Shown here piece after piece: positions 1-48,865 of a stretch of DNA of 48,865 nucleotides (the stretch's first letter is position 1; each line of letters starts with the position of its first letter). Origin of the DNA: Rickettsiales bacterium (GTDB lineage: Bacteria; Pseudomonadota; Alphaproteobacteria; Rickettsiales; SXRF01); NCBI GenBank assembly GCA_005792635.1, contig SXRF01000091.1, forward strand, positions 1-48,865. Reading direction: 5' to 3'. The translations under genes were made by a program, and so were the position numbers. The notes below the pieces were generated by a model that did not search any database, was not told the DNA's origin, and saw nothing but the letters and a program-made list of their open reading frames with translations.

Positions 1-1014
1 ACAAATAATCAAATCAAACTCACCAAAGCCGTTTTTAATCAGCTCTTTTTGAGCGTTGGCAATAACCTCAATAGATTGGTAAGTGGAAAAAACTACAGTC
101 ATTCCGCTATTGCCATTGCTTTTTATTCTCTGGAATTGGTGCAAAATATCTTTGGTATTGGTGGAAGCTGGCAACGCCAAATCAACCACGCTGAAACCAT
201 CGCTATCATCATTTTTGGTTTTCTTTTTGGAAATTTCAGGGTCAGAACAAATGCAAATGGCATTGATTGGCTCGTTAGCGTCTGATGACCATTCACGCAA
301 AGTTTGCCCCAATAACGCAATAGATGGCACTAAAAACAAAACAAGTCCTTTACCACCAGTTTCATTTTCGGCAATGCGGAGCGAATTAAATGTTTTTCCA
401 GTTCCGCACGCCATAATTAGCTTGCCTCTATCTGCAATCTTAAAATGTTCGTGGGTTTTTTCTAATGATTCTTTTTGATGCGCTCGCAGCGTTTTCTTTG
501 GATTTCGTGAGGCTTCACCATGAACCCCATTATCCAACTTTTCCCAATCAACAGGGGCAGCTTGTAAATCTGATAGATTTATTCTTTGCACTGGTGGGTG
601 CTGGTTTCTAATTGCTTCCTCTGCATTGCCACCCCATTTATCAGTGGTGGAAATCCAAAGGCGATTGGAAAATCTAGATGTTTTTAATTCTTCGTTCCTA
701 AATTCTCGGCTGGAAGTGGATAGAAAACTATCAACAGCAGGTTTATCAATGCTGGAAGTTTCCAGAAAACATTTACACTGTATTGCCCAATAATCACCAT
801 CATAAGTGCGAGCAACTAAATCAATACCAGTATCACCACCACCCAAATCATCTTTTCCATGAAATTCGCTCCACAACCAAACATTTTTTAGCTTATTGGC
901 ATAAATAGGGTCAGTGAGTAAATAAGCCTGCATCAGTCTTTCAAAGCGGTTGCCTTTATCACGCTCTGAAAATGAGATTTTACGATATTTTTCTAGGATT
1001 TTATTGAAACTCAT
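1..1014 (-). CDS. Type ISP restriction-modification enzyme (Mrr-like nuclease + SF2 helicase N-terminal part), runs off the window edge
   Basis: Not in ORF track; read manually from ATG at 1014: MSFNKILEKYRKISFSERDKGNRFERLMQAYL...DTGIDLVART...YWAIQCKC (Mrr-type PD-QxK nuclease motif), Walker A RGKLIMACGTGKTF near 390-430, and FDLIIC (just before Walker B) at base 1. Matches LlaGI/LlaBIII-type architecture; MTase/TRD part would be outside the window. Confidence 0.85.
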   Translation of the reverse strand, partial: MSFNKILEKYRKISFSERDKGNRFERLMQAYLLTDPIYANKLKNVWLWSEFHGKDDLGGGDTGIDLVARTYDGDYWAIQCKCFLETSSIDKPAVDSFLSTSSREFRNEELKTSRFSNRLWISTTDKWGGNAEEAIRNQHPPVQRINLSDLQAAPVDWEKLDNGVHGEASRNPKKTLRAHQKESLEKTHEHFKIADRGKLIMACGTGKTFNSLRIAENETGGKGLVLFLVPSIALLGQTLREWSSDANEPINAICICSDPEISKKKTKNDDSDGFSVVDLALPASTNTKDILHQFQRIKSNGNSGMTVVFSTYQSIEVIANAQKELIKNGFGEFDLIIC

Positions 1015-1217
1015 TTGCTGCCTTGTGTAATTTATATTTAAATATCATTTATAGATGGCAAAACTCTATTCTCTGCATTGTTAAATGGCAATAGATATGC
1101 TGTAGCAAACTGTAATTCTATTGTGCAATACAGCCAAAATATATAAAGGGGTGTAAAAAACCACACTTTTCAATAATCAACATTTACAGGATATTACAAA
1201 ACAAGAAGTGTAAAAAA

Positions 1218-1748
1218 CTATACCTTGTTAGTGGTAGATTTTACACCTGTTGAGTGGAGGTTTCTACAATCAGAATTAAAATTTAAGCGTTTTACTTTTT
1301 TGTTTTTCAGTTTCTCAATCTCCGCATCTGTTATCATTCGCCAATCATTACTAGGCTCACTATACATTTTAACACCTTTCTCATTGTGAAAACTATGTGG
1401 CAAAAAAGTTAGCTTGAAACAGGTGCAATAATTCTTGTTTCTGGCTTGCCTGCCTTTGCGTTCTGCAATCACCAACCCTAGATTTTCAGCTTCCTGTATG
1501 GTTTTGTTAATGCAATTTCTGGCAATGCCGAATTGTTCAAGCTGATTGTATGTAGCAAGCAAATTGCCATTTTCCATGCCTTTATGTGCCATGTGTTCTA
1601 ACATCAAAAAATCCAGTAATTTACTGCATGATATTGACTTCGCTCGCCAAGATGGCGAATTCATCAATTCAAAAGTTATTTGCACAAATGGTTCGTCCTT
1701 TGGCACGGCACTCACTTGTGCTAATAATGTGCTGGTTTTTTTACTCAT
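1218..1748 (-). CDS. Winged-helix DNA-binding protein, possible island replication protein
   Basis: 176 aa; NGNLLATYNQLEQFGIARNCINKTIQEAENLGLV wHTH-like pattern typical of small integrative elements. Confidence 0.5.
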   Translation of the reverse strand: MSKKTSTLLAQVSAVPKDEPFVQITFELMNSPSWRAKSISCSKLLDFLMLEHMAHKGMENGNLLATYNQLEQFGIARNCINKTIQEAENLGLVIAERKGRQARNKNYCTCFKLTFLPHSFHNEKGVKMYSEPSNDWRMITDAEIEKLKNKKVKRLNFNSDCRNLHSTGVKSTTNKV

Positions 1749-1806
1749 TTTGAAAATCCAAATAAATTAGGTGGGGTAGTGTTGACCACCCCACTAATGG
1801 TTTTTG

Positions 1807-2013
1807 CTAATTACTGGATTTTAGGTTTTGGTTTTCCAACCATTGCAAAAAAGAATTTTCTGAAATTAGGATTTTCTTGCCAACTCGGCGCAAGCATTTT
1901 GAAAAACCATTTTTATCAGAAAATATCCACGAGCGAACCCCACCTTGCGGAAAGGCAGGGTATTTTTCAGAAAGCTGTTTTACTGTTAAGTAAATTGTTC
2001 GTTGTGTAGTCAT
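1807..2013 (-). CDS. Excisionase/AlpA-like DNA-binding protein
   Basis: 68 aa basic protein; YLTVKQL...VRSW...RRVGKKILI...FLQWL MerR/Xis-type pattern; lies downstream of integrase. Confidence 0.7.
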   Translation of the reverse strand: MTTQRTIYLTVKQLSEKYPAFPQGGVRSWIFSDKNGFSKCLRRVGKKILISENSFLQWLENQNLKSSN

Positions 2014-2130
2014 TTGCGTTATTCCTTATTGTTAAACAAATACCAAGCGTTCTTGGTAATAAGAAATATGACGCTACAATTATCATTAAAAACAATAATG
2101 TTTATTTAATGATAATAATGTTTGTAGGGA

Positions 2131-3063
2131 TTAAAGCCTCTTTCCTAAAAACATTTTTTTAGGAATTATATTTTTAATAGCCTCTATAGTGTATGTTTCT
2201 CCTATATTTCCAGCGTATTGTCGTAAGTAAGTTAACTCATCATCCCATTTAGAATGCAATAAATTTTCTTTTGCTCGCCTATCAAATTCTTTGAGAATTT
2301 CTGTTTTGCATCCACGCTTGTTTTTTGGATTGGGCATTAATTTCTCATATCCCATTATTTGCATCAGTAAGGTAGGGAATTTATAATTTCTAATTTCAGC
2401 CCATTTTATTATATCATCAGGCTTAAATCTTCTTTCAATATGAGAATGACAATCAACCTCTATATAATCTATTGCCTTGTTCATTATGCTTTGTTTTAGT
2501 TCTGAAATTATTTCTTTAGTTGAATAACAATCATGCGGTAATGCACATTTCATTAAATCATAGCTCTCATAAGTAGCTCTTCTACACAGCAAGGCAACCA
2601 CATCGTCAAATGCCCATGCTTCTTTATAAGCCCATTTAGTGTAATACTGGTATATCTTACTGTTATTCGTAGGAGTTATATCTATATTGTTCTTTTTTAG
2701 ATAACCCCATATTGCCACAGATTTTAATATCCCCTCATCTACAAACCATTTTATCCAATCAAGTGGTTTTTCTAAGGATTTATTATTCACTTCGTATCTA
2801 TGACTATAATTTTCTAGCACTTCATTTATGAAGTCTGATTTTGTATAAACATCTATATTATAACAACCTGTTGTGCATATAGGAATAAACTGGTCAATGT
2901 AGAATCCATCGCACCATTTGTAATCTTGGAATTTATCATTAGGGCAAATATCACACAGTAACAAAGCAGCTTGCTTAAAATCCCATTTGGGTTGCAGAAA
3001 CCAATAGTTATAATCTATGCCTGTGTTTTCTGTTAGTGCGTATTTTTGTTCACCAAATATCAT
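2131..3063 (-). CDS. Hypothetical protein with two internal repeats, coupled to island integrase
   Basis: 310 aa, AT-rich; ATGA overlap with integrase stop; repeated W-x5-W-x6-LLC motif. Confidence 0.7.
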   Translation of the reverse strand: MIFGEQKYALTENTGIDYNYWFLQPKWDFKQAALLLCDICPNDKFQDYKWCDGFYIDQFIPICTTGCYNIDVYTKSDFINEVLENYSHRYEVNNKSLEKPLDWIKWFVDEGILKSVAIWGYLKKNNIDITPTNNSKIYQYYTKWAYKEAWAFDDVVALLCRRATYESYDLMKCALPHDCYSTKEIISELKQSIMNKAIDYIEVDCHSHIERRFKPDDIIKWAEIRNYKFPTLLMQIMGYEKLMPNPKNKRGCKTEILKEFDRRAKENLLHSKWDDELTYLRQYAGNIGETYTIEAIKNIIPKKMFLGKRL

Positions 3064-4127
3064 CCAAAAATCCTTTCATTCATGCTGGCTACAACCTTGC
3101 TAGTGTGGGCTTCGGAAAGGTGGGCGTAGCGTTTCACCATTTGCAGGGTTTTATGCCCTAAAACCTCCGCTATTTCGGCAAGGCTTGCGCCATTCATAGC
3201 AAGATAACTCGCTGCACTGTGGCGTAAATCATGGAAACGAAAATCTTTTATTTCTGCCTTTTCCAGTGCGTCATTCCATGGTTTGCGTATGTCAAAATGT
3301 TGTTCTTTTATATTGGTGTTGGCATGAGGGAATAACAGGTTGGTATCAATACGGCGGATTTTGCTTAACTTCTTTATTTCTTCAAGTGCAAGCCCTGCCA
3401 GTGGCACTCTTCGGCGTTCACCATTTTTGGTTTCATGCAAAATAATATATTGCTTATCTAGATTTATATCATCCCAGCTTATGCCCAGTATTTCACCTTG
3501 TCGCATACCAGTGGATAATGCCAAAACTACTACAGGATATAGATATTCGGAGGATGATTCTTGGCAAACAGTTAGTAATGCTTTGCGTTCATCATCTGAT
3601 AGGAAGCGAACCCGCCCCCTTGGTTCTTTTGATTTTGACACTTTCCGCATGGGGCTATCTTCAAGCCAACCCCACTCATTGGTTGCGATAGTGAAAGCGT
3701 GACTGATTGCAGCTAGATAACGATTAACTGTTGCTGGCGAGTATTTTTTATTAAATCTGGTTTTTTCTTTGGCTAGCTTATCCCGATATTCAGCAATTAG
3801 GGCAGGGGTTATATCCACAAGAAAGTAATCACCTATTGCTTCTTTCCACCAATTAAGCTGGCTGGATTGCTTGTCTTTGCTTTTTGGCTTCGCTGGCAAA
3901 ACATCATCAATATAGCGTTCAATCAATTCTTTTAGTGTTCGCTTCTTTGATTCTGTGTTTTTGAAATAACGCCTATCCTTTATTGCGCCCTCCGTTATTT
4001 TCGCCCAGTCTTTAGCATCCGTAATGCGTGAAAAAGTAGCTGTTTGAGTTGGAAAGCCCTTGATGCGGATTTTTACCCGATAGGATATTTTACCATCTGG
4101 TGCTGTGCGTTTTTCTATATTTGCCAT
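3060..4127 (-). CDS. Tyrosine integrase of the island (Rci/HP1-like family)
   Basis: Catalytic R (LSTGMRQGEI), K (ETKN), HDLRH, LGH, Y (KRYAH); N-terminal arm-binding domain. Confidence 0.95.
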   Translation of the reverse strand: MANIEKRTAPDGKISYRVKIRIKGFPTQTATFSRITDAKDWAKITEGAIKDRRYFKNTESKKRTLKELIERYIDDVLPAKPKSKDKQSSQLNWWKEAIGDYFLVDITPALIAEYRDKLAKEKTRFNKKYSPATVNRYLAAISHAFTIATNEWGWLEDSPMRKVSKSKEPRGRVRFLSDDERKALLTVCQESSSEYLYPVVVLALSTGMRQGEILGISWDDINLDKQYIILHETKNGERRRVPLAGLALEEIKKLSKIRRIDTNLLFPHANTNIKEQHFDIRKPWNDALEKAEIKDFRFHDLRHSAASYLAMNGASLAEIAEVLGHKTLQMVKRYAHLSEAHTSKVVASMNERIFG

Positions 4128-4260
4128 AAATTGCCCCTCTTAATTGCTGAAGTGAAGCTACAACAACCAGCAATAAATAGCAATAGGTGATAAGTAATCC
4201 CATGAATATATTTTGTAATCACCTGTAATATATAAAGTAAATTACTATATTATTGTTCTG

Positions 4261-4365
4261 TGGGGCAGTTATGGGGCAAAACTATTTCAAAAGGGCAGTT
4301 TCGGTTGGTTCTATAATTGTCAATTATCGTGGATTGTTTTTAATTATTGCCCCACCAGTGCCCCA
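4261..4365. repeat. Putative integrase arm-type sites of the island
   Basis: TGGGGCA at 4261 and 4272; inverted TGCCCCA at 4348 and 4359; each pair 11 bp apart, between integrase and att core. Confidence 0.6.
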
Positions 4366-4413
4366 GAAGGGGTTAAATAATAGGGAGTTTAACTCATAAC
4401 CAATTGAAAAATA

Positions 4414-4458
4414 TGGTGGCTCGGGGGTGATTTGAACACCCGACCAAGGGATTATGAT
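4414..4458 (-). repeat. att site: displaced 3' half of tRNA-Met (junction between island and prophage)
   Basis: 42/45 identical to 42038-42082; identity ends at the 5' edge of the anticodon loop. Confidence 0.95.
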
Positions 4459-4515
4459 AGGGTGAAATTGCACCGCATTTTATGCTTGTAAAGTAAATTG
4501 TTACAAAGTGCAAGC

Positions 4516-4587
4516 TGTACTATAAAATGAGAAAAATAAAAATTTTAACTGCTTGAATTTTATAAACATTGATTTTCATTATAGTAC
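4516..4587. repeat. Putative prophage integrase arm-type sites (TATAGTAC)
   Basis: TGTACTATA 4516-4524 and TATAGTAC 4580-4587; the same motif occurs at the other prophage end (TATAGTACA 41974-41982, TATTGGTACA 41992-42001). Confidence 0.55.
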
Positions 4588-4655
4588 GGATTTTAGAGCT
4601 AAATAAATATAAAGCATGTTCAAAATAGGTGTAAAATTGGATGTGTTTTAGCTGC

Positions 4656-4684
4656 TTGCAATTACCCCCGCCAACAGCTACTCT
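4656..4684 (+). promoter_or_regulatory. sigma70-type promoter for the C4-like RNA
   Basis: TTGCAA-17 bp-TACTCT, ending 6 nt before the first hairpin of the structured RNA. Confidence 0.65.
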
Positions 4685-4690
4685 TATAGC

Positions 4691-4845
4691 AAGGTTTAGT
4701 CACCTTACATAAAGCGTTTGGCATCCGCGACATGGATGCCGTCTTTGGTTTTACGACCAGATGGCGGTGTTATGTCCAATGTTAAACCATTTGGGGAAAC
4801 TAAAAGCATCGCAGCTGTCTTTATGCAGTTGACTAAACATCTGGT
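4691..4845 (+). ncRNA. C4-like antisense RNA with upstream a1/b1 sites
   Basis: a1 hairpin AAGGT-ttagtc-ACCTT (4691-4706), b1 CATAAAG (4708-4714). Three-way junction: CCAATGTT/AACATCTGG (4776-4783/4836-4844), TTTGG-ggaaa-CTAAA, CAGCTG-tctttatg-CAGTTG. Exposed b' CTTTATG (4819-4825) and a' TGACTAAAC (4830-4838) are complementary to b1/a1, as in P1/P7 C4 RNA. Confidence 0.75.
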
Positions 4846-4853
4846 CACCACCA

Positions 4854-5675
4854 TTACAGAAAAGTCGGCTGTCGGCGTGTAAGTAGTTGGTTTGAAATAA
4901 GCAACTCCTCAAATTTCTGATTTTTTCCTATTCCATAGTTGGTGCTAACTTCTTCCATACAAAAATCGGCAAAAATTTCGCGCACTTGCGGTTTATCGTT
5001 TAGCGATAGTATGAATTTGCCACTGATTTTTGTTAATTGCTCGGCTAATTTCACGAAATCTTCGCGCTCAAACATATTTTTGCCGTAATCATCCTCGCAG
5101 CCATAATATGGCGGATCTAGATAGAACAGCGTGTCCGCGCCGTCATAACGCGTGATAAAATCGCTGTAGTGCAAATTTTCAATGGTAACTTCGGCAAGCC
5201 GTTCGTGGAGTTTTTCAATATGGGTTCGCAACTGGCGAATGTTAAAGCGGGATTTTCCAGTCCTATCTACGGCAAAAGAGGTGCTGCCAACTTTTCCGCT
5301 AAAGCCACAATGCTGGAGATAATAAAACCGTGCAGCGCGTTGAATATCGGTGAGGGTTTCTGGTGGAGTATTGAGGAAGGTGTTGAAAATCCTCCGTCCC
5401 GCCAGCGAAAAACGAAGTTCATCCAGCAATGCGCGGTAATGTCGCTGAATTATTCGGAAAAAGTTCACAACCTCCCCAGAATAATCATTGATAACTTCGC
5501 ATGGAGCAGCCGAACGACGGCGAAGAAATAGCCCACCCATGCCTATAAATGGCTCGGCATAACATTGATGTGGGATAGGTTCGATGCGCTCAATAATGCG
5601 CTCGGCTAGGTTTTTCTTGCCACCGAGATATGGTGCAGCACCAGAAAGTGGGGCAACAGGCTTGTGATTATCCAT
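4854..5675 (-). CDS. DNA adenine methyltransferase (D12 class, Dam-like)
   Basis: YLGGK, EPFIGMG (motif I), INDY, YLDPPY (motif IV); orphan MTase at the end of the late operon. Confidence 0.95.
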   Translation of the reverse strand: MDNHKPVAPLSGAAPYLGGKKNLAERIIERIEPIPHQCYAEPFIGMGGLFLRRRSAAPCEVINDYSGEVVNFFRIIQRHYRALLDELRFSLAGRRIFNTFLNTPPETLTDIQRAARFYYLQHCGFSGKVGSTSFAVDRTGKSRFNIRQLRTHIEKLHERLAEVTIENLHYSDFITRYDGADTLFYLDPPYYGCEDDYGKNMFEREDFVKLAEQLTKISGKFILSLNDKPQVREIFADFCMEEVSTNYGIGKNQKFEELLISNQLLTRRQPTFL

Positions 5676-5689
5676 AAAAACGCTCCATC

Positions 5690-5746
5690 AAAAATAAACG
5701 CGCCGTATCGTGGCTGGAAAACGCTTTATGGCGGCTGACTAAAGCC
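5690..5746 (-). promoter_or_regulatory. a2/b2 target of the C4-like RNA in the MTase leader, followed by a small hairpin and U-rich run
   Basis: Minus strand reads GGCT-ttagtc-AGCC-gc-CATAAAGCGTTT...GCC-acgatac-GGC-gcg-TTTATTTTT; same loop and b box as a1/b1 at 4691-4719. Confidence 0.7.
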
Positions 5747-6003
5747 TATTTGCAATGCTTATCAATTTCTTGTTGTTGGGTGGCTATTTTGTCTAGGTAA
5801 TCATGCACTGCATCGGAGAAATTTCCGCCGCGCACCCAGTCTTTCACTGATTTTTCCGCGTGGATGCGCGGTGGGCAGTAACCAGAATTTTGCGGCTGCT
5901 CACAACTGGTCAGCGAGATCAGCAAGATTACGCCGAGGCTTGGTAAAAGCTTGCGCTGTTTCTTTGCTATCTGCCAACTGCTTCTTAAGTTTTTCATTTT
6001 CAT
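5746..6003 (-). CDS. o-spanin (Rz1-like lipoprotein)
   Basis: Hydrophobic stretch plus lipobox LTSC; CPP motif; overlaps i-spanin downstream of endolysin; start uncertain. Confidence 0.7.
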   Translation of the reverse strand: MKMKNLRSSWQIAKKQRKLLPSLGVILLISLTSCEQPQNSGYCPPRIHAEKSVKDWVRGGNFSDAVHDYLDKIATQQQEIDKHCK

Positions 6004-6124
6004 AGCGTAATAGCTCCGCTTCTGCTGCCTTTGCTGATAGTTGGCTTAAATATCGCCAGAGGGCGAAGGCGCAAGCAACTGCGCCAACGCCTAAACCCCC
6101 AGCAACTAAGATTAGCCAGCTCAT
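5900..6124 (-). CDS. i-spanin (Rz-like)
   Basis: N-terminal TM helix plus coiled coil; in lysis cassette. Confidence 0.7.
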   Translation of the reverse strand: MSWLILVAGGLGVGAVACAFALWRYLSQLSAKAAEAELLRYENEKLKKQLADSKETAQAFTKPRRNLADLADQL

Positions 6125-6300
6125 TTAGATTGCCCAACTGGTGTTGTTGTGTAAAACCGCAACACCAAGTTGATAATGCTCACACCAAGAGCATAACCTG
6201 CCGCTGCATTTCCTGTTAGCCCCAAATCCGCGCCGCTTGCTTCCAAAACAGGCGCAATAGCCGCCAATATATTGAACAAAACTGTTTTCCAGCCCTTCAT
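6121..6300 (-). CDS. Putative holin, 59 aa
   Basis: Read manually: MKGWKTVLFNILAAIAPVLEA...AGYALGVSIINLVLRFYTTTPVGQSK; two hydrophobic segments; AAGGAG RBS; ATGA overlap with i-spanin. Confidence 0.65.
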   Translation of the reverse strand: MKGWKTVLFNILAAIAPVLEASGADLGLTGNAAAGYALGVSIINLVLRFYTTTPVGQSK

Positions 6301-6313
6301 AAAACTCTCCTTT

Positions 6314-6778
6314 TTAGGTTGTGATTAATCCGCCCTTGGAATCCAGTCCGAGAACGGTCTTGTAAGCGAACACGGGGCATGTTTTGTGAGGATTTACCTC
6401 GCAATGCCCGTGGAAAGTCGCTTTTGGTATCGCCGCGTGGATGGCTTGTGCTAGCCAGCGCAGTGAAATAAATTGTGCTTTGGTAAATTGGCTTAACCCA
6501 GCACAGCAAATAGCGATGGTGGCGGTGTTGTTTCCTTCTTGCGCGGCTGGTGTGCGCTCAATGTTCCGCCCGCGCTGAATAGTGCCGTCAAATTTTATGA
6601 AAAAATGATAGCCAACATCATTAAATCCTCGTTCTAAATGCCACTGGCGGATCACGAAAATATCATCATGTTTTGGGTTATCACTTGCCGAACAGTGGAT
6701 AAATATTCGCTTTATAAGTCGTTTAGGCGCGACAAATTCCGCTGATGACAAAACGCCGCCCGCCTGAGTTTTGCTCAT
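6314..6778 (-). CDS. Endolysin, N-acetylmuramoyl-L-alanine amidase (Amidase_2, T7-lysozyme-like)
   Basis: IFIHCSA, WHLERGFNDVGYHF, GH, KTCP zinc-amidase motifs. Confidence 0.92.
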   Translation of the reverse strand: MSKTQAGGVLSSAEFVAPKRLIKRIFIHCSASDNPKHDDIFVIRQWHLERGFNDVGYHFFIKFDGTIQRGRNIERTPAAQEGNNTATIAICCAGLSQFTKAQFISLRWLAQAIHAAIPKATFHGHCEVNPHKTCPVFAYKTVLGLDSKGGLITT

Positions 6779-6836
6779 AAATCCCCCTATGATATGGTGC
6801 TTTCCGTTATCAGGAAAAACCGCTTAAATTTTTGCG

Positions 6837-7136
6837 TTATTTTATGAAAGCTCGTTGCAGCTCATGCCAAACGGCAAGCCCAATTCCCAATATTGCTGAC
6901 CAAACGAGTGCAGAGATAGTTTTTTCCTGTATCGCCATACGCAATTTTTTGATTTCCGCAGTGCGTTCAATAATTGCATCGTGATAGCGGCAATGTCCCT
7001 CGTGGTCACCAGCTGGAAAAGACTTGCTGAATTTCTTTGATAATTCGTTATGGTCTTCTTGAATCTTTTCAATTACAGGTATCAGTTGCTCACCACCTAA
7101 TTTCCGTGCCGCGTTATGCCAATTTTCATTATTCAT
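6837..7136 (-). CDS. Lysis-region membrane protein (holin/antiholin candidate)
   Basis: 99 aa, single C-terminal TM helix, directly upstream of endolysin. Confidence 0.5.
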   Translation of the reverse strand: MNNENWHNAARKLGGEQLIPVIEKIQEDHNELSKKFSKSFPAGDHEGHCRYHDAIIERTAEIKKLRMAIQEKTISALVWSAILGIGLAVWHELQRAFIK

Positions 7137-7154
7137 TTTATGCCTTTTTGATTT

Positions 7155-8702
7155 TTATGGCGTAACAAACTCTGTTATTATCACAACACCCGCCTTACCA
7201 GCACCGCCAGAGTATGATGAGCCTCCAATACTTGATCCGCCACTTCCACCTGAGCCATATGCAGCACCACTTGCGCCATTAGCATTAACCACATATCTAG
7301 CTCCGCCTCCAAAAAACGATGTGCCTCCCATACTATATCCGCCACCACCGCCAGAAATATTAATATCTGCACCTGATGATGCGCCTCCTATACCGCCGCC
7401 GCTAGTACTACCGCCAAGAAAGCCGTAACCACCACCTCCACCTGTCGCTGATATAAGCGCACCAAATGAGGAAGTTCCGCCCGCCGTGCCATCTGTGCCA
7501 AAGCTTGTCCCACCTGCACCAGCTGATCCAATGGTGACGGCTTGAGAGCCACCTATAGTTGCAGCCGTAAATCTAGCTCGACCATATCCACCTGCCCCAC
7601 CGCCGCCCGCCACACCACTTGGAACAGCCCCCCCACCGCCGCCACCTCCACCAACAACTTCAATGATGCAGTAGTCCATTCCAGCTGTTGGTGTATATGT
7701 TCCGCTTGAGGTAAAAATTTGTTGTAATACAATAGTTGCTGGTAAATTAGTAAGCAATGCACCAGAAACAGCTGGAAGCTGTGCCGAGCCATTGAGCTGT
7801 ACAATTTTATTTGCAGTTGTGCCGACATCTACATTGATGCCTGTGGAACTGCGAACAATGCCCGTTCCTGCTTTAGCTCGTAGCGCACTACCGCTAAATT
7901 CCAAACCCGAATCAGTGGCAAGATTTGTGGAAATAGCGCGGTTTTCGTTTGCCCCACTATTTGCCGTAGCAAGAGAAATTCCGTTACCAGCGGTGATTTT
8001 GTCCTCAATATATCCTGCGGTGGTGTCATCACTAGAAACTTTGACAAGGTTGGTATTGCCAAAAGGCAGCGCACGGAAAGATGAGCTATCTTTTACAAGG
8101 ATAATTCCTTCATATTGGTTTTTCAGAACATAAGTGGCTGCGCCATTCACTTGTTCGGTGCTATTCGGATCAATGGTGATAGTATTCGCTGTGGCGTCTA
8201 TTTTTTGGATGATGGCATACCAAGACGAGCCTAGTGTGCTTGCGGCGGCGATGTTTGAGGTGAATGATGCACTGGTCGCATCCGCTTTAATCAACTGCCC
8301 GTAATGAGTGCTATCAAGCGTGTGCGTTCCTGTTTTGCTGACTACGGCATTTCCGAAAGTTCCGAGTTGCCCTGATGGTGTAAATGTATTGGCAGAGGTG
8401 TTGATTGTGCCGATGGTTATGCTATCTGTGCCATCATATTGTTTTAGTAGCCACGCCGTTGCACCGCCAGAGTCATCAATCCATAATGTGCCAGCGGCAG
8501 CTGAAGCAGGAAGCGATGCCCCTTTATGGAGCGTGTTAAATGCTGCGTTTATATCGTTTTGCTGGGTGCGAAGCTCTAGCCCTGTTATATTGCTTTCTAA
8601 AACAACATTGCTGACTTGCGCGGCAAAGCTAGGTGTAAATTGCTGCATAAGCAGCAAGGAGATTGCAAAAAACGAGAGTAATTTTTTGTTTATTTTATTC
8701 AT
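7155..8702 (-). CDS. Tail fibre-like protein with Gly-rich C-terminal domain and N-terminal signal-peptide-like extension
   Basis: Follows gpJ-like gene; C-terminal FTSSGTYTP...VVGGGGGGG...GGAGKAGVVIITE glycine-rich fibre tip. Confidence 0.75.
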   Translation of the reverse strand: MNKINKKLLSFFAISLLLMQQFTPSFAAQVSNVVLESNITGLELRTQQNDINAAFNTLHKGASLPASAAAGTLWIDDSGGATAWLLKQYDGTDSITIGTINTSANTFTPSGQLGTFGNAVVSKTGTHTLDSTHYGQLIKADATSASFTSNIAAASTLGSSWYAIIQKIDATANTITIDPNSTEQVNGAATYVLKNQYEGIILVKDSSSFRALPFGNTNLVKVSSDDTTAGYIEDKITAGNGISLATANSGANENRAISTNLATDSGLEFSGSALRAKAGTGIVRSSTGINVDVGTTANKIVQLNGSAQLPAVSGALLTNLPATIVLQQIFTSSGTYTPTAGMDYCIIEVVGGGGGGGGAVPSGVAGGGGAGGYGRARFTAATIGGSQAVTIGSAGAGGTSFGTDGTAGGTSSFGALISATGGGGGYGFLGGSTSGGGIGGASSGADINISGGGGGYSMGGTSFFGGGARYVVNANGASGAAYGSGGSGGSSIGGSSYSGGAGKAGVVIITEFVTP

Positions 8703-8712
8703 AAAAAATCCT

Positions 8713-11700
8713 TTAAGGTGTTAAAATTCCGTAGCCCTTAGCCACATAATCAAAAGTGCGCGATATTCCTGTTCCTGCCGCATTGAAAAAACGGATTGAA
8801 AAGCCTGTCGCTGATTTGGCGGTTATGGTGTAATAATCGCCAGTAGCCATGTTTTGTGTGGCTATGCCAAGGCGTGGGTCGGTACTTTTGAAGGCGAAAC
8901 CAAATATAACATTCGTGCCAGTGGCATCGGTTACAATGTCATTCCCGCTTTGAATTAGGTCGGGCATGTCAATTTGCACAGAAAGCTCCTCAATAGACGG
9001 GGTTACAGTTGGAAAATACGAATAGAGAACTACGCGAGGGCGTACGGCGCGGAAATTATAATCACCAATGGAGGCTATTCTATAATCACTCCAGACTGGT
9101 GAACCACTTGGATCATCATTGGTGGTGGAAATTTGAAATTCAACCTTCCACTGCCCATCGGTTATACCATCCACATTAACTATTTCATCAACATTAGCCC
9201 ATTCATCAGCAATATTGCTGCGTAGATTTCCTGATGCAACTATTCGCGGGGTGATACGGTTAGTATAAATCGCGCCTAAATCTAATTCGGGAAAATCGTA
9301 AGTGCCTTGTGTCTCATAGGCTACAAAATCCAACCCGCTGAAAATCGGACTTAACTCAAGATTTCCGCTGCCGCTAACCTCAACATTAGTTTTTGTGCCT
9401 GCGAATGTTGGATGCTCAACCAATTCATCTACAAAATTGAAATTCAGAAGAGCATCTATATCGGTCGTTATGAGTGCAGCATTGTTGCTATAAATTCCTG
9501 ATGGATAATTATCAGTTGGGTTGGTGACGGCTTTGATAAGCCATGTGCCGCTACGAGTCGGTACAATTGCTGTTGTGGAATTTGCGGAAATTCTATCAAG
9601 CACAGTAACCGAACTATTCCACTCCGCACCAGTTAGCACTGTTGAATAACGAATTTCATAGTGGCTGATATTTAAGTTGCTAGCTTTCTTCCAAGTAAGG
9701 GTGGAAGTATTGCCCATAGAAGTTATGCTGAATGCCGTAACATCGTCGGGTGGAGTGCTATTTATGCTCAAATTGATATTTTCCAAATAAACATACGCAC
9801 TTGGTCGCCCGAGAGCGTCAAAGCTCCGCGCACGAAAACTCCACACTCCGTCTATGGTATTTACAATTGTTACGCTTACGCCAGAAGTAGAATCAACTCG
9901 TTCATAATTATTGCTTCCATTCGGGCGGCGGGCTTCTAATTCAGTGCGAACAACACGGGAATCATTGCTGGATTTCCAAGAAATAGTTGCGGCTGAAAAA
10001 ACAGATTGTCCATTTCGTGCCAAATATTCAAAAATGTGTAAATCTGACGGCGGTGTAATTATGTCCCTACTGATTTTGCTATAATTTAGGGTTGGCAAAT
10101 GCAAACCATTGTCAATATATGCGTATTTATTTTGGTCATAAAGCAAGGCAGTGGTTTCAAATTCGGCGGTACTTCGTTCTTGCATTGCCAAAACGCTGAA
10201 TTGGCGTGGAGCAAGTTCGCTTGAGGTGAGAACCCATACTGCGGATGGTAGCGGTGCGACTGTAAGCGGAGTCGCAAAAGTCAGTGTATCGGTTTGGTTT
10301 TCACTGTTTATTATTCCGATTTCCGCCAGCATTCCATCTGGCATAACCATAGAAATTGTATAGCTTTCACCTGATGCAAGTGTAACTGGTGCATCAATCG
10401 TGACGCCTGTATAATGCAGTGGTGAACCAGCATCATCTTGAACGCTAATTATTCGCCCACTAAAGCGCACGCCAGAATAATCGCTATCCATAACGCTTAA
10501 AATTTGCGATGGAGCAATATCAGCGTCTGCCAAGCCAGTGCTAAAATTCACCACTTCTGTTAAATAGCAATCGCTATAAATTTCCGAACGCCCCGCCCGA
10601 TGCGCCTGTCCACGGCTTGTACAAGCAAAAGCAACAATATCTTTTTTTCTATAGCCGAATTTTGCAATAAGTGCTTGGTCTTCCACCACCTCCACCGCGA
10701 TTTTTTTAGGGTCGTTTAAGTCGGTATATGAAATAAAACAAGCCGTGTGGCGGACATCTAGCGAAGAGCCGCTATAATTAAAGCTTCCGTTATAAACATT
10801 ACTGTTCGTTATGAGCTTTATCGGGTCTTTTGGTGAGTCCTGTGCAACTGTAATAACGCCAGAAGTTCCTTGCACCCCCCAATAAACCATTGCCCGCATA
10901 ACCGAGGCAACTGTTTGTAAAACGCGCAAGGCATCTTCTTGGGTTTGAATAATCCCATTAAAGGTAAAGCGAGGCTCTAGCCCGCCCGCACCATTATCAA
11001 CCATCTCATCAGAATATTGACCACATTCATATAATGCCCATTTATCTGGCAAATATGGCACTATAAGCGAACCAACACCATAGCGGTCATTTATCATTAA
11101 GTCGTATAATACCCAAGCTGGATTATTGCTATATGCCAGCTGAAAAGTTCCATCCCATACTCCTGTATATTCTCTGGTTTCTGGGTCGTAGTTTGACGGA
11201 ACATTTATAATCTTTCCCTTTACCCGATAAGACCTTGTTGGGATATTGCTAAATAATGAGCTGTCAATTTCCAGCCCGATTATATGGTCATCTGGGTAAA
11301 TAAGTTTATGGTCTATAATGCGGGTGTAGGACGACCAATATATATCATTTTGTATATTCGCTGCGGTATTATCGGGTGTTACGCGCGTGAAGCGAATATT
11401 CCATGGTGCAGAGCCAGTTAGATTAAAACGATATTGCTGTTCGTATGGGCTAACTGTTTTTCCAACGATGGTATCTTCAATCGCGGTTATATATGATCCA
11501 CCGTTTGGCTGATATTCAATCTTAAAAGCAACTTGGCTGCCATTCAAATCACCATTGCTAGTATTTTGCTCGGTAAGGGCAGGAATGCGAATGGTTATCC
11601 GCACGGCATCTGTATCATAATCGGTGATTGTACGAACGATAGGAATTGAATGAGTTACTTTTACGCCTTCTGGCTTCTCTTCCTCAACATCATGAAACCC

Positions 11701-11997
11701 TGTTATAACCTCTTGGTCGGGCGTTCCTGTGCGTTCTGCGAAGGTTATGCCTGTAAAATTATAGCTTCCATCAGAATTTTGCAGTGGAGTATTATCAAAA
11801 TAAATAGATTTTGCACCATCTACCAAGCCAACATTTTCTCCTTCGCCGAGCAACTCAATGGCACGAAGCGTGGCTTTGCTTTGAAGAGTATTTGGGGCTT
11901 CCTGAGCAATACGAGAAGAACCTCCGCCACCACCTTTCCCACCGCCGCCGCCTGAACCAGAAATAAATAATGGTAAAATATTGTCATTGCTAATCAC
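8713..11997 (-). CDS. Tail tip / central fibre protein (lambda gpJ-like)
   Basis: 1094 aa; GGGKGGGG, LLGEGE, YSNNPAW, EPRFTFNG, ACTSRGQAHRAG motifs; FN3-like segments. Confidence 0.93.
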   Translation of the reverse strand: MISNDNILPLFISGSGGGGGKGGGGGSSRIAQEAPNTLQSKATLRAIELLGEGENVGLVDGAKSIYFDNTPLQNSDGSYNFTGITFAERTGTPDQEVITGFHDVEEEKPEGVKVTHSIPIVRTITDYDTDAVRITIRIPALTEQNTSNGDLNGSQVAFKIEYQPNGGSYITAIEDTIVGKTVSPYEQQYRFNLTGSAPWNIRFTRVTPDNTAANIQNDIYWSSYTRIIDHKLIYPDDHIIGLEIDSSLFSNIPTRSYRVKGKIINVPSNYDPETREYTGVWDGTFQLAYSNNPAWVLYDLMINDRYGVGSLIVPYLPDKWALYECGQYSDEMVDNGAGGLEPRFTFNGIIQTQEDALRVLQTVASVMRAMVYWGVQGTSGVITVAQDSPKDPIKLITNSNVYNGSFNYSGSSLDVRHTACFISYTDLNDPKKIAVEVVEDQALIAKFGYRKKDIVAFACTSRGQAHRAGRSEIYSDCYLTEVVNFSTGLADADIAPSQILSVMDSDYSGVRFSGRIISVQDDAGSPLHYTGVTIDAPVTLASGESYTISMVMPDGMLAEIGIINSENQTDTLTFATPLTVAPLPSAVWVLTSSELAPRQFSVLAMQERSTAEFETTALLYDQNKYAYIDNGLHLPTLNYSKISRDIITPPSDLHIFEYLARNGQSVFSAATISWKSSNDSRVVRTELEARRPNGSNNYERVDSTSGVSVTIVNTIDGVWSFRARSFDALGRPSAYVYLENINLSINSTPPDDVTAFSITSMGNTSTLTWKKASNLNISHYEIRYSTVLTGAEWNSSVTVLDRISANSTTAIVPTRSGTWLIKAVTNPTDNYPSGIYSNNAALITTDIDALLNFNFVDELVEHPTFAGTKTNVEVSGSGNLELSPIFSGLDFVAYETQGTYDFPELDLGAIYTNRITPRIVASGNLRSNIADEWANVDEIVNVDGITDGQWKVEFQISTTNDDPSGSPVWSDYRIASIGDYNFRAVRPRVVLYSYFPTVTPSIEELSVQIDMPDLIQSGNDIVTDATGTNVIFGFAFKSTDPRLGIATQNMATGDYYTITAKSATGFSIRFFNAAGTGISRTFDYVAKGYGILTP

Positions 11998-12641
11998 AAT
12001 AATTTCTCCGTTGTAATCCCTGCACTAATGACAATACTGCCAACGACACATTCGCCGTAAATAATTGGAATTACCGCACCCTCTGCACCCCGATTTACAG
12101 GTGTACTAAACAAAAAAGATGCTCGTTGGTCTGGGGCTTCTCGGTTGCCATAATCACTTGCCTTTGGAGTTGGTGTCAGCATTTGCGAAACACCAGAGAA
12201 CGCCATTGAAAGACCAAGACCAGCGATATTTCCCCAAGTTACACCAAACCCAGCAACACTAAATGCTGATGTGCCAAATCCCGCTCCAATACCAACCCCA
12301 GCACCAACCGCAGAAAATGCACCATAAGTCGCAACACTGAGAAGGGCAATTCCAGCGATGGCTTTAATACCACCGCCATTTTTTGCGCCTATGGCAAGTG
12401 GTATGATATGAACCGCTTGCCGCTGACCAATTTGAAAATCCAGCGTTTGCTCTTCCAAATCTGTGCCATGCTCAAGATCACCAACTACTACGCGATAACT
12501 GCCATCTATGAAGTCACTGCGAAAACCCTTATAGTTCGCAGCGAGGGCGCGGGCAGCTTCTGGTGCGGTTACAATATCAAAACAATGTTTTGCCCCGTAC
12601 TTTTCTGCGAGGCTGCCATAAAGATGAATATTATGGAGCAT
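11994..12641 (-). CDS. Tail assembly protein (lambda gpI-like)
   Basis: IHLYGSLAEKYG ubiquitin-like start; VIPIIYGECVVGSIVIS end. Confidence 0.9.
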   Translation of the reverse strand: MLHNIHLYGSLAEKYGAKHCFDIVTAPEAARALAANYKGFRSDFIDGSYRVVVGDLEHGTDLEEQTLDFQIGQRQAVHIIPLAIGAKNGGGIKAIAGIALLSVATYGAFSAVGAGVGIGAGFGTSAFSVAGFGVTWGNIAGLGLSMAFSGVSQMLTPTPKASDYGNREAPDQRASFLFSTPVNRGAEGAVIPIIYGECVVGSIVISAGITTEKLL

Positions 12642-13359
12642 AGCGCAAAAACATTTCTGCTCGGTTAAGCCATGGGCTAGCGGGCTGGCGACACGACAAG
12701 CGATTAGGCAGGTGATGAAGGATTAATCCCTTACCGTCTTCTTTATTATCCAAATAAACGCCTGCATGATTGATTTTCGTTGAGTTGACTTTGCCAAGCA
12801 CTAAATCGCCGTCGGCAAGCTGGTCGCGCGAAATTTGCACAAATCCAGCTGCGGCAAAATTATCTACATAAAGATTATCATCGGTTTTCCACCAAATGTC
12901 ATCTCTTGCGCCTTCGGGCAGTTTTATTTCTCGTTTTTGCCAATACCATGCCCGAATAAGGCTATAACAATCGCGCACTCCGTGTTGAAAGTTTCTTCCA
13001 ATCAGTGGCGTATCCAGTAGAAAATCACCCCACCACCAAGGCTCGGAGGCAACTTGTCCATCGGTATCAACCACACCCCATGGAACATTGGTCGCAATCT
13101 GCCCGAGCATATCGCTTTTGCTAGGGCTGCTTGGTACATCAAACTGCACATGTGGGTGACTATGGACTATAGCTTGCAGAGTTCCAGAAATTATATAGCT
13201 AGAAATAGTTTCCGTGGCGATTTGGAAATCTCTTTGCGGATTATCAGCAATATTCTCACAAGCAATATATTCATCATCCGCAATTATACCACATGACTCA
13301 TTCGGAAACTCTGCCAAAGCATGTGCTTGTGCGGCGGAAATAGCAGTTTGGTTAAACAT
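12631..13359 (-). CDS. Tail assembly protein (lambda gpK-like; JAB + NlpC/P60)
   Basis: PNESCG, VHSHP...PSKSD, DCYSL, NHAGVY; start set at ATG 13359 (TAATG overlap). Confidence 0.92.
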   Translation of the reverse strand: MFNQTAISAAQAHALAEFPNESCGIIADDEYIACENIADNPQRDFQIATETISSYIISGTLQAIVHSHPHVQFDVPSSPSKSDMLGQIATNVPWGVVDTDGQVASEPWWWGDFLLDTPLIGRNFQHGVRDCYSLIRAWYWQKREIKLPEGARDDIWWKTDDNLYVDNFAAAGFVQISRDQLADGDLVLGKVNSTKINHAGVYLDNKEDGKGLILHHLPNRLSCRQPASPWLNRAEMFLRYAP

Positions 13360-14069
13360 TATTGTCCTCCGATTCCCGGAAATGCGCGGGTGGGCAGTGG
13401 CTGTGTTCCAAAGCGAATTTTGCAGGAAGATAGTTGCTTTCCGCAAACATCATCAGCTGGGTCAGAAGTTGGAATGTCGCGCTGGTTAAAATATGTGGTT
13501 GAAGAATATGGGCAAGTTGCCTTGGTATAATCAAATGTTCCGCTTGAAGCATCCCACCTGCGATAGCGGTGTGTGCAGGTGCGCTTTAAGCATTGTCTGG
13601 CTGGAATTTGTGCGCCCTGCTGGTCGGTTGGTGCGGCAAGTTCAAACTCTATAAATTGTGGATTTTGATTGAGTTTGCGATTAATACGATAAACATCTAG
13701 CGGAAAGACGGCAGTGGGGTCGGGGTCGCTGCCATCATCTAAATGCTTGCGAAAAGTACGCTGCCGCATGAATGTCGCACCAACTAAATCATTCAGAGTG
13801 ATAACCGATGCAATCATTACCCGCGTCACATTGCTGATGCTGATTTTTGGTCGCGGCGATGCACCCTGCCCATTGCGTTCAAATCCTTCGGCTTTGAATG
13901 GAACAGGATAGTATTTGTTGCCATCAAAGGTTAATGCACCATCAATTGCATTCACATCACTGTCGCTGACAAAGCGAAAAATATCGCCACCAAGAGCCGT
14001 AGTATCAAGCGTATATAGCTTTACTAGCGCGTCTGTTGCTAGCTTTCTTGCATCCGCTGGAACACTCAT
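13359..14069 (-). CDS. Minor tail protein (lambda gpL-like)
   Basis: EGFE...PRPKISISN; C-terminal Fe-S cysteines CTHRYR...CPY...DVCGKQLSSCKIRFG. Confidence 0.92.
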   Translation of the reverse strand: MSVPADARKLATDALVKLYTLDTTALGGDIFRFVSDSDVNAIDGALTFDGNKYYPVPFKAEGFERNGQGASPRPKISISNVTRVMIASVITLNDLVGATFMRQRTFRKHLDDGSDPDPTAVFPLDVYRINRKLNQNPQFIEFELAAPTDQQGAQIPARQCLKRTCTHRYRRWDASSGTFDYTKATCPYSSTTYFNQRDIPTSDPADDVCGKQLSSCKIRFGTQPLPTRAFPGIGGQ

Positions 14070-14072
14070 AAA

Positions 14073-14429
14073 CTATCCAATATCAAAGACTTGTTCAAAG
14101 GTTGCGCTTACATCCATGCAATCTTGCGAATTGCTGCTCGGGGAATAGCTCAGCTGTGAACATTTGAATTTTTTAGCAGTGCTTTCGCGCGGCGGTGTCC
14201 ATAAAAACGGCAAGGTATAATGAGCTTTTAAGAATATTATCAGGGTTTGAGCCTCGTCATTTTCTAAAGCGTTCCACGGCACAGTCCAATTATCACTTAT
14301 ATGATTAATACCCTGTGGTGTGCGCTGCGAATAACCATCGCCGAAAGGTGCTTCAATGATGTTGGCTTTAGGTGTGCATTGCGGGCTATAGCTCGGCGCA
14401 CGCATAGTGGTGGGGAATATATCGGTCAT
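14073..14429 (-). CDS. Distal tail protein (lambda gpM-like)
   Basis: FGDGYSQRTPQGIN, FLWTPP, SATFEQV. Confidence 0.9.
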   Translation of the reverse strand: MTDIFPTTMRAPSYSPQCTPKANIIEAPFGDGYSQRTPQGINHISDNWTVPWNALENDEAQTLIIFLKAHYTLPFLWTPPRESTAKKFKCSQLSYSPSSNSQDCMDVSATFEQVFDIG

Positions 14430-14434
14430 AAATT

Positions 14435-16198
14435 TTATACTGGGTTAAATAATCCGCCCGTACGCATCTGATTACGAGTTTCCTCGGCATAAACCATGCG
14501 TACTGAATTTTCCGCTACTTTAGCGACCTGCTCTAACAAGGCTGCATCGTTAACCCCGCGTCCACTGCCACCTTGCGTCATATTGAAAGTATTGTGAACG
14601 GTGAGACCGCCGTTATTTTCTGCAATCTGGTCATAGGGGACGATTGAGCCATTGATATTTGGCACAAAGCGTTCGCGCCCAAATTCACCAACATCATAAC
14701 TCATTCCAGCGAATACACTGCCACCATTGGCACGCGCACCGCCGAAATTAAAAGCAGTTTTTAATGTTCCTGTGATAAAATCATTTAGAGGTTCTGTAAC
14801 CGTCCTACGCAGCGCAATTTTCGCAACATCTTGTGCGAGAGACGCCAGCACTGTGCGGAGTTTTTCGCCTTTAACAACAGCATCTTCAAAAGCTGAGGTG
14901 AAGGTTAACCCTAAATCCTTGGCTGCATCTTTTAACTCGTTATTTTTCTCCGTGGCTTTTTCATATTCATCGCTGGCTTTTTTTAGGGCGCGATTATAGG
15001 TGTCTTGAGAAATTTCACCTGACATTAGAAAATTATCCAGCTTGTTAACTTCCGCCGAATATTTTTCTGCCGCCGTGCGCGTGTCATCATATATTTTTTG
15101 GGCTTCCTTCAACTCTTGATTTTGCTGCTTCTGTGCATCGGAAAGCCCTTTTAGCGCAGGAGGCTGAAAATTTATTTTCCCCTGACTCTTTGGCGGAGAG
15201 ATAGGACTGTAAAAAGTTACGCTTGATGATGTTTGCTCTAATTGTTTATTTAGATTTTCCAATTCTTGTTTATATTTATTATAAACTGCTGGGTCTTGCT
15301 CATCATTAAATGCTTTTTGTAATTTTGTTATGCGCTCAACAAGAAATGCGCGGCGGCGCAGAATCTCTTCCTGTCCGCTTAACTCATCTACAGGGATACG
15401 GAAATCGCTAGCGCGGGTAATCTTGCTCACCCCTTCAACAAATTCATTGAATTTTATGGCTTTGTCATAAGCAAATTCAAAACCATCAACAGCCAGTATT
15501 CTTAATTTTGCCGTAAGCTCTGCTACATGGTCATTATAGGCATCCATTTTTGCAGCTTGTTCTGGCGAAAGCACAAGATTTAGCTCTTTTGCTCGCTCCA
15601 TTGCATTACGAATGCCCTCTGCACCTTCAGAAAACAACGGGGCAAGGCTTGCACCTGATTTACCAAAAATATCCATTAGCGCACGAGTGCGATCAGAGTC
15701 ATCGCCTAATTTACTGATTTGTTCTGCAATGGTTAAAAACTGTTCTTCTGGTGATAGTTTTTTTATGTCAGAAAGCTTTATACCTAATTGTCCAAATATA
15801 TCAGTACCTTCAGATATATTTTTCTGCATTTTATTTATACTTTGTGCGACACTATCAAGGTCTGTTCCGCTTTGGTTGGCGGCAAGAGATAATTTTGATA
15901 ATGTTTCTACAGAAACTCCTGTTTGCTTGCTTAAATCATTAATATGGTCGCCCATGTCAATGGCGGATTTTATAAATCCTGCACTGAAATAAACTGAAGC
16001 AAAGCCTATCAATTTTCCTTTTGCTGTTTCAACAGTTCTTTGTAAATCGTTAAATTGCTTATTTATTAGACCAAGGCTGCGGTTCATCCGTGCTTGCCCG
16101 CTCGCCAACTGGTCACCAGCAGTTTTTACAGCTGCGGTGAATTTATCGGTTTTAAGATCTAAATCTGCGGATAAACTACCTATCTTTTGCGATGGCAT
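14435..16198 (-). CDS. Tape measure protein
   Basis: 587 aa helical protein between chaperones and gpM; IGSLSADL start, RANGG...VGEFGRERFVP, QMRTGGLF end. Confidence 0.92.
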   Translation of the reverse strand: MPSQKIGSLSADLDLKTDKFTAAVKTAGDQLASGQARMNRSLGLINKQFNDLQRTVETAKGKLIGFASVYFSAGFIKSAIDMGDHINDLSKQTGVSVETLSKLSLAANQSGTDLDSVAQSINKMQKNISEGTDIFGQLGIKLSDIKKLSPEEQFLTIAEQISKLGDDSDRTRALMDIFGKSGASLAPLFSEGAEGIRNAMERAKELNLVLSPEQAAKMDAYNDHVAELTAKLRILAVDGFEFAYDKAIKFNEFVEGVSKITRASDFRIPVDELSGQEEILRRRAFLVERITKLQKAFNDEQDPAVYNKYKQELENLNKQLEQTSSSVTFYSPISPPKSQGKINFQPPALKGLSDAQKQQNQELKEAQKIYDDTRTAAEKYSAEVNKLDNFLMSGEISQDTYNRALKKASDEYEKATEKNNELKDAAKDLGLTFTSAFEDAVVKGEKLRTVLASLAQDVAKIALRRTVTEPLNDFITGTLKTAFNFGGARANGGSVFAGMSYDVGEFGRERFVPNINGSIVPYDQIAENNGGLTVHNTFNMTQGGSGRGVNDAALLEQVAKVAENSVRMVYAEETRNQMRTGGLFNPV

Positions 16199-16526
16199 TT
16201 TCTTTTACCTTTAGGGCTGCGTTGTGCATTTTTAAGTGATGGATAAGTTTGGCGGCAACCGCCTGTTGGTTGGTTTCTGGCTCTTCAAATAAGCTTTCCA
16301 GCCGCGGCAACTGTTTGGCGCGTTGGAAAACTGCTGCATACCAAGCTATGCTTAAGTCATGGCGGTGCTGGTTTTTTTGTTTTTCTGCATGGGCGGAAAC
16401 TGCAACCCGCAACTGATAAGGTGTCATGCTCCAAAAGTCATCATTGCTGATGCCAATCATAAGCGCAGTACGAAAGGCATCCTCAATCAGGTCGCGGTCT
16501 GTTCTTCCTGCTGGGGGCTGCTTTGG
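16176..16526 (-). CDS. Tail assembly chaperone T part (gpGT, reached by -1 frameshift)
   Basis: FWSMTPYQL motif; frame is -1 relative to the G gene and open from 16526, overlapping its end. Confidence 0.75.
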   Translation of the reverse strand, partial: PKQPPAGRTDRDLIEDAFRTALMIGISNDDFWSMTPYQLRVAVSAHAEKQKNQHRHDLSIAWYAAVFQRAKQLPRLESLFEEPETNQQAVAAKLIHHLKMHNAALKVKENAIAKDR

Positions 16527-16849
16527 CTATCATCCTCCAAAAACGATTTTCCGCCTGTAATAGCGCGATTTAATGCTTCGTCCAGTGCGGAAATAACATC
16601 ACCAATTGCAGGTGGTGGGTTTAAGTCTAAAATAAAATCTTCGGTTATGTCTTGATGTTTTGTTTTTAAGCCAATAACCAGTAATTTAGCAAGTTCGCTC
16701 GTATCAAATCCATTCAATATTGCGGAAAATTCTTTTTCTTTGAAAACAGTTTTTACCTCGGCGAATTGCCGCCATGTAAAAAGTAAAGTATATTCTTTGT
16801 TATCAAGGGTTATAGGCGTTTCTGCTGTATATTTATTATTGTTTGCCAT
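16487..16849 (-). CDS. Tail assembly chaperone (gpG-like)
   Basis: Between tail tube and TMP; ITLDNKEYTLLFTW start. Confidence 0.8.
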   Translation of the reverse strand: MANNNKYTAETPITLDNKEYTLLFTWRQFAEVKTVFKEKEFSAILNGFDTSELAKLLVIGLKTKHQDITEDFILDLNPPPAIGDVISALDEALNRAITGGKSFLEDDSQSSPQQEEQTAT

Positions 16850-16851
16850 AA

Positions 16852-17277
16852 TTATAGACCTGCCACTGCACCACTGATTTCAAGGGTTACTGATGCACCA
16901 ACGATTTGGTCAACCGCGAAATTTCCTGATTTATTAGAAATTACATAAGCGGAAAAAGTTTTTGGAGTTGAGTCACCAGTAATTTCTAGTTTGAAATTGC
17001 GAAGCTGCTTGTCGATTACAGCCGTCCTTAAAATATCCTGACCATTTGTATCTGTCGGGTCGTAATGAAGTTGAAGTGTTAGCTGTCCGTAGTCAGCTAA
17101 TCCAACCTTCTTCTCTTTTGCGGTGCTGTCCAGAGTAGTTGCGTCAAGAACAGCTAGCACTGCGCCAAGTTCGCCAATTTCTTTTACTTCAGAAATTGCG
17201 TGAAAAACTTCTGGCGATGCTCCATCACCAACTTTGATTAAAGTGCCTTGGGCATTGAGAGATTTTGCTGCGGTCAT
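16852..17277 (-). CDS. Major tail tube protein
   Basis: QGTLIKVGDG, LDATTLDS...GLADYG, VTLEISG. Confidence 0.88.
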   Translation of the reverse strand: MTAAKSLNAQGTLIKVGDGASPEVFHAISEVKEIGELGAVLAVLDATTLDSTAKEKKVGLADYGQLTLQLHYDPTDTNGQDILRTAVIDKQLRNFKLEITGDSTPKTFSAYVISNKSGNFAVDQIVGASVTLEISGAVAGL

Positions 17278-17299
17278 GGTAAGCTCCTTTTTTTAGGGT

Positions 17300-17704
17300 T
17301 TAAGATTGTGCTTCATCGTGGGTGATAAGGAATTCCATCATCACGCGGTAAAGTTTCGGGTCGGTTTCAGTGATGGAAAAATCACTGTCGGTTATTAGGC
17401 TGCTGCCTTTTATGGCGGGGTTGGCGGTATAATCGCTCCAGCCATCCAGCGCAAGGCGCAGTTGCTCGGCAATTTGGCGGGCGGAAATATAGCTGGTGGC
17501 GTAGCAATCAATTTGGAATCTAGTCTGCGCGGTGAAGGATGCGCCTTGTAGATTTTTCACTCGTCCACTGGATATGCGCTGGAAGGTGACGAATGGTTTG
17601 GTAATATCCTGTGGCGCGAGGAGTGGAAAAATTCGTGTTTTCACCAAATCCGTAAGCCCAGCAACGCTGGTTAGCTTGCTGAAAATTATGGTTTCCACAC
17701 TCAT
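17300..17704 (-). CDS. Tail terminator (DUF3168-like)
   Basis: RIFPLLAPQ, PFVTFQRIS, RFQIDCYA. Confidence 0.85.
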   Translation of the reverse strand: MSVETIIFSKLTSVAGLTDLVKTRIFPLLAPQDITKPFVTFQRISSGRVKNLQGASFTAQTRFQIDCYATSYISARQIAEQLRLALDGWSDYTANPAIKGSSLITDSDFSITETDPKLYRVMMEFLITHDEAQS

Positions 17705-17707
17705 TGC

Positions 17708-18241
17708 TTATTTTATTCCTATTCTCTTGGCATATTTGCTATAGTCACCTGCTGCTATTTTCGCCTCGCGCAGCAGACCATCACCAAGTGCAAAGCCCAT
17801 GGTGTTAAAAACCTTCTCCCAGTTACTATCAAAGGTTGGTCGGGCGAATGGTCGCGCTGGTGCGGCTTTTACTTCTTTGCCGAAAATATGCTCACCGTCA
17901 GATAGAACTTTGGCAGGCATGCCCTTTTTCTTGGCGGTTTGCACCTTCACCACACCGCGCCCATATTCCTGCCAATATAGCCAAAAACCTTTACCAGATG
18001 AAACTACAAAACTTGCGCCGCCTCGGTCAGCGCGAATTTGCTTAACCTTGAATTGGTCGCGCCCATGTCCTGCTTTATGCTTTCCTTCACCAACTGGCGC
18101 AGCGTCGCGTAGGGCATTTTTCAGAACATTTGCCGCTTTACGCGTGGCAAAACTATTAACATTTTTCGCCATACGATCAGGTAACGCATCAAGCACCGCT
18201 TTCATTGCGCCGAAACCCGACATTTCTGCGGAAAATTCCAT
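17708..18241 (-). CDS. HK97 gp10-like tail completion protein
   Basis: AAPV, QEYG, PARPFARPTFD. Confidence 0.85.
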   Translation of the reverse strand: MEFSAEMSGFGAMKAVLDALPDRMAKNVNSFATRKAANVLKNALRDAAPVGEGKHKAGHGRDQFKVKQIRADRGGASFVVSSGKGFWLYWQEYGRGVVKVQTAKKKGMPAKVLSDGEHIFGKEVKAAPARPFARPTFDSNWEKVFNTMGFALGDGLLREAKIAAGDYSKYAKRIGIK

Positions 18242-18243
18242 TA

Positions 18244-20892
18244 TTATACCATTGGTCTGCCGTAAATATAGACATCGGCGGTGGCTGCTGCACCTTGAGC
18301 GGTGGTAAGGCTAAGATATAGCGTGGCAGCATTGAAAGTGTCGGCTTGCCCTGCGGCGGATATTGTCGCTTTTTGGAGCTTGGTTGCCGCGGTGCAGTTG
18401 GCATAAGTTTGTGCCGCTGCAACTATCGCTGTCCCACCCTTTGCTGCGGCTGAATATAATCCACCAGCGGCGTTGGTTAGGCTGGTGCTAGCATTGGTCA
18501 CTGTCATTCCAGTTACTTCATACTTATTCCCGGGGAAAAGAAGGGCTATTGCTTGGTCGGCGGTGGTGTTGAAATTTGCTCCCTTTAGGACGCCAATCAA
18601 AGAGTCTACACCCATAATTGAGACACCAGCATTAGGAACATCCGCTAATGTGTTATCTTTTCCAACACGCCCTTTCAGAATGTCACAAATATTTATTTCG
18701 TTGGAAGCCGTTGGTGATGATGCAATTACTCTATACCCAAACAACCAAACATTATCACCTGTTGTCGTCGCCCCTGTTCCACCATTATAGCCCGCCCCTC
18801 GACCAAAAAAACCACTGTAATCACATGATGTAGCCGATTGCCCCGCCTCATGTCCTAAAGCAGTTGACCAGTTGCCTGTGCAGTTTTTCAAGGCGGCTTG
18901 CCCAAAAGCGGTTAAACCCTGCCCACTTATATTGCTTTTAAGGGCTTGATAACCAAATGCAGTATTGTTGAACCCAACAGTATTAGATGCAAGTGCATCA
19001 TAACCAAAGCCAGCATTAAATGCGCCGCTAGAATCAAACGGACAATTTATTCCAAAATACATTGAGGTTGAGGAAAGAGAAGATGTGCCGAGTAATTTAT
19101 TTCCCCGCACCCATAATTGCCCCTGCATTTCAAAATCATTGGAGAACATGCGCTGGTTTGTTCCGCGCCCCCTGCCAGTTGCCATCAACAGGAAGGAAAA
19201 AATTGTATTGGCAATGTCAGAATAACCAATAACGCTTGGATGCACCCAAGTATCACCGAGATACCCAAGTGCATTAGCCGTATCATAATCTATCCAGCGG
19301 TTAAAAATATCAATCAGCGGAACGCCAGCCGCCGTTGCCGCCGCGCGGACAACATCGCGGTATGTTTGTTGGAATACTGTTGATTGATTATGCGTTCCAT
19401 CCGCTGGATTGGCTGGGTTGCCAGTAAGCACAAGAACATCGCCAACCGTTTTTGCTTGTGCGATAATGGTATCAAGATTAGTGCGGTAAGTGGTTAAATC
19501 AATCGTGCCAGCACACTCGTTAATTCCTGAAGTGATAATCGTCAAATGCGGCGCGGCGGCAATTACCGTTGGCAACCATGAATAAGGCTGACTGCTATCT
19601 ACCCAATCTTGAGAAGCTGTGCCGCCGAGTCCAGCTTTGATTACCTGAACGCATTTACGATTGGATGAATATGCTTCATACCCAATGGTATTGACCTGTC
19701 CACCAGAAACCCACTTTATGTTAAAAGTATGCCCTAAATCAGGTGCTGAAAGCGTAACCGAACCAACGCCTGCCGCCGCATTAGTGTCTATATTAGTAGT
19801 TCCCAGACCATCATAATCAACGCTCAATACCCCACCACCAACTCTCTTAACATACCAAAGTTTGAAAGTATCACAGGGCGTATTTGGCGTTATAGCCATA
19901 GAATTTGTATTAGTTGATGCTTTCCAAGTCGCACCGCCAGCAGATAATATGGTGTTATCTACGCTCCAAGAGCTGCCTTTTACAATTCTAGCATCGGTGA
20001 GATTGAAACCTAAATTGGCGTTATGTGTCGCAGGGGCTGCACCGCTAGTCATCAACATATTGGCTAATTGATGCGCCCATCCCACATCAACTCCGCCGTC
20101 AGTCGTGCTATCACCAAGGACAACGATTCTTGCATTGCCCTGTCCCGCCCGCATCTTGGCAAATGCTGCGGCAAATTTTGGCAACATGGTCGGGGCAAAA
20201 GAACTAGCCAGCTGGATAGCGGAGCTTAATCCGCTACCATCCGCGCCCTTAATATTTGCTGCTATGGAATAAGTCCCTCCACTGCGGAAATAAACATCTC
20301 CAGTGGTGGTTTTAAGATAATAATCACCATCAACCCCCAGCCCATTAGACGGCACACCCGCGCCGCTACGCCACACACTGCCATTTGTTCCGTTTGCACC
20401 AGCCGCGCCAGTAGCACCCTTGATATTCACGACAACTGAATAAGCCCCCGCGCTCCGCAGATATACATCGCTCGTTGTGGTATTGAGATAATAATCACCA
20501 TCCACTCCCAGCACATTAGAGGGAAGCCCAGTTCCGCTTCTCCAAACACTGCCGTTCGTTCCATTAGTTCCATTTGCGCCAGCTGCGCCAGTAGTACCTT
20601 TGATATTCACTACGATTGAATAAGTCCCTGCGGTGCGAAGATAAACATCAGAATTACTTGTATTGAGATAATAATCGCCATTTACGCCAAGGCTATTATC
20701 AGGTGCGCCCGCGCCGCTGCGCCAAATGCTGCCCGCGCCAACAACATTTGCACCAATTGGAATGCCGCCTAGCGTTACGCCATCACCTGTATAAAAAGTG
20801 TTGTTGTCAGTATCACAAACAATTTCGCGTTTAGCAAAAATCTTGGTCATGCGCCCAGCGGTGGTGACCTCTGGAACTTTATAAATTCCCAT
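18244..20892 (-). CDS. Virion fibre/appendage with Mtd-N-like start, collagen-linked repeats and SGNH/GDSL esterase domain
   Basis: EIVCDTDNNTFYTGDGVT start; three repeats; VLGDSTT, GLGG, GINE, DTWVHP SGNH blocks; NTAFGYQAL beta-roll repeats. Confidence 0.75.
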   Translation of the reverse strand: MGIYKVPEVTTAGRMTKIFAKREIVCDTDNNTFYTGDGVTLGGIPIGANVVGAGSIWRSGAGAPDNSLGVNGDYYLNTSNSDVYLRTAGTYSIVVNIKGTTGAAGANGTNGTNGSVWRSGTGLPSNVLGVDGDYYLNTTTSDVYLRSAGAYSVVVNIKGATGAAGANGTNGSVWRSGAGVPSNGLGVDGDYYLKTTTGDVYFRSGGTYSIAANIKGADGSGLSSAIQLASSFAPTMLPKFAAAFAKMRAGQGNARIVVLGDSTTDGGVDVGWAHQLANMLMTSGAAPATHNANLGFNLTDARIVKGSSWSVDNTILSAGGATWKASTNTNSMAITPNTPCDTFKLWYVKRVGGGVLSVDYDGLGTTNIDTNAAAGVGSVTLSAPDLGHTFNIKWVSGGQVNTIGYEAYSSNRKCVQVIKAGLGGTASQDWVDSSQPYSWLPTVIAAAPHLTIITSGINECAGTIDLTTYRTNLDTIIAQAKTVGDVLVLTGNPANPADGTHNQSTVFQQTYRDVVRAAATAAGVPLIDIFNRWIDYDTANALGYLGDTWVHPSVIGYSDIANTIFSFLLMATGRGRGTNQRMFSNDFEMQGQLWVRGNKLLGTSSLSSTSMYFGINCPFDSSGAFNAGFGYDALASNTVGFNNTAFGYQALKSNISGQGLTAFGQAALKNCTGNWSTALGHEAGQSATSCDYSGFFGRGAGYNGGTGATTTGDNVWLFGYRVIASSPTASNEINICDILKGRVGKDNTLADVPNAGVSIMGVDSLIGVLKGANFNTTADQAIALLFPGNKYEVTGMTVTNASTSLTNAAGGLYSAAAKGGTAIVAAAQTYANCTAATKLQKATISAAGQADTFNAATLYLSLTTAQGAAATADVYIYGRPMV
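20245..20735 (-). repeat. Three intragenic ~57-60 aa repeats
   Basis: GSxWRSGxGxPxNxLGVxGDYYLxTxxxDVYxRxxGxYSxxxNIKG three times, joined by GxxGxx triplets. Confidence 0.9.
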
Positions 20893-21071
20893 TATCTTAT
20901 TCCTCCATCGTAAATTATTTCTTCTATTTCGCGATCTCCGCCATCCATAATCACTGTTTCATCCAAGCGCGAGCCAAGCGAAAATGTTGAACCAGTGCTG
21001 TTAGCAAAGGTTTTTATTCCCACTTCAACGACATTGATTTTAGTTTCTTTAACCACGATAATTTCGCTCAT
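20892..21071 (-). CDS. Small acidic protein (59 aa), probably fibre-associated
   Basis: Read manually: MSEIIVVKETKINVVEVG...MDGGDREIEEIIYDGGIR; overlaps both neighbours (ATGA, TAATG). Confidence 0.6.
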   Translation of the reverse strand: MSEIIVVKETKINVVEVGIKTFANSTGSTFSLGSRLDETVIMDGGDREIEEIIYDGGIR

Positions 21072-21436
21072 CGCGTGATCCTTTTCTTAACGCTTACTAA
21101 TCCGCGAAGAAGCTTGGTTGCTTCGCCGTAACTGTCGGTTAGAATTAGGTCATAAACCCCGTTGAATACGCTGATTGCGTTCACGGCAGCCTTGCTCATA
21201 TTCACAGTAATCGCGCCGTCACTCCCAAGAATAATGCCATTTAGGGCTGGTTGTTCGGAGGTACTGGAAAGGTTGATGAATGCGGTGGTGGATTTTATCT
21301 TTGCTCTTGCCATTAATTGGGCTGACCAATCCGATAAATCGCGCGGAACTCCGTTTTCATCTTTCCAGATAAGTTCCAGCGCATAACTGCTACCCTGCTC
21401 AATAGTGATATTGAGTTCTGCAGGGATAATATTCAT
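21068..21436 (-). CDS. Ig-like virion protein, putative fibre adaptor
   Basis: NITIEQGSSY...DLSDWSAQLMAR...GVYDLILTD...LLRGLVSV beta-sandwich pattern common before phage fibre genes. Confidence 0.6.
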   Translation of the reverse strand: MNIIPAELNITIEQGSSYALELIWKDENGVPRDLSDWSAQLMARAKIKSTTAFINLSSTSEQPALNGIILGSDGAITVNMSKAAVNAISVFNGVYDLILTDSYGEATKLLRGLVSVKKRITR

Positions 21437-21447
21437 AAAAATCTATC

Positions 21448-21792
21448 TTAAAAATCCGTTAGTTTGCTTACTGCGGCATTTGCCATAATTTCCAGCCACC
21501 GCCGCCGACCAAGCTCAGCGATGCTGATAATATCGTAATCGCGTCCATCGTAAGAAATGCGCCATGTTGTATTAATATCCACGCGGTAGCGAATGCGGAA
21601 TTTAGTGCTAATTTCTGCGTTCACCTGCTGGGCAGCAATGAATTCGCGCCCGATGATGTCTAGTTTTTCTGCGAATACGACCGCCATATCCTGCCAAGTT
21701 TCGCTAACACCGCCCATGCTGTCGCGCGAAAGTACGCGCTGGCGCAGGGTGATTTTCCTGTCCATTCTGCCAATTTGAACTTTTATAGCCAT
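21448..21792 (-). CDS. Head closure protein (SPP1 gp16-like)
   Basis: IGRMDRKITL, DSMGG, GREF, FRIRYR. Confidence 0.9.
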   Translation of the reverse strand: MAIKVQIGRMDRKITLRQRVLSRDSMGGVSETWQDMAVVFAEKLDIIGREFIAAQQVNAEISTKFRIRYRVDINTTWRISYDGRDYDIISIAELGRRRWLEIMANAAVSKLTDF

Positions 21793-22394
21793 GAGAGCCT
21801 ATATGGATTAAGCAGAGCATCTACTGCGTATGGAACTTCTGCCACAGTTGCGCCTATCACGATAATTTCGCGGTTTTCGTAAAAATGCCCGATGAGGAGG
21901 AGCATAGCTTGCTTGATTGGTGCTGGAATATCATCACCATCATCGCCATAGCCAGCCGTGAAGCGAATTTTTACCGATTCAGGATAGCACCGCGCCGCTG
22001 GGAAAGTTTTACCATAAGCAGGAATAATTCGCACTGGTTCATTGGCGGTGATGGTGTAATCTTCCGCAGCAAGTGTTTGTTCAAAACCTGATTGGTCAAT
22101 ATATTTCACACTCACTACCTGCTGCACTGGCGCAAGCGGCAAGACAATCTCTTTGCAGGGAAAGCTATCCAGCGCGAATTCCCAAGTCTGGGTAATCAGC
22201 GCACGACCAAGCCAACCTTCGCGCCCGTCAATATGCTGTCGCGCCATGGTGATGAGTCGCTCTATATCTGGGCGTTCTATCTCATCCAGCCGTAAATGAG
22301 CCACTACCTCTTCAAAAGATAGTGGCTCATTTTCTGGCGCGGTGATAAGTTTGAGAGATTTTTCAATCTCGCGCTTGTTATATGCTGATAACAT
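21783..22394 (-). CDS. Head-tail connector (HK97 gp6 / phiE125 gp8-like)
   Basis: EPLSFEEVVAHLR, GRALITQTW, FTAGYG, AMLLLIGHFYENRE. Confidence 0.9.
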   Translation of the reverse strand: MLSAYNKREIEKSLKLITAPENEPLSFEEVVAHLRLDEIERPDIERLITMARQHIDGREGWLGRALITQTWEFALDSFPCKEIVLPLAPVQQVVSVKYIDQSGFEQTLAAEDYTITANEPVRIIPAYGKTFPAARCYPESVKIRFTAGYGDDGDDIPAPIKQAMLLLIGHFYENREIIVIGATVAEVPYAVDALLNPYRLSWL

Positions 22395-22638
22395 CTGCTT
22401 TTCCAGCTTCTAGTGCGTAAGCAACTGCTTCTTCGCTATCGTCAGCCGCTCCGCTCTCAATGAGTGATTTCGCAGTGGCTGCGTCAGTCTCCACCACTTG
22501 ATTTGCTTTAACGGCTACATCTTTGATTTTGGTCGCTGTCAAAATGCGGATTTTCACTGCATCTTCATTCTTTGGGGCTGCTTCGGGTTTTTTTGGGGCT
22601 GCTTCGGGTTTTTTTGGGGCTGCCATATTTCTCTCCAT
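22378..22638 (-). CDS. Small hypothetical protein after capsid gene, with APKKPE repeats
   Basis: ORF between MCP and connector; 21-bp tandem repeat; likely start at internal ATG 22626 after GGAG. Confidence 0.65.
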   Translation of the reverse strand: MERNMAAPKKPEAAPKKPEAAPKNEDAVKIRILTATKIKDVAVKANQVVETDAATAKSLIESGAADDSEEAVAYALEAGKADVISI

Positions 22639-22670
22639 AAAAAGATAGGGCTGGTTTTATCCAGCCCTAT
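22639..22670 (-). terminator. Intrinsic terminator downstream of capsid gene
   Basis: ATAGGGCTGG/CCAGCCCTAT stem followed by U-run on minus strand. Confidence 0.7.
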
Positions 22671-22702
22671 AAGGTGGGTGATTAAGGAATAAGATAAAGA
22701 TA

Positions 22703-23917
22703 TTAGGTCGCAGAGTTTTGGTAATATTTTACTGCGTTAGCATCTAGCAAATTACCGCCATGGCGCGACCATTGCAGGAAACCTACCTGACCAAGTTTTG
22801 TATAAGCTGAATCAGTGAAGCGGAATAGACTAGCCGCCATTACATCACGAATAGTGTAATTGCTAAAATCACCAAAGAGGATGGATTTAGCATTTGCTGC
22901 CATGGTTGCGATGTCTTGATTAACAACCACTTCGTAACCAAGAATTGTATCAGCCATTGCTTTACCTAGAGAATCACACTCTGGAATTAGCAATGGGCGA
23001 CCTGTTGTATCTTTTAACTTACGGATAATTTTCAAAGACGCATCATTCATCATGAAGCGACACTTACCTAAAGCACGATAAGCAGGATCAACCGAGTGAA
23101 TCAAATCAATCAAATCATCAACAATAATAGTTGTAGTTTGCCCTGTTGTTCCAACTTTACCAGCACCCGCACCTGTTACCACACCTCTTGGCTGCGCTGA
23201 ACCCGAGCCAGTCGTAAAATATTGATTGGTAATACGAGCAACACGAGTGGCTAGACGACCACGCACGAATGCTTCGACATCAACAGCCGCATCTTGCAAT
23301 AACTCATATGGAATAGCGACAATTTTTGAGCTGAATTTATAAACAGGCAATCCCACCAAGCCGAAGGTTGGGTCAGCGGCAGAAGCAGTAGTATTTTCAG
23401 CAATAAGCTCACCAACTTCAGATGTGCCATCGGAGCTTGGAAAGCTAATTAATTCACCAGATTGCGTAGGAAGAATAGTCGCAACTTCTCGCATTCCACC
23501 ATAAGCTTTAAGTGCATCAATCAGTTGAGATGCAACTGTTGCAGGCACGGTATAGGCACCCTCTGAAGATGTTGTGGTACTCATAGTATTGCGAATTTGC
23601 TGCCATTCCTCAGCATTAAGTGCCTTATCACCACCACGCAACCATTTGTTGAATAATTCAATCTGTGGAGTGGTCGCATTAGCATTTTTGCGCTCTATTG
23701 TGTTAGAAAGCTGATTAGAAATCGCATCGTCGCGCTCCAAATCAAGCACGGCAGTAATGCGGTTGATTTCCGCTTTTGCCGCTTCAATTTTACCCATATT
23801 TTCATCATAGGTAGCCTGATTTTCGGAAGTCCATGTTTTGCCTTTGCTATTTTCTAGCAAGTCCTTGGTATTTTGAGTGAGTGCTGCAATTTGCTCACGC
23901 AGTTGTTGAATGCTCAT
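22703..23917 (-). CDS. Major capsid protein (HK97 fold with delta domain)
   Basis: Coiled-coil N-terminus, GAYTVP, ELLQD, GSGSAQPRG, LFGDFS; start at ATG 23917 after GGAG. Confidence 0.95.
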   Translation of the reverse strand: MSIQQLREQIAALTQNTKDLLENSKGKTWTSENQATYDENMGKIEAAKAEINRITAVLDLERDDAISNQLSNTIERKNANATTPQIELFNKWLRGGDKALNAEEWQQIRNTMSTTTSSEGAYTVPATVASQLIDALKAYGGMREVATILPTQSGELISFPSSDGTSEVGELIAENTTASAADPTFGLVGLPVYKFSSKIVAIPYELLQDAAVDVEAFVRGRLATRVARITNQYFTTGSGSAQPRGVVTGAGAGKVGTTGQTTTIIVDDLIDLIHSVDPAYRALGKCRFMMNDASLKIIRKLKDTTGRPLLIPECDSLGKAMADTILGYEVVVNQDIATMAANAKSILFGDFSNYTIRDVMAASLFRFTDSAYTKLGQVGFLQWSRHGGNLLDANAVKYYQNSAT

Positions 23918-23944
23918 AGTATTCTCCATTTTTGAGTTAAAAAT

Positions 23945-23973
23945 AAAAAACCCACCTTAAAATTAAGGTGGGT
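23945..23973 (-). terminator. Terminator-like hairpin between protease and capsid genes
   Basis: ACCCACCTTAA/TTAAGGTGGGT inverted repeat with U-run on minus strand. Confidence 0.6.
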
Positions 23974-24000
23974 GGAAGCTGCAAATCGCGTGAGTGACGC

Positions 24001-24840
24001 TTAGGCAGTGGCGGTGGCAAGTTGCAATTGACGCAACAAGCTATTTTGGTGTGAGTTATCTGGCTCTGTTGGTTCGTTTTCTGGTTTAGAGGCGAGATAT
24101 TGCTCACGCTCTAAATTCACCTGTTGGAATTTATCCCATGCCTCCTCTAATGAGGAAACACGCTCATTAATTTTATTTTCGCTAGTTTTAGGCGCATTTT
24201 TATAAGCTGACAGATTCCAACCACTCTCATTTTTGCTGGTTGATTTATTGTTTTCTGGCGCGATGCGGTCAACAAAGCCATTATCTACGGCTTCCTGCGC
24301 GGAAAACCATGTTTCTTTCGCCATCCAATCTGTGATAGTGGCTTTTTCCTGCCCAGTTTTTGCAGCGTAGCTATCAACAATGCTGGTATCAACTTTTTCA
24401 AGTAAGTCTGCCGTTTTGCGAATATCCTGTGCATTTCCAATAGCGATTGACCACGCATTGTGGATCATCACAAAGCCGCCTTTGGTGATTTCTATTTCGC
24501 TGGCTGCCAGCATCAAGAAACTTGCGGCGGAAGCCGCATAGCCATCAATATGTGCAATTACCTTCGCATTGCTTTCACGCAGAGCCTGCTCAATCGCCCG
24601 ACCAGCAAAAACATCGCCACCAGCACAGTTGATGCGCAGGTGAATAGTATCAACCTGCAAAGCGCGAATTTCTTTTACCAACCCTTCTGCCGAAACACCG
24701 CCCCACCACTGTGCTTCAGCTTCAGTTGCAACAATCGCGTCATAAAGGTAAATAGTTGCCTCATTCGCGGCGGAAACCACTCTTGATTTAGGCTTTGCTG
24801 CCCTATTGTCCGCTAGAAGTTTGAGTATTTGCTGCATCAC
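24001..24840 (-). CDS. Prohead protease, ClpP-type
   Basis: INCAGGDV, DGYAASAAS, MIHNA, ETWFSAQEA. Confidence 0.93.
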   Translation of the reverse strand: MMQQILKLLADNRAAKPKSRVVSAANEATIYLYDAIVATEAEAQWWGGVSAEGLVKEIRALQVDTIHLRINCAGGDVFAGRAIEQALRESNAKVIAHIDGYAASAASFLMLAASEIEITKGGFVMIHNAWSIAIGNAQDIRKTADLLEKVDTSIVDSYAAKTGQEKATITDWMAKETWFSAQEAVDNGFVDRIAPENNKSTSKNESGWNLSAYKNAPKTSENKINERVSSLEEAWDKFQQVNLEREQYLASKPENEPTEPDNSHQNSLLRQLQLATATA

Positions 24841-26086
24841 TTGCTCCTTTAGCTATAATTCCTGTGTTAAGCGCATCGCCACCTTCAATCGGTGCTTCGT
24901 TTTCTAGACGGCGCACTTCATTGACTGTTTTCCATGCTGGTTCACCAGCGCGACCAAGCGATATGCGGTGTGCTTCATAACGGCTTTTCAAATCGCCGCG
25001 CTCTAAGCCTGCGGTATTGAATTCGCAAAAAATAGCGGTAGCGCGGAAACATTTGCGGTTTATTTCCTGCTGAAATTTCACCAAATATTTATTCAGCGTA
25101 TATTTTACAAAGCCAATGCCGAGCTGCTCAATTCCCGCTCCCCAGCTTGTAGTTTTTTCATTATGACCAATCATGAATGGCGGCACGCCAAAAATACGCG
25201 CAATATCTTCCACCTGAAACTGGCGGGTGGCAAGAAGCTGGGCATCTTCAGCATTGATGCTCAATTTTTCAATTTCCAAATCGCCTTGCAGAACCATTGG
25301 TTTATGGCGATTACCCATGCCACTATGGCGGCTAGCAATGTTGTTTTTGATGCTTTCCGCCTGCTCTGGCGTTAATTTTCCTTTGGTTTTTATTGCGAAA
25401 TCGGGCATTGCGCCATTCTGAAAGAACTCACCGCTATATTGGTCGGCGGCAATCGCGATGCCTGCAGACTGCAATAATGCGTTTTTCAAAGTGCTTGCAC
25501 CGCGTAGCCCATCAAAACCCAGATTCGGCACATGAAGCATATCGTCTTGATCTACCACTTCAGTTTTTCCGTCCAAGCGGTAAATGGTGTAGATTAGACG
25601 ACCATCTTTTTTTTGCACACTTACTGCAAGCGGGTGGATTCCTTCAAAACCAGCAATTTTTGGTGAATAGCGTGAAGGGCGAATGATTTTTGCAAAGGCA
25701 TCACCATGTAGCAAAATTGATGATAGTAGAAATTCCCACAACACGCCCGCGCTATAGCAAGGATTTGGCTCTTGATTTAACAACCACCATAAATCATGCT
25801 TAATTTTTTCAGGTATATCATTCTCCGTGCGCTTGTAAAAATTCAGGGGAATGCTAACCACAGCCCCAGAAATCAAAGCAACGCAGGAATAAACAGCGGA
25901 AACCCGCATCGCGGTTCGCTCATTGACCGCCACGCCCGCACTACCAATGCCAATATTAAAAATATCGTTCCAGTCGCTATAATCTGAACTTTGTGATATG
26001 TCTGCCGCCTGAGGGGTAGAGAGTATAGGAGCAGCATTTCTGGCAATTTCTTCTTGCTTGCCAAAAAACCGATTAAAAATACTCAT
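24803..26086 (-). CDS. Portal protein (HK97 family)
   Basis: SAVYSCV, EPNP, FFQNGA, IARIFGVPP, TVNEVRRLEN. Confidence 0.95.
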   Translation of the reverse strand: MSIFNRFFGKQEEIARNAAPILSTPQAADISQSSDYSDWNDIFNIGIGSAGVAVNERTAMRVSAVYSCVALISGAVVSIPLNFYKRTENDIPEKIKHDLWWLLNQEPNPCYSAGVLWEFLLSSILLHGDAFAKIIRPSRYSPKIAGFEGIHPLAVSVQKKDGRLIYTIYRLDGKTEVVDQDDMLHVPNLGFDGLRGASTLKNALLQSAGIAIAADQYSGEFFQNGAMPDFAIKTKGKLTPEQAESIKNNIASRHSGMGNRHKPMVLQGDLEIEKLSINAEDAQLLATRQFQVEDIARIFGVPPFMIGHNEKTTSWGAGIEQLGIGFVKYTLNKYLVKFQQEINRKCFRATAIFCEFNTAGLERGDLKSRYEAHRISLGRAGEPAWKTVNEVRRLENEAPIEGGDALNTGIIAKGASDAANTQTSSGQ

Positions 26087-27768
26087 AAAATTATGACCTC
26101 AGGAGGTATATCCTCATTGTTTTTTATCATCAAGCCGATAGCTTCCAGCATTGCGACATAGCCGTCTATTTTTTCCTGACTATTTTTCTTGTCAGGGGCG
26201 ATGTTGTCGTTGGCATCGCGCCGAGCAATCAGGTTTGAAGCGTGCCATCCAAGTATCTGGTCGCCGCCATGGTCTAGCTTCCCTGATGTATAGAGCCTAT
26301 CAGCCTCTTTCATTGGTGCGTTGAATGAAGCATGCCCTTGACGAAACTCTATCATCGGAACACCTTGCTCTAGCATCCGCGTTCCAAGTTGGGCGGCATT
26401 CCATGGATCAAAACCGATGCCCTGAATATTGAAATTTTTCATTGCCCAGAGAATGTCGCGCTCAATATAGGCGTAATCGGTGACATTTCCCTCGGTAAGC
26501 GTCAGCAAACCAGCCTTTGCCCAAATCTGATATGGCACATTGCCACGAGTGGTACGCGGAATTACGGTCTCTTCGGGAAGATAATATTTCCCCCAAACTT
26601 TTACTCTGTCGCCAACTTTCCAAGCCAGAACCAGCGCGTTCATATCAGAAACCGCTGCAAGGTCTAAACCGCCATAGCAAGGAACATCGCGGAGTTCCTC
26701 AATATCCACCGCGCCACTGCATTTTTTCCAAAGCGTGATGTTGATATGCCCGCTTTTCGCGCTAGTCCAAATATTCAGCCGCTTGGTTTGAAACTCGCCA
26801 AAACTAGCTGGGCTGTTTTTTGCTTCATTAGCATACGCCGCCAGCGCATCAAGCTGGACGCTGACACCAAGCAGTGGGTTTGCCTTTATCCAAATTTCTG
26901 GGTCAAAAGCATCATCCCCTTCATCAAGCGTGAATATTATGCCAAAGAAATGGTCGGCTTCAATAATTCCGTCCAAAATCTTGGTTACCAATGTTCGTTG
27001 CTCGTAGCAAACTCCCATTGTGTCATATCCTGCGGTGGTTATCATCCACAGCAGAGGATTTTTTCGCGCACCGAAAGCCGAGCGGATAACATCATATAAT
27101 CCGCGGTCTTTATGGGCGTGAACCTCGTCTAATATGCCAACATGCGGGTTATGCCCATCTTGCGTTGATGATTTTGAATTTATTGGTTGAATAAATCCGC
27201 CGTTATCACCGCAAGTTATAGAACGCGCCCATGCCTGAACGCCGAATGCCTCGCGCAAATCGGCGGTCATTTCCACCATTCGCTTGGCTGGATTAAACAC
27301 TTTTCCAGCTTGGTCGCCAGTAGTCGCGCCAATAATTATTTGTGCGCCAACTTCATTCTCACAGCAGAGGCAATATAAGGCGATGCCCGCCGTAAGCGTT
27401 GATTTAGCGTTTTTTCGCGCCATTTCAATATAGACATTGCTAAATCTACGGAGCTGGCTTTGTCTTTTGCGCCAGCCAAATATCACGCAGAGCAAGAATA
27501 TTTGAGCTGGCTCTAAAACAATAGTTTTTTTATCCCAGCTTCCCTCAACATGGGGCAATTTTTCAATAAAATCGCAAACATCATTCGCATGCCAATTATC
27601 AAAATTATATGGCGAGGTTACTTTGTTCCAGCGTTTTAAGTCATCCAAATGACGCTGCGCGGCAAGGCGAACCCATTTACAATATATTTTTTTGTTTTTT
27701 GGATCAGCCGCAGCTTTGGCATATGCCAGCGCAACCGAAGCATAATCACGACTGTGACCTGTTTCCAT
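26083..27768 (-). CDS. Terminase large subunit
   Basis: ARKNAKST Walker A, ILDEVH Walker B, ITTAG, GGLDLA, KIDG; start taken at ATG 27768. Confidence 0.96.
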   Translation of the reverse strand: METGHSRDYASVALAYAKAAADPKNKKIYCKWVRLAAQRHLDDLKRWNKVTSPYNFDNWHANDVCDFIEKLPHVEGSWDKKTIVLEPAQIFLLCVIFGWRKRQSQLRRFSNVYIEMARKNAKSTLTAGIALYCLCCENEVGAQIIIGATTGDQAGKVFNPAKRMVEMTADLREAFGVQAWARSITCGDNGGFIQPINSKSSTQDGHNPHVGILDEVHAHKDRGLYDVIRSAFGARKNPLLWMITTAGYDTMGVCYEQRTLVTKILDGIIEADHFFGIIFTLDEGDDAFDPEIWIKANPLLGVSVQLDALAAYANEAKNSPASFGEFQTKRLNIWTSAKSGHINITLWKKCSGAVDIEELRDVPCYGGLDLAAVSDMNALVLAWKVGDRVKVWGKYYLPEETVIPRTTRGNVPYQIWAKAGLLTLTEGNVTDYAYIERDILWAMKNFNIQGIGFDPWNAAQLGTRMLEQGVPMIEFRQGHASFNAPMKEADRLYTSGKLDHGGDQILGWHASNLIARRDANDNIAPDKKNSQEKIDGYVAMLEAIGLMIKNNEDIPPEVIIL

Positions 27769-28174
27769 TTTTAGTGAACTTGTTTTCAGCTTTTTTATTG
27801 CCGCCTGTCGGTACATTATGGCTTGAAGGAGTATCGTAGAACTCAGCAGCCCACATACGATGTGCGGCGACCATAGCCATTGGCGGAACTATTTTTTTCT
27901 TGCGAAAATCATCAATCAATTCAGATTCCAGTGAGCAATATTGAGCGAGTGAATCTTGGAAACCATCAATTTTTTGACCGCGCTGGCGATAGCGTTCAAC
28001 TTTTTCCTGCCATATCTTTTTTGCTGTTCCTGAAAGCCATTTTGGTGGCGGAAAATTTTCAGGGTCTGGTCGGCTCGCATGATCTGGAAAAAGCACCTCA
28101 ACCTTTTGACTAGGGCGCGTTTCACCGCGAGCCTTTTTGGTTTCTGGCGATAATGATTTGCGACCTCGTTTCAT
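27746..28174 (-). CDS. Terminase small subunit (P27-like)
   Basis: RGRK...PPKWLS...LAQYC...TPSS; position before large subunit. Confidence 0.85.
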   Translation of the reverse strand: MKRGRKSLSPETKKARGETRPSQKVEVLFPDHASRPDPENFPPPKWLSGTAKKIWQEKVERYRQRGQKIDGFQDSLAQYCSLESELIDDFRKKKIVPPMAMVAAHRMWAAEFYDTPSSHNVPTGGNKKAENKFTKNGNRSQS

Positions 28175-28272
28175 AAAATTAATTAAATTTTGAAAATTTT
28201 AATTCTTCCGCGCAAAAATTTGACTGGGCAACGGTCTAGGTGGCGAGGGCTATAGACTTTTGAAGCCCCCCT
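28175..28272. other. Probable cos packaging region
   Basis: Non-coding gap between HNH and small terminase, the usual cos position in HK97-like phages; cut site not determinable. Confidence 0.5.
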
Positions 28273-28602
28273 CTATCTATTCCTCGCAAAGCCTTGTTCT
28301 CTGGCGGTGTGGGCATCATGACAGGGCTTGCATAATGGGCGGAGGTTGCTCCACTCCAACCGCAGGTCGGGACGCTTGGCAATAGGTTCTATATGGTCAA
28401 CAACTGTGGCTTGCACAACACGCTTTGAGGCAGCACAGAAACAACATAGCGGATTAGATGCAAGGAAGACCAACCGCAGCTTACGCCATGCGCTATCATA
28501 TCCACGCTTGGCAGCAGAGCCGCGCTCCTTATCATATTCTAATCGCTTTTGTTCTTGTGGTTTATAGCCATGTGGGCGGTGAATTGGTGGACGCTTAGGC
28601 AT
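28273..28602 (-). CDS. HNH endonuclease (HK97 gp74-like terminase cofactor)
   Basis: RGYDSAW, PLCCFC, VVDHIEP, NLRPLCKPCH. Confidence 0.92.
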   Translation of the reverse strand: MPKRPPIHRPHGYKPQEQKRLEYDKERGSAAKRGYDSAWRKLRLVFLASNPLCCFCAASKRVVQATVVDHIEPIAKRPDLRLEWSNLRPLCKPCHDAHTAREQGFARNR

Positions 28603-28618
28603 GGGTATAGCTGATAAT

Positions 28619-28720
28619 AAAAAAACCCGCCACGACTTATGCCGAGCGGGTTATGTTTTGTGTCCTATGGACACACCAATTTAATTATCTCCAAACTACA
28701 TGAGTTGAGGCGCAAGTCAA
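28619..28720 (-). promoter_or_regulatory. Putative late promoter plus terminator (PR'/tR'-like)
   Basis: TTGACT-16-TAGTTT (28720-28693), then AACCCGC/GCGGGTT stem with U-run (28652-28619) before the late genes. Confidence 0.45.
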
Positions 28721-28733
28721 ATAGTTTTTTGTA

Positions 28734-29222
28734 TTATTTTTGTTCTGGAATTTTGAAATGTTTTGCCAGCCTATTCAATCCATCTTGCAACAATGTATTC
28801 CTTCTTTTTTTACCAACTGCCACATCAATATATTTTGCCCATTCACCAATGCAAACGACATTATAAACAATCAGGCGGGTGACAACTGGTAGCTCCTTCA
28901 TTGCTATATTGTATTTTTCCTCCATCTGCTCTCTTGCTTCATAGTTAGGCTCTCCGCGAGGCTGGCGTGGGTCACGCACAGTTACATAGCCCGACTTCTC
29001 TGCGCCATAATACCACAAGCTATACAGTGTATTTGCTGCATCATATTGGTGTGATTTTATTAAACCGCGGTTATGATAATACTCAATCGGACATGTAGTC
29101 CTGTTGAACGCTACTCGGTGATTAGGCTCTATCTCAACACGCTCAACTACCTGCTGTTTATGAAACTCTGGTGTTCCGTAGTCTTTGCTGTCTTTTTTTA
29201 TTGTTTGTCTAGCTTTTTGCAT
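28734..29222 (-). CDS. Putative late transcription regulator (Q-position)
   Basis: RGLI...QYDAA, VVCIGE, LQDGLNRLAKHF C-terminal HTH; last early gene before late operon. Confidence 0.6.
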   Translation of the reverse strand: MQKARQTIKKDSKDYGTPEFHKQQVVERVEIEPNHRVAFNRTTCPIEYYHNRGLIKSHQYDAANTLYSLWYYGAEKSGYVTVRDPRQPRGEPNYEAREQMEEKYNIAMKELPVVTRLIVYNVVCIGEWAKYIDVAVGKKRRNTLLQDGLNRLAKHFKIPEQK

Positions 29223-30288
29223 TGGCAGAATCTCCTGTTGGCTGGGTGATGGGGAAAAATTTTGCGGTCATATCCGCGACAACTCCTGCGGTATGTGTTT
29301 TAGAAAGATGCGCGTATCGCTGCACCATCGCGGCAGATTTATGACCGAGTGCCGCGCCAATGTCGGCGGTTGTTCCGCCATTCATGGCGACATAGCTGGC
29401 AAAAGTGTGACGAAGGTCGTGAAAGTGGAAATTATTTATCTTGGCGCGAGCGAGCGCGGTGCGCCATTCTTTCTCAATATCAACTGGTAGGTTTCCAAAA
29501 CGCGAAGGAAAAACATAGTCGCTTTTCGGGTGACGCTTATGTTGTTTAAGCATTTCTAGGGCAACGCCCGTTATGAATAATGGACGGCGTTCATTGTTTT
29601 TGGATTCCTGCACTGTGGCGATGCCTCGTTCGAAATCAACATCCTGCCATTTTAGCGAAAGTATTTCCATTTTCCGCGCACCTGTGGAAAGTGCCAGCAT
29701 CACGATAAGTTCAAGCGGTTTGTGTTTTTCCAGCCGCACGGCACGAAGTAGTGCTTCGCGTTCAGCATCAGAAAGAAAGCGCACGCGCCCGCGGCTTTCT
29801 TTCAGCTTTTCCAGCCGCGCAATAGGTGATTGCTCCAGCCATGCCCAGACTTTTATGGCAGTGGTGAAGACATGGCTTAAAGCTGCCATATAGCGATTAG
29901 CGGTGGCATGGCTTACATTTTCCAGCAACTCATCGCGCTGTTTGGCAAGCAGCGCGGGCGTAACATGACTGAGGCGATATTCGCCAATTCGTGCCCACCA
30001 CCAGTTTAGTTGAGTTTCTTGCTGTTTTGTATAGCGCAGCTTTCGCGATTTATTCGGCATAACTGTTTTTAGATAATTGGCTATCATCTCACCAACCGAA
30101 TGCTGGTCGGCAGAATTGGTGAGCTGATATTTTCCGCTATTTATTTCCGTCTCTTTTTTGGCTGCCCATTCTCGCGCTTCGGTGAGGGTGTCAAATGTAG
30201 CCTTGATTGGCTTGAACCCCGCTCGGCGGACACTGGCGCGAAACCGCTTTCTTCCTTTCGGCGTGACGCGCTTTTCAAATGTTGCCAT
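29209..30288 (-). CDS. Second, internal tyrosine recombinase (same family as island integrase)
   Basis: LSTGARKMEI, ESKN, HDLRH, LGH, QRYAH all intact; GGAGG RBS. Confidence 0.93.
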   Translation of the reverse strand: MATFEKRVTPKGRKRFRASVRRAGFKPIKATFDTLTEAREWAAKKETEINSGKYQLTNSADQHSVGEMIANYLKTVMPNKSRKLRYTKQQETQLNWWWARIGEYRLSHVTPALLAKQRDELLENVSHATANRYMAALSHVFTTAIKVWAWLEQSPIARLEKLKESRGRVRFLSDAEREALLRAVRLEKHKPLELIVMLALSTGARKMEILSLKWQDVDFERGIATVQESKNNERRPLFITGVALEMLKQHKRHPKSDYVFPSRFGNLPVDIEKEWRTALARAKINNFHFHDLRHTFASYVAMNGGTTADIGAALGHKSAAMVQRYAHLSKTHTAGVVADMTAKFFPITQPTGDSANAKS

Positions 30289-30420
30289 GCGCCCTCCGAA
30301 ACAATTTTATTTTACTGTCCCTAGATTGCCCCTCGCGGCATTTTGAAAAGTAAATATTGTTTTGTTTTTGCTGCATTTTTTGTCATTTCATCTTAATTTA
30401 TAGAAATCATGTAGAGGTTT

Positions 30421-30945
30421 TTACAGTTTCTCTTTCTTTTCTGGGTACATAGAGGCATCAGGCGCAGACCAATCAATCCTAATTCCAGTGGTTTTTACTG
30501 GTGCTTGCTGACGGTTATTATCCATCCACATTACGAACAGAAGGCTGCAAACCGCATGAGCAAGATGCGGCAACCCCGACTCATCAATCTTTTGCTGCTG
30601 AATTCTTAATGATACATGGCGCAGGGCGGCGGAAAGATAATCATCTGGCTCGCCCAGCTTCCAGTTGTCACGGCTATGCTTGACAGCCCCATAGTCCGCC
30701 ACCTGCGCCACTTGCTCAATCTCTGCCCACGGCAGAAGCGATAACATCGGCTTGCCTGCATGGTCTTTTAGGAATTTTTCATCGGTAGATTTTTTGATAG
30801 CTGAGGCTGATTTATCAGCAAAATCTGGCGGTGGATAAATGTCTTTTGGTTCAAAAACGCCACCATCTGAAAATTTGACAGATGGAAACTTTGGTTTTAT
30901 TGAATTAAATAAATTAAATATTTTCAAGCAATCCACAAAAGCCAT
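30421..30945 (-). CDS. dATP/dGTP diphosphohydrolase-domain protein (DUF5664-like)
   Basis: GKPMLSLLP, YGAVKHSRDNW, AALRH, DESGLPHLAHA. Confidence 0.8.
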   Translation of the reverse strand: MAFVDCLKIFNLFNSIKPKFPSVKFSDGGVFEPKDIYPPPDFADKSASAIKKSTDEKFLKDHAGKPMLSLLPWAEIEQVAQVADYGAVKHSRDNWKLGEPDDYLSAALRHVSLRIQQQKIDESGLPHLAHAVCSLLFVMWMDNNRQQAPVKTTGIRIDWSAPDASMYPEKKEKL

Positions 30946-30950
30946 AATTA

Positions 30951-31955
30951 TTATCCCCTAGCTATGATTTCAATATTGGTTATTTCTGCCCAGACTTCGC
31001 GTGTGGCAGCATAAATCACACTTTCGTAATCTCTTTTTATTCGCTCGCATCGGAACGGACTTACGGCTGTTAGTGTAAGTTTTGTGCAGTTTTTGTGCTG
31101 TAGTCGCAGGGGTTTTATCCACGCATTGAAATGAATATCGCCAATCTTCATGCGTATTTTTTCAAGTATATTAAAAAATTCTCGATTTTCCTGTGTATCA
31201 CCTCCGAGTTCATATATCGTCAGTGGCGGTGTATTGAGTGGCTGTGCATTTTTCCCTATCATAGTTTCAATCCAGCGTTCGTTTTTTAGCCACTTGGCAG
31301 GATATGGCGCGTAACCATCCCTTGCCTCTTTGGTCAGCAGGTAGCGTTCTAGTGCTTCCATCATTTGCGGATGCCGAATTTTATTAGTGGCAATCTTCCA
31401 TTGCCGATATGCGTTGGGTTTTTCTGCTCGTCTGATGGCTGGATATTTTTCCCAAAATTCTTCAAACTGGTCTGAATAAATTTTTTCTTTTAATTTTTTT
31501 TGAAACTTTTTCTCTGGAGAGTTAATTATAGAGTTCTCTGGAGAGTTAGTGTGCATCTGGTTCACCCCTTGAGTGAACGACATGCACCCCTCTAGTGAAT
31601 TAGGTTCACCCCTTGGCTCACTTTTGGCGGTGGGGTGAATATCCTGCACCCCTTCATTTTGTGGTGAATTAGGTTCACTTGAGCTAGGGAATGATGCGTG
31701 ATATTCGTTTGCATCCCAAATTCTTCCCGTAAGTCCGCGTTTTTCCTTCACCAAAAATCCAGCCTCAACAGCGAGCTGAATATGGGTTATGACGGCGCGA
31801 ACTGATAGCGAAGCATTGGCGGCGATTGTCGTATGGCTAGGAAAACAGTTATCGCCGTGGTCATTCATATAGGTAGCAAGGGTGAGCAGCACCAATTTAG
31901 TTGTTGATTGCAAATCTGAACCAAGAATGGCTTGCCGCCATGACCAGACATTCAT
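30951..31955 (-). CDS. Replication initiator (N-terminal HTH, C-terminal DnaA domain I-like)
   Basis: KLVLLTLA...CFPSHTTIA HTH, FEEFWEKYP, AKWLKNERW, then FNAWIKPL...LTLTAVSPF...IKRDY. Confidence 0.85.
   Translation of the reverse strand: MNVWSWRQAILGSDLQSTTKLVLLTLATYMNDHGDNCFPSHTTIAANASLSVRAVITHIQLAVEAGFLVKEKRGLTGRIWDANEYHASFPSSSEPNSPQNEGVQDIHPTAKSEPRGEPNSLEGCMSFTQGVNQMHTNSPENSIINSPEKKFQKKLKEKIYSDQFEEFWEKYPAIRRAEKPNAYRQWKIATNKIRHPQMMEALERYLLTKEARDGYAPYPAKWLKNERWIETMIGKNAQPLNTPPLTIYELGGDTQENREFFNILEKIRMKIGDIHFNAWIKPLRLQHKNCTKLTLTAVSPFRCERIKRDYESVIYAATREVWAEITNIEIIARG
31470..31678. repeat. Probable phage origin: five palindromic iterons plus AT-rich stretch
   Basis: GTG(A/C)A-N5-T(T/G)CAC at 31551, 31573, 31595, 31635, 31664; TTCTCTGGAGAGTTA at 31510 and 31534; AT-rich 31476-31511. 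Confidence 0.75.
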
Positions 31956-32137
31956 TGCCTTATTCCTTCTTTTGCTAATAAAATTTGCTGTTTATATTCT
32001 TCAAAATATCGCCGTGCGCGGTGACGGATAAGCGCGGCAATCAGGCGTGAAGGCGGATGCTCTGGCGCGACCTCGGCAATCGCGCGGCGTACGCAGCTAT
32101 CGTAAATATCGTCTAGGATTTCATTTTGCGGGGTCAT
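31952..32137 (-). CDS. Hypothetical phage protein
   Basis: ATG 32137 after GGAGG; ATGA overlap with initiator. Confidence 0.55.
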   Translation of the reverse strand: MTPQNEILDDIYDSCVRRAIAEVAPEHPPSRLIAALIRHRARRYFEEYKQQILLAKEGIRQ

Positions 32138-32327
32138 TGATGCCCTCCGTTTTTTCTGAAAAACCGACCACCACGCAAGGCGGAACATTCAATAAAAACC
32201 CTCTAATTTTTCGCGCATCCGCAAGCAATTTATCTATGTCAATTGGCTTTTCCTGAAGCGCGAAAGCATATTGAAAGCTGGACAGCGCGTAAGAAGCTTT
32301 CTCCAATTCTGTGAGTTTTTGACTCAT
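32121..32327 (-). CDS. Hypothetical phage protein
   Basis: 68 aa, coupled to neighbours. Confidence 0.55.
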   Translation of the reverse strand: MSQKLTELEKASYALSSFQYAFALQEKPIDIDKLLADARKIRGFLLNVPPCVVVGFSEKTEGINDPAK

Positions 32328-32545
32328 AAATCCTCATCGCGCTTGGTTAGTGGGCGGTAAAACCCGTCTAGTTTTGGTTTTCCAAAATTCTTGGGGTCAG
32401 TGACGGTGGTTTTATGTTCGCAGACGGGGCATATATCCACGAACCACGCACAATTATGCATTCGTTGCCGACCACCAGCAGCCTCTAAACAATCGGCGCA
32501 AGCGCAAGCTGGATATGGTTTTCTATCAATGGCTGTGTCTTTCAT
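32324..32545 (-). CDS. Small zinc-finger-like protein
   Basis: CADC and CPVC pairs; ATG 32545 after GAGG. Confidence 0.55.
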   Translation of the reverse strand: MKDTAIDRKPYPACACADCLEAAGGRQRMHNCAWFVDICPVCEHKTTVTDPKNFGKPKLDGFYRPLTKRDEDL

Positions 32546-32552
32546 AGCTTCC

Positions 32553-32753
32553 TCATTCTGGATCAAATTTTGGCGAATCAGTCGCGCGGATGGTGGATTT
32601 CGCCGCCGCTTCATTTTGCAAGCAAATGGCAGCGAGTTCGGCTTCCAAAACCGCACATAAAACTGTGAATATGCGGTTAGGCGGGACTTTTTCTTTCACC
32701 ACATCGCGCCATTTTTCAAAACCCAGCTCTTTGGTTAATTTTTCGCGCAGCAC
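32553..32753 (-). CDS. Hypothetical phage protein
   Basis: GTG start after GGAGGAG. Confidence 0.55.
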   Translation of the reverse strand: MLREKLTKELGFEKWRDVVKEKVPPNRIFTVLCAVLEAELAAICLQNEAAAKSTIRATDSPKFDPE

Positions 32754-32896
32754 AACAGCTCCTCCAATTGCGTAAGGTTAAAAAATTTATGGTGTTATTT
32801 TATTATTCTGTTGCCCGTCTCTCCGAGCTGCCACACAATTTTTATGCCAATGGCATGTGTCGCCACCTAACACCCACAGGACAATGGGAGGTATCT

Positions 32897-33727
32897 TTAT
32901 CCGCCGATGTAAGTCGTAACCCCTGTCAGCTCCTTAAGTGCCGCACGAACGGCTTCCAGAGTTTCATCAATGGCTAGGTCAAAGCTGAGAAGTTGGACTT
33001 TGAAATCAGGCTTTGAAGCATCCGCAGATTGGCGCATGCGCCAGCTCATTTTTGCACGGAAGTTATAAGTAGGTATCTTCTTGGCTTCATCTTCAATAAG
33101 AGAATTAAGCACATTCAAACCATCAAATGGGGCGACCTGTACCGATAAGAATTCAGGTATTGAAACAGCCGTTAGTTTTGCACTACCGCCCTTAATTTCT
33201 TGGCGGTATGAGAATACCGTCCCATCCGCACCCATATTGCTTTCTGCCTGTGCATTTACTGTTGCGCGGAAATTTTTAACAATATCCAAAACATCAGCTT
33301 GCGAAGGATTAATAATCTCATCTAACCCGCTATCAAGGAAATCCGCAAAATCTTCCTGCGATTTCCATTGATTGTTGTTCTTTTCCCACAATTGCCAACG
33401 CTGCGAACGCTTGTAATGGAATTCTATCGCATGGTCGCACCATTTGGGATTTTCTTTTCCGTGGTAATCAAAAACCACCTGAATACGCTCACGGCTAGCA
33501 AAAGCGGCGGTGGTTTCAGTCTTGTATTGATTTACATATTCAACGAACCCTCGCAAATCATCAAACTTGCGCTTTTCTGATATGCGAATGGGCTGTGGTA
33601 AAAGATTTTCCAATTCATGAACTTTTTGGCTTGCGCCTATAACAATCGCAGGTTTTGCCACACCTTCTATTTTTTGAAGTGACACGCCACCATTTTGTAT
33701 AAATGTTTCAATGATATTATCAGTCAT
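32897..33727 (-). CDS. YfdQ/DUF2303 family protein
   Basis: FVEYVN, VFDYH...WCDH, SQEDFADFL, IPEFL...PFDG. Confidence 0.85.
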   Translation of the reverse strand: MTDNIIETFIQNGGVSLQKIEGVAKPAIVIGASQKVHELENLLPQPIRISEKRKFDDLRGFVEYVNQYKTETTAAFASRERIQVVFDYHGKENPKWCDHAIEFHYKRSQRWQLWEKNNNQWKSQEDFADFLDSGLDEIINPSQADVLDIVKNFRATVNAQAESNMGADGTVFSYRQEIKGGSAKLTAVSIPEFLSVQVAPFDGLNVLNSLIEDEAKKIPTYNFRAKMSWRMRQSADASKPDFKVQLLSFDLAIDETLEAVRAALKELTGVTTYIGG

Positions 33728-33752
33728 TTTTTAACCCTTTCATTATAGAATT

Positions 33753-34085
33753 TTATAGGCTTTTAACCAATGAAGCAGCGGGAGCTGTCATAGTCTTTAC
33801 GCTCTGGAAAAGCTCTGGTTGCTTGGGATTGCTATCAACCAAGTTGTTCTCTGGAGTGACAAACATAATTGACTCAATGGTGTCGCGCTCAGGAGCTTTG
33901 ATTTTGAATTTAATCCTAGTGAGCATCTCACCATCAAGTTTAGGCTTAAGGCTGATTTCTAGCGTCAGCTTACCTTCTTTTTGAAATTTGCTTACTGCAT
34001 CCACTAAACCGTGCATTTTTTCGCTTAATTGTGCGTCCAGATGCCCAGCCTTAAACTCTTTGAGGAAATTATAGAATTGTGTCAT
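33753..34085 (-). CDS. YfdP-like partner of DUF2303
   Basis: KEGKLTLEISLKP...FVTPENNL...NPKQPELF; typical neighbour of DUF2303 genes. Confidence 0.7.
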   Translation of the reverse strand: MTQFYNFLKEFKAGHLDAQLSEKMHGLVDAVSKFQKEGKLTLEISLKPKLDGEMLTRIKFKIKAPERDTIESIMFVTPENNLVDSNPKQPELFQSVKTMTAPAASLVKSL

Positions 34086-34146
34086 ATTGATAAGTCCTTA
34101 TAATAATTGTTAATATTATTTTTCTTCGTTGTTTTTTACTTATTCA

Positions 34147-34632
34147 TCACACTGTCCCTTTCGTTTCGTTGTTGACAAATGGCATGATGAGCTGTTTGGC
34201 GATTCGCGCTGCTTGCTCCACATCGTCAATTTCTTTCATCGCTTCTACCGCTTCATTATGCGTAATTCGCTTACCACCATCGGATGTCGCGCTGGTGAAC
34301 AGCAAAACCTTGGCACTGCACTCACCAAGTTCTTTGCTGATTTGTAAAATTTGCTGGGTAATGCTGCGCTTTGGCGCGGTCGGCTCGGGTGCGTGGAAAC
34401 TCCGCATGAAGAATGCGGTGATTGGCGGAATTGCGCCAGTTGCTTCAAAATAGGCTTGGTCAAGCGCGAAACATTGCTGCAAATTCAGCATAAAATCATC
34501 ATCAGGGTCGCTCGCTTTGTAAAGCAAGCTAGCCGATTTCCCCAAAACCTTCGCGCAAGGCTCAACTCCCAGCTCCGCCATAATCAGCGTCATAGCATGA
34601 TGAATAGTGTCAGGAATGCGTGGCTTGCTCAT
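34147..34632 (-). CDS. CII-family regulatory protein
   Basis: HTH CAKVLGKSASLLYKASDPD; KELGE...DGGKRITHNEA; downstream of cro. Confidence 0.65.
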   Translation of the reverse strand: MSKPRIPDTIHHAMTLIMAELGVEPCAKVLGKSASLLYKASDPDDDFMLNLQQCFALDQAYFEATGAIPPITAFFMRSFHAPEPTAPKRSITQQILQISKELGECSAKVLLFTSATSDGGKRITHNEAVEAMKEIDDVEQAARIAKQLIMPFVNNETKGTV

Positions 34633-35108
34633 GCTGCACCACCTTCAGCGTTGGCGGAGGGATTGCCTCCGCCGCTGCCTTCCCCTATAGTTCGGTCGCT
34701 CTGACTAGGAGCAAACAACCAACTAAAAGGAGAATTCAATGTTAGATGATGAGCAAATAGCGAAAGTTGAACGAGTGATAACCCGAGTGATATTAGAACA
34801 AATTGCTGTTGTCGCGCTATCAAGCTTACCAAACGAAGGGAGGCAGAACTTAATGAATCAATTTCAAAATTTTTCTCCTGAGATGTATGGAGCAACTGCT
34901 GAGCAAAAGGCTGGTGTCCAGAAATCTGTTCAGAATTTTTGGAAGGATTTAGACAAAGCACTTTCTCATCATGACCTTCCTCAGTCGGATTAAAAATACC
35001 ACCCCTACGCATCTGGTTACTAGCTTCTTCGGCATAAACCCTACCCACGGAGTTTTCTGCAACTTTGGTAAGTTGCTCCAGCAATTCTTTGTATGATGGT
35101 TCGCTCAT
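34629..35108 (-). CDS. Early protein with N-terminal copy of tape-measure C-terminus
   Basis: ATGA-coupled to cro and cII; residues 9-41 are 25/33 identical to the TMP C-terminus. Confidence 0.8.
   Translation of the reverse strand: MSEPSYKELLEQLTKVAENSVGRVYAEEASNQMRRGGIFNPTEEGHDEKVLCLNPSKNSEQISGHQPFAQQLLHTSQEKNFEIDSLSSASLRLVSLIARQQQFVLISLGLSLVQLSLFAHHLTLNSPFSWLFAPSQSDRTIGEGSGGGNPSANAEGGAA
34663..34691 (+). promoter_or_regulatory. sigma70 promoter antisense to the early lytic operon (PRE-like position)
   Basis: TTGCCT-17 bp-TATAGT upstream of the 84-aa ORF. Confidence 0.7.
34739..34993 (+). CDS. Small helical protein antisense to lytic operon (moron-like)
   Basis: 84 aa; AAGGAG RBS 34727-34732; own promoter. 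Confidence 0.7.
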   Translation: MLDDEQIAKVERVITRVILEQIAVVALSSLPNEGRQNLMNQFQNFSPEMYGATAEQKAGVQKSVQNFWKDLDKALSHHDLPQSD

Positions 35109-35338
35109 TCTAAACCACCTGTGATATTGGAATGGTTAATTGTGGTTAAATGTGGCATATTATTTGCAAACCAGTTCATTACTTTTTGATAGGTTTTTGT
35201 TGTGCATCCACCACCTGCTTCTATGCGGTCAAAGAATTTTCCGTCATTTACGATGGTGGTTGCTAGAGTTGAACGCGCTTTACCTGTCTGCTTGCAATAA
35301 GCATCAGCGGCATTGAGCATATTTTTTGTAAAATCCAT
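35105..35338 (-). CDS. Cro-like repressor
   Basis: Short HTH protein divergent from cI; ARSTLATTIVNDGKFFDRIEAG. Confidence 0.8.
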   Translation of the reverse strand: MDFTKNMLNAADAYCKQTGKARSTLATTIVNDGKFFDRIEAGGGCTTKTYQKVMNWFANNMPHLTTINHSNITGGLE

Positions 35339-35370
35339 TACTTTACCTATGGGGATGTGAAGACTTCGCT

Positions 35371-35449
35371 ATATTCGGTAAATAAACCGTATTTGTCAAC
35401 GGTAATTTTACCTAATGACATAATATTTTTAATTAGGGAAAATCCCGAA
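35371..35449. promoter_or_regulatory. OR region: three operators, PR and PRM
   Basis: TTCGGTAAATAAACCGTA 35374, AACGGTAATTTTACCTAA 35398, TTAGGGAAAATCCCGAA 35433; PR TTGACA-17-GAATAT (minus); PRM ATGACA-17-GAAAAT (plus) 8 nt before cI ATG. Confidence 0.75.
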
Positions 35450-35451
35450 CT

Positions 35452-36096
35452 ATGAAAACAATTCTAAGTCGCGAACAAAAAATAGATTTTATCCAACAAC
35501 GCATGAAAGAGCTTGGGCTTAATCAGCGTAGCGTTGCGCTGTCAGCTGGTCTTCACGAAGATGCGTTACGCAATTTTTTTCGTGGCAAAAGCAAAAATCT
35601 ACGCTCTGATATTTACGAAAAGCTTATGGATGTTTTGCAGCCAAATGAGGAAGTTGTTTTACATTCTCATAAAGGAGAAGAAGAAACCACTCGTATCCCT
35701 GTTTATGACATAAGGGCATCAGCAGGCGGTGGAGTGGTAATTCAAGAAGAAAATATCCTTTATCACACGACATTTAGTTTGGATTTTTTACGGCGGGTGA
35801 GCAGTTCTCCACTGGAAATGCTGTCAGTGATTACTGTGGATGGTGATAGTATGCAGCCCACATTATCACCAGAAGATACTGTGTTGATTGACCGCTCGCA
35901 AATCACTCCCAAAAAAGATGGCATTTATGTTTTGCGTTATGATAATTCTTTGTTGGTAAAGCGTTTAAGCTATGACCCGCAACGGCGCATAGTGACAATT
36001 ATCAGTGATAATGACCGCTACCCACCGCGTGATATTAGCGATCTAGATTGCTTACAAATAATTGGCAGAGTTTTATGGTTAGGGCGCAGGGTATAG
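35452..36096 (+). CDS. CI-like repressor (HTH + S24 autopeptidase)
   Basis: HTH, ASAGGG cleavage site, GDSMQP, LVKRL. Confidence 0.95.
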   Translation: MKTILSREQKIDFIQQRMKELGLNQRSVALSAGLHEDALRNFFRGKSKNLRSDIYEKLMDVLQPNEEVVLHSHKGEEETTRIPVYDIRASAGGGVVIQEENILYHTTFSLDFLRRVSSSPLEMLSVITVDGDSMQPTLSPEDTVLIDRSQITPKKDGIYVLRYDNSLLVKRLSYDPQRRIVTIISDNDRYPPRDISDLDCLQIIGRVLWLGRRV

Positions 36097-36121
36097 GAAA
36101 CCTAAATAATCGAGGTGAATA

Positions 36122-36967
36122 ATGTCAGAAAATGAAAAATTGATTGTGTTTAACCAAAAATCAATCCGTCGCATTTTGCATAAAAATAAATGGTGGTTTT
36201 CAGTAATTGATGTTGTCGGAGCTTTAACGGATAGTATTGATGCTGGGGCGTATTGGCGCAAGCTAAAACAGCGTCTAAACGAGGAAGAAAGTGAGGTCGT
36301 GACATTTTGTCACGGACTGAAACTAGAAGCATCGGATGGGAAAAAATATGTTACCGATTGCGCCAATACCGAGTCACTTTTTCGCATAATTCAATCAATC
36401 CCTTCTCCCAAAGCTGAGCCTTTTAAGCAATGGTTAGCAAAAGTTGGGTATGAGAGAATCCAAGAAATAGAAGACCCAGAACTAGCAAGTAAGAGAGCAA
36501 AGGCTTTATATAAAGCCAAAGGTTATAGTGAGGATTGGATAGAAAAACGGATGCGGAGCATCGCCATTCGTGAAGAACTTACCGATGAGTGGAAAAATAG
36601 AGGTGTAAAGGAGAGCAAGGAGTTTTCTATACTCACCGCCGAAATTTCCAAAGCAGCGTTTGGAATGCCTCCTTCTGAGTATAAAAAGCATAAAAACCTA
36701 AAGCGAGAAAATCTGCGTGATCATATGAATGATTTAGAGCTAATTTTTTCAATGCTTGGTGAAGCCTCAACCACCGAAATCACTCGCAACAAAGATGCAA
36801 AAGGTTTTCGTGAAAATTATCAAGCTGCACAAGAAGGTGGCAGCATTGCAGGTAATGCCCGCAAGGAGCTTGAAACTAAAAGCGGTCGCCCTGTAATCAG
36901 CAAACAAAATTATTTGCCAAAAACTAAAGGCAAAAGATTGGTAAAAAAACGAGAGGAATTAAAATAG
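36122..36967 (+). CDS. Bro-N domain protein
   Basis: WWFSVIDVV, YWRKLKQRL, RIIQSIPSPKAEPFKQWLA, NLRDHM. Confidence 0.85.
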   Translation: MSENEKLIVFNQKSIRRILHKNKWWFSVIDVVGALTDSIDAGAYWRKLKQRLNEEESEVVTFCHGLKLEASDGKKYVTDCANTESLFRIIQSIPSPKAEPFKQWLAKVGYERIQEIEDPELASKRAKALYKAKGYSEDWIEKRMRSIAIREELTDEWKNRGVKESKEFSILTAEISKAAFGMPPSEYKKHKNLKRENLRDHMNDLELIFSMLGEASTTEITRNKDAKGFRENYQAAQEGGSIAGNARKELETKSGRPVISKQNYLPKTKGKRLVKKREELK

Positions 36968-36980
36968 GAGGTATATATTT

Positions 36981-37583
36981 ATGAAGAAGATTTTATTAAT
37001 ATCCACCCTAACATTGTTAATAGCTTGTAATTCCAATAAGTCCCCTGAACTGAAAAGCCATATTATACCTACTAGGTCATGTAAAATAGTTGATGGATAT
37101 TCAGTTTCAGAAAACTTAGGAAAAAATGCGGTTATAGCTAATAGTCAGAGTAAGGATTGCAACAATATTTCTGCCATTACAGAAGATTGGTTAGTGAATT
37201 GTGAAAATGATATGATAACAGACAAACGCAAATGCAGGATGTCAAGGTTTGACAAAAAATATGGAACAGAACTCGTTCAAGCATTAATTATTCTAAATTC
37301 AGAAAAGGGCAATGTATTATGTATTGGCGAGGAGCATTTCCCCAATAAATCATCTCAAATAAGAATAGATAATAACACTCCATTTACAACTTCAGATAAA
37401 GATGGGTGTTTTTCTTATAAGCCAAGTAAAAATATAATTAATCAATTACTTAGTGGGCAGGAAATAAAAATCCGCTTTTATCAATGGCCATATGATGGGT
37501 ACAAAGATATTAAATTTTTAACATCTGGATTCTCACAGTCATTAAAAACAATGAATGATTTAAGTAAAAGCAATAACTTATAA
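36981..37583 (+). CDS. Lipoprotein in the immunity operon (superinfection-exclusion candidate)
   Basis: MKKILLISTLTLLIAC lipoprotein signal; AT-rich; AGGAGG RBS. Confidence 0.7.
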   Translation: MKKILLISTLTLLIACNSNKSPELKSHIIPTRSCKIVDGYSVSENLGKNAVIANSQSKDCNNISAITEDWLVNCENDMITDKRKCRMSRFDKKYGTELVQALIILNSEKGNVLCIGEEHFPNKSSQIRIDNNTPFTTSDKDGCFSYKPSKNIINQLLSGQEIKIRFYQWPYDGYKDIKFLTSGFSQSLKTMNDLSKSNNL

Positions 37584-37587
37584 AATA

Positions 37588-37642
37588 ATAGGTAATTATA
37601 CCGAATTTTGCTATTGACATACGGTAAAATTACCGTAACAAT
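37588..37642 (+). promoter_or_regulatory. OL operators and PL-like promoter
   Basis: ATAGGTAATTATACCGAA 37588; palindrome TACGGTAAAATTACCGTA 37620 between TTGACA and AACAAT. Confidence 0.8.
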
Positions 37643-37672
37643 AGCCTCCATAACGCACTTATGGAGGTTTTT

Positions 37673-37837
37673 ATGTCTGAGAATAATCAAAAGCAAAAAC
37701 TGGATAGCATCCCTCTGGATGTTTCCTCTGCCAATCGCTTCGCGGCGGATTTCGCCCGTATTTTTCAGCCGCGCCCAATAACCAGCCCTGCGGTGTTGCT
37801 GCTCACTCATAAACTGGGGGCGGGCGATGCAAAATAG
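37673..37837 (+). CDS. First PL-operon ORF, 54 aa
   Basis: Read manually (MSENNQKQKL...); GGAGG RBS. Confidence 0.55.
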   Translation: MSENNQKQKLDSIPLDVSSANRFAADFARIFQPRPITSPAVLLLTHKLGAGDAK

Positions 37838-37991
37838 ATTAATCACCACGCGCGGCGAATTCATCGGTGAAATAGCCGCCTGCATAAGCATGATGATATT
37901 TTTATTTGTGCTATTGATTTTCGGCAACGCCATCATTCCCAGCCAGACATCAATGCACAGCGAAGCAAGCTATCGGGAGGCAAAGCAGTGA
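37827..37991 (+). CDS. Small membrane peptide, 54 aa
   Basis: Read manually (MQNRLITTRGEFIGEIAACISMMIFLFVLLIFG...). Confidence 0.5.
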   Translation: MQNRLITTRGEFIGEIAACISMMIFLFVLLIFGNAIIPSQTSMHSEASYREAKQ

Positions 37992-38278
37992 TTTATCAAG
38001 AAACTTTTATGCACTTGCCTATATCGGCTCGCTTTCGCGCCATCCGCACCGCGCTGCAAGAACGCCGCTCGCCAGAAATGCCCCAGCTATTGGAGCATCT
38101 GCGGCTTATTGAGGAAGAAAATAGCAATTTGCGCCATCAAAATGAAAAGGCGGGGGAGGCGGCGTTTGCCGCGCTGGCGGAAATACTCCACCAAGACGCG
38201 GTGATTAAAGGACAAAAACGACTGCTTGACGGAATTGTGGCGGGCGACATCGTCAGGAAGGAAAGCGCAGCATGCTGA
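37988..38278 (+). CDS. Hypothetical coiled-coil protein
   Basis: 96 aa, GTGA-coupled. Confidence 0.6.
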   Translation: MIYQETFMHLPISARFRAIRTALQERRSPEMPQLLEHLRLIEEENSNLRHQNEKAGEAAFAALAEILHQDAVIKGQKRLLDGIVAGDIVRKESAAC

Positions 38279-38482
38279 CTAAAATCAGAAACCATAAGTT
38301 CTTTCTATTGGCATATCTAGCAGTGTGGATTTGGTGCTGCGTGGGTATTTTGTGGATAATTTCGCAATGAAACCCTCTGCCATAGTCGGAGCGGTGGCGG
38401 GTTGGTCGTGTCTAGTGGCAATCGTAGCGTTGCCAGTTATGGGGTTTGTCGCAACTGTTAAAACAAATGAAAGGAAGAAAAG

Positions 38483-38857
38483 ATGACTGCTATTTTATCA
38501 CAAGAGCTAGCTATGAAAATTTTTAATGCCCACTCAGAAATACTCAGGGCAAATAAATTACTTGATGAGATAAACATTTATCTTAGCAAAAGCGAAGATA
38601 ACGAACCTACAGAAGTTTTACGAGATGCTTTTGGTCGCCAGCAACACAAATTAGAACTTGGCATACCCTCTGGTCATAGCTCGCGCTCAATAATTAGTCT
38701 TAGTCCACAATTGGGCAAATACATAATTGAAGCACATTTATCTGATATGGAAAAAGAGTTAAAAGAGCTTTCATTAGCCGCCGCCCTAAGTTTAGGGCGG
38801 AACTCGTTGAAAGATGACCATTTTGGCAATTACACTTATGGAATTCGCAACTGTTAA
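38483..38857 (+). CDS. Hypothetical phage protein
   Basis: 124 aa; flanked by a 15-bp direct repeat. Confidence 0.7.
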   Translation: MTAILSQELAMKIFNAHSEILRANKLLDEINIYLSKSEDNEPTEVLRDAFGRQQHKLELGIPSGHSSRSIISLSPQLGKYIIEAHLSDMEKELKELSLAAALSLGRNSLKDDHFGNYTYGIRNC

Positions 38858-38871
38858 AAGGAGCAAAGAAC

Positions 38872-39036
38872 ATGGAGCTAACGGACGAAATGCAGAATAA
38901 AATCGTGATTGCCAGTGTGATTATTATCGTTTTCACCGTGCTGTTTTGCTGGATGCAGGGCGATAAACCAGCCGATATATACCCAAATGGCAGCTACACG
39001 CCACGGGATGAGTTATTAACATTAAGCGAGAGGTAG
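38872..39036 (+). CDS. Small membrane peptide, 54 aa
   Basis: Read manually (MELTDEMQNKIVIASVIIIVFTVLFCWMQG...); AAGGAG RBS. Confidence 0.55.
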   Translation: MELTDEMQNKIVIASVIIIVFTVLFCWMQGDKPADIYPNGSYTPRDELLTLSER

Positions 39037-39039
39037 GTT

Positions 39040-39648
39040 ATGAAAGCGCGTCCGATATTATTTTCTACGCCAATGGTTCTCGCCCTGCTGGAAGGACGGA
39101 AAACACAGACGCGGAGGATTATTAAACCGCAGCCAATTGTTAAGGAAAACAACTGGCAATTTTATCCAAAATCACCATTTTCAAGGGCTGGTGTTAACAT
39201 ACCACTTAACATTTCTGATATGTCCCCTTACGGAAAAGTTGGCGATTTGCTATGGGTAAGAGAAACTGCATCTTTCTGGATAAAAGATGGAAAACCAGAA
39301 AAGATTATGAACTATCGCGCGGATTATATCCCTAACATTGAAGAAATCAATGCTCCTAGATGGGAGAAACAAGAATGGCGACCCTCCATCCACATGCCGC
39401 GCTGGGCTTCGCGCCTGACGCTTGAAATCACCGCTGTGCGCGTGGAAAGATTGTTGGATATTACCCAACGAGATGCAGTTGCGGAAGGGATAAAGCCGCT
39501 ACAGGGGAATGCAATAAGAGGATTTTGCGATTTATGGAAATCTATTAATGGCGAAAGTTCATGGGCTACAAACCCTTGGGTTTGGGTGATTGAATTTAAG
39601 GTTCACCATGAAAATGTGGATTCGCTAACAACATTAAGCGAGAGGTAG
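39040..39648 (+). CDS. ASCH/PUA-like phage protein
   Basis: PILFSTPMVLALLEGRKTQTRR, GDLLWVRET, WRPSIHMPRWASR, NPWVWVIEF. Confidence 0.85.
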   Translation: MKARPILFSTPMVLALLEGRKTQTRRIIKPQPIVKENNWQFYPKSPFSRAGVNIPLNISDMSPYGKVGDLLWVRETASFWIKDGKPEKIMNYRADYIPNIEEINAPRWEKQEWRPSIHMPRWASRLTLEITAVRVERLLDITQRDAVAEGIKPLQGNAIRGFCDLWKSINGESSWATNPWVWVIEFKVHHENVDSLTTLSER

Positions 39649-39651
39649 GTT

Positions 39652-39825
39652 ATGCCTCACTTGATTGAATGCCAATCATGCAAAGGTAAAGGGCATATAT
39701 TTAACCCATTATGGCTACTTTGTGTTGTCGCAATTCCTAGCGCGATATTCGGTAGGAATAATAGAAATAATCATACGCGCGTGGAATGTGAACAATGCGA
39801 TGGAAGGGGGTATATTAGGTTATGA
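39652..39825 (+). CDS. Small DnaJ-type zinc-finger protein, 57 aa
   Basis: Read manually: CQSCKGKG ... CEQCDGRG around a hydrophobic segment. Confidence 0.6.
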   Translation: MPHLIECQSCKGKGHIFNPLWLLCVVAIPSAIFGRNNRNNHTRVECEQCDGRGYIRL

Positions 39826-40121
39826 CAAATGAAAATTTTACTGTTTTGGATGATTTTCCAAAATTCGAACAGAAAAATCAGTACCAGTGGGCAACTCATA
39901 AATTGGAGGAGAGCGATGATGAAGGTTATAATTATTTTCTAGGGCTTTATGCTTACCCAAATGACGATGCGTGGCGCGTAGCTGGTTGTGATGCTATTAA
40001 TAAATACGGAGAAAATAAAGGGTTTGAACCATATTTGCTTTGCCAAGCACAAGCGGAAAAAACAGCAATGCGTATATGCCTTAATCACATGAATAAAAAA
40101 TTAATGGAGAGCGTTATATGA
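39822..40121 (+). CDS. Hypothetical phage protein
   Basis: 99 aa, coupled on both sides. Confidence 0.65.
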   Translation: MTNENFTVLDDFPKFEQKNQYQWATHKLEESDDEGYNYFLGLYAYPNDDAWRVAGCDAINKYGENKGFEPYLLCQAQAEKTAMRICLNHMNKKLMESVI

Positions 40122-40330
40122 GCTGCTATTCAATAGGTTTTATGCGCGAGAACGGGGATTTCCAGATACTCGCCACGCTGAATAATGAGGATGATATTTT
40201 CTGCCACGCTTTTTTCAAAGATGTCGCCGAACGCCTAAAACAAGATTTCAAGGAGACACTTGAAAAAGATGTGCAAATTTTGGAACGCCAAGACGCGTCG
40301 TATCGTGTGGACTTGGGGGAGGCTGTATAA
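40118..40330 (+). CDS. Hypothetical protein, paralogue A
   Basis: Ungapped similarity to 40479-40706. Confidence 0.7.
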   Translation: MSCYSIGFMRENGDFQILATLNNEDDIFCHAFFKDVAERLKQDFKETLEKDVQILERQDASYRVDLGEAV

Positions 40331-40482
40331 TGGATTGGGTGCAGATTTACTGTGTGGTTTTAGCTACGCTAGAGGTAAAGAGAATACTTAAGAAGATAAC
40401 AACTGTTCGTTATTTTTTCGCTGCAATAATTTTTATTGTTTTAGATGCAATCCCATTCCTTCGCGTGTGGGGGCTGATATGA
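40330..40482 (+). CDS. Small membrane peptide, 50 aa
   Basis: Read manually (MDWVQIYCVVLATL...FFAAIIFIVLDAIPFLRVWGLI); GGAGG RBS, TAATG and ATGA overlaps. Confidence 0.55.
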   Translation: MDWVQIYCVVLATLEVKRILKKITTVRYFFAAIIFIVLDAIPFLRVWGLI

Positions 40483-40706
40483 CCAGCTACACAATAGGTT
40501 TTCGGCGCAAGAATGGCGATTTTGCTATTCTCTCCACCTTCAATAATCACGATGGGCTGATACCAAATTACCTTCTTGAGAAACTGAAAAATGACACTGT
40601 TTATCACTTAAAACAACATGGGTTATGCAATGTTGAAGCCATTGAACGCCAAGACGCGCCATATTATGTGAATTTGGAGGAGGGAAGCGATGTTCCTAAC
40701 CAATAA
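40479..40706 (+). CDS. Hypothetical protein, paralogue B
   Basis: Ungapped similarity to 40118-40330. Confidence 0.7.
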   Translation: MTSYTIGFRRKNGDFAILSTFNNHDGLIPNYLLEKLKNDTVYHLKQHGLCNVEAIERQDAPYYVNLEEGSDVPNQ

Positions 40707-40905
40707 AGAATTGATTGAATTGACAAGAAGGCATCGTAAAGACGCTCAAAAGCTCGTGCTGCGTTACATGGGCATTGAACATAAAGTGCGCCCTGATGGC
40801 AGCCTTGCTGTTTTGAAAGAGCATGTGACTCAACAGTTTGGCGCAAATGCGAAAGTGGCAAATATGCCTATGCCACGACTAGAACCTAACTGGGCTGCAA
40901 TATAG
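40690..40905 (+). CDS. Excisionase-like protein (DUF4224-like)
   Basis: FLTNKELIELT...Q...L...GI...RPDG; directly upstream of integrase. Confidence 0.8.
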   Translation: MFLTNKELIELTRRHRKDAQKLVLRYMGIEHKVRPDGSLAVLKEHVTQQFGANAKVANMPMPRLEPNWAAI

Positions 40906-40915
40906 GAAAAAGACA

Positions 40916-41968
40916 ATGCCAAAACCCCGCAATAGTGAAAATAAAGGGCTGCCAGTTCGCTGGAAAAAGGCACATGGAGCATATTATTACAATGTTCCTG
41001 TTGGACTTGAGGCGTTATGGGATGGCAAAAAACTTTTTCGCCTTGGGAAAACCCTGCCAGAAGCCTATAAAGAATGGGCAAAGCGGTTAGAAAATTTGGA
41101 TAAAGCCAATACTATTGCACAGTTGCTTGACCGCTATTCATTGGAGGTGATACCCACGAAAGCTATTGCAACTCAAAGCGGAAACGTCCGTGAGATTAAA
41201 AATTTACGAGCGGTTTTTGGACACATGGCACTTACTGCAATTCAGCCACAGGATATTTATAAATATGCCGATAAGCGTGGGGCAAAAAATAGAGGCAGAA
41301 AAGAAATAGCCCTGTTGAGCCACGCATTTACCAAAGCCGTGGAATGGGGATATATCAATCGCCACCCCTTCAAAGGTGAAGTCCGTCTGCAAATTGGAAA
41401 ACCGCGCACCCGCTATATTGAGGATTGGGAATTAAACGAAGCACTATTACTTTCCGCCCCAAAAGAAAAGGGTGGGGTGGCAATGGTGCAAGCATATATC
41501 CAACTCAAACTGATGCTGGGATTGCGTCAGGGAGATATGTTAAGGCTGAAAGAGGCTGATATTCAGGAAGATGGGATTCATGTTACGCCAAATAAAACCA
41601 AAAACAGCACGGGAAAATCTATAATTTACGAATGGAGCGATGATTTACGCCTCGCTGTTGAAAAAGTCAGATCCACCCGCCCACCAGATATTTCAAAATG
41701 GTTATTCTGCGACCGCTTTGGCAAATGCTACATCAACGAAGAAACAGGCAAGGCTGAGGGGTGGTCTTCTATATGGCAAAGATTTATGGAAAGGGTGCTT
41801 GCTGAAACCAAGGTTAAAGATCGTTTTACTGAGCATGATTTACGAGCAAAAGTCGCCAGTGATGCAGTGGATGTTGAGCGGGCGAGGGAATTATTATCAC
41901 ACTCAGACAGTAAAATTACTGAGCGAGTTTATCGCCGAAAAGCAATCATAATTAAGCCGTCAAAATAA
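40916..41968 (+). CDS. int: Prophage tyrosine integrase
   Basis: GLRQGD, NKT, HDLRAK, LSH, RVYRR; adjacent to att/tRNA. Confidence 0.95.
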   Translation: MPKPRNSENKGLPVRWKKAHGAYYYNVPVGLEALWDGKKLFRLGKTLPEAYKEWAKRLENLDKANTIAQLLDRYSLEVIPTKAIATQSGNVREIKNLRAVFGHMALTAIQPQDIYKYADKRGAKNRGRKEIALLSHAFTKAVEWGYINRHPFKGEVRLQIGKPRTRYIEDWELNEALLLSAPKEKGGVAMVQAYIQLKLMLGLRQGDMLRLKEADIQEDGIHVTPNKTKNSTGKSIIYEWSDDLRLAVEKVRSTRPPDISKWLFCDRFGKCYINEETGKAEGWSSIWQRFMERVLAETKVKDRFTEHDLRAKVASDAVDVERARELLSHSDSKITERVYRRKAIIIKPSK

Positions 41969-42037
41969 AATTCTATAGTACACTGCCCTATTATTGGTAC
42001 ATAGATAAAAATAGAACCCTCTAAAACTGTTAAAATA

Positions 42038-42112
42038 TGGTGGCTCGAGGGGGATTTGAACCCCCGACCAAGGGATTATGATTCCCCTGCTCTACCACTG
42101 AGCTACCGAGCC
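42038..42112 (-). tRNA. tRNA-Met(CAT), probably elongator; contains prophage att
   Basis: GGCTCGGTAGCTCAGTGGTAGAGCAGGGGAATCATAATCCCTTGGTCGGGGGTTCAAATCCCCCTCGAGCCACCA folds as a cloverleaf; G1-C72 pair excludes fMet; Ile2 not fully excluded. Confidence 0.93.
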
Positions 42113-42212
42113 ACGAAAAACAGTAATTCAAAAGGTAGGAAGTAGGGATTATGGGCTGGCGAGTAAAAAAGCAAGTAAAAAATATCAAATTCGCTTTGTT
42201 TTTGGATAAAAT

Positions 42213-42806
42213 CTAAGCGGCAAGCCAATCTTTCACTCGCTTCTTAGCTTTTTCAAACTGCATAACATTAGCGATGCGGTTGTCCAGAAAACGCCAAGTG
42301 TTTTCCTGCCCTGCGCTGGTATCATTAAGCCACACTAGCAATGTTGAAGAATAAACCCCTGCCAGCGTTAAGCGTTTGGTGTAAAAATTAAAATCGGTGG
42401 ATTTATCGCCAATTGCATACCAAATATTATCCACGGTTTCGTATAAAGCGCGTAGTCCGCGATGGGCATATAATGGGTTGGAATGCATGGCGACAGTTTT
42501 GCGAACGGCTTCGCGGTGTGGCGTTTGCAGCTCAAGGCGCAGGCGCACGGCGGCGGCTATTCGTTCGCGTATTTTCATATTTTCCAGATGGTAGTGTGAT
42601 AACGCTTCTAGCATTTGCGCGTCAACCATGCTGCTATGAGCGTCCACCGCGTCAATCGCACCAGCAGGAAACACGCGCACAACGACGGTTTTTTTATAGC
42701 CCGCTTCCTCGGCGGCTTTGCCAAGTGTTTGCGTATTCCAGCCTTCAAACGGCACAAGCGGCAAGGCTTTTTCTATAATCTCGGTAGTGGCTTTTTGTTT
42801 GTCCAT
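42213..42806 (-). CDS. COQ9 family (rpsU-divergently transcribed) protein
   Basis: LVPFEGW, KIRERI, IWYAIGDKSTDFNFYTKRLTL. Confidence 0.9.
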   Translation of the reverse strand: MDKQKATTEIIEKALPLVPFEGWNTQTLGKAAEEAGYKKTVVVRVFPAGAIDAVDAHSSMVDAQMLEALSHYHLENMKIRERIAAAVRLRLELQTPHREAVRKTVAMHSNPLYAHRGLRALYETVDNIWYAIGDKSTDFNFYTKRLTLAGVYSSTLLVWLNDTSAGQENTWRFLDNRIANVMQFEKAKKRVKDWLAA

Positions 42807-42829
42807 TTTTGCCCCAATCTTCAATCTAT

Positions 42830-43426
42830 CTATATCTTAAAGCGTTCCGCAAGCCGCAGGTGAATATCCGCAACGATTGGGCGGTGGTCTTCGCGTCCGA
42901 CTTGCGCAAATTCATCACTGCTCATCCATTGGCGTTGTGCGGTGGTTTTATCGATTTTATCGTCTGGCAAAAAATCACTTTTATCAATTACTTCCGCCGC
43001 GAACATCCATAATTGTTTAAGCTTGCCAGTGGATGCGGAGGAGAAATGATATGAGCCAAGGTCAAACAGGCTAATTATATTAATAAAATTAAGCCCCAAT
43101 TCCTCGCGTCCCTCACGCAGGGCGGTTTCCACCAATAATTCGCGTTGATATTCGGCTGGTTCGCCGTCTTTCATGTCGCGCCATCCGATACCCTCGAAAT
43201 AATGCATCCGCGTACCTTTGCAGATTTGGAATTCTGGGGCGGCGAGTTCGGCGCGGGCGGCGGCTGGCTTCATAACAAAATACTCAAGCCCTGCGCGTTT
43301 TATAAAAGGTAGAATTCCGATTTTTAATATCTTATCAGGCGGCTGGCGCAGAGCAACGCTATCAACCAGAGAAACAACTGTTTGCTGTTGCAGAAAATCC
43401 TGAATCGTGGCACGGTCATCCATCAT
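42830..43426 (-). CDS. NUDIX hydrolase
   Basis: TALREGREELGL Nudix box. Confidence 0.75.
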   Translation of the reverse strand: MMDDRATIQDFLQQQTVVSLVDSVALRQPPDKILKIGILPFIKRAGLEYFVMKPAAARAELAAPEFQICKGTRMHYFEGIGWRDMKDGEPAEYQRELLVETALREGREELGLNFINIISLFDLGSYHFSSASTGKLKQLWMFAAEVIDKSDFLPDDKIDKTTAQRQWMSSDEFAQVGREDHRPIVADIHLRLAERFKI

Positions 43427-43465
43427 AGAAACTTTTTTGAAACAATTTTATTGGGAGCTATAATT

Positions 43466-44263
43466 TTGCAAGCAAATATTTACAATGATTTTGCGAGTTT
43501 AGCAAACCAATTAGCAGATGCAAGCGGCGAAGTTTTGCGTTCATGGTTTCGAAAGCCTGTTGGTGTGGAAAGCAAGGCGGACACAAGCCCAGTGACCGAG
43601 GCGGACAGGGCGGTGGAAAGCGTTATTCGGGCGCGTATTGAGGCGGTTTTCCCAGCGCACGGAATTATTGGCGAGGAATTTGGCAATCTGCGCGGCGAAA
43701 GCGAATATCAATGGGTGATTGACCCGATTGATGGGACTCGCGCTTTTATGTCGGGTTTCCCAACCTTTACCACGCTTATTTCCTTGCTGCATAATGGCGT
43801 TCCAGTTGTTGGCGTTATTGACCAGCCAATTTTGCGCGAAAGATGGCTCGGCGTTGCTGGAAATGCCACGGCTTGCAATGTAAATAGCGTGCGAAAAATC
43901 GTCAAAACTCGCGCAGAAAACCTCTCCGCGCAAACGCTGATTGGCACAACTTCCGCACCTTATTATTTTAGCGTGGATGAGGCGATGGCGTTTGAAAGAG
44001 TGCGGAAAATTTGCTCGCATACGAATATTGGCGGCGATGCTTATGGTTATGCCATGCTCGCCAGCGGTCAGTTTGATTTATTCGTGGATGTTTGCCTGAA
44101 ACCTTATGATTTTTGCGCTCTTGTGCCTGTTATTGAAGGGGCAGGGGGCATCATCACCGATTGGGCGGGAAATCCACTAACCCTAGCCTCCGACGGCAAG
44201 GTAATCGCCAGCGCGAACAGGAAAACACACGACAAAGCTTTGGAGGCTTTGGCGGGAAGATGA
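43466..44263 (+). CDS. hisN: Inositol monophosphatase family, histidinol-phosphatase-like
   Basis: PVTEAD, GEE, WVIDPIDGT, YDFCAL...EGAGG; start taken at TTG 43466. Confidence 0.8.
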   Translation: MQANIYNDFASLANQLADASGEVLRSWFRKPVGVESKADTSPVTEADRAVESVIRARIEAVFPAHGIIGEEFGNLRGESEYQWVIDPIDGTRAFMSGFPTFTTLISLLHNGVPVVGVIDQPILRERWLGVAGNATACNVNSVRKIVKTRAENLSAQTLIGTTSAPYYFSVDEAMAFERVRKICSHTNIGGDAYGYAMLASGQFDLFVDVCLKPYDFCALVPVIEGAGGIITDWAGNPLTLASDGKVIASANRKTHDKALEALAGR

Positions 44264-46032
44264 GGTTGGATAACAACAATCCATCCACCACCAACCGTAT
44301 CTGGAGTTTGCGCGAGGTGGACGAACGAGTGGTTGCGGCGATGATGCGCGCGCATGATTTGCCAGAGATTGTGGCGCGGTTGCTGGTGGCGCGGGGAATT
44401 AGTGAGGAGGCGGCGGAGGATTTTCTAAACCCGACCCTCAAAAATTCGCTGCCCAACCCTTCGCATTTGTTGGATATGGACAAGGCGGCGGCGCGGGTGG
44501 CGGACGCTGTGCTGGCGGGCAAAAAAATCGCCATCTGGGGTGATTATGATGTTGACGGCGCGACATCATCCGCCTTGCTCGCCCGTTATTTCCGCGCTCT
44601 TGGAATAAACCCAACAATATATATTCCCGACCGTATGAAGGAAGGTTACGGGCCGAATGCACCAGCCTTGCTGGCTTTGCGCGGGCAAGGGGTGTCAATG
44701 GTTATCACTGTTGACTGCGGAACGCTGGCGTTTGAGCCACTGGCGGCGGCGAAGGCGGCGGGGCTGGATGTAATCGTGGTGGATCACCATCTCGGCGAGG
44801 CACGAAAGCCAGAGGCAGTCGCCATCATCAACCCAAACCGCTTGGATGAAACCTCACCACATCGGCAAATGGCGGCGGTTGGCGTTGCGTTTTTGCTAAT
44901 CGTTGCGATTAACCGCGAGCTACGCGGTCGCAATTTCTTCACTACGATTGCCGAACCCGACATAAAACAATGGCTGGATATTGTTGCTCTCGGCACAGTC
45001 TGTGATGTTGTGCCGCTGACTGGTGTCAACCGCGCCTTTGTTTCGCAGGGGCTAAAAGTTATGGCAGCGCGGCGCAATATCGGCATTTCCACGGTGCTTG
45101 ACATGGCGAAATCAGACGAAAAACCGAGCGTATATAGTTGCGGATTTATAATAGGCCCGCGGATCAATGCGGGTGGGCGCGTGGGAAAATCGGATCTTGG
45201 CGTGCGTTTGCTGACCTGCGAGGACGCGAGCGAAGCCAAGCAAATCGCTGGCGAATTGGAGCAATATAACGCCGAGCGCAAGGCAATTGAGGCGGGTGTG
45301 TTGGAAGCAGCGATGGCGCAAGCGGAGAAAATGGACGCTGGTTCGCCGCTGCTGGTAATCGCGGGGCAAGGCTGGCACGCGGGCGTAATCGGCATTGTCG
45401 CGGGGCGGGTGAAGGATAAATTCAACAAACCAACGGCGATTATCGGCGTGGTTGATGGCATCGGCAAAGCCTCGGCGAGGAGTGTTTCAGGCGTTGATTT
45501 TGGCGCGGGCGTAATCGCAGCGATGGAGGCAGGGTTGCTGATAGCTGGCGGTGGACACGCAATGGCGGCGGGCTTCACCGTGGCGGAGGAGAAAATTTCT
45601 GCCCTCGCTGAATTCCTGCAAAGCCACATGGCGGCGCAGTTGCAAGCCGTGGCGGGACAACGAAAACTATCAATAGACGGAATTATCAGCATAGCGGGCG
45701 CAACGCCAGAGCTGATGCTGAAACTGGAAAAACTCGCACCATTCGGGCAGGGAAATCCGCAGCCGCGATTTATGGTGCAGAATGTGGTGAATCTCAAGCC
45801 AGAAATAGTCGGCGAGCATCATGTCAAAACATTATTTATTGATAAGTTAAGCAATGCGCGGCTATCCGCCATTAGCTTTCGTAGTGTGGGAGCTCCGCTT
45901 GGCGACGCTCTGCTCGCCACTCGCGGACAAACGCTAGATGTCGCAGGAACTATGCGCCTTCAAGAATGGAACGGCAAGCAAACGGTTAGCCTGACAATTG
46001 AGGATGTACGAGTGGTAAGTGACAAGAGGTAA
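44260..46032 (+). CDS. recJ: Single-stranded DNA exonuclease RecJ
   Basis: GDYDVDG, EGYG, VDCG, DHH, PRINAGGR, GGHAMAAG, PFGQGNP. Confidence 0.97.
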   Translation: MRLDNNNPSTTNRIWSLREVDERVVAAMMRAHDLPEIVARLLVARGISEEAAEDFLNPTLKNSLPNPSHLLDMDKAAARVADAVLAGKKIAIWGDYDVDGATSSALLARYFRALGINPTIYIPDRMKEGYGPNAPALLALRGQGVSMVITVDCGTLAFEPLAAAKAAGLDVIVVDHHLGEARKPEAVAIINPNRLDETSPHRQMAAVGVAFLLIVAINRELRGRNFFTTIAEPDIKQWLDIVALGTVCDVVPLTGVNRAFVSQGLKVMAARRNIGISTVLDMAKSDEKPSVYSCGFIIGPRINAGGRVGKSDLGVRLLTCEDASEAKQIAGELEQYNAERKAIEAGVLEAAMAQAEKMDAGSPLLVIAGQGWHAGVIGIVAGRVKDKFNKPTAIIGVVDGIGKASARSVSGVDFGAGVIAAMEAGLLIAGGGHAMAAGFTVAEEKISALAEFLQSHMAAQLQAVAGQRKLSIDGIISIAGATPELMLKLEKLAPFGQGNPQPRFMVQNVVNLKPEIVGEHHVKTLFIDKLSNARLSAISFRSVGAPLGDALLATRGQTLDVAGTMRLQEWNGKQTVSLTIEDVRVVSDKR

Positions 46033-46073
46033 GATTTCCCGCCACTTGTCACTCACCACTTATCACTAAAAAG

Positions 46074-46463
46074 CTATTTTTTATCGGTAGGAGCTGGTGC
46101 AGTAGGCGGCATCGGGTTCTTGTTCTGACGATATGAATCCATTCTCGCCTTGCGGAAAGCTTCCCATTCTTCCTTGGTTACTTTGCCGTCTTTATTTGCA
46201 TCGCGCTCATCAAATTTCTTCGCGCCGAAAGCAGCCGATTCTTCTTTGCTGATTACGCTATCTTTATTGGTATCCATTTCTTCGAATACGCGCTCCATGT
46301 GCTTGCCTGCGCGGTCTTTATTGCCGCCCATCATGCTGCCATCGTGCATCGGCATTGCGGCTGGTGCTTGAGTTGGTGGTGTAGCTGCTGGTGCAGGATC
46401 TTGTGCGAAAGACGCAGTTGAAATGGTAGCGAGAACTAAGGCTATAGTTAGTGAAGTTTTCAT
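46074..46463 (-). CDS. Secreted EF-hand protein
   Basis: Signal peptide ending ASFA; DTNKDSVISKEE and DANKDGKVTKEE. Confidence 0.85.
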   Translation of the reverse strand: MKTSLTIALVLATISTASFAQDPAPAATPPTQAPAAMPMHDGSMMGGNKDRAGKHMERVFEEMDTNKDSVISKEESAAFGAKKFDERDANKDGKVTKEEWEAFRKARMDSYRQNKNPMPPTAPAPTDKK

Positions 46464-46557
46464 GGCAAATCTCCAATGTTTTTGCTGGTTGTGGGTGCTT
46501 GTAAAGTAACAAGCCAATGTTTTTTACTACTGTGTATAGAAGTTTGCAAATCTATTA

Positions 46558-48645
46558 TTAAAATCCGTAAGCAAGACCAACTGTAAGCCTAGTCGCTGGG
46601 TCTTCGGTTTTACCGATACCCCCACTAAATTCCGCGCTGACCTTTGCGGCATCGGACATGCTCCACACTGCGCCAACCGCTCCTTCTCCCCAATTATCAT
46701 CACCAGATTTTGGGTTGAATTGTTGCGTAAGACCAATAGTAGTTGCGGTTATGCTGCCACCATCGCCATTGATTTTATGTCCCCAAGCTGTGCGACCGTG
46801 AAGCTGTAAATTAGCGATTGGCGAATGAGCAATCTCAACACCAACTCTGGAAGTTAAAATGTGATTTTGCTGGTCGGTATATGAGGCGGGAAATGCGCCA
46901 CCAGTTTCGGCATAAGCATCCATGTCGGTTTGTGACCATTGCAGTTCGCCGTATGGCATAATTGAGCTGTTGTTGGCAAGCGCAAAAGAATAGCCGCCGC
47001 GACCAGCTAGCCCATAGCCCATCCCGCTAGTTTCGCCGTGTGAGCTGTCAATTCCGCTTCCGTTTTCATAATTTCTGTCGGTGCTGGTATCCAAATAAAC
47101 CGCCATTGCCGTGCCGTATAAGCGCGTTCCTGATGCTGGTTCGTAAGCCACGACAGCCGAGCCACCCGATGCTATCACACTGCTATTGCCATCATAAGCC
47201 AAGCGCGAACTGCTGCCACCGCCAATAATTCCGCCGCCAATTGCTAAATCTTCGCCCGCCCGCGCCACCAAGCCCACTGTGCCGTTTAATCCATAGTTGT
47301 TGAAATTATTGTCTTGCCCAGCCGCCAGTGTTCCCACCAAATATCCAGCATATTTATGCTGTTCTGGAAACGCGACACTGCCAGCCGCTGGTTCATAATC
47401 AGACATGGTTTGTGGCGTTGCGGCTGCTACTTGTTTTGGCGTGGATGGCGAGCCAAAGGACGACAAAGCCTGCCCAGCCGCGAACATAGACTGCCCAACC
47501 CCATTGCTGGCAATCGCTTGCCCTTGTTGCGAAGGAACACTGGCTTCGCTGAGCGATCTCGCTAAATTTGCTGGCGTTGTAACACCAGCAGATGCACCAA
47601 ACGAGGCGATGAACGCTTCTTGCTGCGCGTTATGAGTTCCCGTGCCAACAATTATATTCCCATCGCTGCTTGCCCCATTGGCGGTGTCCAATGTCCAGCC
47701 AGTTAGATTAACTCCTCCTGCCGTCAATACGGTTTCCAGTGACTCCATGCCACCAGCTTGCGTCCAGCGAATTGCTTTACCAACCGATCCATCATCAGCC
47801 ACCCCAACTACAACGCTACCATCAGCACTCACCGCATTGGCATTGCTATAGCTACCACCAGTAAGTATTCCTAAGCTGACCATGCCTCCACCCTGTGTCC
47901 AGCGAAAAGCTTTTTCACTAGAGCCGTCATCACCATATCCAACCACAACGCTACCATCAGAACTTATACCAGTTGCGAGGCTATAATTTCCACCAGCCAG
48001 TATTCCCAAGCTGACCATGCCTCCGCCTTGTGTCCAGTGAAAAGCTCTGCTATTAGTTGACGCATCGTTTGCCTCTCCAACTACTACACTACCATCCGCG
48101 CTTACTGCATTACCAATACTATAATTTCCACCAGCCAGTATTCCCAAGCTGACCATACCTCCGCCCTGTGTCCAGCGAAAAGCCCTTGTGCCACCAGCAG
48201 ATCCAGACCGTCCGACAACTACACTGCCATCTGCATTTACACCATGTGCCAAGCTAAAAGTTCCGCCAGCAAGCGTTCCTAAATTTTCCATACCACCAGC
48301 TTGTGTCCAGCGGAATGCCCTATTGTTAGTTGCTCCAGTGGCATTCCCAACGATTACGCTGCCATCTGCGCTTGCAGCGCGGGCAATACTTGTATTGGCT
48401 ATCGCACCTGCTAGGAAGCCTAAACTTTCAATTCCACCAGACTCTGTCCAGCGGAATGCTGCCACATCAAAATTGGAATCTTCTGCCTCTCCAAATACTG
48501 TGCTGCCGTCGGAGCTTATTCCGTTGGCGCGGCTATAAGTTCCTCCAGTTAATAAACCAGTTCCATCAAGCGTTAGCGGATCAGCGAATGCAGCAGTAGA
48601 AAGGCAGGTGGTGACAGTGAAAAAAGCAATGCTTGATAAGCGCAT
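46558..48645 (-). CDS. Autotransporter with HAF-type extracellular repeats
   Basis: Signal peptide, about seven S-x-A-xx-VSADGSVVVG...AFRWTQ repeats, beta-barrel ending LAYGF. Confidence 0.85.
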   Translation of the reverse strand: MRLSSIAFFTVTTCLSTAAFADPLTLDGTGLLTGGTYSRANGISSDGSTVFGEAEDSNFDVAAFRWTESGGIESLGFLAGAIANTSIARAASADGSVIVGNATGATNNRAFRWTQAGGMENLGTLAGGTFSLAHGVNADGSVVVGRSGSAGGTRAFRWTQGGGMVSLGILAGGNYSIGNAVSADGSVVVGEANDASTNSRAFHWTQGGGMVSLGILAGGNYSLATGISSDGSVVVGYGDDGSSEKAFRWTQGGGMVSLGILTGGSYSNANAVSADGSVVVGVADDGSVGKAIRWTQAGGMESLETVLTAGGVNLTGWTLDTANGASSDGNIIVGTGTHNAQQEAFIASFGASAGVTTPANLARSLSEASVPSQQGQAIASNGVGQSMFAAGQALSSFGSPSTPKQVAAATPQTMSDYEPAAGSVAFPEQHKYAGYLVGTLAAGQDNNFNNYGLNGTVGLVARAGEDLAIGGGIIGGGSSSRLAYDGNSSVIASGGSAVVAYEPASGTRLYGTAMAVYLDTSTDRNYENGSGIDSSHGETSGMGYGLAGRGGYSFALANNSSIMPYGELQWSQTDMDAYAETGGAFPASYTDQQNHILTSRVGVEIAHSPIANLQLHGRTAWGHKINGDGGSITATTIGLTQQFNPKSGDDNWGEGAVGAVWSMSDAAKVSAEFSGGIGKTEDPATRLTVGLAYGF

Positions 48646-48836
48646 AAAATTCCCTAAATAACTCAATATCATCTGCCTATGACATATAATATTTAAGGAA
48701 TGATTAAAAAAAGATGGTTCAAGTCAAGGAATTGCACAATTGTTTTTGCAAATCTATTGTTGCATTTTGTGTGGCAGTGCATTAGAACGCCATATCTGAA
48801 ATACGCTTGGATTTGGTTTTGGGGTTGATTTTCTGG

Positions 48837-48865
48837 GCGGGTGTAGTTCAATGGTAGAACGGCAG
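48837..48865 (+). tRNA. 5' part of a tRNA, probably tRNA-Gly (truncated by window)
   Basis: GCGGGTGTAGTTCAATGGTAGAACGGCAG gives acceptor strand and D arm; anticodon not in window. Confidence 0.75.

Follow-up and report, generated by a model that had tools for sequence, protein, structure and literature searches.

A C4-type structured RNA and a Dam-family DNA methyltransferase (methylase) gene lie tail to tail in a 1.1-kb cassette (positions 4656-5746) at the end of a prophage in the window, i.e. the whole 48,865-nt stretch of DNA analysed here, and pairing of two short words of the RNA (a' and b') with complementary words in the 5' leader of the methylase (a2 and b2) is well supported by the comparison of related loci. 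The RNA very probably controls the methylase, since among related phages the target words in the leader have changed together with the RNA. The whole reading, in which the cassette carries a trans-acting RNA that would gate the methylase, preferably by repression, is put forward tentatively, at a little under an even chance. The sequence features listed in the initial annotation of this DNA (a1, b1, the RNA with b' and a', the methylase, and a2/b2) were all found where it had placed them (Table 1).

Table 1. Features of the cassette and its borders (positions in the window; minus-strand motifs are read 5' to 3')
Feature	Position	Strand	Remarks
Prophage end, 51-nt repeat	4408..4458	-	copy of the 3' part of a tRNA (42041-42112); partner repeat 42032-42082; 48/51 identical
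Putative sigma-70 promoter of the RNA precursor	4656..4684	+	TTGCAA, 17 nt, TACTCT; read from the sequence
a1 hairpin	4691-4706	+	AAGGT / TTAGTC / ACCTT; loop TTAGTC 4696-4701
b1	4708-4714	+	CATAAAG; just after the a1 hairpin
9-bp hairpin, then TCTTTGGTTT	4719..4741	+	between b1 and the RNA; called terminator-like by the scan
C4-type / sRNA-Xcc1-like RNA	4755..4852 (core 4755-4846)	+	three-way junction; from fold and family alignment
RNA closing stem	4755-4763 paired with 4838-4846	+	
RNA helix 2	4764-4812	+	
RNA helix 3	4813-4830	+	loop holds b' CUUUAUG (DNA CTTTATG), 4819-4825
a'	4831-4836	+	GACUAA (DNA GACTAA); in the 3' junction
RNA tail	4847-4852	+	ACCACC
D12-class (Dam-family) N6-adenine DNA methyltransferase	4854..5675	-	273 aa; last gene of the tail-lysis operon; convergent with the RNA
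Methylase leader	5676..5745	-	70 nt
RBS	5686-5683	-	GGAG
Small leader hairpin	5714-5702	-	GCC-ACGATAC-GGC
b2	5730-5724	-	CATAAAG; ends 48 nt before the ATG
a2 hairpin	5746-5733	-	GGCT / TTAGTC / AGCC
ORF	5746..6003	-	85 aa; no family match; TAG stop (5748-5746) overlaps the a2 stem; outside the cassette

The methylase is matched by PF02086 (94.9 bits against a cut-off of 22) and phrog_56 (E 5e-81), and its translation contains the DPPY catalytic motif (LDPPYYG); the TIGR00571 ('dam') score of 94.4 bits is under that model's cut-off of 114.85. In contrast to the methylases of R-M systems, it is an orphan, encoded in the late operon of a phage. Control of DNA methylase expression at the RNA level is familiar from the antisense RNAs of R-M systems, which are plain cis-antisense transcripts within R-M operons and, unlike the RNA described here, are not structured C4-type molecules and have no separate a and b words. 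The stop codon of the methylase is 8 nt from the closing stem of the RNA, a distance of about 6-9 nt in all four methylase-linked loci.

The RNA region folds with -31 kcal/mol on the plus strand (z -2.8) against -22.4 on the minus strand (z -0.7), and the strand is set by G-U pairs in the family alignment. In that alignment (A3) 97.7% of the cells are paired and compensatory changes occur in 19 of the 23 pairs, which none of 500 shuffles reached. The sequence RCCA directly follows the closing stem in 31 of 33 loci. Three small ORFs over the RNA (4718-4882, plus strand; 4705-4854 and 4751-4912, minus strand) were rejected as genes, as they have no PHROG match and the stems covary as RNA. A covariance model built in this analysis detected the family in 68 of 151 sampled genomes of the order, with up to 14 copies per genome.

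Upstream of the RNA, the putative promoter that would drive the precursor is weak by consensus and its hexamers were below detection in a promoter scan; hexamer pairs with a spacing of about 17 nt and different spacer sequences are found at the same place before a1 in two related loci (TTGCCA/TAATCT in L121, TTGCAG/TATGGT in L058). In the predicted fold of the precursor a1 and b1 are paired with a' and b' (z -4.5). Across the family, a1 fits the a' of its own locus in 32 of 33 loci (15% in cross-locus comparisons) and b1 fits b' in 28 of 33 (7% cross-locus). Relatives keep a hairpin between b1 and the RNA, without the T-run.

The C4 architecture with an a1/b1 element proposed in the initial annotation is borne out in its topology by the fold, the family alignment and a comparison with the C4 consensus. 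The Rfam C4 and c4-a1b1 models, for which it had suggested a search, gave no match: RF01695 (C4; gathering cut-off 45 bits) had none at E<=10 in 4300-6100 or at E<=1 genome-wide, and neither did RF03163 (c4-a1b1; cut-off 46.7 bits) match, while phage P1, run with the same tool as a positive control, scored 68.8 bits for C4 and 51 bits for c4-a1b1. The nearest model was RF02221 (sRNA-Xcc1), with 29.4 bits against a cut-off of 53 (E 0.014 locally, E 0.0037 genome-wide). Among the Rfam models it alone aligns over its full length (1-87 of 87), sharing the closing stem, two hairpins and the CACC tail, and 18 of 20 relatives score 30-46 bits with it; one copy in the genome of the window reaches 55 bits, above the cut-off. 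Judged by sequence and predicted fold, the RNA is related to sRNA-Xcc1 but divergent, and it falls below the model cut-off. In the accessible part of its literature, sRNA-Xcc1 was first found in a Xanthomonas integron cassette and is described as trans-acting, with direct targets unknown, and as lying on the same strand upstream of symE or ORF6N genes; like the RNA here it is carried by mobile elements, many of them with more than one copy. Neither a1/b1 sites nor a methylase partner of sRNA-Xcc1 was found reported in that literature.

With the C4 RNAs of P1 and P7 the RNA shares the placing of b' in the loop of the second hairpin and of a' in the 3' junction, the RCC(A) tail, and a scaffold that is retained while the words differ among relatives; as in P1 (where the record gives a1 at 48255-61, b1 at 48269-76 and c4 at 48343-48419), a1 occupies a hairpin loop and b1 comes directly behind it, both preceding the RNA on its own transcript. 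Model R2 applied to P1 found c4 in the right place with 8.9 bits (E 0.055), too weak for a claim of homology. The two systems differ in the position of the target: in P1, a2/b2 are found downstream of c4 on one and the same transcript, with the end of b2 10 nt from icd, whereas here a2/b2 are on the convergent transcript, b2 is much further from the start codon, and nothing follows the RNA on the plus strand. They would also differ in the controlled gene, an antirepressor gene for C4 and a methylase gene here. For the c4 RNA of APSE, the passage available reports that a' and b' match sites at a distance from the RNA gene, at the 3' end of a DNA polymerase gene and ahead of a BRO-N gene, so that C4-type RNAs have already been read in print as acting in trans; the APSE sites are, however, not in the leader of a convergent gene, and that passage reports no covariation. 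In a limited literature search, no link of C4, sRNA-Xcc1 or isrK to a DNA methyltransferase in a prophage was found in print.

The evidence for the leader as partner of the RNA comes from 81 loci with methylase homologues, among which the RNA is present only where methylase identity is at least 73%, that is, in four independent loci: the window, L121, L058 (counted as one with L129 and L146) and L057 (counted as one with L022 and L026). The association with the methylase is thus rare but consistent. An a2/b2 site is found in the leader of all four, the methylases are 73-79% identical, and the 3' parts of the leaders have diverged with the words retained; within each locus the stems of a1 and a2 are unlike each other, the RNA-pairing words alone being kept. 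In the window, L121 and L058, GACUAA goes with TAGTC and CUUUAUG with ATAAAG. At L057 a' is GAUUAA and both a1 and a2 are TTAATC, while b' is CUUUUUG, b1 CAAAAAG and b2 CAAAGAG, the extra G of which can pair as G-U. The four loci thus form two specificity classes only, and the three-way covariation depends on one diverged locus. When 31 non-cognate RNAs were combined with the four leaders, 0 of 124 combinations matched both words at 6 nt or more, against 9 of 9 in-class combinations. The second target that had been suggested in the methylase leader is on these grounds a real partner of the RNA.

In the window, TTAGTC-N3-12-CATAAAG was found three times with 0.02 expected, a number reached in none of 100 shuffles, and the a-spacer-b word has three copies in the 1.95-Mb genome, every one at the RNA/methylase locus (reversed control, 0). 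A relaxed genome-wide search gave 8 matches against 27 in the control, i.e. no further site above background. Calling the arrangement 'rewired' was also fair, as no second a/b site accompanies ordinary members of the family, either close by or elsewhere in their genomes: none was found in genomes G021 and G043 apart from a1b1 and the self-antisense, G037 was at background, and downstream a/b sites across the family (4/32 and 7/32) show no excess over the 15-16% of cross-locus comparisons. BLAST searches with the RNA region found nothing in 'phages' except an 81-nt piece of the methylase, and nothing in 43 other genomes of the family; a single-protein scan of viral_contigs gave no relatives of the methylase. 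Several candidates were set aside. The exact a/b word occurred in 14 stretches of viral_contigs as lone coding-type matches with no RNA nearby, which were taken as chance; the conserved hairpin word of the leader occurred in five, of which only the already known L146 was real and the other four were unrelated; and a genome-wide RNAduplex scan with the stretch from helix 3 to a' as probe was uninformative, the duplexes mostly requiring that the RNA's own stems be opened.

According to the preferred reading, the precursor would begin near 4691 and be trimmed to about 95 nt. The C4 RNA of P1 is processed by RNase P, and RNase P probably cuts the 5' end of the precursor here too, because the closing stem and RCCA tail resemble the acceptor end of a tRNA. 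Once processed, the RNA would pair in trans with the a2/b2 words of the late transcript and so gate methylase synthesis; given the 48 nt between b2 and the ATG, the effect would not be simple occlusion of the ribosome site, and control would have to act via leader structure, cleavage or mRNA stability. In the lysogen, RNA in excess of stray late transcripts would keep the methylase off. During lytic growth, strong late transcription would cross the methylase gene into the RNA gene, as there is no space for a terminator, collide there with the RNA promoter and yield a perfect antisense of the RNA, which would then be outnumbered, so that methylase could be made in time to mark progeny DNA. We take repression to be the more likely sign of control. 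Counted in its favour were precedents in which a harmful gene close by is the one repressed: in P1, icd/ant is repressed by C4 according to the record annotation and the accessible part of the literature, and sRNA-Xcc1 is reported there to precede symE, a toxin gene, in cassettes of Xanthomonas. Counted against repression was a higher accessibility of the start codon in three of the four loci when a2/b2 is blocked; against the reading as a whole, the distance of b2 from the RBS, unlike in P1, the two specificity classes, the weak-consensus promoter and the leader z of 0.07. Still more tentatively, we propose an RNA-locked mobile methylase, which would be held by the RNA on its 5' leader and by read-through antisense at its 3' end and produced only where late transcripts get ahead of the RNA, and with it that the abundant sRNA-Xcc1 family would consist of C4-type RNAs, each with its own a1/b1 decoy in cis and an address of two words private to it.

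The leaders themselves bear on the sign. The a2 hairpin, b2 and the small hairpin are kept in all four loci and the stretch from hairpin to ATG is variable; this layout (a in a hairpin loop, b, then a hairpin) is that of the a1b1 element. Termination near 5690, as the initial annotation expected, did not hold up: the U-run after the small hairpin is found in the window and is not conserved in relatives, for which reason termination or attenuation in the leader was rejected, and the scan gave no terminator-like site on the minus strand, where the stem has 3-4 bp. The leader of the window is no more stable than its shuffles (the z of 0.07 noted above). Its MFE structure pairs CCAUAAAGCG with CGUUUUUAUGG, and the consensus fold of the four leaders retains this helix with a covariation term of almost nil.

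Among the alternatives, the one that survives best, unlikely as we take it to be, is the opposite sign: the free leader would close the start codon by means of b2 and part of a2, and the RNA would free the AUG and activate translation. This would be an anti-antisense mechanism of the kind reported for IsrK-type RNAs. The retained helix fits this possibility, as does in silico blocking of a2/b2, which changed start-codon accessibility in the four loci from 0.01 to 0.48, 0.20 to 0.47, 0.38 to 0.78 and 0.47 to 0.53, i.e. opened it in three, an effect equalled by only 0-13% of shifted control blocks. The words CAUA/UAUG are, however, self-complementary, so that the helix is partly trivial; the leaders of the three loci that respond are homologous to each other, so that these loci do not count as independent, while L057 shows no response; the fold is not stabler than shuffles; and an activator gene overrun and made double-stranded by the transcript of its own target would be an awkward design. 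We infer, as the initial annotation did, that the methylase would be off in the lysogen, and modelled folding of the leader gives some indication of the opposite sign at three of the four loci.

It is improbable that the site in the leader is neutral and functionless today, left behind when an a1b1 element was duplicated or inverted, with the RNA acting, if at all, only by convergent antisense overlap. The shared layout of leader and a1b1 element does suggest common descent, but the words have been kept in four loci despite the divergence of the methylases to 73-79% identity and of the 3' parts of the leaders, and those of L057 have changed in step with the RNA. Very improbable is a sponge, in which late a2/b2 transcripts and the full antisense from the 3' side would titrate the RNA and free another target that rules the lysis-lysogeny decision: a1/b1 already serves as a cis decoy in the predicted precursor fold, and the Bro-N protein encoded beside the S24 repressor gene is of a kind reported, in the sources available, to be controlled by C4-type RNAs, yet no third site was found (three exact words in the genome, relaxed matches below control), there is nothing near 36100, and the site travels with the methylase and not with immunity genes.

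The DNA homology between phages is bounded by the a1 and a2 hairpins (it covers 4688-5752 of the window against L121 and 4697-5741 against L146), which is why we delimit a cassette of 1.1 kb that closes the lysis operon. It starts about 200 nt inside the prophage end repeat, and it moves whole between unrelated phages, always to a position behind the lysis genes. Least probable of all is a role in DNA, with a1b1 and a2b2 as imperfect inverted repeats of about 30 bp that mark the ends of the mobile cassette or bind a protein and with the match to the RNA loops stemming from a1b1's own role, for although homology ends exactly at both hairpins and the sites are inverted relative to each other, the cassette has no recombinase, no target duplication is seen by eye, the a1 and a2 stems differ at each locus with the RNA-pairing words alone retained, 31 of the 33 family members have a1b1 without an inverted partner, and functional units likewise end where homology ends.

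If the RNA gates the methylase, C4-type RNAs would have a new job, the timing of an epigenetic enzyme rather than antirepressor immunity, and the enzyme timed would be one that may be intolerable to a lysogen or required by virion DNA as protection from restriction. The action would be obligately in trans, on a separate convergent transcript and not on the RNA's own operon. The sRNA-Xcc1 family, so far treated as a virulence-linked sRNA of unknown mechanism, would be tied to the C4 mechanism and its function made directly testable, for which the cassette is a compact test system of 1.1 kb with one RNA, one gene and two short words.

Around the cassette, the ORF next to a2, labelled a spanin in the initial annotation, did not keep that name: it has no family match, and only the neighbouring ORF 5900-6124 is weakly Rz-like (E 0.0013). 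Homology to the other phages breaks off at 5741-5752. The prophage has the gene of the Bro-N protein beside its S24 repressor gene. The nearby island with a Type ISP enzyme is supported, as ORF 1-1014 carries Mrr_cat_2 and ResIII matches that fit the N-terminus of such an enzyme, and it belongs to a separate integrative element outside the prophage repeat.

By sequence comparison, the RNA converging on the orphan methylase gene of this prophage is of C4 type and related to sRNA-Xcc1, its target site in the methylase leader co-evolves with it, and the two behave as a unit that moves between phages. This is a known kind of regulator in a new setting, the target site lying ahead of an orphan methylase gene that is transcribed towards the RNA. 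The observation made in the initial annotation is confirmed, and its interpretation is partly supported.

The RNA is predicted to fold as a three-way junction with a long helix 2, an ACCACC tail and two exposed words, a' and b' (see the feature table). The fold energy of the region is -31 kcal/mol on the + strand (z -2.8) and -22.4 on the reverse strand (z -0.7). Upstream lie, in order, a hairpin with a TTAGTC loop (a1), CATAAAG (b1) and a 9-bp hairpin, and a1/b1 base-pair with a'/b' in the predicted fold of a 170-nt precursor (z -4.5). A weak putative promoter (TTGCAA-17-TACTCT) is located 5' of a1, and hexamer pairs occur at the same spot in relatives despite differing spacers. P1 C4 has this same topology, with a', b', a1 and b1 in equivalent places, as the initial annotation had recognized.

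Positions of the RNA, the methylase gene and surrounding features in the window
Feature	Position	Strand	Remark
Separate integrative element	1-4458		left of repeat
ORF with Mrr_cat_2 nuclease and ResIII helicase domains	1-1014		left-hand element; extends past window edge
Integrase of left-hand element	3060-4127	-	
Prophage-bounding repeat, 51 nt	4408-4458 and 42032-42082		48/51 bases identical
Prophage, 37.6 kb	4459-42031		
RNA	4755-4846	+	
RNA closing stem	4755-4763 with 4838-4846	+	
RNA helix 3	4813-4830	+	loop carries b' CUUUAUG (4819-4825)
a' GACUAA	4831-4836	+	single-stranded
D12-class Dam-family N6-adenine methylase	4854-5675	-	final gene on minus strand
Tail tip protein, tail fibre, amidase endolysin, small lysis ORFs		-	prophage
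Tyrosine-recombinase ORF (Phage_integrase + Int_N)	29209-30288	-	prophage
S24 repressor	35452-36096		far end of prophage
Bro-N domain protein	36122-36967	+	directly 3' of S24 repressor gene
Prophage integrase	40916-41968	+	far end of prophage
tRNA	42041-42112		3' part forms the repeat
704-aa ORF, autotransporter beta-domain	46558-48672	-	host flank right of tRNA

The Rfam C4, c4-2 and c4-a1b1 models, which the initial annotation had named for a search, gave no match at the locus even at E<=10, nor any genome-wide; with the same tool P1 c4 scored 68.8 bits and the P1 a1b1 element 51 bits. The sole Rfam match is sRNA-Xcc1, over the full length at 29.4 bits (cut-off 53); this model has seven matches in the genome, of which a single one, at 55 bits, passes the cut-off. 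A covariance model of the window RNA alone found 4 relatives in the taxonomic family, and a second model built on these five RNAs detected the family in 68 of 151 sampled genomes of the order, a single genome holding as many as 14 copies. Genomes G076, G105, G148, G112 and G116 carry 9-14 copies, many on short contigs, which suggests arrays or many mobile elements. Among 20 loci of the family the RNA reaches no Rfam cut-off in any, and 18 have sub-threshold sRNA-Xcc1 matches of 30-46 bits.

In the alignment of 33 loci, 97.7% of cells pair and compensatory changes occur in 19 of 23 pairs; 0 of 500 shuffles equal this, and pairing in slid controls is 38-51%. The strand is settled by frequent G-U pairs, and RCCA directly follows the closing stem in 31 loci. 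Sequence is hypervariable in the helix-3 loop and in the junction; upstream a1 matches its own junction word in 32/33 loci (cross-locus control 15%) and b1 its own helix-3 loop in 28/33 (control 7%). Given the P1 C4-like topology and word placing together with the scores, the window RNA has the architecture of a C4-type RNA, its sequence makes it a divergent relative of sRNA-Xcc1, and its scores place it in neither Rfam model. C4-style upstream a1/b1, complementary to the RNA's own junction and helix-3 loop, also accompany sRNA-Xcc1-matching RNAs in genome G000 (C85:21823-21906, +; C68:2017-2100, -) and the 33 aligned loci, one such RNA being above the Rfam cut-off. In Rfam, C4 and c4-a1b1 belong to clan CL00128 and sRNA-Xcc1 has no clan; the sRNA-Xcc1 and C4 families look like one architectural class.

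The second a/b site described in the methylase leader is present. On the minus strand the leader, which starts from the upstream ORF's stop codon, reads GGCT-TTAGTC-AGCC (the a2 hairpin), GC, CATAAAG (b2), CGTTT, a small hairpin, GGAG and ATG. TTAGTC-N3-12-CATAAAG occurs 3 times in the window (0.02 expected) and 3 times in the entire 1.95-Mb genome (0 for the reversed control), the sites being a1b1, a2b2 and the antisense of a'b'. A relaxed a/b-word search gave no site above background. A conserved terminator at the small hairpin and U-run noted initially is not supported.

Among 81 methylase-homologue loci (64 genome contigs, 8 metagenomes and 9 viral contigs), the RNA was found in 4, every one with a methylase 73-79% identical, and in 0 of the 77 of <=57% identity; the arrangement is rare. 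Loci L129 and L146 represent one viral contig, and both match L058 in the stretches compared, leaving four independent loci with the window counted. In all four the gap from methylase stop to RNA closing stem is about 6-9 nt and the leader opens with an a2 hairpin and b2.

Exposed words of the RNA and their partner sites at the four methylase-linked loci
Locus	a'	a1	a2	b'	b1	b2
Window	GACUAA	TTAGTC	TTAGTC	CUUUAUG	CATAAAG	CATAAAG
L121	GACUAA	TTAGTC	CTAGTC	CUUUAUG	TATAAAG	CATAAAG
L058	GACUAA	CTAGTC	CTAGTC	CUUUAUG	CATAAAG	CATAAAG
L057	GAUUAA	TTAATC	TTAATC	CUUUUUG	CAAAAAG	CAAAGAG

The covariation anticipated between a'/b' and the leader sites was detected in L057, where one a position and one b position have changed in concert across all three partners, alongside one G-U-compatible change; the four loci comprise only two specificity classes. 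The a1 and a2 stems differ within each locus, and the two are therefore not recent copies of each other. When 31 non-cognate RNAs were set against the 4 leaders, none of the 124 combinations matched both words at >=6 nt; all 9 in-class combinations match both words, the L057 pair scoring 7 and 5 because of G-U.

Nucleotide homology of the window extends from 4688 to 5752 with L121 and from 4697 to 5741 with L146, limits that coincide exactly with the a1 and a2 hairpins, which are mutually inverted. Since homology between unrelated phages is bounded in this way, the RNA-methylase unit behaves as a discrete cassette. The carriers are distinct phages: a J-like tail tip and an amidase are encoded by the window phage, a lysozyme-type endolysin by the L026 phage, and a baseplate wedge by the L146 phage, in which a HicB-like gene and an integrase lie past the RNA; in each carrier the cassette follows the lysis genes, towards the attachment/integrase end.

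Pairing of the RNA with the methylase leader is well supported by these comparisons. As to the sign and means of control, we infer that the RNA would more likely repress than activate the methylase; P1 C4 and sRNA-Xcc1 upstream of the toxin gene symE are precedents for repression. Late transcripts would have to overrun the tail-to-tail RNA gene, lowering RNA synthesis and soaking RNA up, and the layout fits repression. Against simple repression, however, b2 ends 48 nt before the ATG. A serious rival is that RNA binding to a2/b2 may open the AUG and activate the methylase: in predicted leader folds b2 is paired to the region of the start codon, and when a2/b2 are blocked in silico the AUG of 3 of the 4 loci opens more than with most control blocks. 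This folding case is weak because the three responsive leaders are mutually homologous, shuffled sequences fold as well as the leader does, and CAUA and UAUG are trivially complementary; activation is retained beside repression.

In ordinary family members, which are not linked to a methylase, the CACCAG tail contributes to a terminator-like hairpin that follows on the RNA's own strand, with diverse small ORFs beyond it. In L021-L056 the tail CACCAGC pairs with GCTGGTG 5-60 nt 3' of the RNA, and a T-run comes next, then an RBS and small ORFs of great diversity (lipoproteins, membrane peptides, HTH proteins); no such hairpin accompanies the methylase-linked RNAs. Downstream a/b sites are not in excess in ordinary members, and a third site is absent genome-wide in G021 and G043. 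In L055 a P1-like a2/b2 word, TTGATAACAAAGA, lies 22 nt downstream of the RNA on its own strand; the close relative L054 keeps a2 alone, so that the classical cis layout is present in the family, though rare.

The left-hand element adjoins the prophage at the tRNA-derived repeat, and its Mrr_cat_2/ResIII ORF is consistent with the N-terminal half of a Type ISP restriction enzyme, in keeping with the island enzyme named initially. No a/b word lies near the Bro-N gene of the window; Bro-N-type genes are reported elsewhere to be under C4-type RNA control. The tyrosine-recombinase ORF between the early genes and the terminase is the third in the window.

Follow-up and report, generated by a model that had tools for sequence, protein, structure and literature searches.

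Contig SXRF01000091.1 of a Rickettsiales bacterium (GCA_005792635.1), from which we analysed a stretch of 48,865 nucleotides (the window), carries a prophage of ~37 kb with an unusual cro-cII region. In the immunity region of this prophage, a CI-type repressor gene encoding an HTH and an S24 peptidase (35452–36096, plus strand; Pfam Peptidase_S24, 2.2e-17; phrog_4, 1e-40) points in the leftward, lysogenic direction, and a cro-like gene (35105–35338, minus strand; phrog_7669, 6e-16) is the first of the rightward, lytic operon. A cII-like gene of the 186/CP76 type (34147–34632, minus strand; phrog_38866, 1.6e-15; phrog_101, 7e-5) is a marginal assignment, scoring 26.1 bits with PF06892 (Phage_CP76) where the cut-off is 26, and a genome-wide family search with PF06892 failed to recover it. 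Between cro and cII sits a cassette of ~476 bases.

Two overlapping reading frames occupy this interval. ORF159 (34629–35108, minus strand), which looks like a chimeric read-through frame, is ATGA-coupled to both neighbours: the TGA of the cro-like gene overlaps its ATG at 35105–35108, and its own TGA overlaps the cII-like ATG at 34629–34632, with an AGGTGGT Shine-Dalgarno sequence at each junction, serving the ORF159 start and the cII-like start, respectively. ORF84 (34739–34993, plus strand), a candidate gene for an orphan helical protein of 84 aa with a Shine-Dalgarno sequence and an ATG, is antisense to the lytic operon and lies entirely within ORF159 on the opposite strand, a nesting that the preliminary description of this DNA had reported and that the coordinates bear out. 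The same prophage encodes a 587-aa tape measure protein (TMP; 14435–16198, minus strand; TMP PHROGs, e.g. phrog_8462, 1.1e-25). The locus was found in two DNA sequencing runs of one study, both identical to the window, and no RNA run was listed. This architecture is unusual.

The translation-initiation regions of ORF159 (35097–35120, minus strand; AGGTGGT, 5 nt, ATGAGC...CCA) and of the cII-like gene (34621–34644, minus strand) form an imperfect direct repeat of 24 nt, identical at 19 of 24 positions and spaced by 476 nt. With up to two mismatches, the repeat pattern matched only these two sites in the 1.95-Mb genome, against one site for a reversed-pattern control, and a shorter pattern had two exact matches in the window, again at just these two sites. 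Because the junction sequence (Shine-Dalgarno, ATGAGC and two more codons) occurs at both ends of the 476-bp unit, the arrangement suggests an insertion between cro and cII at a former ATGA junction. This insertion model has a single imperfect repeat of 24 nt as its basis. Searches for a relative in which cro and cII still adjoin each other directly found none, either with the cII protein in genome and viral contigs, which returned no relatives of the locus, or with PF06892 in 401 genomes of the order, which gave five weak matches and none above the cut-off.

The TMP-like start of ORF159 and the frame behind it

Codons 9–42 of ORF159 (34983–35084, minus strand) and the 3′ end of the TMP gene in this prophage are paralogues. 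Residues 9–42 are identical to the last 34 TMP residues at 25 of 34 positions (74%, E 7e-14), and the nucleotides agree with the last 34 TMP codons (14438–14539) at 73 of 102 positions, with differences distributed 8/3/18 over the three codon positions (pS 0.80, pN 0.13). We regard these 34 residues as a genuine paralogue, either selected as a peptide or recently captured from a diverged TMP gene. A low pN relative to pS is equally expected from plain capture out of a diverged TMP gene. The match is limited to 34 residues at the extreme TMP C-terminus, and ORF159 has no TMP PHROG or Pfam match; its N-terminus is best described as a copy of a TMP fragment and not as a TMP. The ORF84 stop codon (34991–34993) falls inside the last four codons of the TMP-like segment.

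Searches with the 48-aa ORF159 N-terminus gave no match among 50,697 phage records, only its own genome among 44 genomes of the family, and two of 401 genomes of the order, namely its own and one with a match (E 0.006) in a 317-aa ORF that has no phage context and that we took as chance. A search of residues 1–48 against longer proteins returned nothing, being a weak search that also missed the resident TMP. The C-terminal 110 aa of the TMP matched eight Vibrio phage records, over residues 17–75 only and not over the last 34. ORF159 itself is present in a public protein collection under three sources, where it is a singleton: a search of the collection returned only ORF159, with no homologue beyond the 34 TMP-like residues.

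Two RNA-level roles for this part of the locus were also considered. Antisense pairing of the ORF84 3′ region with TMP mRNA was rejected, since identity is 72%, the longest exact run is 12 nt and the differences lie at third codon positions. A Rho-loading signature on the lytic-strand RNA across ORF84 was set aside as evidence, the signal being only mild (C/G 1.29, with windows up to 1.75).

From its start, ORF159 runs through a duplicated cII-type translation start, the TMP 3′ fragment, ORF84 in antisense, a promoter and a GC hairpin, the last 36 codons covering the promoter, a leader hairpin and the GC hairpin. By dicodon score, codons 1–42 are coding-like (+15 nats), and codons 43–123 lie 8.5 nats below the shadow state. 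L, S and R together make up 30% of the residues, and the AlphaFold2 single-sequence model is poor (pLDDT 57.4, pTM 0.25), with pLDDT below 50 for residues 39–84 and for parts of the tail (134–141). Given dicodon statistics on the side of the shadow state, a poor structural model and a tail that covers the promoter and hairpin, ORF159 past the TMP-like segment looks like read-through and not like a normal protein. The preliminary description had seen a TMP mimic in the ORF159 N-terminus, an ORF84 stop at the end of that segment and a remainder of ORF159 that reads through to keep its coupling to cII; the alignment, the stop coordinates and, for the remainder, the shadow-like dicodons, the structural model, the openness of the frame and the ATGA junctions agree with it on each.

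ORF84 and the block shared with a related prophage

The sequence AAGGAG (34727–34732) stands 6 nt before the ORF84 ATG, and further upstream lies a sigma-70-like promoter, TTGCCT-17-TATAGT (34663–34691, plus strand), that is directed leftward and is convergent with the cro promoter. The promoter matches at 9 of 12 positions, with a −35 of TTGCCT (34663–34668, 4/6 matching), a spacer of 17 nt and a −10 of TATAGT (34686–34691). Taken by itself, this match is at chance level, eight such sites occurring in 2.5 kb against 6.1 ± 2.9 in shuffles. Both signals are present as first described, and we judge the promoter credible because they are conserved in a related prophage (G004), and not because of the consensus match. 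Likewise, no copy of a CI operator had been noticed nearby, and none of the 14-mers of the cI-cro intergenic region recurs in 34600–35104 with up to two mismatches.

G004, the sole related prophage found, shares this layout, with a leftward S24 CI, a rightward cro-like gene and then a leftward ORF. A block comprising the −10, the leader hairpin, the Shine-Dalgarno sequence, the start and the first codons (34679–34757, plus strand) is 78% identical to G004 (E 1.6e-7 / 2e-7), in the same position and orientation; the rest of the similarity shared over 16 kb is confined to two downstream genes (phrog_204 and DUF2303; 68% over 1204 nt). Between the −10 and the Shine-Dalgarno sequence the alignment has no gaps and 42 of its 58 positions are identical, with islands at CCTATAGT, TCTGACTAGGA and AGGAGAATTC, and the ATG is in frame with a shared GATGATGAG in both phages, despite a length difference of 1 nt. 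The corresponding promoter sequence of G004 is TTTACA-18-TATAGT. Where the ORF84 leader is predicted to begin, the RNA fold shows a hairpin with a 5-bp stem and a 5-nt loop (GCUCU-GACUA-GGAGC; 34698–34712, plus strand), whose G004 counterpart (GUUCU-GACUA-GGAAC) carries one double change from C-G to U-A. Over codon positions 1/2/3 of the ORF159 frame, the differences from G004 are distributed 7/4/5; there is no third-position bias and therefore no sign of lytic-strand coding selection in the shared block. Overlapping the −35 is a GC-rich inverted repeat, GGCGGAGG-5-CCTCCGCC (34653–34673), which on the lytic strand folds into a hairpin 20 nt before the cII start; it is an inverted repeat of 8 bp with no direct repeats, and at its position G004 has an 11-bp stem of different sequence (z −3.7). 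A search against Rfam gave nothing (one match at E 0.95). A boxA/boxB (nut-like) reading of the leader hairpin was dropped as unsupported in G004.

What follows the block differs between the two phages. In G004 it precedes a 97-aa ORF (ORF97) unrelated to ORF84, which has a dicodon score typical of real genes (+34 nats) and is called by one public annotation. The promoter is kept in G004 without a cII-like gene at that locus, and a search of the G004 genome gave no TMP-like piece. On its lytic strand, G004 has no continuous ORF here; an 84-aa ORF is followed after 2 nt by a 49-aa ORF preceded by AGGAGA. DNA patterns from the conserved block had no match in genome contigs or viral contigs and two in metagenome contigs, both in unrelated sequence, and the region had no blastn match among phage records. 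The neighbouring phrog_204 gene was found in 3 of 400 genomes of the order, in 2 of 401 genomes of the class and in no viral contig, and the distant phrog_204 loci differ in layout.

By dicodon score, ORF84 lies 6.7 nats above the shadow state and 6.7–8.5 nats above the opposite frame, and a codon model on its own triplets favours it over the opposite frame by ~12 nats. In the calibration, true 84-codon pieces averaged +29.4 nats with a 5th percentile of +15.6, so that the ORF84 margin of +6.7 is below the 5th percentile of real genes and above the 95th percentile of shadow ORFs (−12.1). AlphaFold2 predicts a helical bundle from the single sequence (pLDDT 79.8, pTM 0.49), and the ESM Atlas 'recognition' value of 2244 is slightly below the mark reached by 91% of known proteins. 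No homologue was found among 1.84 billion representative proteins, in a word-indexed set of 5.8 billion clusters or, by tblastn, among phage records; the best ESM Atlas score (0.80) was at chance level, and Foldseek gave no PDB match to the model at E ≤ 0.001. The 44 family genomes returned ORF84 itself and one weak match in another genome (G012; E 1e-3, 31% over 60 aa, within a 269-aa frame), and PADLOC 2.0.0 (2023, which may predate Tab), Pfam and PHROGs gave no defence-family or other match. ORF84 is absent from the public protein collection, having been called by no pipeline there. No terminator was found downstream of ORF84 or between ORF84 and the cro-cI intergenic region; a terminator-like hairpin lies ahead of cI (35386–35403, plus strand). 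Taken together, ORF84 is probably a real, leftward-transcribed orphan gene, and our guess is that it is cargo of a lysogenic transcription unit.

Interpretation of the overlapping frames

With the ORF84 protein held fixed, synonymous shuffling left the ORF159 frame open in 0.11–0.75% of trials (P about 0.001–0.007), and, conversely, with ORF159 codons 43–123 held fixed the ORF84 frame was open in 1.8–3.1% of shuffles, the window P-values being inflated by selection since the window was flagged for its long overlapping ORFs. Of the three antisense registers, the one used by the pair is the most prone to stops, with open runs averaging 19 codons, and in the same register 1–2% of 84-codon pieces from ordinary genes have no stop at all. 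G004 has a 73-codon open run on the lytic strand across ORF97 (P 0.012–0.017). Both window frames are open beyond shuffle expectation, with intermediate dicodon scores (+6.7 for ORF84, −8.5 for ORF159). The openness of the lytic-strand frame fits a read-through kept for coupling to cII or against polarity; given the converse openness and the unlikely run in G004, coding on both strands, or on the lytic strand, therefore stays in contention.

The reading that we favour, holding it tentatively and at slightly less than an even chance, is an insert carrying a real ORF84 and a stop-free ORF159 read-through to cII. A unit of ~476 bp would have entered at the former cro/cII ATGA junction, comprising, in the lytic direction, a 102-nt copy of the TMP-gene 3′ end, the reverse complement of the 84-codon gene, the Shine-Dalgarno sequence, leader and promoter of that gene, and the GC hairpin. 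The putative ORF84 promoter would occupy the position of lambda PRE and 186 pE, in the cro-cII interval, where it converges with PR and points to cI, and because of this placement its transcript would be made while PR is repressed, or in competition with PR, and may continue towards cI. Ribosomes leaving cro would follow the ORF159 frame over the unit, from the duplicated cII-type start to the cII start codon, and this frame may have been kept stop-free for continued translation to cII (coupling, avoidance of polarity) and not for residues 43–159 as protein.

Alternatively, ORF159 may be the sole real gene, an early protein with a TMP-like N-terminal helix, in which case ORF84 would be a shadow ORF and the conserved block a regulatory element (a PRE/pE-like promoter or an RNA element) with a chance AGGAG and ATG. 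ORF159 is indeed the ORF in the public collection, from three sources, it has a strong Shine-Dalgarno sequence and ATGA coupling at both ends, and its openness given ORF84 (P 0.001–0.007) is less probable than the reverse (0.018–0.031), ORF84 for its part having no homologue. We nevertheless consider this alternative unlikely: codons 43–123 score under the shadow state, pLDDT drops below 50 over residues 39–84 and parts of the tail (134–141), the last 36 codons cover a promoter and two hairpins (leader and GC), no homologue of ORF159 exists outside the 34 TMP-like residues in the searches above, and the shared block, which lacks third-position bias, is read in part in another frame in G004, where there is no continuous lytic-strand ORF.

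Rather unlikely, in our view, is a leftward promoter that acts purely in establishment, as a PRE/pE analogue sending an anti-cro transcript into cI, with neither ORF84 nor ORF159 residues 43–159 being a functional protein. Retention of the Shine-Dalgarno sequence and in-frame ATG in both phages, the normal gene score of ORF97, the persistence of the promoter in G004 although the cII-like gene is absent at that locus, and the terminator-like hairpin preceding cI (35386–35403, plus strand) all speak against it, and CII half-sites could not be identified, the 186 consensus not being at hand for comparison. The geometry does fit, with a promoter that is located between cro and cII, converges with PR and is aimed at cI; 186 CII and pE offer a precedent (PMC8538670, PMC7708051); no terminator-like site was found from ORF84 to the cro-cI intergenic region; and the ORFs behind the promoter are unrelated between the two phages.

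True antisense dual coding, in which functional proteins would be made from both ORF84 and ORF159 and, in G004, from ORF97 as well as from the 84-aa and 49-aa ORFs of the lytic strand, is a doubtful prospect. The frame opposite the leftward gene is open for 73–84 codons in both phages in the most stop-prone register (P 0.001–0.007 and 0.012–0.017), both window overlap scores lie between gene and shadow (+6.7, −8.5), both window ORFs have a good Shine-Dalgarno sequence, and in G004 the 84-aa ORF is succeeded 2 nt on by the 49-aa ORF with AGGAGA upstream. Yet no homologue was found for any of the four ORFs, the lytic-strand ORFs of one phage bear no relation to those of the other outside the non-coding block that both contain, pieces of ordinary genes used as controls are equally open in 1–5% of cases, and the comparison covers two genomes, one of them picked for the feature. 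Very improbable is a conserved antisense dual-coding module of the lysis-lysogeny switch whose ORF159 product, starting with a selected mimic of the TMP C-terminus, would be an early decoy or regulator directed against a tail-directed function of the leftward gene.

The preliminary description had gone further, casting ORF84 as a lysogen-expressed inhibitor that binds the TMP C-termini of superinfecting phages and the ORF159 N-terminus as a self-TMP decoy supplied from PR at induction, a Tab/anti-Tab logic reached through mimicry. In support, the TMP similarity is real and conserved at the protein level (pN 0.13 vs pS 0.80), the 34-residue motif occurs nowhere else among 50,697 phage records, 43 other family genomes and 400 other order genomes, bar one chance match, and there are partial precedents in Tab, where the TMP C-terminus is tied to targeting (PMC10884400), and in phi80, where a defence gene lies in opposite orientation within a lytic operon (PMC11364771); but ORF84 is an orphan without conservation (0 homologues among 1.84 billion representatives, none in 5.8 billion clusters) and without a defence-family match (PADLOC, Pfam, PHROGs), the promoter and leader in G004 head an unrelated ORF with no TMP-like piece found there, so that the two do not occur together in the single relative found, the known antidotes (anti-Tab, Ati) are described as late-operon binders of the defence protein and not as copies of the target, an early free TMP C-terminal peptide could equally disturb the phage's own tail assembly, and simple capture of the fragment from a diverged TMP gene would leave the same divergence pattern, which makes this model highly improbable. 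The alternative that the description itself names, unrelated cargo behind a promoter at the position of lambda PRE, agrees better with the data. A predicted complex of ORF84 with the last 60 TMP residues scored 0.01, the mark being 0.34, and gives no verdict either way. Full-text search listings yielded no described TMP decoy or mimic, nor antisense overlapping genes at cro/cII.

If the favoured reading of a real ORF84 within a read-through insert is right, an opposite-strand gene would stand inside an early lytic operon, exactly at the cro/cII junction, and the polarity problem would apparently be solved by a stop-free, doubly ATGA-coupled frame across the insert. The locus would then offer a testable example in which selection keeps a frame open but does not act on its protein, a situation known to confound searches for overlapping genes. 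The TMP 3′ end shows that a structural-gene fragment can stand in frame in an early operon, and its saturated synonymous sites and 74% amino acid identity raise the question whether such fragments ever serve as mimics. As regards annotation, pipelines take ORF159 and overlook ORF84, a choice that is no more likely to be correct than its reverse.

Comparison with known systems

A first likeness is to lambda PRE and 186 pE, the leftward promoter described here being likewise situated between the cro-like and cII genes, convergent with PR and pointing towards cI. In coliphage 186, CII made from pR activates pE to express CI (PMC8538670), and pR and pE are convergent (PMC7708051); here, a cII-like gene marginally assigned to the 186 (CP76) type lies directly beside the promoter. 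Unlike PRE and pE, at which CII sites flank a poor −35, the present promoter shows a −35 of fair quality, with a Shine-Dalgarno sequence and an 84-codon ORF behind it, and the related copy in G004 has no adjacent cII gene.

A noncontiguous operon is described for phi80, in which the Tai gene has its own promoter and runs against the lytic operon that surrounds it (PMC11364771). Similarly, ORF84, on the plus strand and with a predicted promoter of its own, interrupts the lytic operon between the minus-strand cro and cII genes, antisense to lytic transcription. The operon interrupted in phi80 is the late one, under Q control; Tai, a protein of 26 kDa, has homologues, and its antidote Ati comes from a separate gene downstream and binds Tai, no coding-frame overlap being described there (PMC11364771); here, by contrast, the operon is an early one and ORF84 is fully overlapped by an open frame. 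In the Pseudomonas phage JBD26, Tab, expressed from the prophage, targets the tape measure protein, the C-terminus of which is linked to sensitivity, self-protection is expressed in the lytic cycle, and anti-Tab, encoded between the terminase genes in the late operon, binds Tab (PMC10884400). Constitutive expression in the lysogen and tailless progeny of the invading phage further characterise that system. Set against that account, the decoy proposed here would lie in the early operon, between cro and cII, and would be a copy of the target and not a distinct binder.

Morons are independently transcribed cargo genes in prophages, and ORF84 resembles them as a small orphan with its own promoter and atypical codon statistics, different ORFs standing behind the same promoter in the two phages. 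It differs from morons in that no terminator was found, that it lies antisense within an operon and that a coupled frame runs across it. Finally, antisense overlapping genes in E. coli O157:H7 are reportedly supported by RNA-seq and ribosome profiling; at the level of sequence, the present locus resembles those cases in that one long ORF is nested completely within another on the other strand and both have signals of their own.

The immunity region and its nested ORFs

Contig C74 of the 1.95-Mb genome carries a siphovirus-type prophage encoding a replication initiator, a tape measure protein (TMP; 14435–16198, minus strand, matching several TMP PHROGs, e.g. phrog_8462, 1.1e-25), a J-like central tail fibre, a major tail protein and a tail terminator. 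An 882-aa tail-region protein (18244–20892, minus strand; phrog_15881 tail protein) contains a GDSL lipase/acylhydrolase domain (PF13472, 3.8e-16). The tyrosine-type integrase gene (40916–41968, plus strand) adjoins a tRNA-Met gene (42038–42112, minus strand), a pair likely to mark the attachment site and the right end of the prophage. In the immunity region, a CI with an S24 peptidase domain (35452–36096) is encoded leftward, on the plus strand, while the lytic minus strand carries a cro-like gene (35105–35338, phrog_7669), the 159-aa frame ORF159 (34629–35108), a cII-like gene (34147–34632), a phrog_204 gene and then a DUF2303 gene. The cII assignment is marginal: PF06892 scores 26.1 bits (cut-off 26), phrog_101 matches at 7e-5, the best match is to phrog_38866, of unknown function, and the genome-wide PF06892 family search missed the gene. 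Between cro and cI, a scan found a short palindromic hairpin (35386–35403) with T-runs on both sides, terminator-like on both strands; it may instead be an operator.

The preliminary description's sequence observations on ORFs, overlaps, signals and TMP similarity held throughout. The 84-aa candidate gene ORF84 (34739–34993, plus strand) lies wholly within ORF159, with an AAGGAG ribosome-binding site 6 nt ahead of its ATG and a promoter sequence, TTGCCT-17-TATAGT, at 34663–34691. By itself this promoter match is ordinary (8 comparable sites in 2.5 kb, against 6.1 ± 2.9 in shuffles). Single-sequence AlphaFold2 folded ORF84 into a helical bundle (pLDDT 79.8, pTM 0.49). Counting against ORF84, no homologue appeared in any search, and the protein is missing from the public protein collection, where ORF159 is present as a singleton.

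ORF159 as a probable chimeric frame

ORF159 consists, in order, of MSEP-SYKE, a TMP-like segment, the reverse complement of ORF84 and a last 36 codons that cross the Shine-Dalgarno sequence, leader, promoter and a GC hairpin. It is ATGA-coupled at both ends, overlapping the cro stop and the cII start. Its single-sequence AlphaFold2 model is poor (pLDDT 57.4, pTM 0.25), with one N-terminal helix, disorder over residues 39–84 and one long hydrophobic helix. The initiation region, AGGTGGTTTAGAATGAGCGAACCA, is identical at 19 of 24 positions to the cII initiation region, which lies 476 nt downstream, and the pattern occurs genome-wide only at those two sites; the 24-nt repeat runs from the final codons of the upstream gene through the ATGA to the fourth codon of the new frame (MSEP versus MSKP). 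From this repeat we infer that a unit was inserted where cro and cII once adjoined, and the proposal stays at that level because no relatives with an intact junction were found.

The similarity to TMP is real: residues 9–42 match the last 34 TMP residues (25/34, E 7e-14), and the genome search, working on nucleotide sequence, recovered the relationship independently (74%, E 2.3e-11). The ORF84 stop, previously placed where this segment ends, falls about four codons before its end. Of the 102 nt, 29 differ between the copies (8/3/18 by codon position), with pS saturated at 0.80 and pN at 0.13; 10 of the 29 differences are non-synonymous, against the ~65% expected under neutral drift of one copy since an internal duplication (P 7e-4). 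This pattern suggests either that the fragment is under peptide selection or that it came recently from another phage's diverged TMP gene, and it argues against selection for RNA pairing. Neither a closer TMP nor a free-standing copy was found in phage records, genomes of the family and order, or longer proteins.

A conserved leftward block ahead of different ORFs

Searching 61 related genomes with the 541-nt region gave matches in two, the genome itself and a same-genus genome, G004, with a related prophage. A 16-kb G004 stretch shares with the window a ~78-nt block (window 34679–34757, 78%), together with the phrog_204 gene and its DUF2303 neighbour (68% over 1204 nt), and has the same layout: a leftward S24 CI, a rightward HTH cro-like gene and then the leftward-strand block, heading a 97-codon ORF (ORF97). 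In G004, an IS200/IS605-type transposase gene (L009 9020–9451, equal to L002 398–829; phrog_2577, 7e-40) lies between CI and the cro-like gene, so that its prophage switch may be disrupted.

From the −10 to the Shine-Dalgarno sequence the two phages align without gaps (42/58 identical), identity clustering at CCTATAGT, TCTGACTAGGA and AGGAGAATTC; TCTGACTAGGA forms a hairpin (5-bp stem, 5-nt loop) in which one C-G pair of the one phage is U-A in the other, a double change. Block differences fall 7/4/5 on positions 1/2/3 of ORF159-frame codons. Although the spacing differs by 1 nt between the phages, the two leftward ORFs share the frame of the common GATGATGAG and each has an in-frame ATG of its own; the lytic-strand frames at this stretch differ. 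Together, these features argue that the block is conserved as expression signals of a leftward gene and not as a lytic-strand protein. ORF84 and ORF97 are unrelated, so the cargo downstream of the shared promoter seems to be exchangeable.

On the G004 lytic strand, a 49-aa ORF (L002 1449–1598, plus strand) follows an AGGAGA, starts 2 nt past the preceding ORF's stop and is very hydrophobic at its N-terminus, where the Kyte-Doolittle score over 19 residues peaks at 2.78. Its in-frame alignment to ORF159 residues 104–143 (window 34680–34799, minus strand; 35%, E 0.002) is due largely to the shared non-coding block. A GC-rich hairpin, GGCGGAGG-5-CCTCCGCC (34653–34673), sits just upstream of the cII-like gene and overlaps the leftward promoter's −35; G004 has a GC-rich hairpin at the equivalent place (L002 1579–1607, z −3.7), likewise just ahead of its next early gene, with different sequence and loop length. 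Such a hairpin might act as a tR1-like terminator, stabilise the RNA or serve as a protein site.

Codon and dicodon models, with 717 long ORFs from the genome as training set, were used to score the coding-state margin over the best shadow state. Real genes cut into 84-codon pieces averaged +29.4 nats (5th percentile +15.6) and shadow stretches (n=1731) −28.1 (95th percentile −12.1). ORF84 scored +6.7 and the overlapping ORF159 codons 43–123 scored −8.5, so ORF84 is favoured in the overlap, with both frames atypical; ORF159 codons 1–42 reached +15. ORF97 is clearly a gene (+34), and a G004 lytic-strand 84-aa ORF scored +0.6.

ORF84 and ORF159 have first codon positions facing each other, an antisense register that in this genome is more prone to stops than either of the others (open runs average 19 codons). 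With the ORF84 protein fixed, synonymous permutation or redrawing left the ORF159 frame open in 0.11–0.75% of trials, and simple shuffling left the 107-nt tail open in 17%; of control 84-codon pieces, 2.2% of those from host genes and 1.1% of those from phage genes were fully open. The frame opposite ORF97 in G004, a genome not selected for this feature, is open for 73 codons (P 0.012–0.017; controls 4.4–5.5%). Reverse tests of the leftward frame's openness gave 1.8–3.1% in the window and 38% in G004. We conclude from these statistics that selection probably keeps the lytic-strand frame open, most simply for translation continuing from cro to cII; coding on both strands is possible.

Interpretation and known systems

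The best explanation would be a cassette between cro and cII in which a leftward orphan gene has its promoter in the PRE position and is traversed by a read-through frame, chimeric and coupled at both ends, whose start would be a TMP 3' end acquired by capture or duplication. We hold it tentatively, at somewhat below even probability, because it draws on one comparator genome and on sequence.

It had been proposed that ORF84 is a lysogen-expressed tail-assembly inhibitor with a self-TMP decoy supplied by ORF159, which we consider very improbable. Its locus recalls phi80 in opposite-strand geometry and Tab in its TMP theme, but ORF84 has no defence-family match in Pfam, PHROGs or PADLOC, and the expected co-occurrence with the TMP mimic fails in G004, where the promoter module heads another ORF and the TMP-like piece was not found. 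A likelier lysogen-expressed defence gene than ORF84 is the one directly 3' of cI (36122–36967, plus strand), whose Bro-N product (Bro-N 8e-12) matches PDC-S13, a candidate defence model of PADLOC, along its full length (E 2e-125). Third along in the direction of cI, a gene at 36981–37583 (plus strand) encodes 200 aa with a lipoprotein-like N-terminus (phrog_11231, 2e-22) and a weak IalB-family match below the cut-off (E 0.005).

According to PMC10884400, Tab recognises TMP, whose C-terminus is linked to sensitivity, and is bound and neutralised by anti-Tab, a late-operon protein; phi80 tai, according to PMC11364771, lies in opposite orientation inside a Q-controlled late operon that also encodes Ati. 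The likeness to Tai/Ati is confined to the geometry of the locus and that to Tab to its TMP theme. In both systems the antidote belongs to a late operon, whereas the antidote proposed here would sit in the early operon. The arrangement is a variation on known ones: the moron, the noncontiguous operon and the establishment promoter.

What the first reader, a model, noticed from the sequence alone, without database searches (positions are those of the whole stretch)
34986..35108. Early gene encodes a protein-level mimic of the phage's own tape-measure C-terminus
Seen: the ORF coupled right after cro starts MSEPSYKE-LLEQLTKVAENSVGRVYAEEASNQMRRGGIFNP. The TMP 20 kb away ends LLEQVAKVAENSVRMVYAEETRNQMRTGGLFNPV (14441-14539). 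The ungapped match is 25/33, and 13 of the 25 identical residues use different synonymous codons, so the copy is not recent and looks selected as protein. Known: the C-terminus of lambda-type TMPs (QMRxGGLF) docks in the tail-tip complex, and the prophage defence protein Tab blocks tail assembly through the TMP. Inference: the phage makes a TMP-tail decoy before late genes are expressed, to titrate a tail-assembly inhibitor or TMP sensor, or to modulate tail initiation. I know of no described system like this.
Basis: partly seen in the sequence, partly recalled or inferred. Interest (0 to 1): 0.9.

Follow-up and report, generated by a model that had tools for sequence, protein, structure and literature searches.

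The report
Early gene copies tape-measure tip helix
A prophage early gene begins with an old, protein-level copy of the last 33 residues of the phage's own tail tape-measure protein; the duplication is real and unusual, but its proposed role as a decoy in tail assembly is untested.

Summary
Residues 9-41 of the ORF that follows the cro-like gene (34629-35108, minus strand) match the last residues of the phage's tape-measure protein (TMP, 14435-16198) at 25 of 33. Thirteen of the identical residues use different codons. BLASTP gives E 7e-14, and these are the only two such places in the 1.95-Mb genome. The copied piece is the module that, in lambda gpH, forms the coiled coil in the tail-tip lumen, plus the invariant QMRxGG motif.

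Divergence is mostly at third codon positions (16 of 25 mismatches), and synonymous sites are saturated. Neutral drift after an in-genome duplication is rejected (P about 5e-4). A recent graft from a diverged foreign TMP allele is not excluded. The ORF has a Shine-Dalgarno site and ATGA overlaps with both neighbours, the cro-like and cII-like genes.

An 84-residue ORF lies antisense inside it. It has its own Shine-Dalgarno and promoter-like site and a confident helical fold. The layout recalls Tab/anti-Tab, without sequence similarity.

No relative carrying the early copy was found, so conservation and co-variation could not be tested. No expression or binding data were obtainable. The decoy function remains a hypothesis (about 0.35).

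The parts
34986..35084 (-). TMP-like module: residues 9-41 of the early ORF (LLEQLTKVAENSVGRVYAEEASNQMRRGGIFNP)
   Evidence: 25 of 33 residues identical to TMP 554-586, E 7e-14. The DNA repeat D4 is 74% identical. The module retains the QMRxGG motif, which is invariant in all 6 aligned sequences including lambda gpH. AlphaFold2 predicts a helix at residues 6-35.
35085..35120 (-). Start of the early ORF: AGGTGG Shine-Dalgarno (35115-35120), 6-nt spacer, ATG at 35106-35108 overlapping the cro-like stop as ATGA, then 8 codons with no TMP similarity
   Evidence: Read directly from the sequence. The same AGGTGG-plus-6-nt arrangement precedes the cII-like start.
34629..35108 (-). Early ORF of 159 codons, open from the cro-like stop to the cII-like start, with ATGA overlaps at both ends
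   Evidence: In the same-phase antisense frame of 25 phage genes, stops occur at 0.0566 per codon, giving P(84 codons open) = 0.0075. Residues 42-123 are codon-neutral (LLR 0.002 per codon), while residues 1-41 and 124-159 look coding-like. AlphaFold2 mean pLDDT is 57.4, with residues 39-84 disordered and a helix at 84-125. The maximum Kyte-Doolittle 19-residue hydropathy is 1.65 at residue 104.
34739..34993 (+). 84-residue ORF, antisense inside the early ORF and pointing the same way as the cI-like repressor gene
   Evidence: AAAGGAG lies 7 nt before the ATG. A promoter-like site lies upstream. AlphaFold2 from the single sequence gives mean pLDDT 79.8 and a four-helix model. Codon LLR is 0.220 per codon, above all 161 shadow windows and within the lowest 6% of 160 true-gene windows. 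No homologue, family or fold match was found.
34663..34691 (+). Promoter-like site TTGCCT-17-TATAGT, 48 nt upstream of the 84-residue ORF
   Evidence: A consensus scan gave 9 of 12 matches. The scan found 6 sites in the region against 3.2 expected from shuffles, so this is weak evidence on its own.
34653..34673 (.). GC-rich hairpin (8-bp stem, 5-nt loop) just upstream of the cII-like Shine-Dalgarno, inside the last codons of the early ORF
   Evidence: The sequence is conserved upstream of a 33%-identical cII-like gene in genome G273, where a 12-bp hairpin forms in a shifted register (z -3.3).
14441..14539 (-). C-terminal module of the tape-measure protein, the source or paralogue of the early copy
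   Evidence: It aligns with lambda gpH 824-849 (weak score).
14435..16198 (-). Tape-measure protein gene (587 aa)
   Evidence: It matches 25 PHROG families, many annotated as tail length tape measure protein (e.g. phrog_8462, E 1.1e-25); the top hit, phrog_13338, has unknown function. phrog_1538 covers residues 484-582. It is followed by gpM-, gpL-, gpK-, gpI- and gpJ-type genes.
11994..12641 (-). gpI-type tail assembly protein, the expected seat of the TMP tip helix
   Evidence: phrog_32, E 5.6e-48. The role is inferred from the lambda structure (PMC10721106).
35105..35338 (-). cro-like first gene of the early operon (77 aa), named by position
   Evidence: It is divergent from the cI-like gene. 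It matches phrog_7669 (unknown function, E 6.2e-16) and has no Pfam hit.
34147..34632 (-). cII-like regulator gene (161 aa)
   Evidence: PF06892 Phage_CP76, E 8.7e-6, 26.1 bits against a cut-off of 26. Also phrog_38866 and phrog_101.
35452..36096 (+). cI/LexA-like repressor gene (214 aa)
   Evidence: Peptidase_S24, E 2.2e-17, and HTH_3.

Best explanation
The early ORF is translated. Its first 41 residues carry a functional protein-level copy of the TMP tip module: the terminal coiled-coil helix plus the QMRxGG(L/I)FNP tail. This is the part of a lambda-type TMP that sits in the tail-tip lumen on the gpI plug.

Because it is made from the early lytic operon before TMP exists, it most likely acts as a competitor (decoy) for something that binds this helix. 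The most economical candidate partner is the 84-residue protein encoded antisense in the same locus, on the repressor's strand and with its own promoter-like site. The pair would then work like Tab/anti-Tab or Tai/Ati: a prophage-expressed blocker of tail assembly, and a lytic-cycle antidote that here works by mimicking the blocker's target.

The four substitutions specific to the copy (R22G, M23R, T29A, R30S) fall at positions i, i+1, i+7, i+8. That is one face of the helix, and these positions are invariant in the three TMPs. They would keep the decoy itself out of the tail tip.

Shown: the paralogy, its age, protein-type divergence, the translation signals, the module-exact boundaries and the antisense gene pair. 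Inferred: translation, any binding, the partner's identity and any effect on tails.
For: 1. Paralogy: 25 of 33 residues, E 7e-14, and the only two such places in the genome.
2. Protein-type divergence: mismatches fall 16/7/2 on codon positions 3/1/2, P 0.0024. The Nei-Gojobori estimate gives 17.5 synonymous differences over 22.2 sites and 8.5 non-synonymous over 76.8 sites.
3. In 20,000 simulations where the TMP lineage takes only synonymous changes and the copy drifts neutrally, 8 or fewer amino-acid differences with no stop occurred at frequency 5e-4.
4. The copy shares 7 residue states with its own TMP against P0005 and P0006. It is 25/33 identical to its own TMP but 19/33 to each of those two. 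It therefore derives from this TMP lineage.
5. The boundaries match the structural unit. Similarity starts at the predicted helix and ends 1 codon before the TMP stop. The aligned lambda gpH segment is the resolved coiled coil on the gpI trimer.
6. Translation signals: an AGGTGG Shine-Dalgarno with a 6-nt spacer, ATGA overlap with the upstream stop, and a frame open all the way to an ATGA overlap with the cII-like start. The chance of a same-phase antisense frame staying open over 84 codons is 0.0075.
7. The 84-residue antisense ORF looks real: Shine-Dalgarno, promoter-like site, pLDDT 79.8, and a codon score above all 161 shadow windows.
8. Precedent for the layout. In JBD26, the 83-residue Tab is on the opposite strand with its own promoter. 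Anti-Tab overlaps the preceding lytic gene by 1 bp and binds Tab, and Tab sensitivity maps to the TMP C-terminal part (PMC10884400, section 8 and passages). The annotated genes 30 and 31 overlap convergently by 47 nt. Tai/Ati in phi80 also pairs a defence with a lytic-cycle antidote that binds it (PMC11364771, sections 10 and 12).
Against: This is a single lineage. No other protein or locus with the early copy was found in any search, so conservation and co-variation are untested.

The only two TMPs sharing this C-terminus (P0005, P0006) are known as proteins only. Their contigs could not be fetched.

A prophage in G273 has a 33%-identical cII-like gene and the same cro / coupled ORF / convergent small ORF / hairpin layout. 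It has no TMP-type motif, and its post-cro ORF has no paralogue in that genome.

The last 45 residues of lambda gpH hit 262 places in 256 phage records. Of the 60 rows shown, the 2 rows with two places are records of about 89 kb. Early copies are therefore not general.

The 84-residue ORF is not similar to Tab (no alignment at E <= 100). The early ORF is not similar to anti-Tab. Anti-Tab is not a sequence mimic of the JBD26 TMP (best E 2.9). PADLOC gives no hit for either ORF.

Four of the 8 differences lie on the copy's branch at TMP-invariant positions, against 1 on the TMP branch and 3 ambiguous. This fits relaxed constraint as well as it fits a changed surface.

Residues 42-123 of the early ORF have non-gene-like composition (amino-acid LLR 0.018 against a range of 0.146-0.534 for real genes).
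Confidence: 0.35

Rival explanations
1. Recombination relic. The 98-nt segment was grafted fairly recently from the 3' end of a diverged TMP gene of another phage. The synonymous differences then record divergence between two working TMPs, and the copy has no function of its own. The long ORF stays open only so that ribosomes travel from cro to cII, which provides coupling and avoids polarity.
For: The codon pattern alone cannot tell this apart from selection on the copy (one search tests only an in-genome duplication). The copy's branch carries 4 radical changes at positions invariant in 3 TMPs, against 1 on the TMP branch, as expected for decay. Mosaic joints in phages often lie at gene ends (general knowledge), and the similarity ends 1 codon before the TMP stop. 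Residues 42-123 of the ORF look non-coding by composition. No relative shows the copy conserved.
Against: No donor was found. The profile search of 1.84 billion representative proteins returned 4 hits at E <= 0.001: the window's own two proteins and 2 repeat proteins. The only other TMPs with this ending are more distant from the copy (19/33) than its own TMP is (25/33). The fragment is in frame behind an ATG with a Shine-Dalgarno site and an ATGA overlap to cro, and it covers exactly one structural module. No further remnant of tail genes lies beside it.
Confidence: 0.25
2. Exapted oligomerisation domain. The TMP helix was recruited simply as a trimer-forming coiled coil at the N-terminus of an early protein, possibly membrane-anchored through residues 104-122. 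The job of that protein has nothing to do with tails.
For: In lambda the homologous segment is a three-helix coiled coil (PMC10721106). AlphaFold2 predicts a helix at 6-35, a disordered linker at 39-84 and a long hydrophobic helix at 84-125; hydropathy is 1.65 at residue 104, at the usual membrane threshold. The copy-specific changes lie on one helix face, at positions invariant in the three TMPs. That the coiled-coil core positions are kept is my heptad reading of the alignment, not a computed result. The ORF is open and coupled at both ends.
Against: The QMRxGG(I)FNP tail is not part of the coiled coil, yet it is kept: 10 of the 11 positions from N31 to P41 are identical to at least one of the three TMPs. 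The C-terminal two thirds have poor coding statistics and a low-confidence model (pLDDT 57.4). There are no homologues.
Confidence: 0.2
3. Injection interference. The early protein displays the TMP tip, the first part of a TMP to leave the tail, and so occupies the host factor that this tip needs. This would exclude superinfecting relatives during lytic growth.
For: The TMP exits the tail tip first on infection (PMC11101478, passages). There is a possible membrane helix. The gene is expressed early, by its position in the operon.
Against: No signal peptide or periplasmic targeting was examined or seen. No comparative or experimental support exists. Exclusion genes of temperate phages are usually expressed from the prophage, whereas this one lies on the lytic strand (general knowledge).
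Confidence: 0.1
4. Nucleic-acid-level function: a recombination substrate, an antisense regulator of TMP mRNA, or a template/variable repeat pair of a diversity-generating retroelement.
For: The two repeats are 98 nt long, one of them at the 3' end of a tail gene. A convergent transcript from the 84-residue gene could run antisense through the copy.
Against: Both copies lie on the same strand, so their mRNAs cannot pair. Identity is 74%, and the longest exact run I read in the alignment is about 12 nt. Mismatches concentrate at third codon positions (16 of 25) and show no adenine bias (T7, C6, G6, A6). The genome has no reverse transcriptase: PF00078 gave 0 matches, while the control rang in 3 of 14 genomes.
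Confidence: 0.03

Closest known systems
C-terminal tip module of lambda-type tape-measure proteins (lambda gpH residues about 818-853)
   Same: The sequence is homologous, and QMRxGG is invariant across the copy, its own TMP, P0005, P0006, a high-GC viral-contig TMP and lambda gpH. A helix is predicted. The phage has the full gpM/L/K/I/J tip gene set.
   Different: The copy is the N-terminus of a 159-codon early-operon ORF, 20.5 kb from the tail genes, not the C-terminus of a TMP. It carries four changes at positions invariant in the three TMPs.
Tab / anti-Tab of Pseudomonas phage JBD26 (PMC10884400)
   Same: Both have a small ORF (83 against 84 residues) on the strand opposite the lytic genes with its own promoter, convergent with and overlapping a lytic-strand ORF that overlaps the preceding gene's end. 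The target of Tab is the C-terminal part of a TMP, and the antidote binds the blocker.
   Different: There is no sequence similarity to Tab or anti-Tab. The location is between the cro-like and cII-like genes, not between the terminase genes. Anti-Tab does not resemble its TMP, so target mimicry would be a new mode. Here the overlap is total (252 nt) rather than 47 nt. No function has been shown here.
Tai / Ati tail-assembly inhibition and counter-defence (phi80; PMC11364771)
   Same: A prophage-borne blocker of tail assembly is paired with an adjacent antidote expressed in the lytic cycle that binds it. The genes are arranged so that expression is coordinated (abstract, section 12).
   Different: Tai escape mutations map to the central tail fibre J or the tail needle, not the TMP (section 10). 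No similarity to Tai or Ati was tested directly. PADLOC (2023) gave no hit.
Diversity-generating retroelement template/variable repeats
   Same: Two repeats of about 100 nt, one at the 3' end of a tail gene.
   Different: There is no adenine-specific mismatch pattern and no reverse transcriptase in the genome.

Membership tests
Lambda-type TMP C-terminal tip module | Sequence homology to the last ~35 residues of a lambda-type TMP, including QMRxGG | tested here: met
   25/33 residues identical to its own TMP, E 7e-14. QMRxGG is invariant in all 6 aligned sequences, including lambda gpH.
Lambda-type TMP C-terminal tip module | Lies at the C-terminus of a long tape-measure protein, just upstream of gpM/gpL-type genes | tested here: not met
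   The copy is residues 9-41 of a 159-codon ORF between the cro-like and cII-like genes. The genuine TMP is at 14435-16198.
Lambda-type TMP C-terminal tip module | Forms a trimeric coiled coil seated on the gpI plug in the tail tip | not testable with these tools
Only a single-chain helix prediction is available. The lambda structure was read in PMC10721106.
Tab / anti-Tab | Sequence similarity to Tab (83 aa) or anti-Tab of JBD26 | tested here: not met
   No BLASTP alignment at E <= 100 for either pair. tblastn of the 84-residue ORF against 50,697 phage records found no match.
Tab / anti-Tab | Blocker on the opposite strand with its own promoter, convergent with an antidote gene that overlaps the preceding lytic gene | tested here: inconclusive
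   The gene geometry is met. The promoter is only a 9/12 consensus match. The JBD26 geometry was seen and in section 8 of the paper.
Tab / anti-Tab | [quoted passage not shown] | tested here: not met
   The locus lies between the cro-like and cII-like genes. [quoted passage not shown]
Tab / anti-Tab | Blocker stops tail assembly through the TMP C-terminal region; antidote binds the blocker | not testable with these tools
   This needs binding and phage assays.
Known defence-system proteins (PADLOC-DB 2.0.0) | Profile match of the early ORF or the 84-residue ORF | tested here: not met
   0 families for either ORF at E <= 0.01. The library dates from 2023 and may lack Tab and Tai.
Diversity-generating retroelement | Mismatches confined to adenines of one repeat | tested here: not met
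   The 25 mismatches are spread as T7, C6, G6, A6 in the early copy and A7, C7, T6, G5 in the TMP copy.
Diversity-generating retroelement | Reverse transcriptase gene present | tested here: not met
   PF00078 gave 0 matches in the genome (completeness 100). The control rang in 3 of 14 genomes.
Lambdoid immunity/early region | Divergent cI-like repressor and first early gene, followed by a cII-like regulator | tested here: met
   Peptidase_S24 plus HTH_3 repressor. PF06892 CII at 26.1 bits against a cut-off of 26. The cro-like gene is named by position only.

The most novel reading that the evidence does not exclude
The cro-cII interval holds a self-contained tail-assembly blocker and antidote encoded on opposite strands of the same DNA. 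The 84-residue protein, made from the prophage, would bind the tip helix of incoming relatives' TMPs and stop their tails from forming. The early ORF, made first in the phage's own lytic cycle, would neutralise it by presenting a copy of that helix. One face of the copy is altered so that it stays out of the tail tip itself. This would be counter-defence by mimicry of the phage's own structural protein, evolved by duplicating the target.
Probability: 0.13. Interest if true: 0.85.

Novelty: new variant of a known kind. Interest (0 to 1): 0.55.

Why it matters
Defences that block tail assembly (Tab, Tai) and their phage-borne antidotes were described only in 2024, and how the antidotes recognise their blockers is unknown. 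A lytic-cycle protein that carries a copy of the blocker's target would give a simple evolutionary route to an antidote: duplicate the epitope. It would also give a sequence-based way to find such pairs, by searching each phage for internal copies of the ends of its structural proteins. Even if the function lies elsewhere, the locus is a clear case of a virion-protein module reused in an early gene. It also shows two apparently real ORFs fully overlapping in antisense. At present this is one lineage with no functional data, so its weight rests on experiments.

Tried and rejected
Searches for relatives of the early ORF all came back empty or held only the window's own proteins.
- The word-indexed protein search at lengths 87-279 returned only the ORF itself, 1 hit among 43 candidates.
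- The same search at lengths 30-86 with residues 1-45 found no candidate.
- Six-frame search of 43 other genomes of the same family gave 6 chance-level matches outside residues 9-41 (E 0.017-0.29).
- A 4-row profile of the module was run against 400 genomes of the order. Only 2 other genomes matched, at E 0.003-0.006 per genome, which is chance at that number.
- A 2-row profile was run against 1.84 billion representatives. It gave 4 hits at E <= 0.001: 2 were the window's own proteins and 2 were repeat proteins.
- tblastn of the 42 residues against 50,697 phage records gave 1 hit at E 9.
- Viral contigs searched with the ORF gave 0 confirmed of 16 pattern matches.
- A degenerate DNA motif for NQMRxGGxxNP in viral contigs found 1 place, the C-terminus of an unrelated high-GC TMP.

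TMP relatives. Only P0005 and P0006 share the C-terminus. Scans with the 3-TMP alignment found only distant N-terminal matches: 1 locus in genome contigs, 0 in viral contigs and 8 in metagenome contigs. tblastn against phages gave 125 records, none covering the C-terminus among the 30 rows listed.

Early-region relatives.
- The cII-like protein gave 0 confirmed of 15 pattern matches in viral contigs and no match in phages.
- In the order sample it matched 2 other genomes of 401 genomes searched, G000 included. These were examined.
- The cro-like protein gave 3 distant phage records.
- DNA of 33500-36200 had no match in phages.

The 84-residue ORF. It had no Pfam, PHROG or PADLOC hit. The order search gave 2 chance-level matches in 400 genomes, and phages gave none. 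Foldseek against PDB and BFVD found nothing at E <= 0.001. The best VIA-align score was Z 6.6, to chorismate-mutase-type helices, which is within the noise stated for helical models. The ESM Atlas gave no usable hit for the early ORF.

Readings rejected. The diversity-generating retroelement reading is rejected. An antisense or recombination role is disfavoured, because both copies are on the same strand and identity is 74%. The amino-acid composition and codon tests could not decide whether residues 42-159 of the early ORF are a functional protein.

Literature. Four full-text searches, plus the passages read, turned up no description of an early-gene copy of a TMP end. In PMC13581612, 'decoy' refers to proteomics, and Avs18 senses a central TMP segment. 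Supplementary Fig. 4 of PMC10884400, on the TMP C-terminal differences, could bear on which residues Tab reads.
Full report
THE OBSERVATION. The window is one whole contig (C74, 48,865 bases) of a 1.95-Mb genome in 128 contigs. On the minus strand, an ORF of 159 codons (34629-35108) starts MSEPSYKELLEQLTKVAENSVGRVYAEEASNQMRRGGIFNPT. The 587-residue ORF at 14435-16198 ends LLEQVAKVAENSVRMVYAEETRNQMRTGGLFNPV.

Residues 9-41 of the first match residues 554-586 of the second at 25 of 33 positions without gaps. Thirteen of the 25 identical residues use different codons, and nucleotide identity is 73 of 99. BLASTP gives E 7e-14. A six-frame search of the whole genome finds only these two places. An all-against-all comparison of 882 open fragments of the window finds no other match between early and late regions. 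DNA similarity is limited to 34987-35084 against 14442-14539.

CONTEXT. The long ORF is a tape-measure protein. It matches 25 PHROG families, many annotated as TMP. It is followed by gpM-, gpL-, gpK-, gpI- and gpJ-type genes, so the phage has a lambda-type tail tip.

The prophage is bounded by a 51-nt direct repeat (4408-4458 and 42032-42082). The right copy is the 3' part of a tRNA-Met gene, and an integrase gene lies beside it.

The immunity region has a LexA/cI-like repressor gene on the plus strand (35452-36096). Diverging from it on the minus strand are a 77-residue first early gene (35105-35338, 'cro' by position only), the 159-codon ORF, and a cII-like gene (34147-34632, PF06892 at the cut-off).

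The 159-codon ORF overlaps both neighbours as ATGA. It has an AGGTGG Shine-Dalgarno site 6 nt before its ATG, the same arrangement as the cII-like gene.

WHAT WAS COPIED. A search of solved structures aligned TMP 556-585 with lambda gpH 824-849 (weak score). A six-sequence alignment shows QMRxGG invariant in the early copy, its own TMP, the two metagenomic TMPs P0005 and P0006, a high-GC viral-contig TMP and lambda gpH.

In the lambda virion, gpH residues 818-842 form a three-helix coiled coil in the tail-tip lumen, supported by a gpI trimer that plugs the tube (PMC10721106, passages; PMC11101478, passages).

The early copy starts where AlphaFold2 predicts a helix (6-35) and ends 1 codon before the TMP stop. 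It is therefore a module-exact copy of the TMP tip.

HOW IT EVOLVED. The 25 mismatches fall 16, 7 and 2 on codon positions 3, 1 and 2 (chi-square P 0.0024). The Nei-Gojobori counts are 17.5 synonymous differences on 22.2 sites (saturated) and 8.5 non-synonymous on 76.8 sites.

I simulated an in-genome duplication in which the TMP copy accepts only synonymous changes and the early copy drifts. Eight or fewer amino-acid differences with no stop occurred at frequency 5e-4.

The only other TMPs with this ending are P0005 and P0006. They are 19/33 identical to the copy and 22-23/33 identical to the window's TMP. The copy shares seven states with its own TMP against both. The copy thus stems from this TMP's lineage.

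Of the eight differences, four lie on the copy's branch (R22G, M23R, T29A, R30S). All four are at positions invariant in the three TMPs, spaced i, i+1, i+7, i+8, which is one helix face. One lies on the TMP branch and three are ambiguous.

This can be read in two ways: a deliberately altered surface, or relaxed constraint. One caveat cannot be removed with the data at hand. If the segment was grafted recently from a diverged foreign TMP allele, the synonymous differences would reflect selection on two TMPs, not on the early copy. No such donor was found anywhere.

THE OTHER STRAND. Antisense inside the early ORF lies an 84-codon ORF (34739-34993, plus strand, the repressor's direction). It has AAAGGAG 7 nt before its ATG and a promoter-like TTGCCT-17-TATAGT site 48 nt upstream.

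From its sequence alone, AlphaFold2 gives a four-helix model with mean pLDDT 79.8. The early ORF scores 57.4: its residues 39-84 are disordered and 84-125 form a hydrophobic helix.

On codon usage, the 84-codon ORF scores 0.220 per codon. That is above all 161 same-phase shadow windows and within the lowest 6% of 160 true-gene windows. Residues 42-123 of the early ORF score 0.002, below every true window and above every shadow window.

In this phase relation, stops occur at 0.0566 per codon in the antisense of real genes. An 84-codon open stretch therefore has P 0.0075. Whichever ORF is taken as real, the other being open is unusual. My reading is that both are kept open. The early ORF is translated through to the cII-like start, for a protein function, for coupling, or for both. 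Neither ORF has any homologue, family or fold match.

COMPARISON WITH KNOWN SYSTEMS. Tab of Pseudomonas phage JBD26 is an 83-residue protein encoded on the opposite strand with its own promoter. It blocks tail assembly, and sensitivity maps to the C-terminal part of the TMP. Anti-Tab overlaps the preceding lytic gene by one base and binds Tab (PMC10884400: passages, section 8). In the JBD26 record, genes 30 and 31 overlap convergently by 47 nt.

Tai/Ati of phi80 is a second blocker/antidote pair acting on tail assembly (PMC11364771: abstract, sections 10 and 12).

The geometry here is the same in kind, but the membership tests fail. The 84-residue ORF shows no similarity to Tab, and the early ORF shows none to anti-Tab. 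The location is different. Anti-Tab itself does not resemble its TMP. If the local pair is a blocker and antidote, target mimicry would be a new mode.

HOW GENERAL IS IT. It is not general, as far as I could see. The last 45 residues of lambda gpH hit 262 places in 256 phage records. Of the 60 rows shown, the two with two places are records of about 89 kb.

The nearest early-region relative found is a prophage in G273 with a 33%-identical cII-like gene. It has the same layout: an ORF coupled to cro, a convergent small ORF, and a conserved GC-rich hairpin before cII. It has no TMP-type motif, its post-cro ORF has no paralogue in that genome, and its small ORF is unrelated to the 84-residue one.

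VERDICT. I put 0.35 on the reading that the early ORF's N-terminus is a working copy of the TMP tip that competes for a ligand of that helix. Within that, I put about 0.13 on the specific idea that the ligand is the antisense-encoded 84-residue protein. A recombination relic gets 0.25, an exapted coiled coil in an unrelated early protein 0.20, injection interference 0.10, and a nucleic-acid-level role 0.03.

The finding deserves a bench test. It is one lineage with no functional evidence, so the interest score is 0.55.

Noticed in passing
window 4408-4458 and 42032-42082; tRNA-Met 42038-42112 (-): A 51-nt direct repeat (94% identical) bounds the prophage. The right copy is the 3' part of a tRNA-Met gene, next to the integrase gene at 40916-41968. 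A second integrase gene (3060-4127) lies just left of the left repeat, which suggests another element inserted in tandem at the same site.
   Followed up: partly
window 29209-30288 (-): A third tyrosine-integrase gene (phrog_1, E 3e-69) lies inside the phage, between the early genes and the packaging genes. Its product is 43% identical over 360 residues to that of 3060-4127. Its role there is unexplained.
   Followed up: no
window 34653-34673; L028 about 1358-1385: A GC-rich hairpin just upstream of the cII-like Shine-Dalgarno is sequence-conserved (CAGCGGCGGnGGCAATCCCnCCGC) in a prophage of genome G273 whose cII-like protein is only 33% identical. There the stem forms in a shifted register (12 bp, z -3.3). 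This is probably a conserved RNA or DNA element of the early transcript, of nut or terminator type.
   Followed up: partly
L028 (G273:C2:7729-11127) 959-1255 (+) and 1104-1307 (-): This distant relative also has an ORF ATGA-coupled to its cro-like gene and a small convergent ORF (67 codons from an internal ATG) between cro and cII. The interval may be a recurrent slot for antisense gene pairs. The proteins are unrelated to those of the window.
   Followed up: partly
window 36122-36967 (+): The Bro-N domain protein next to the repressor gene matches the PADLOC candidate defence family PDC-S13 over its full length (E 2.1e-125).
   Followed up: no
window 20210-20733 and 47735-48459: There are tandem repeats of about 173 nt inside the 882-codon ORF at 18244-20892. 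There are also repeats of about 135 nt inside the autotransporter gene at 46558-48672.
   Followed up: no
L032 (JBD26) 13377-13628 (+) and 13582-13833 (-): The annotated anti-Tab and Tab genes overlap convergently by 47 nt. Anti-Tab shows no sequence similarity to the JBD26 TMP (best E 2.9).
   Followed up: yes
window 42213-48672: The host genes to the right of the prophage encode a COQ9-domain protein, a NUDIX protein, RecJ and an autotransporter. The cro-like protein's only phage relatives are in Agrobacterium and Rhizobium phages. This hints at an alphaproteobacterial host, which I could not confirm.
   Followed up: no
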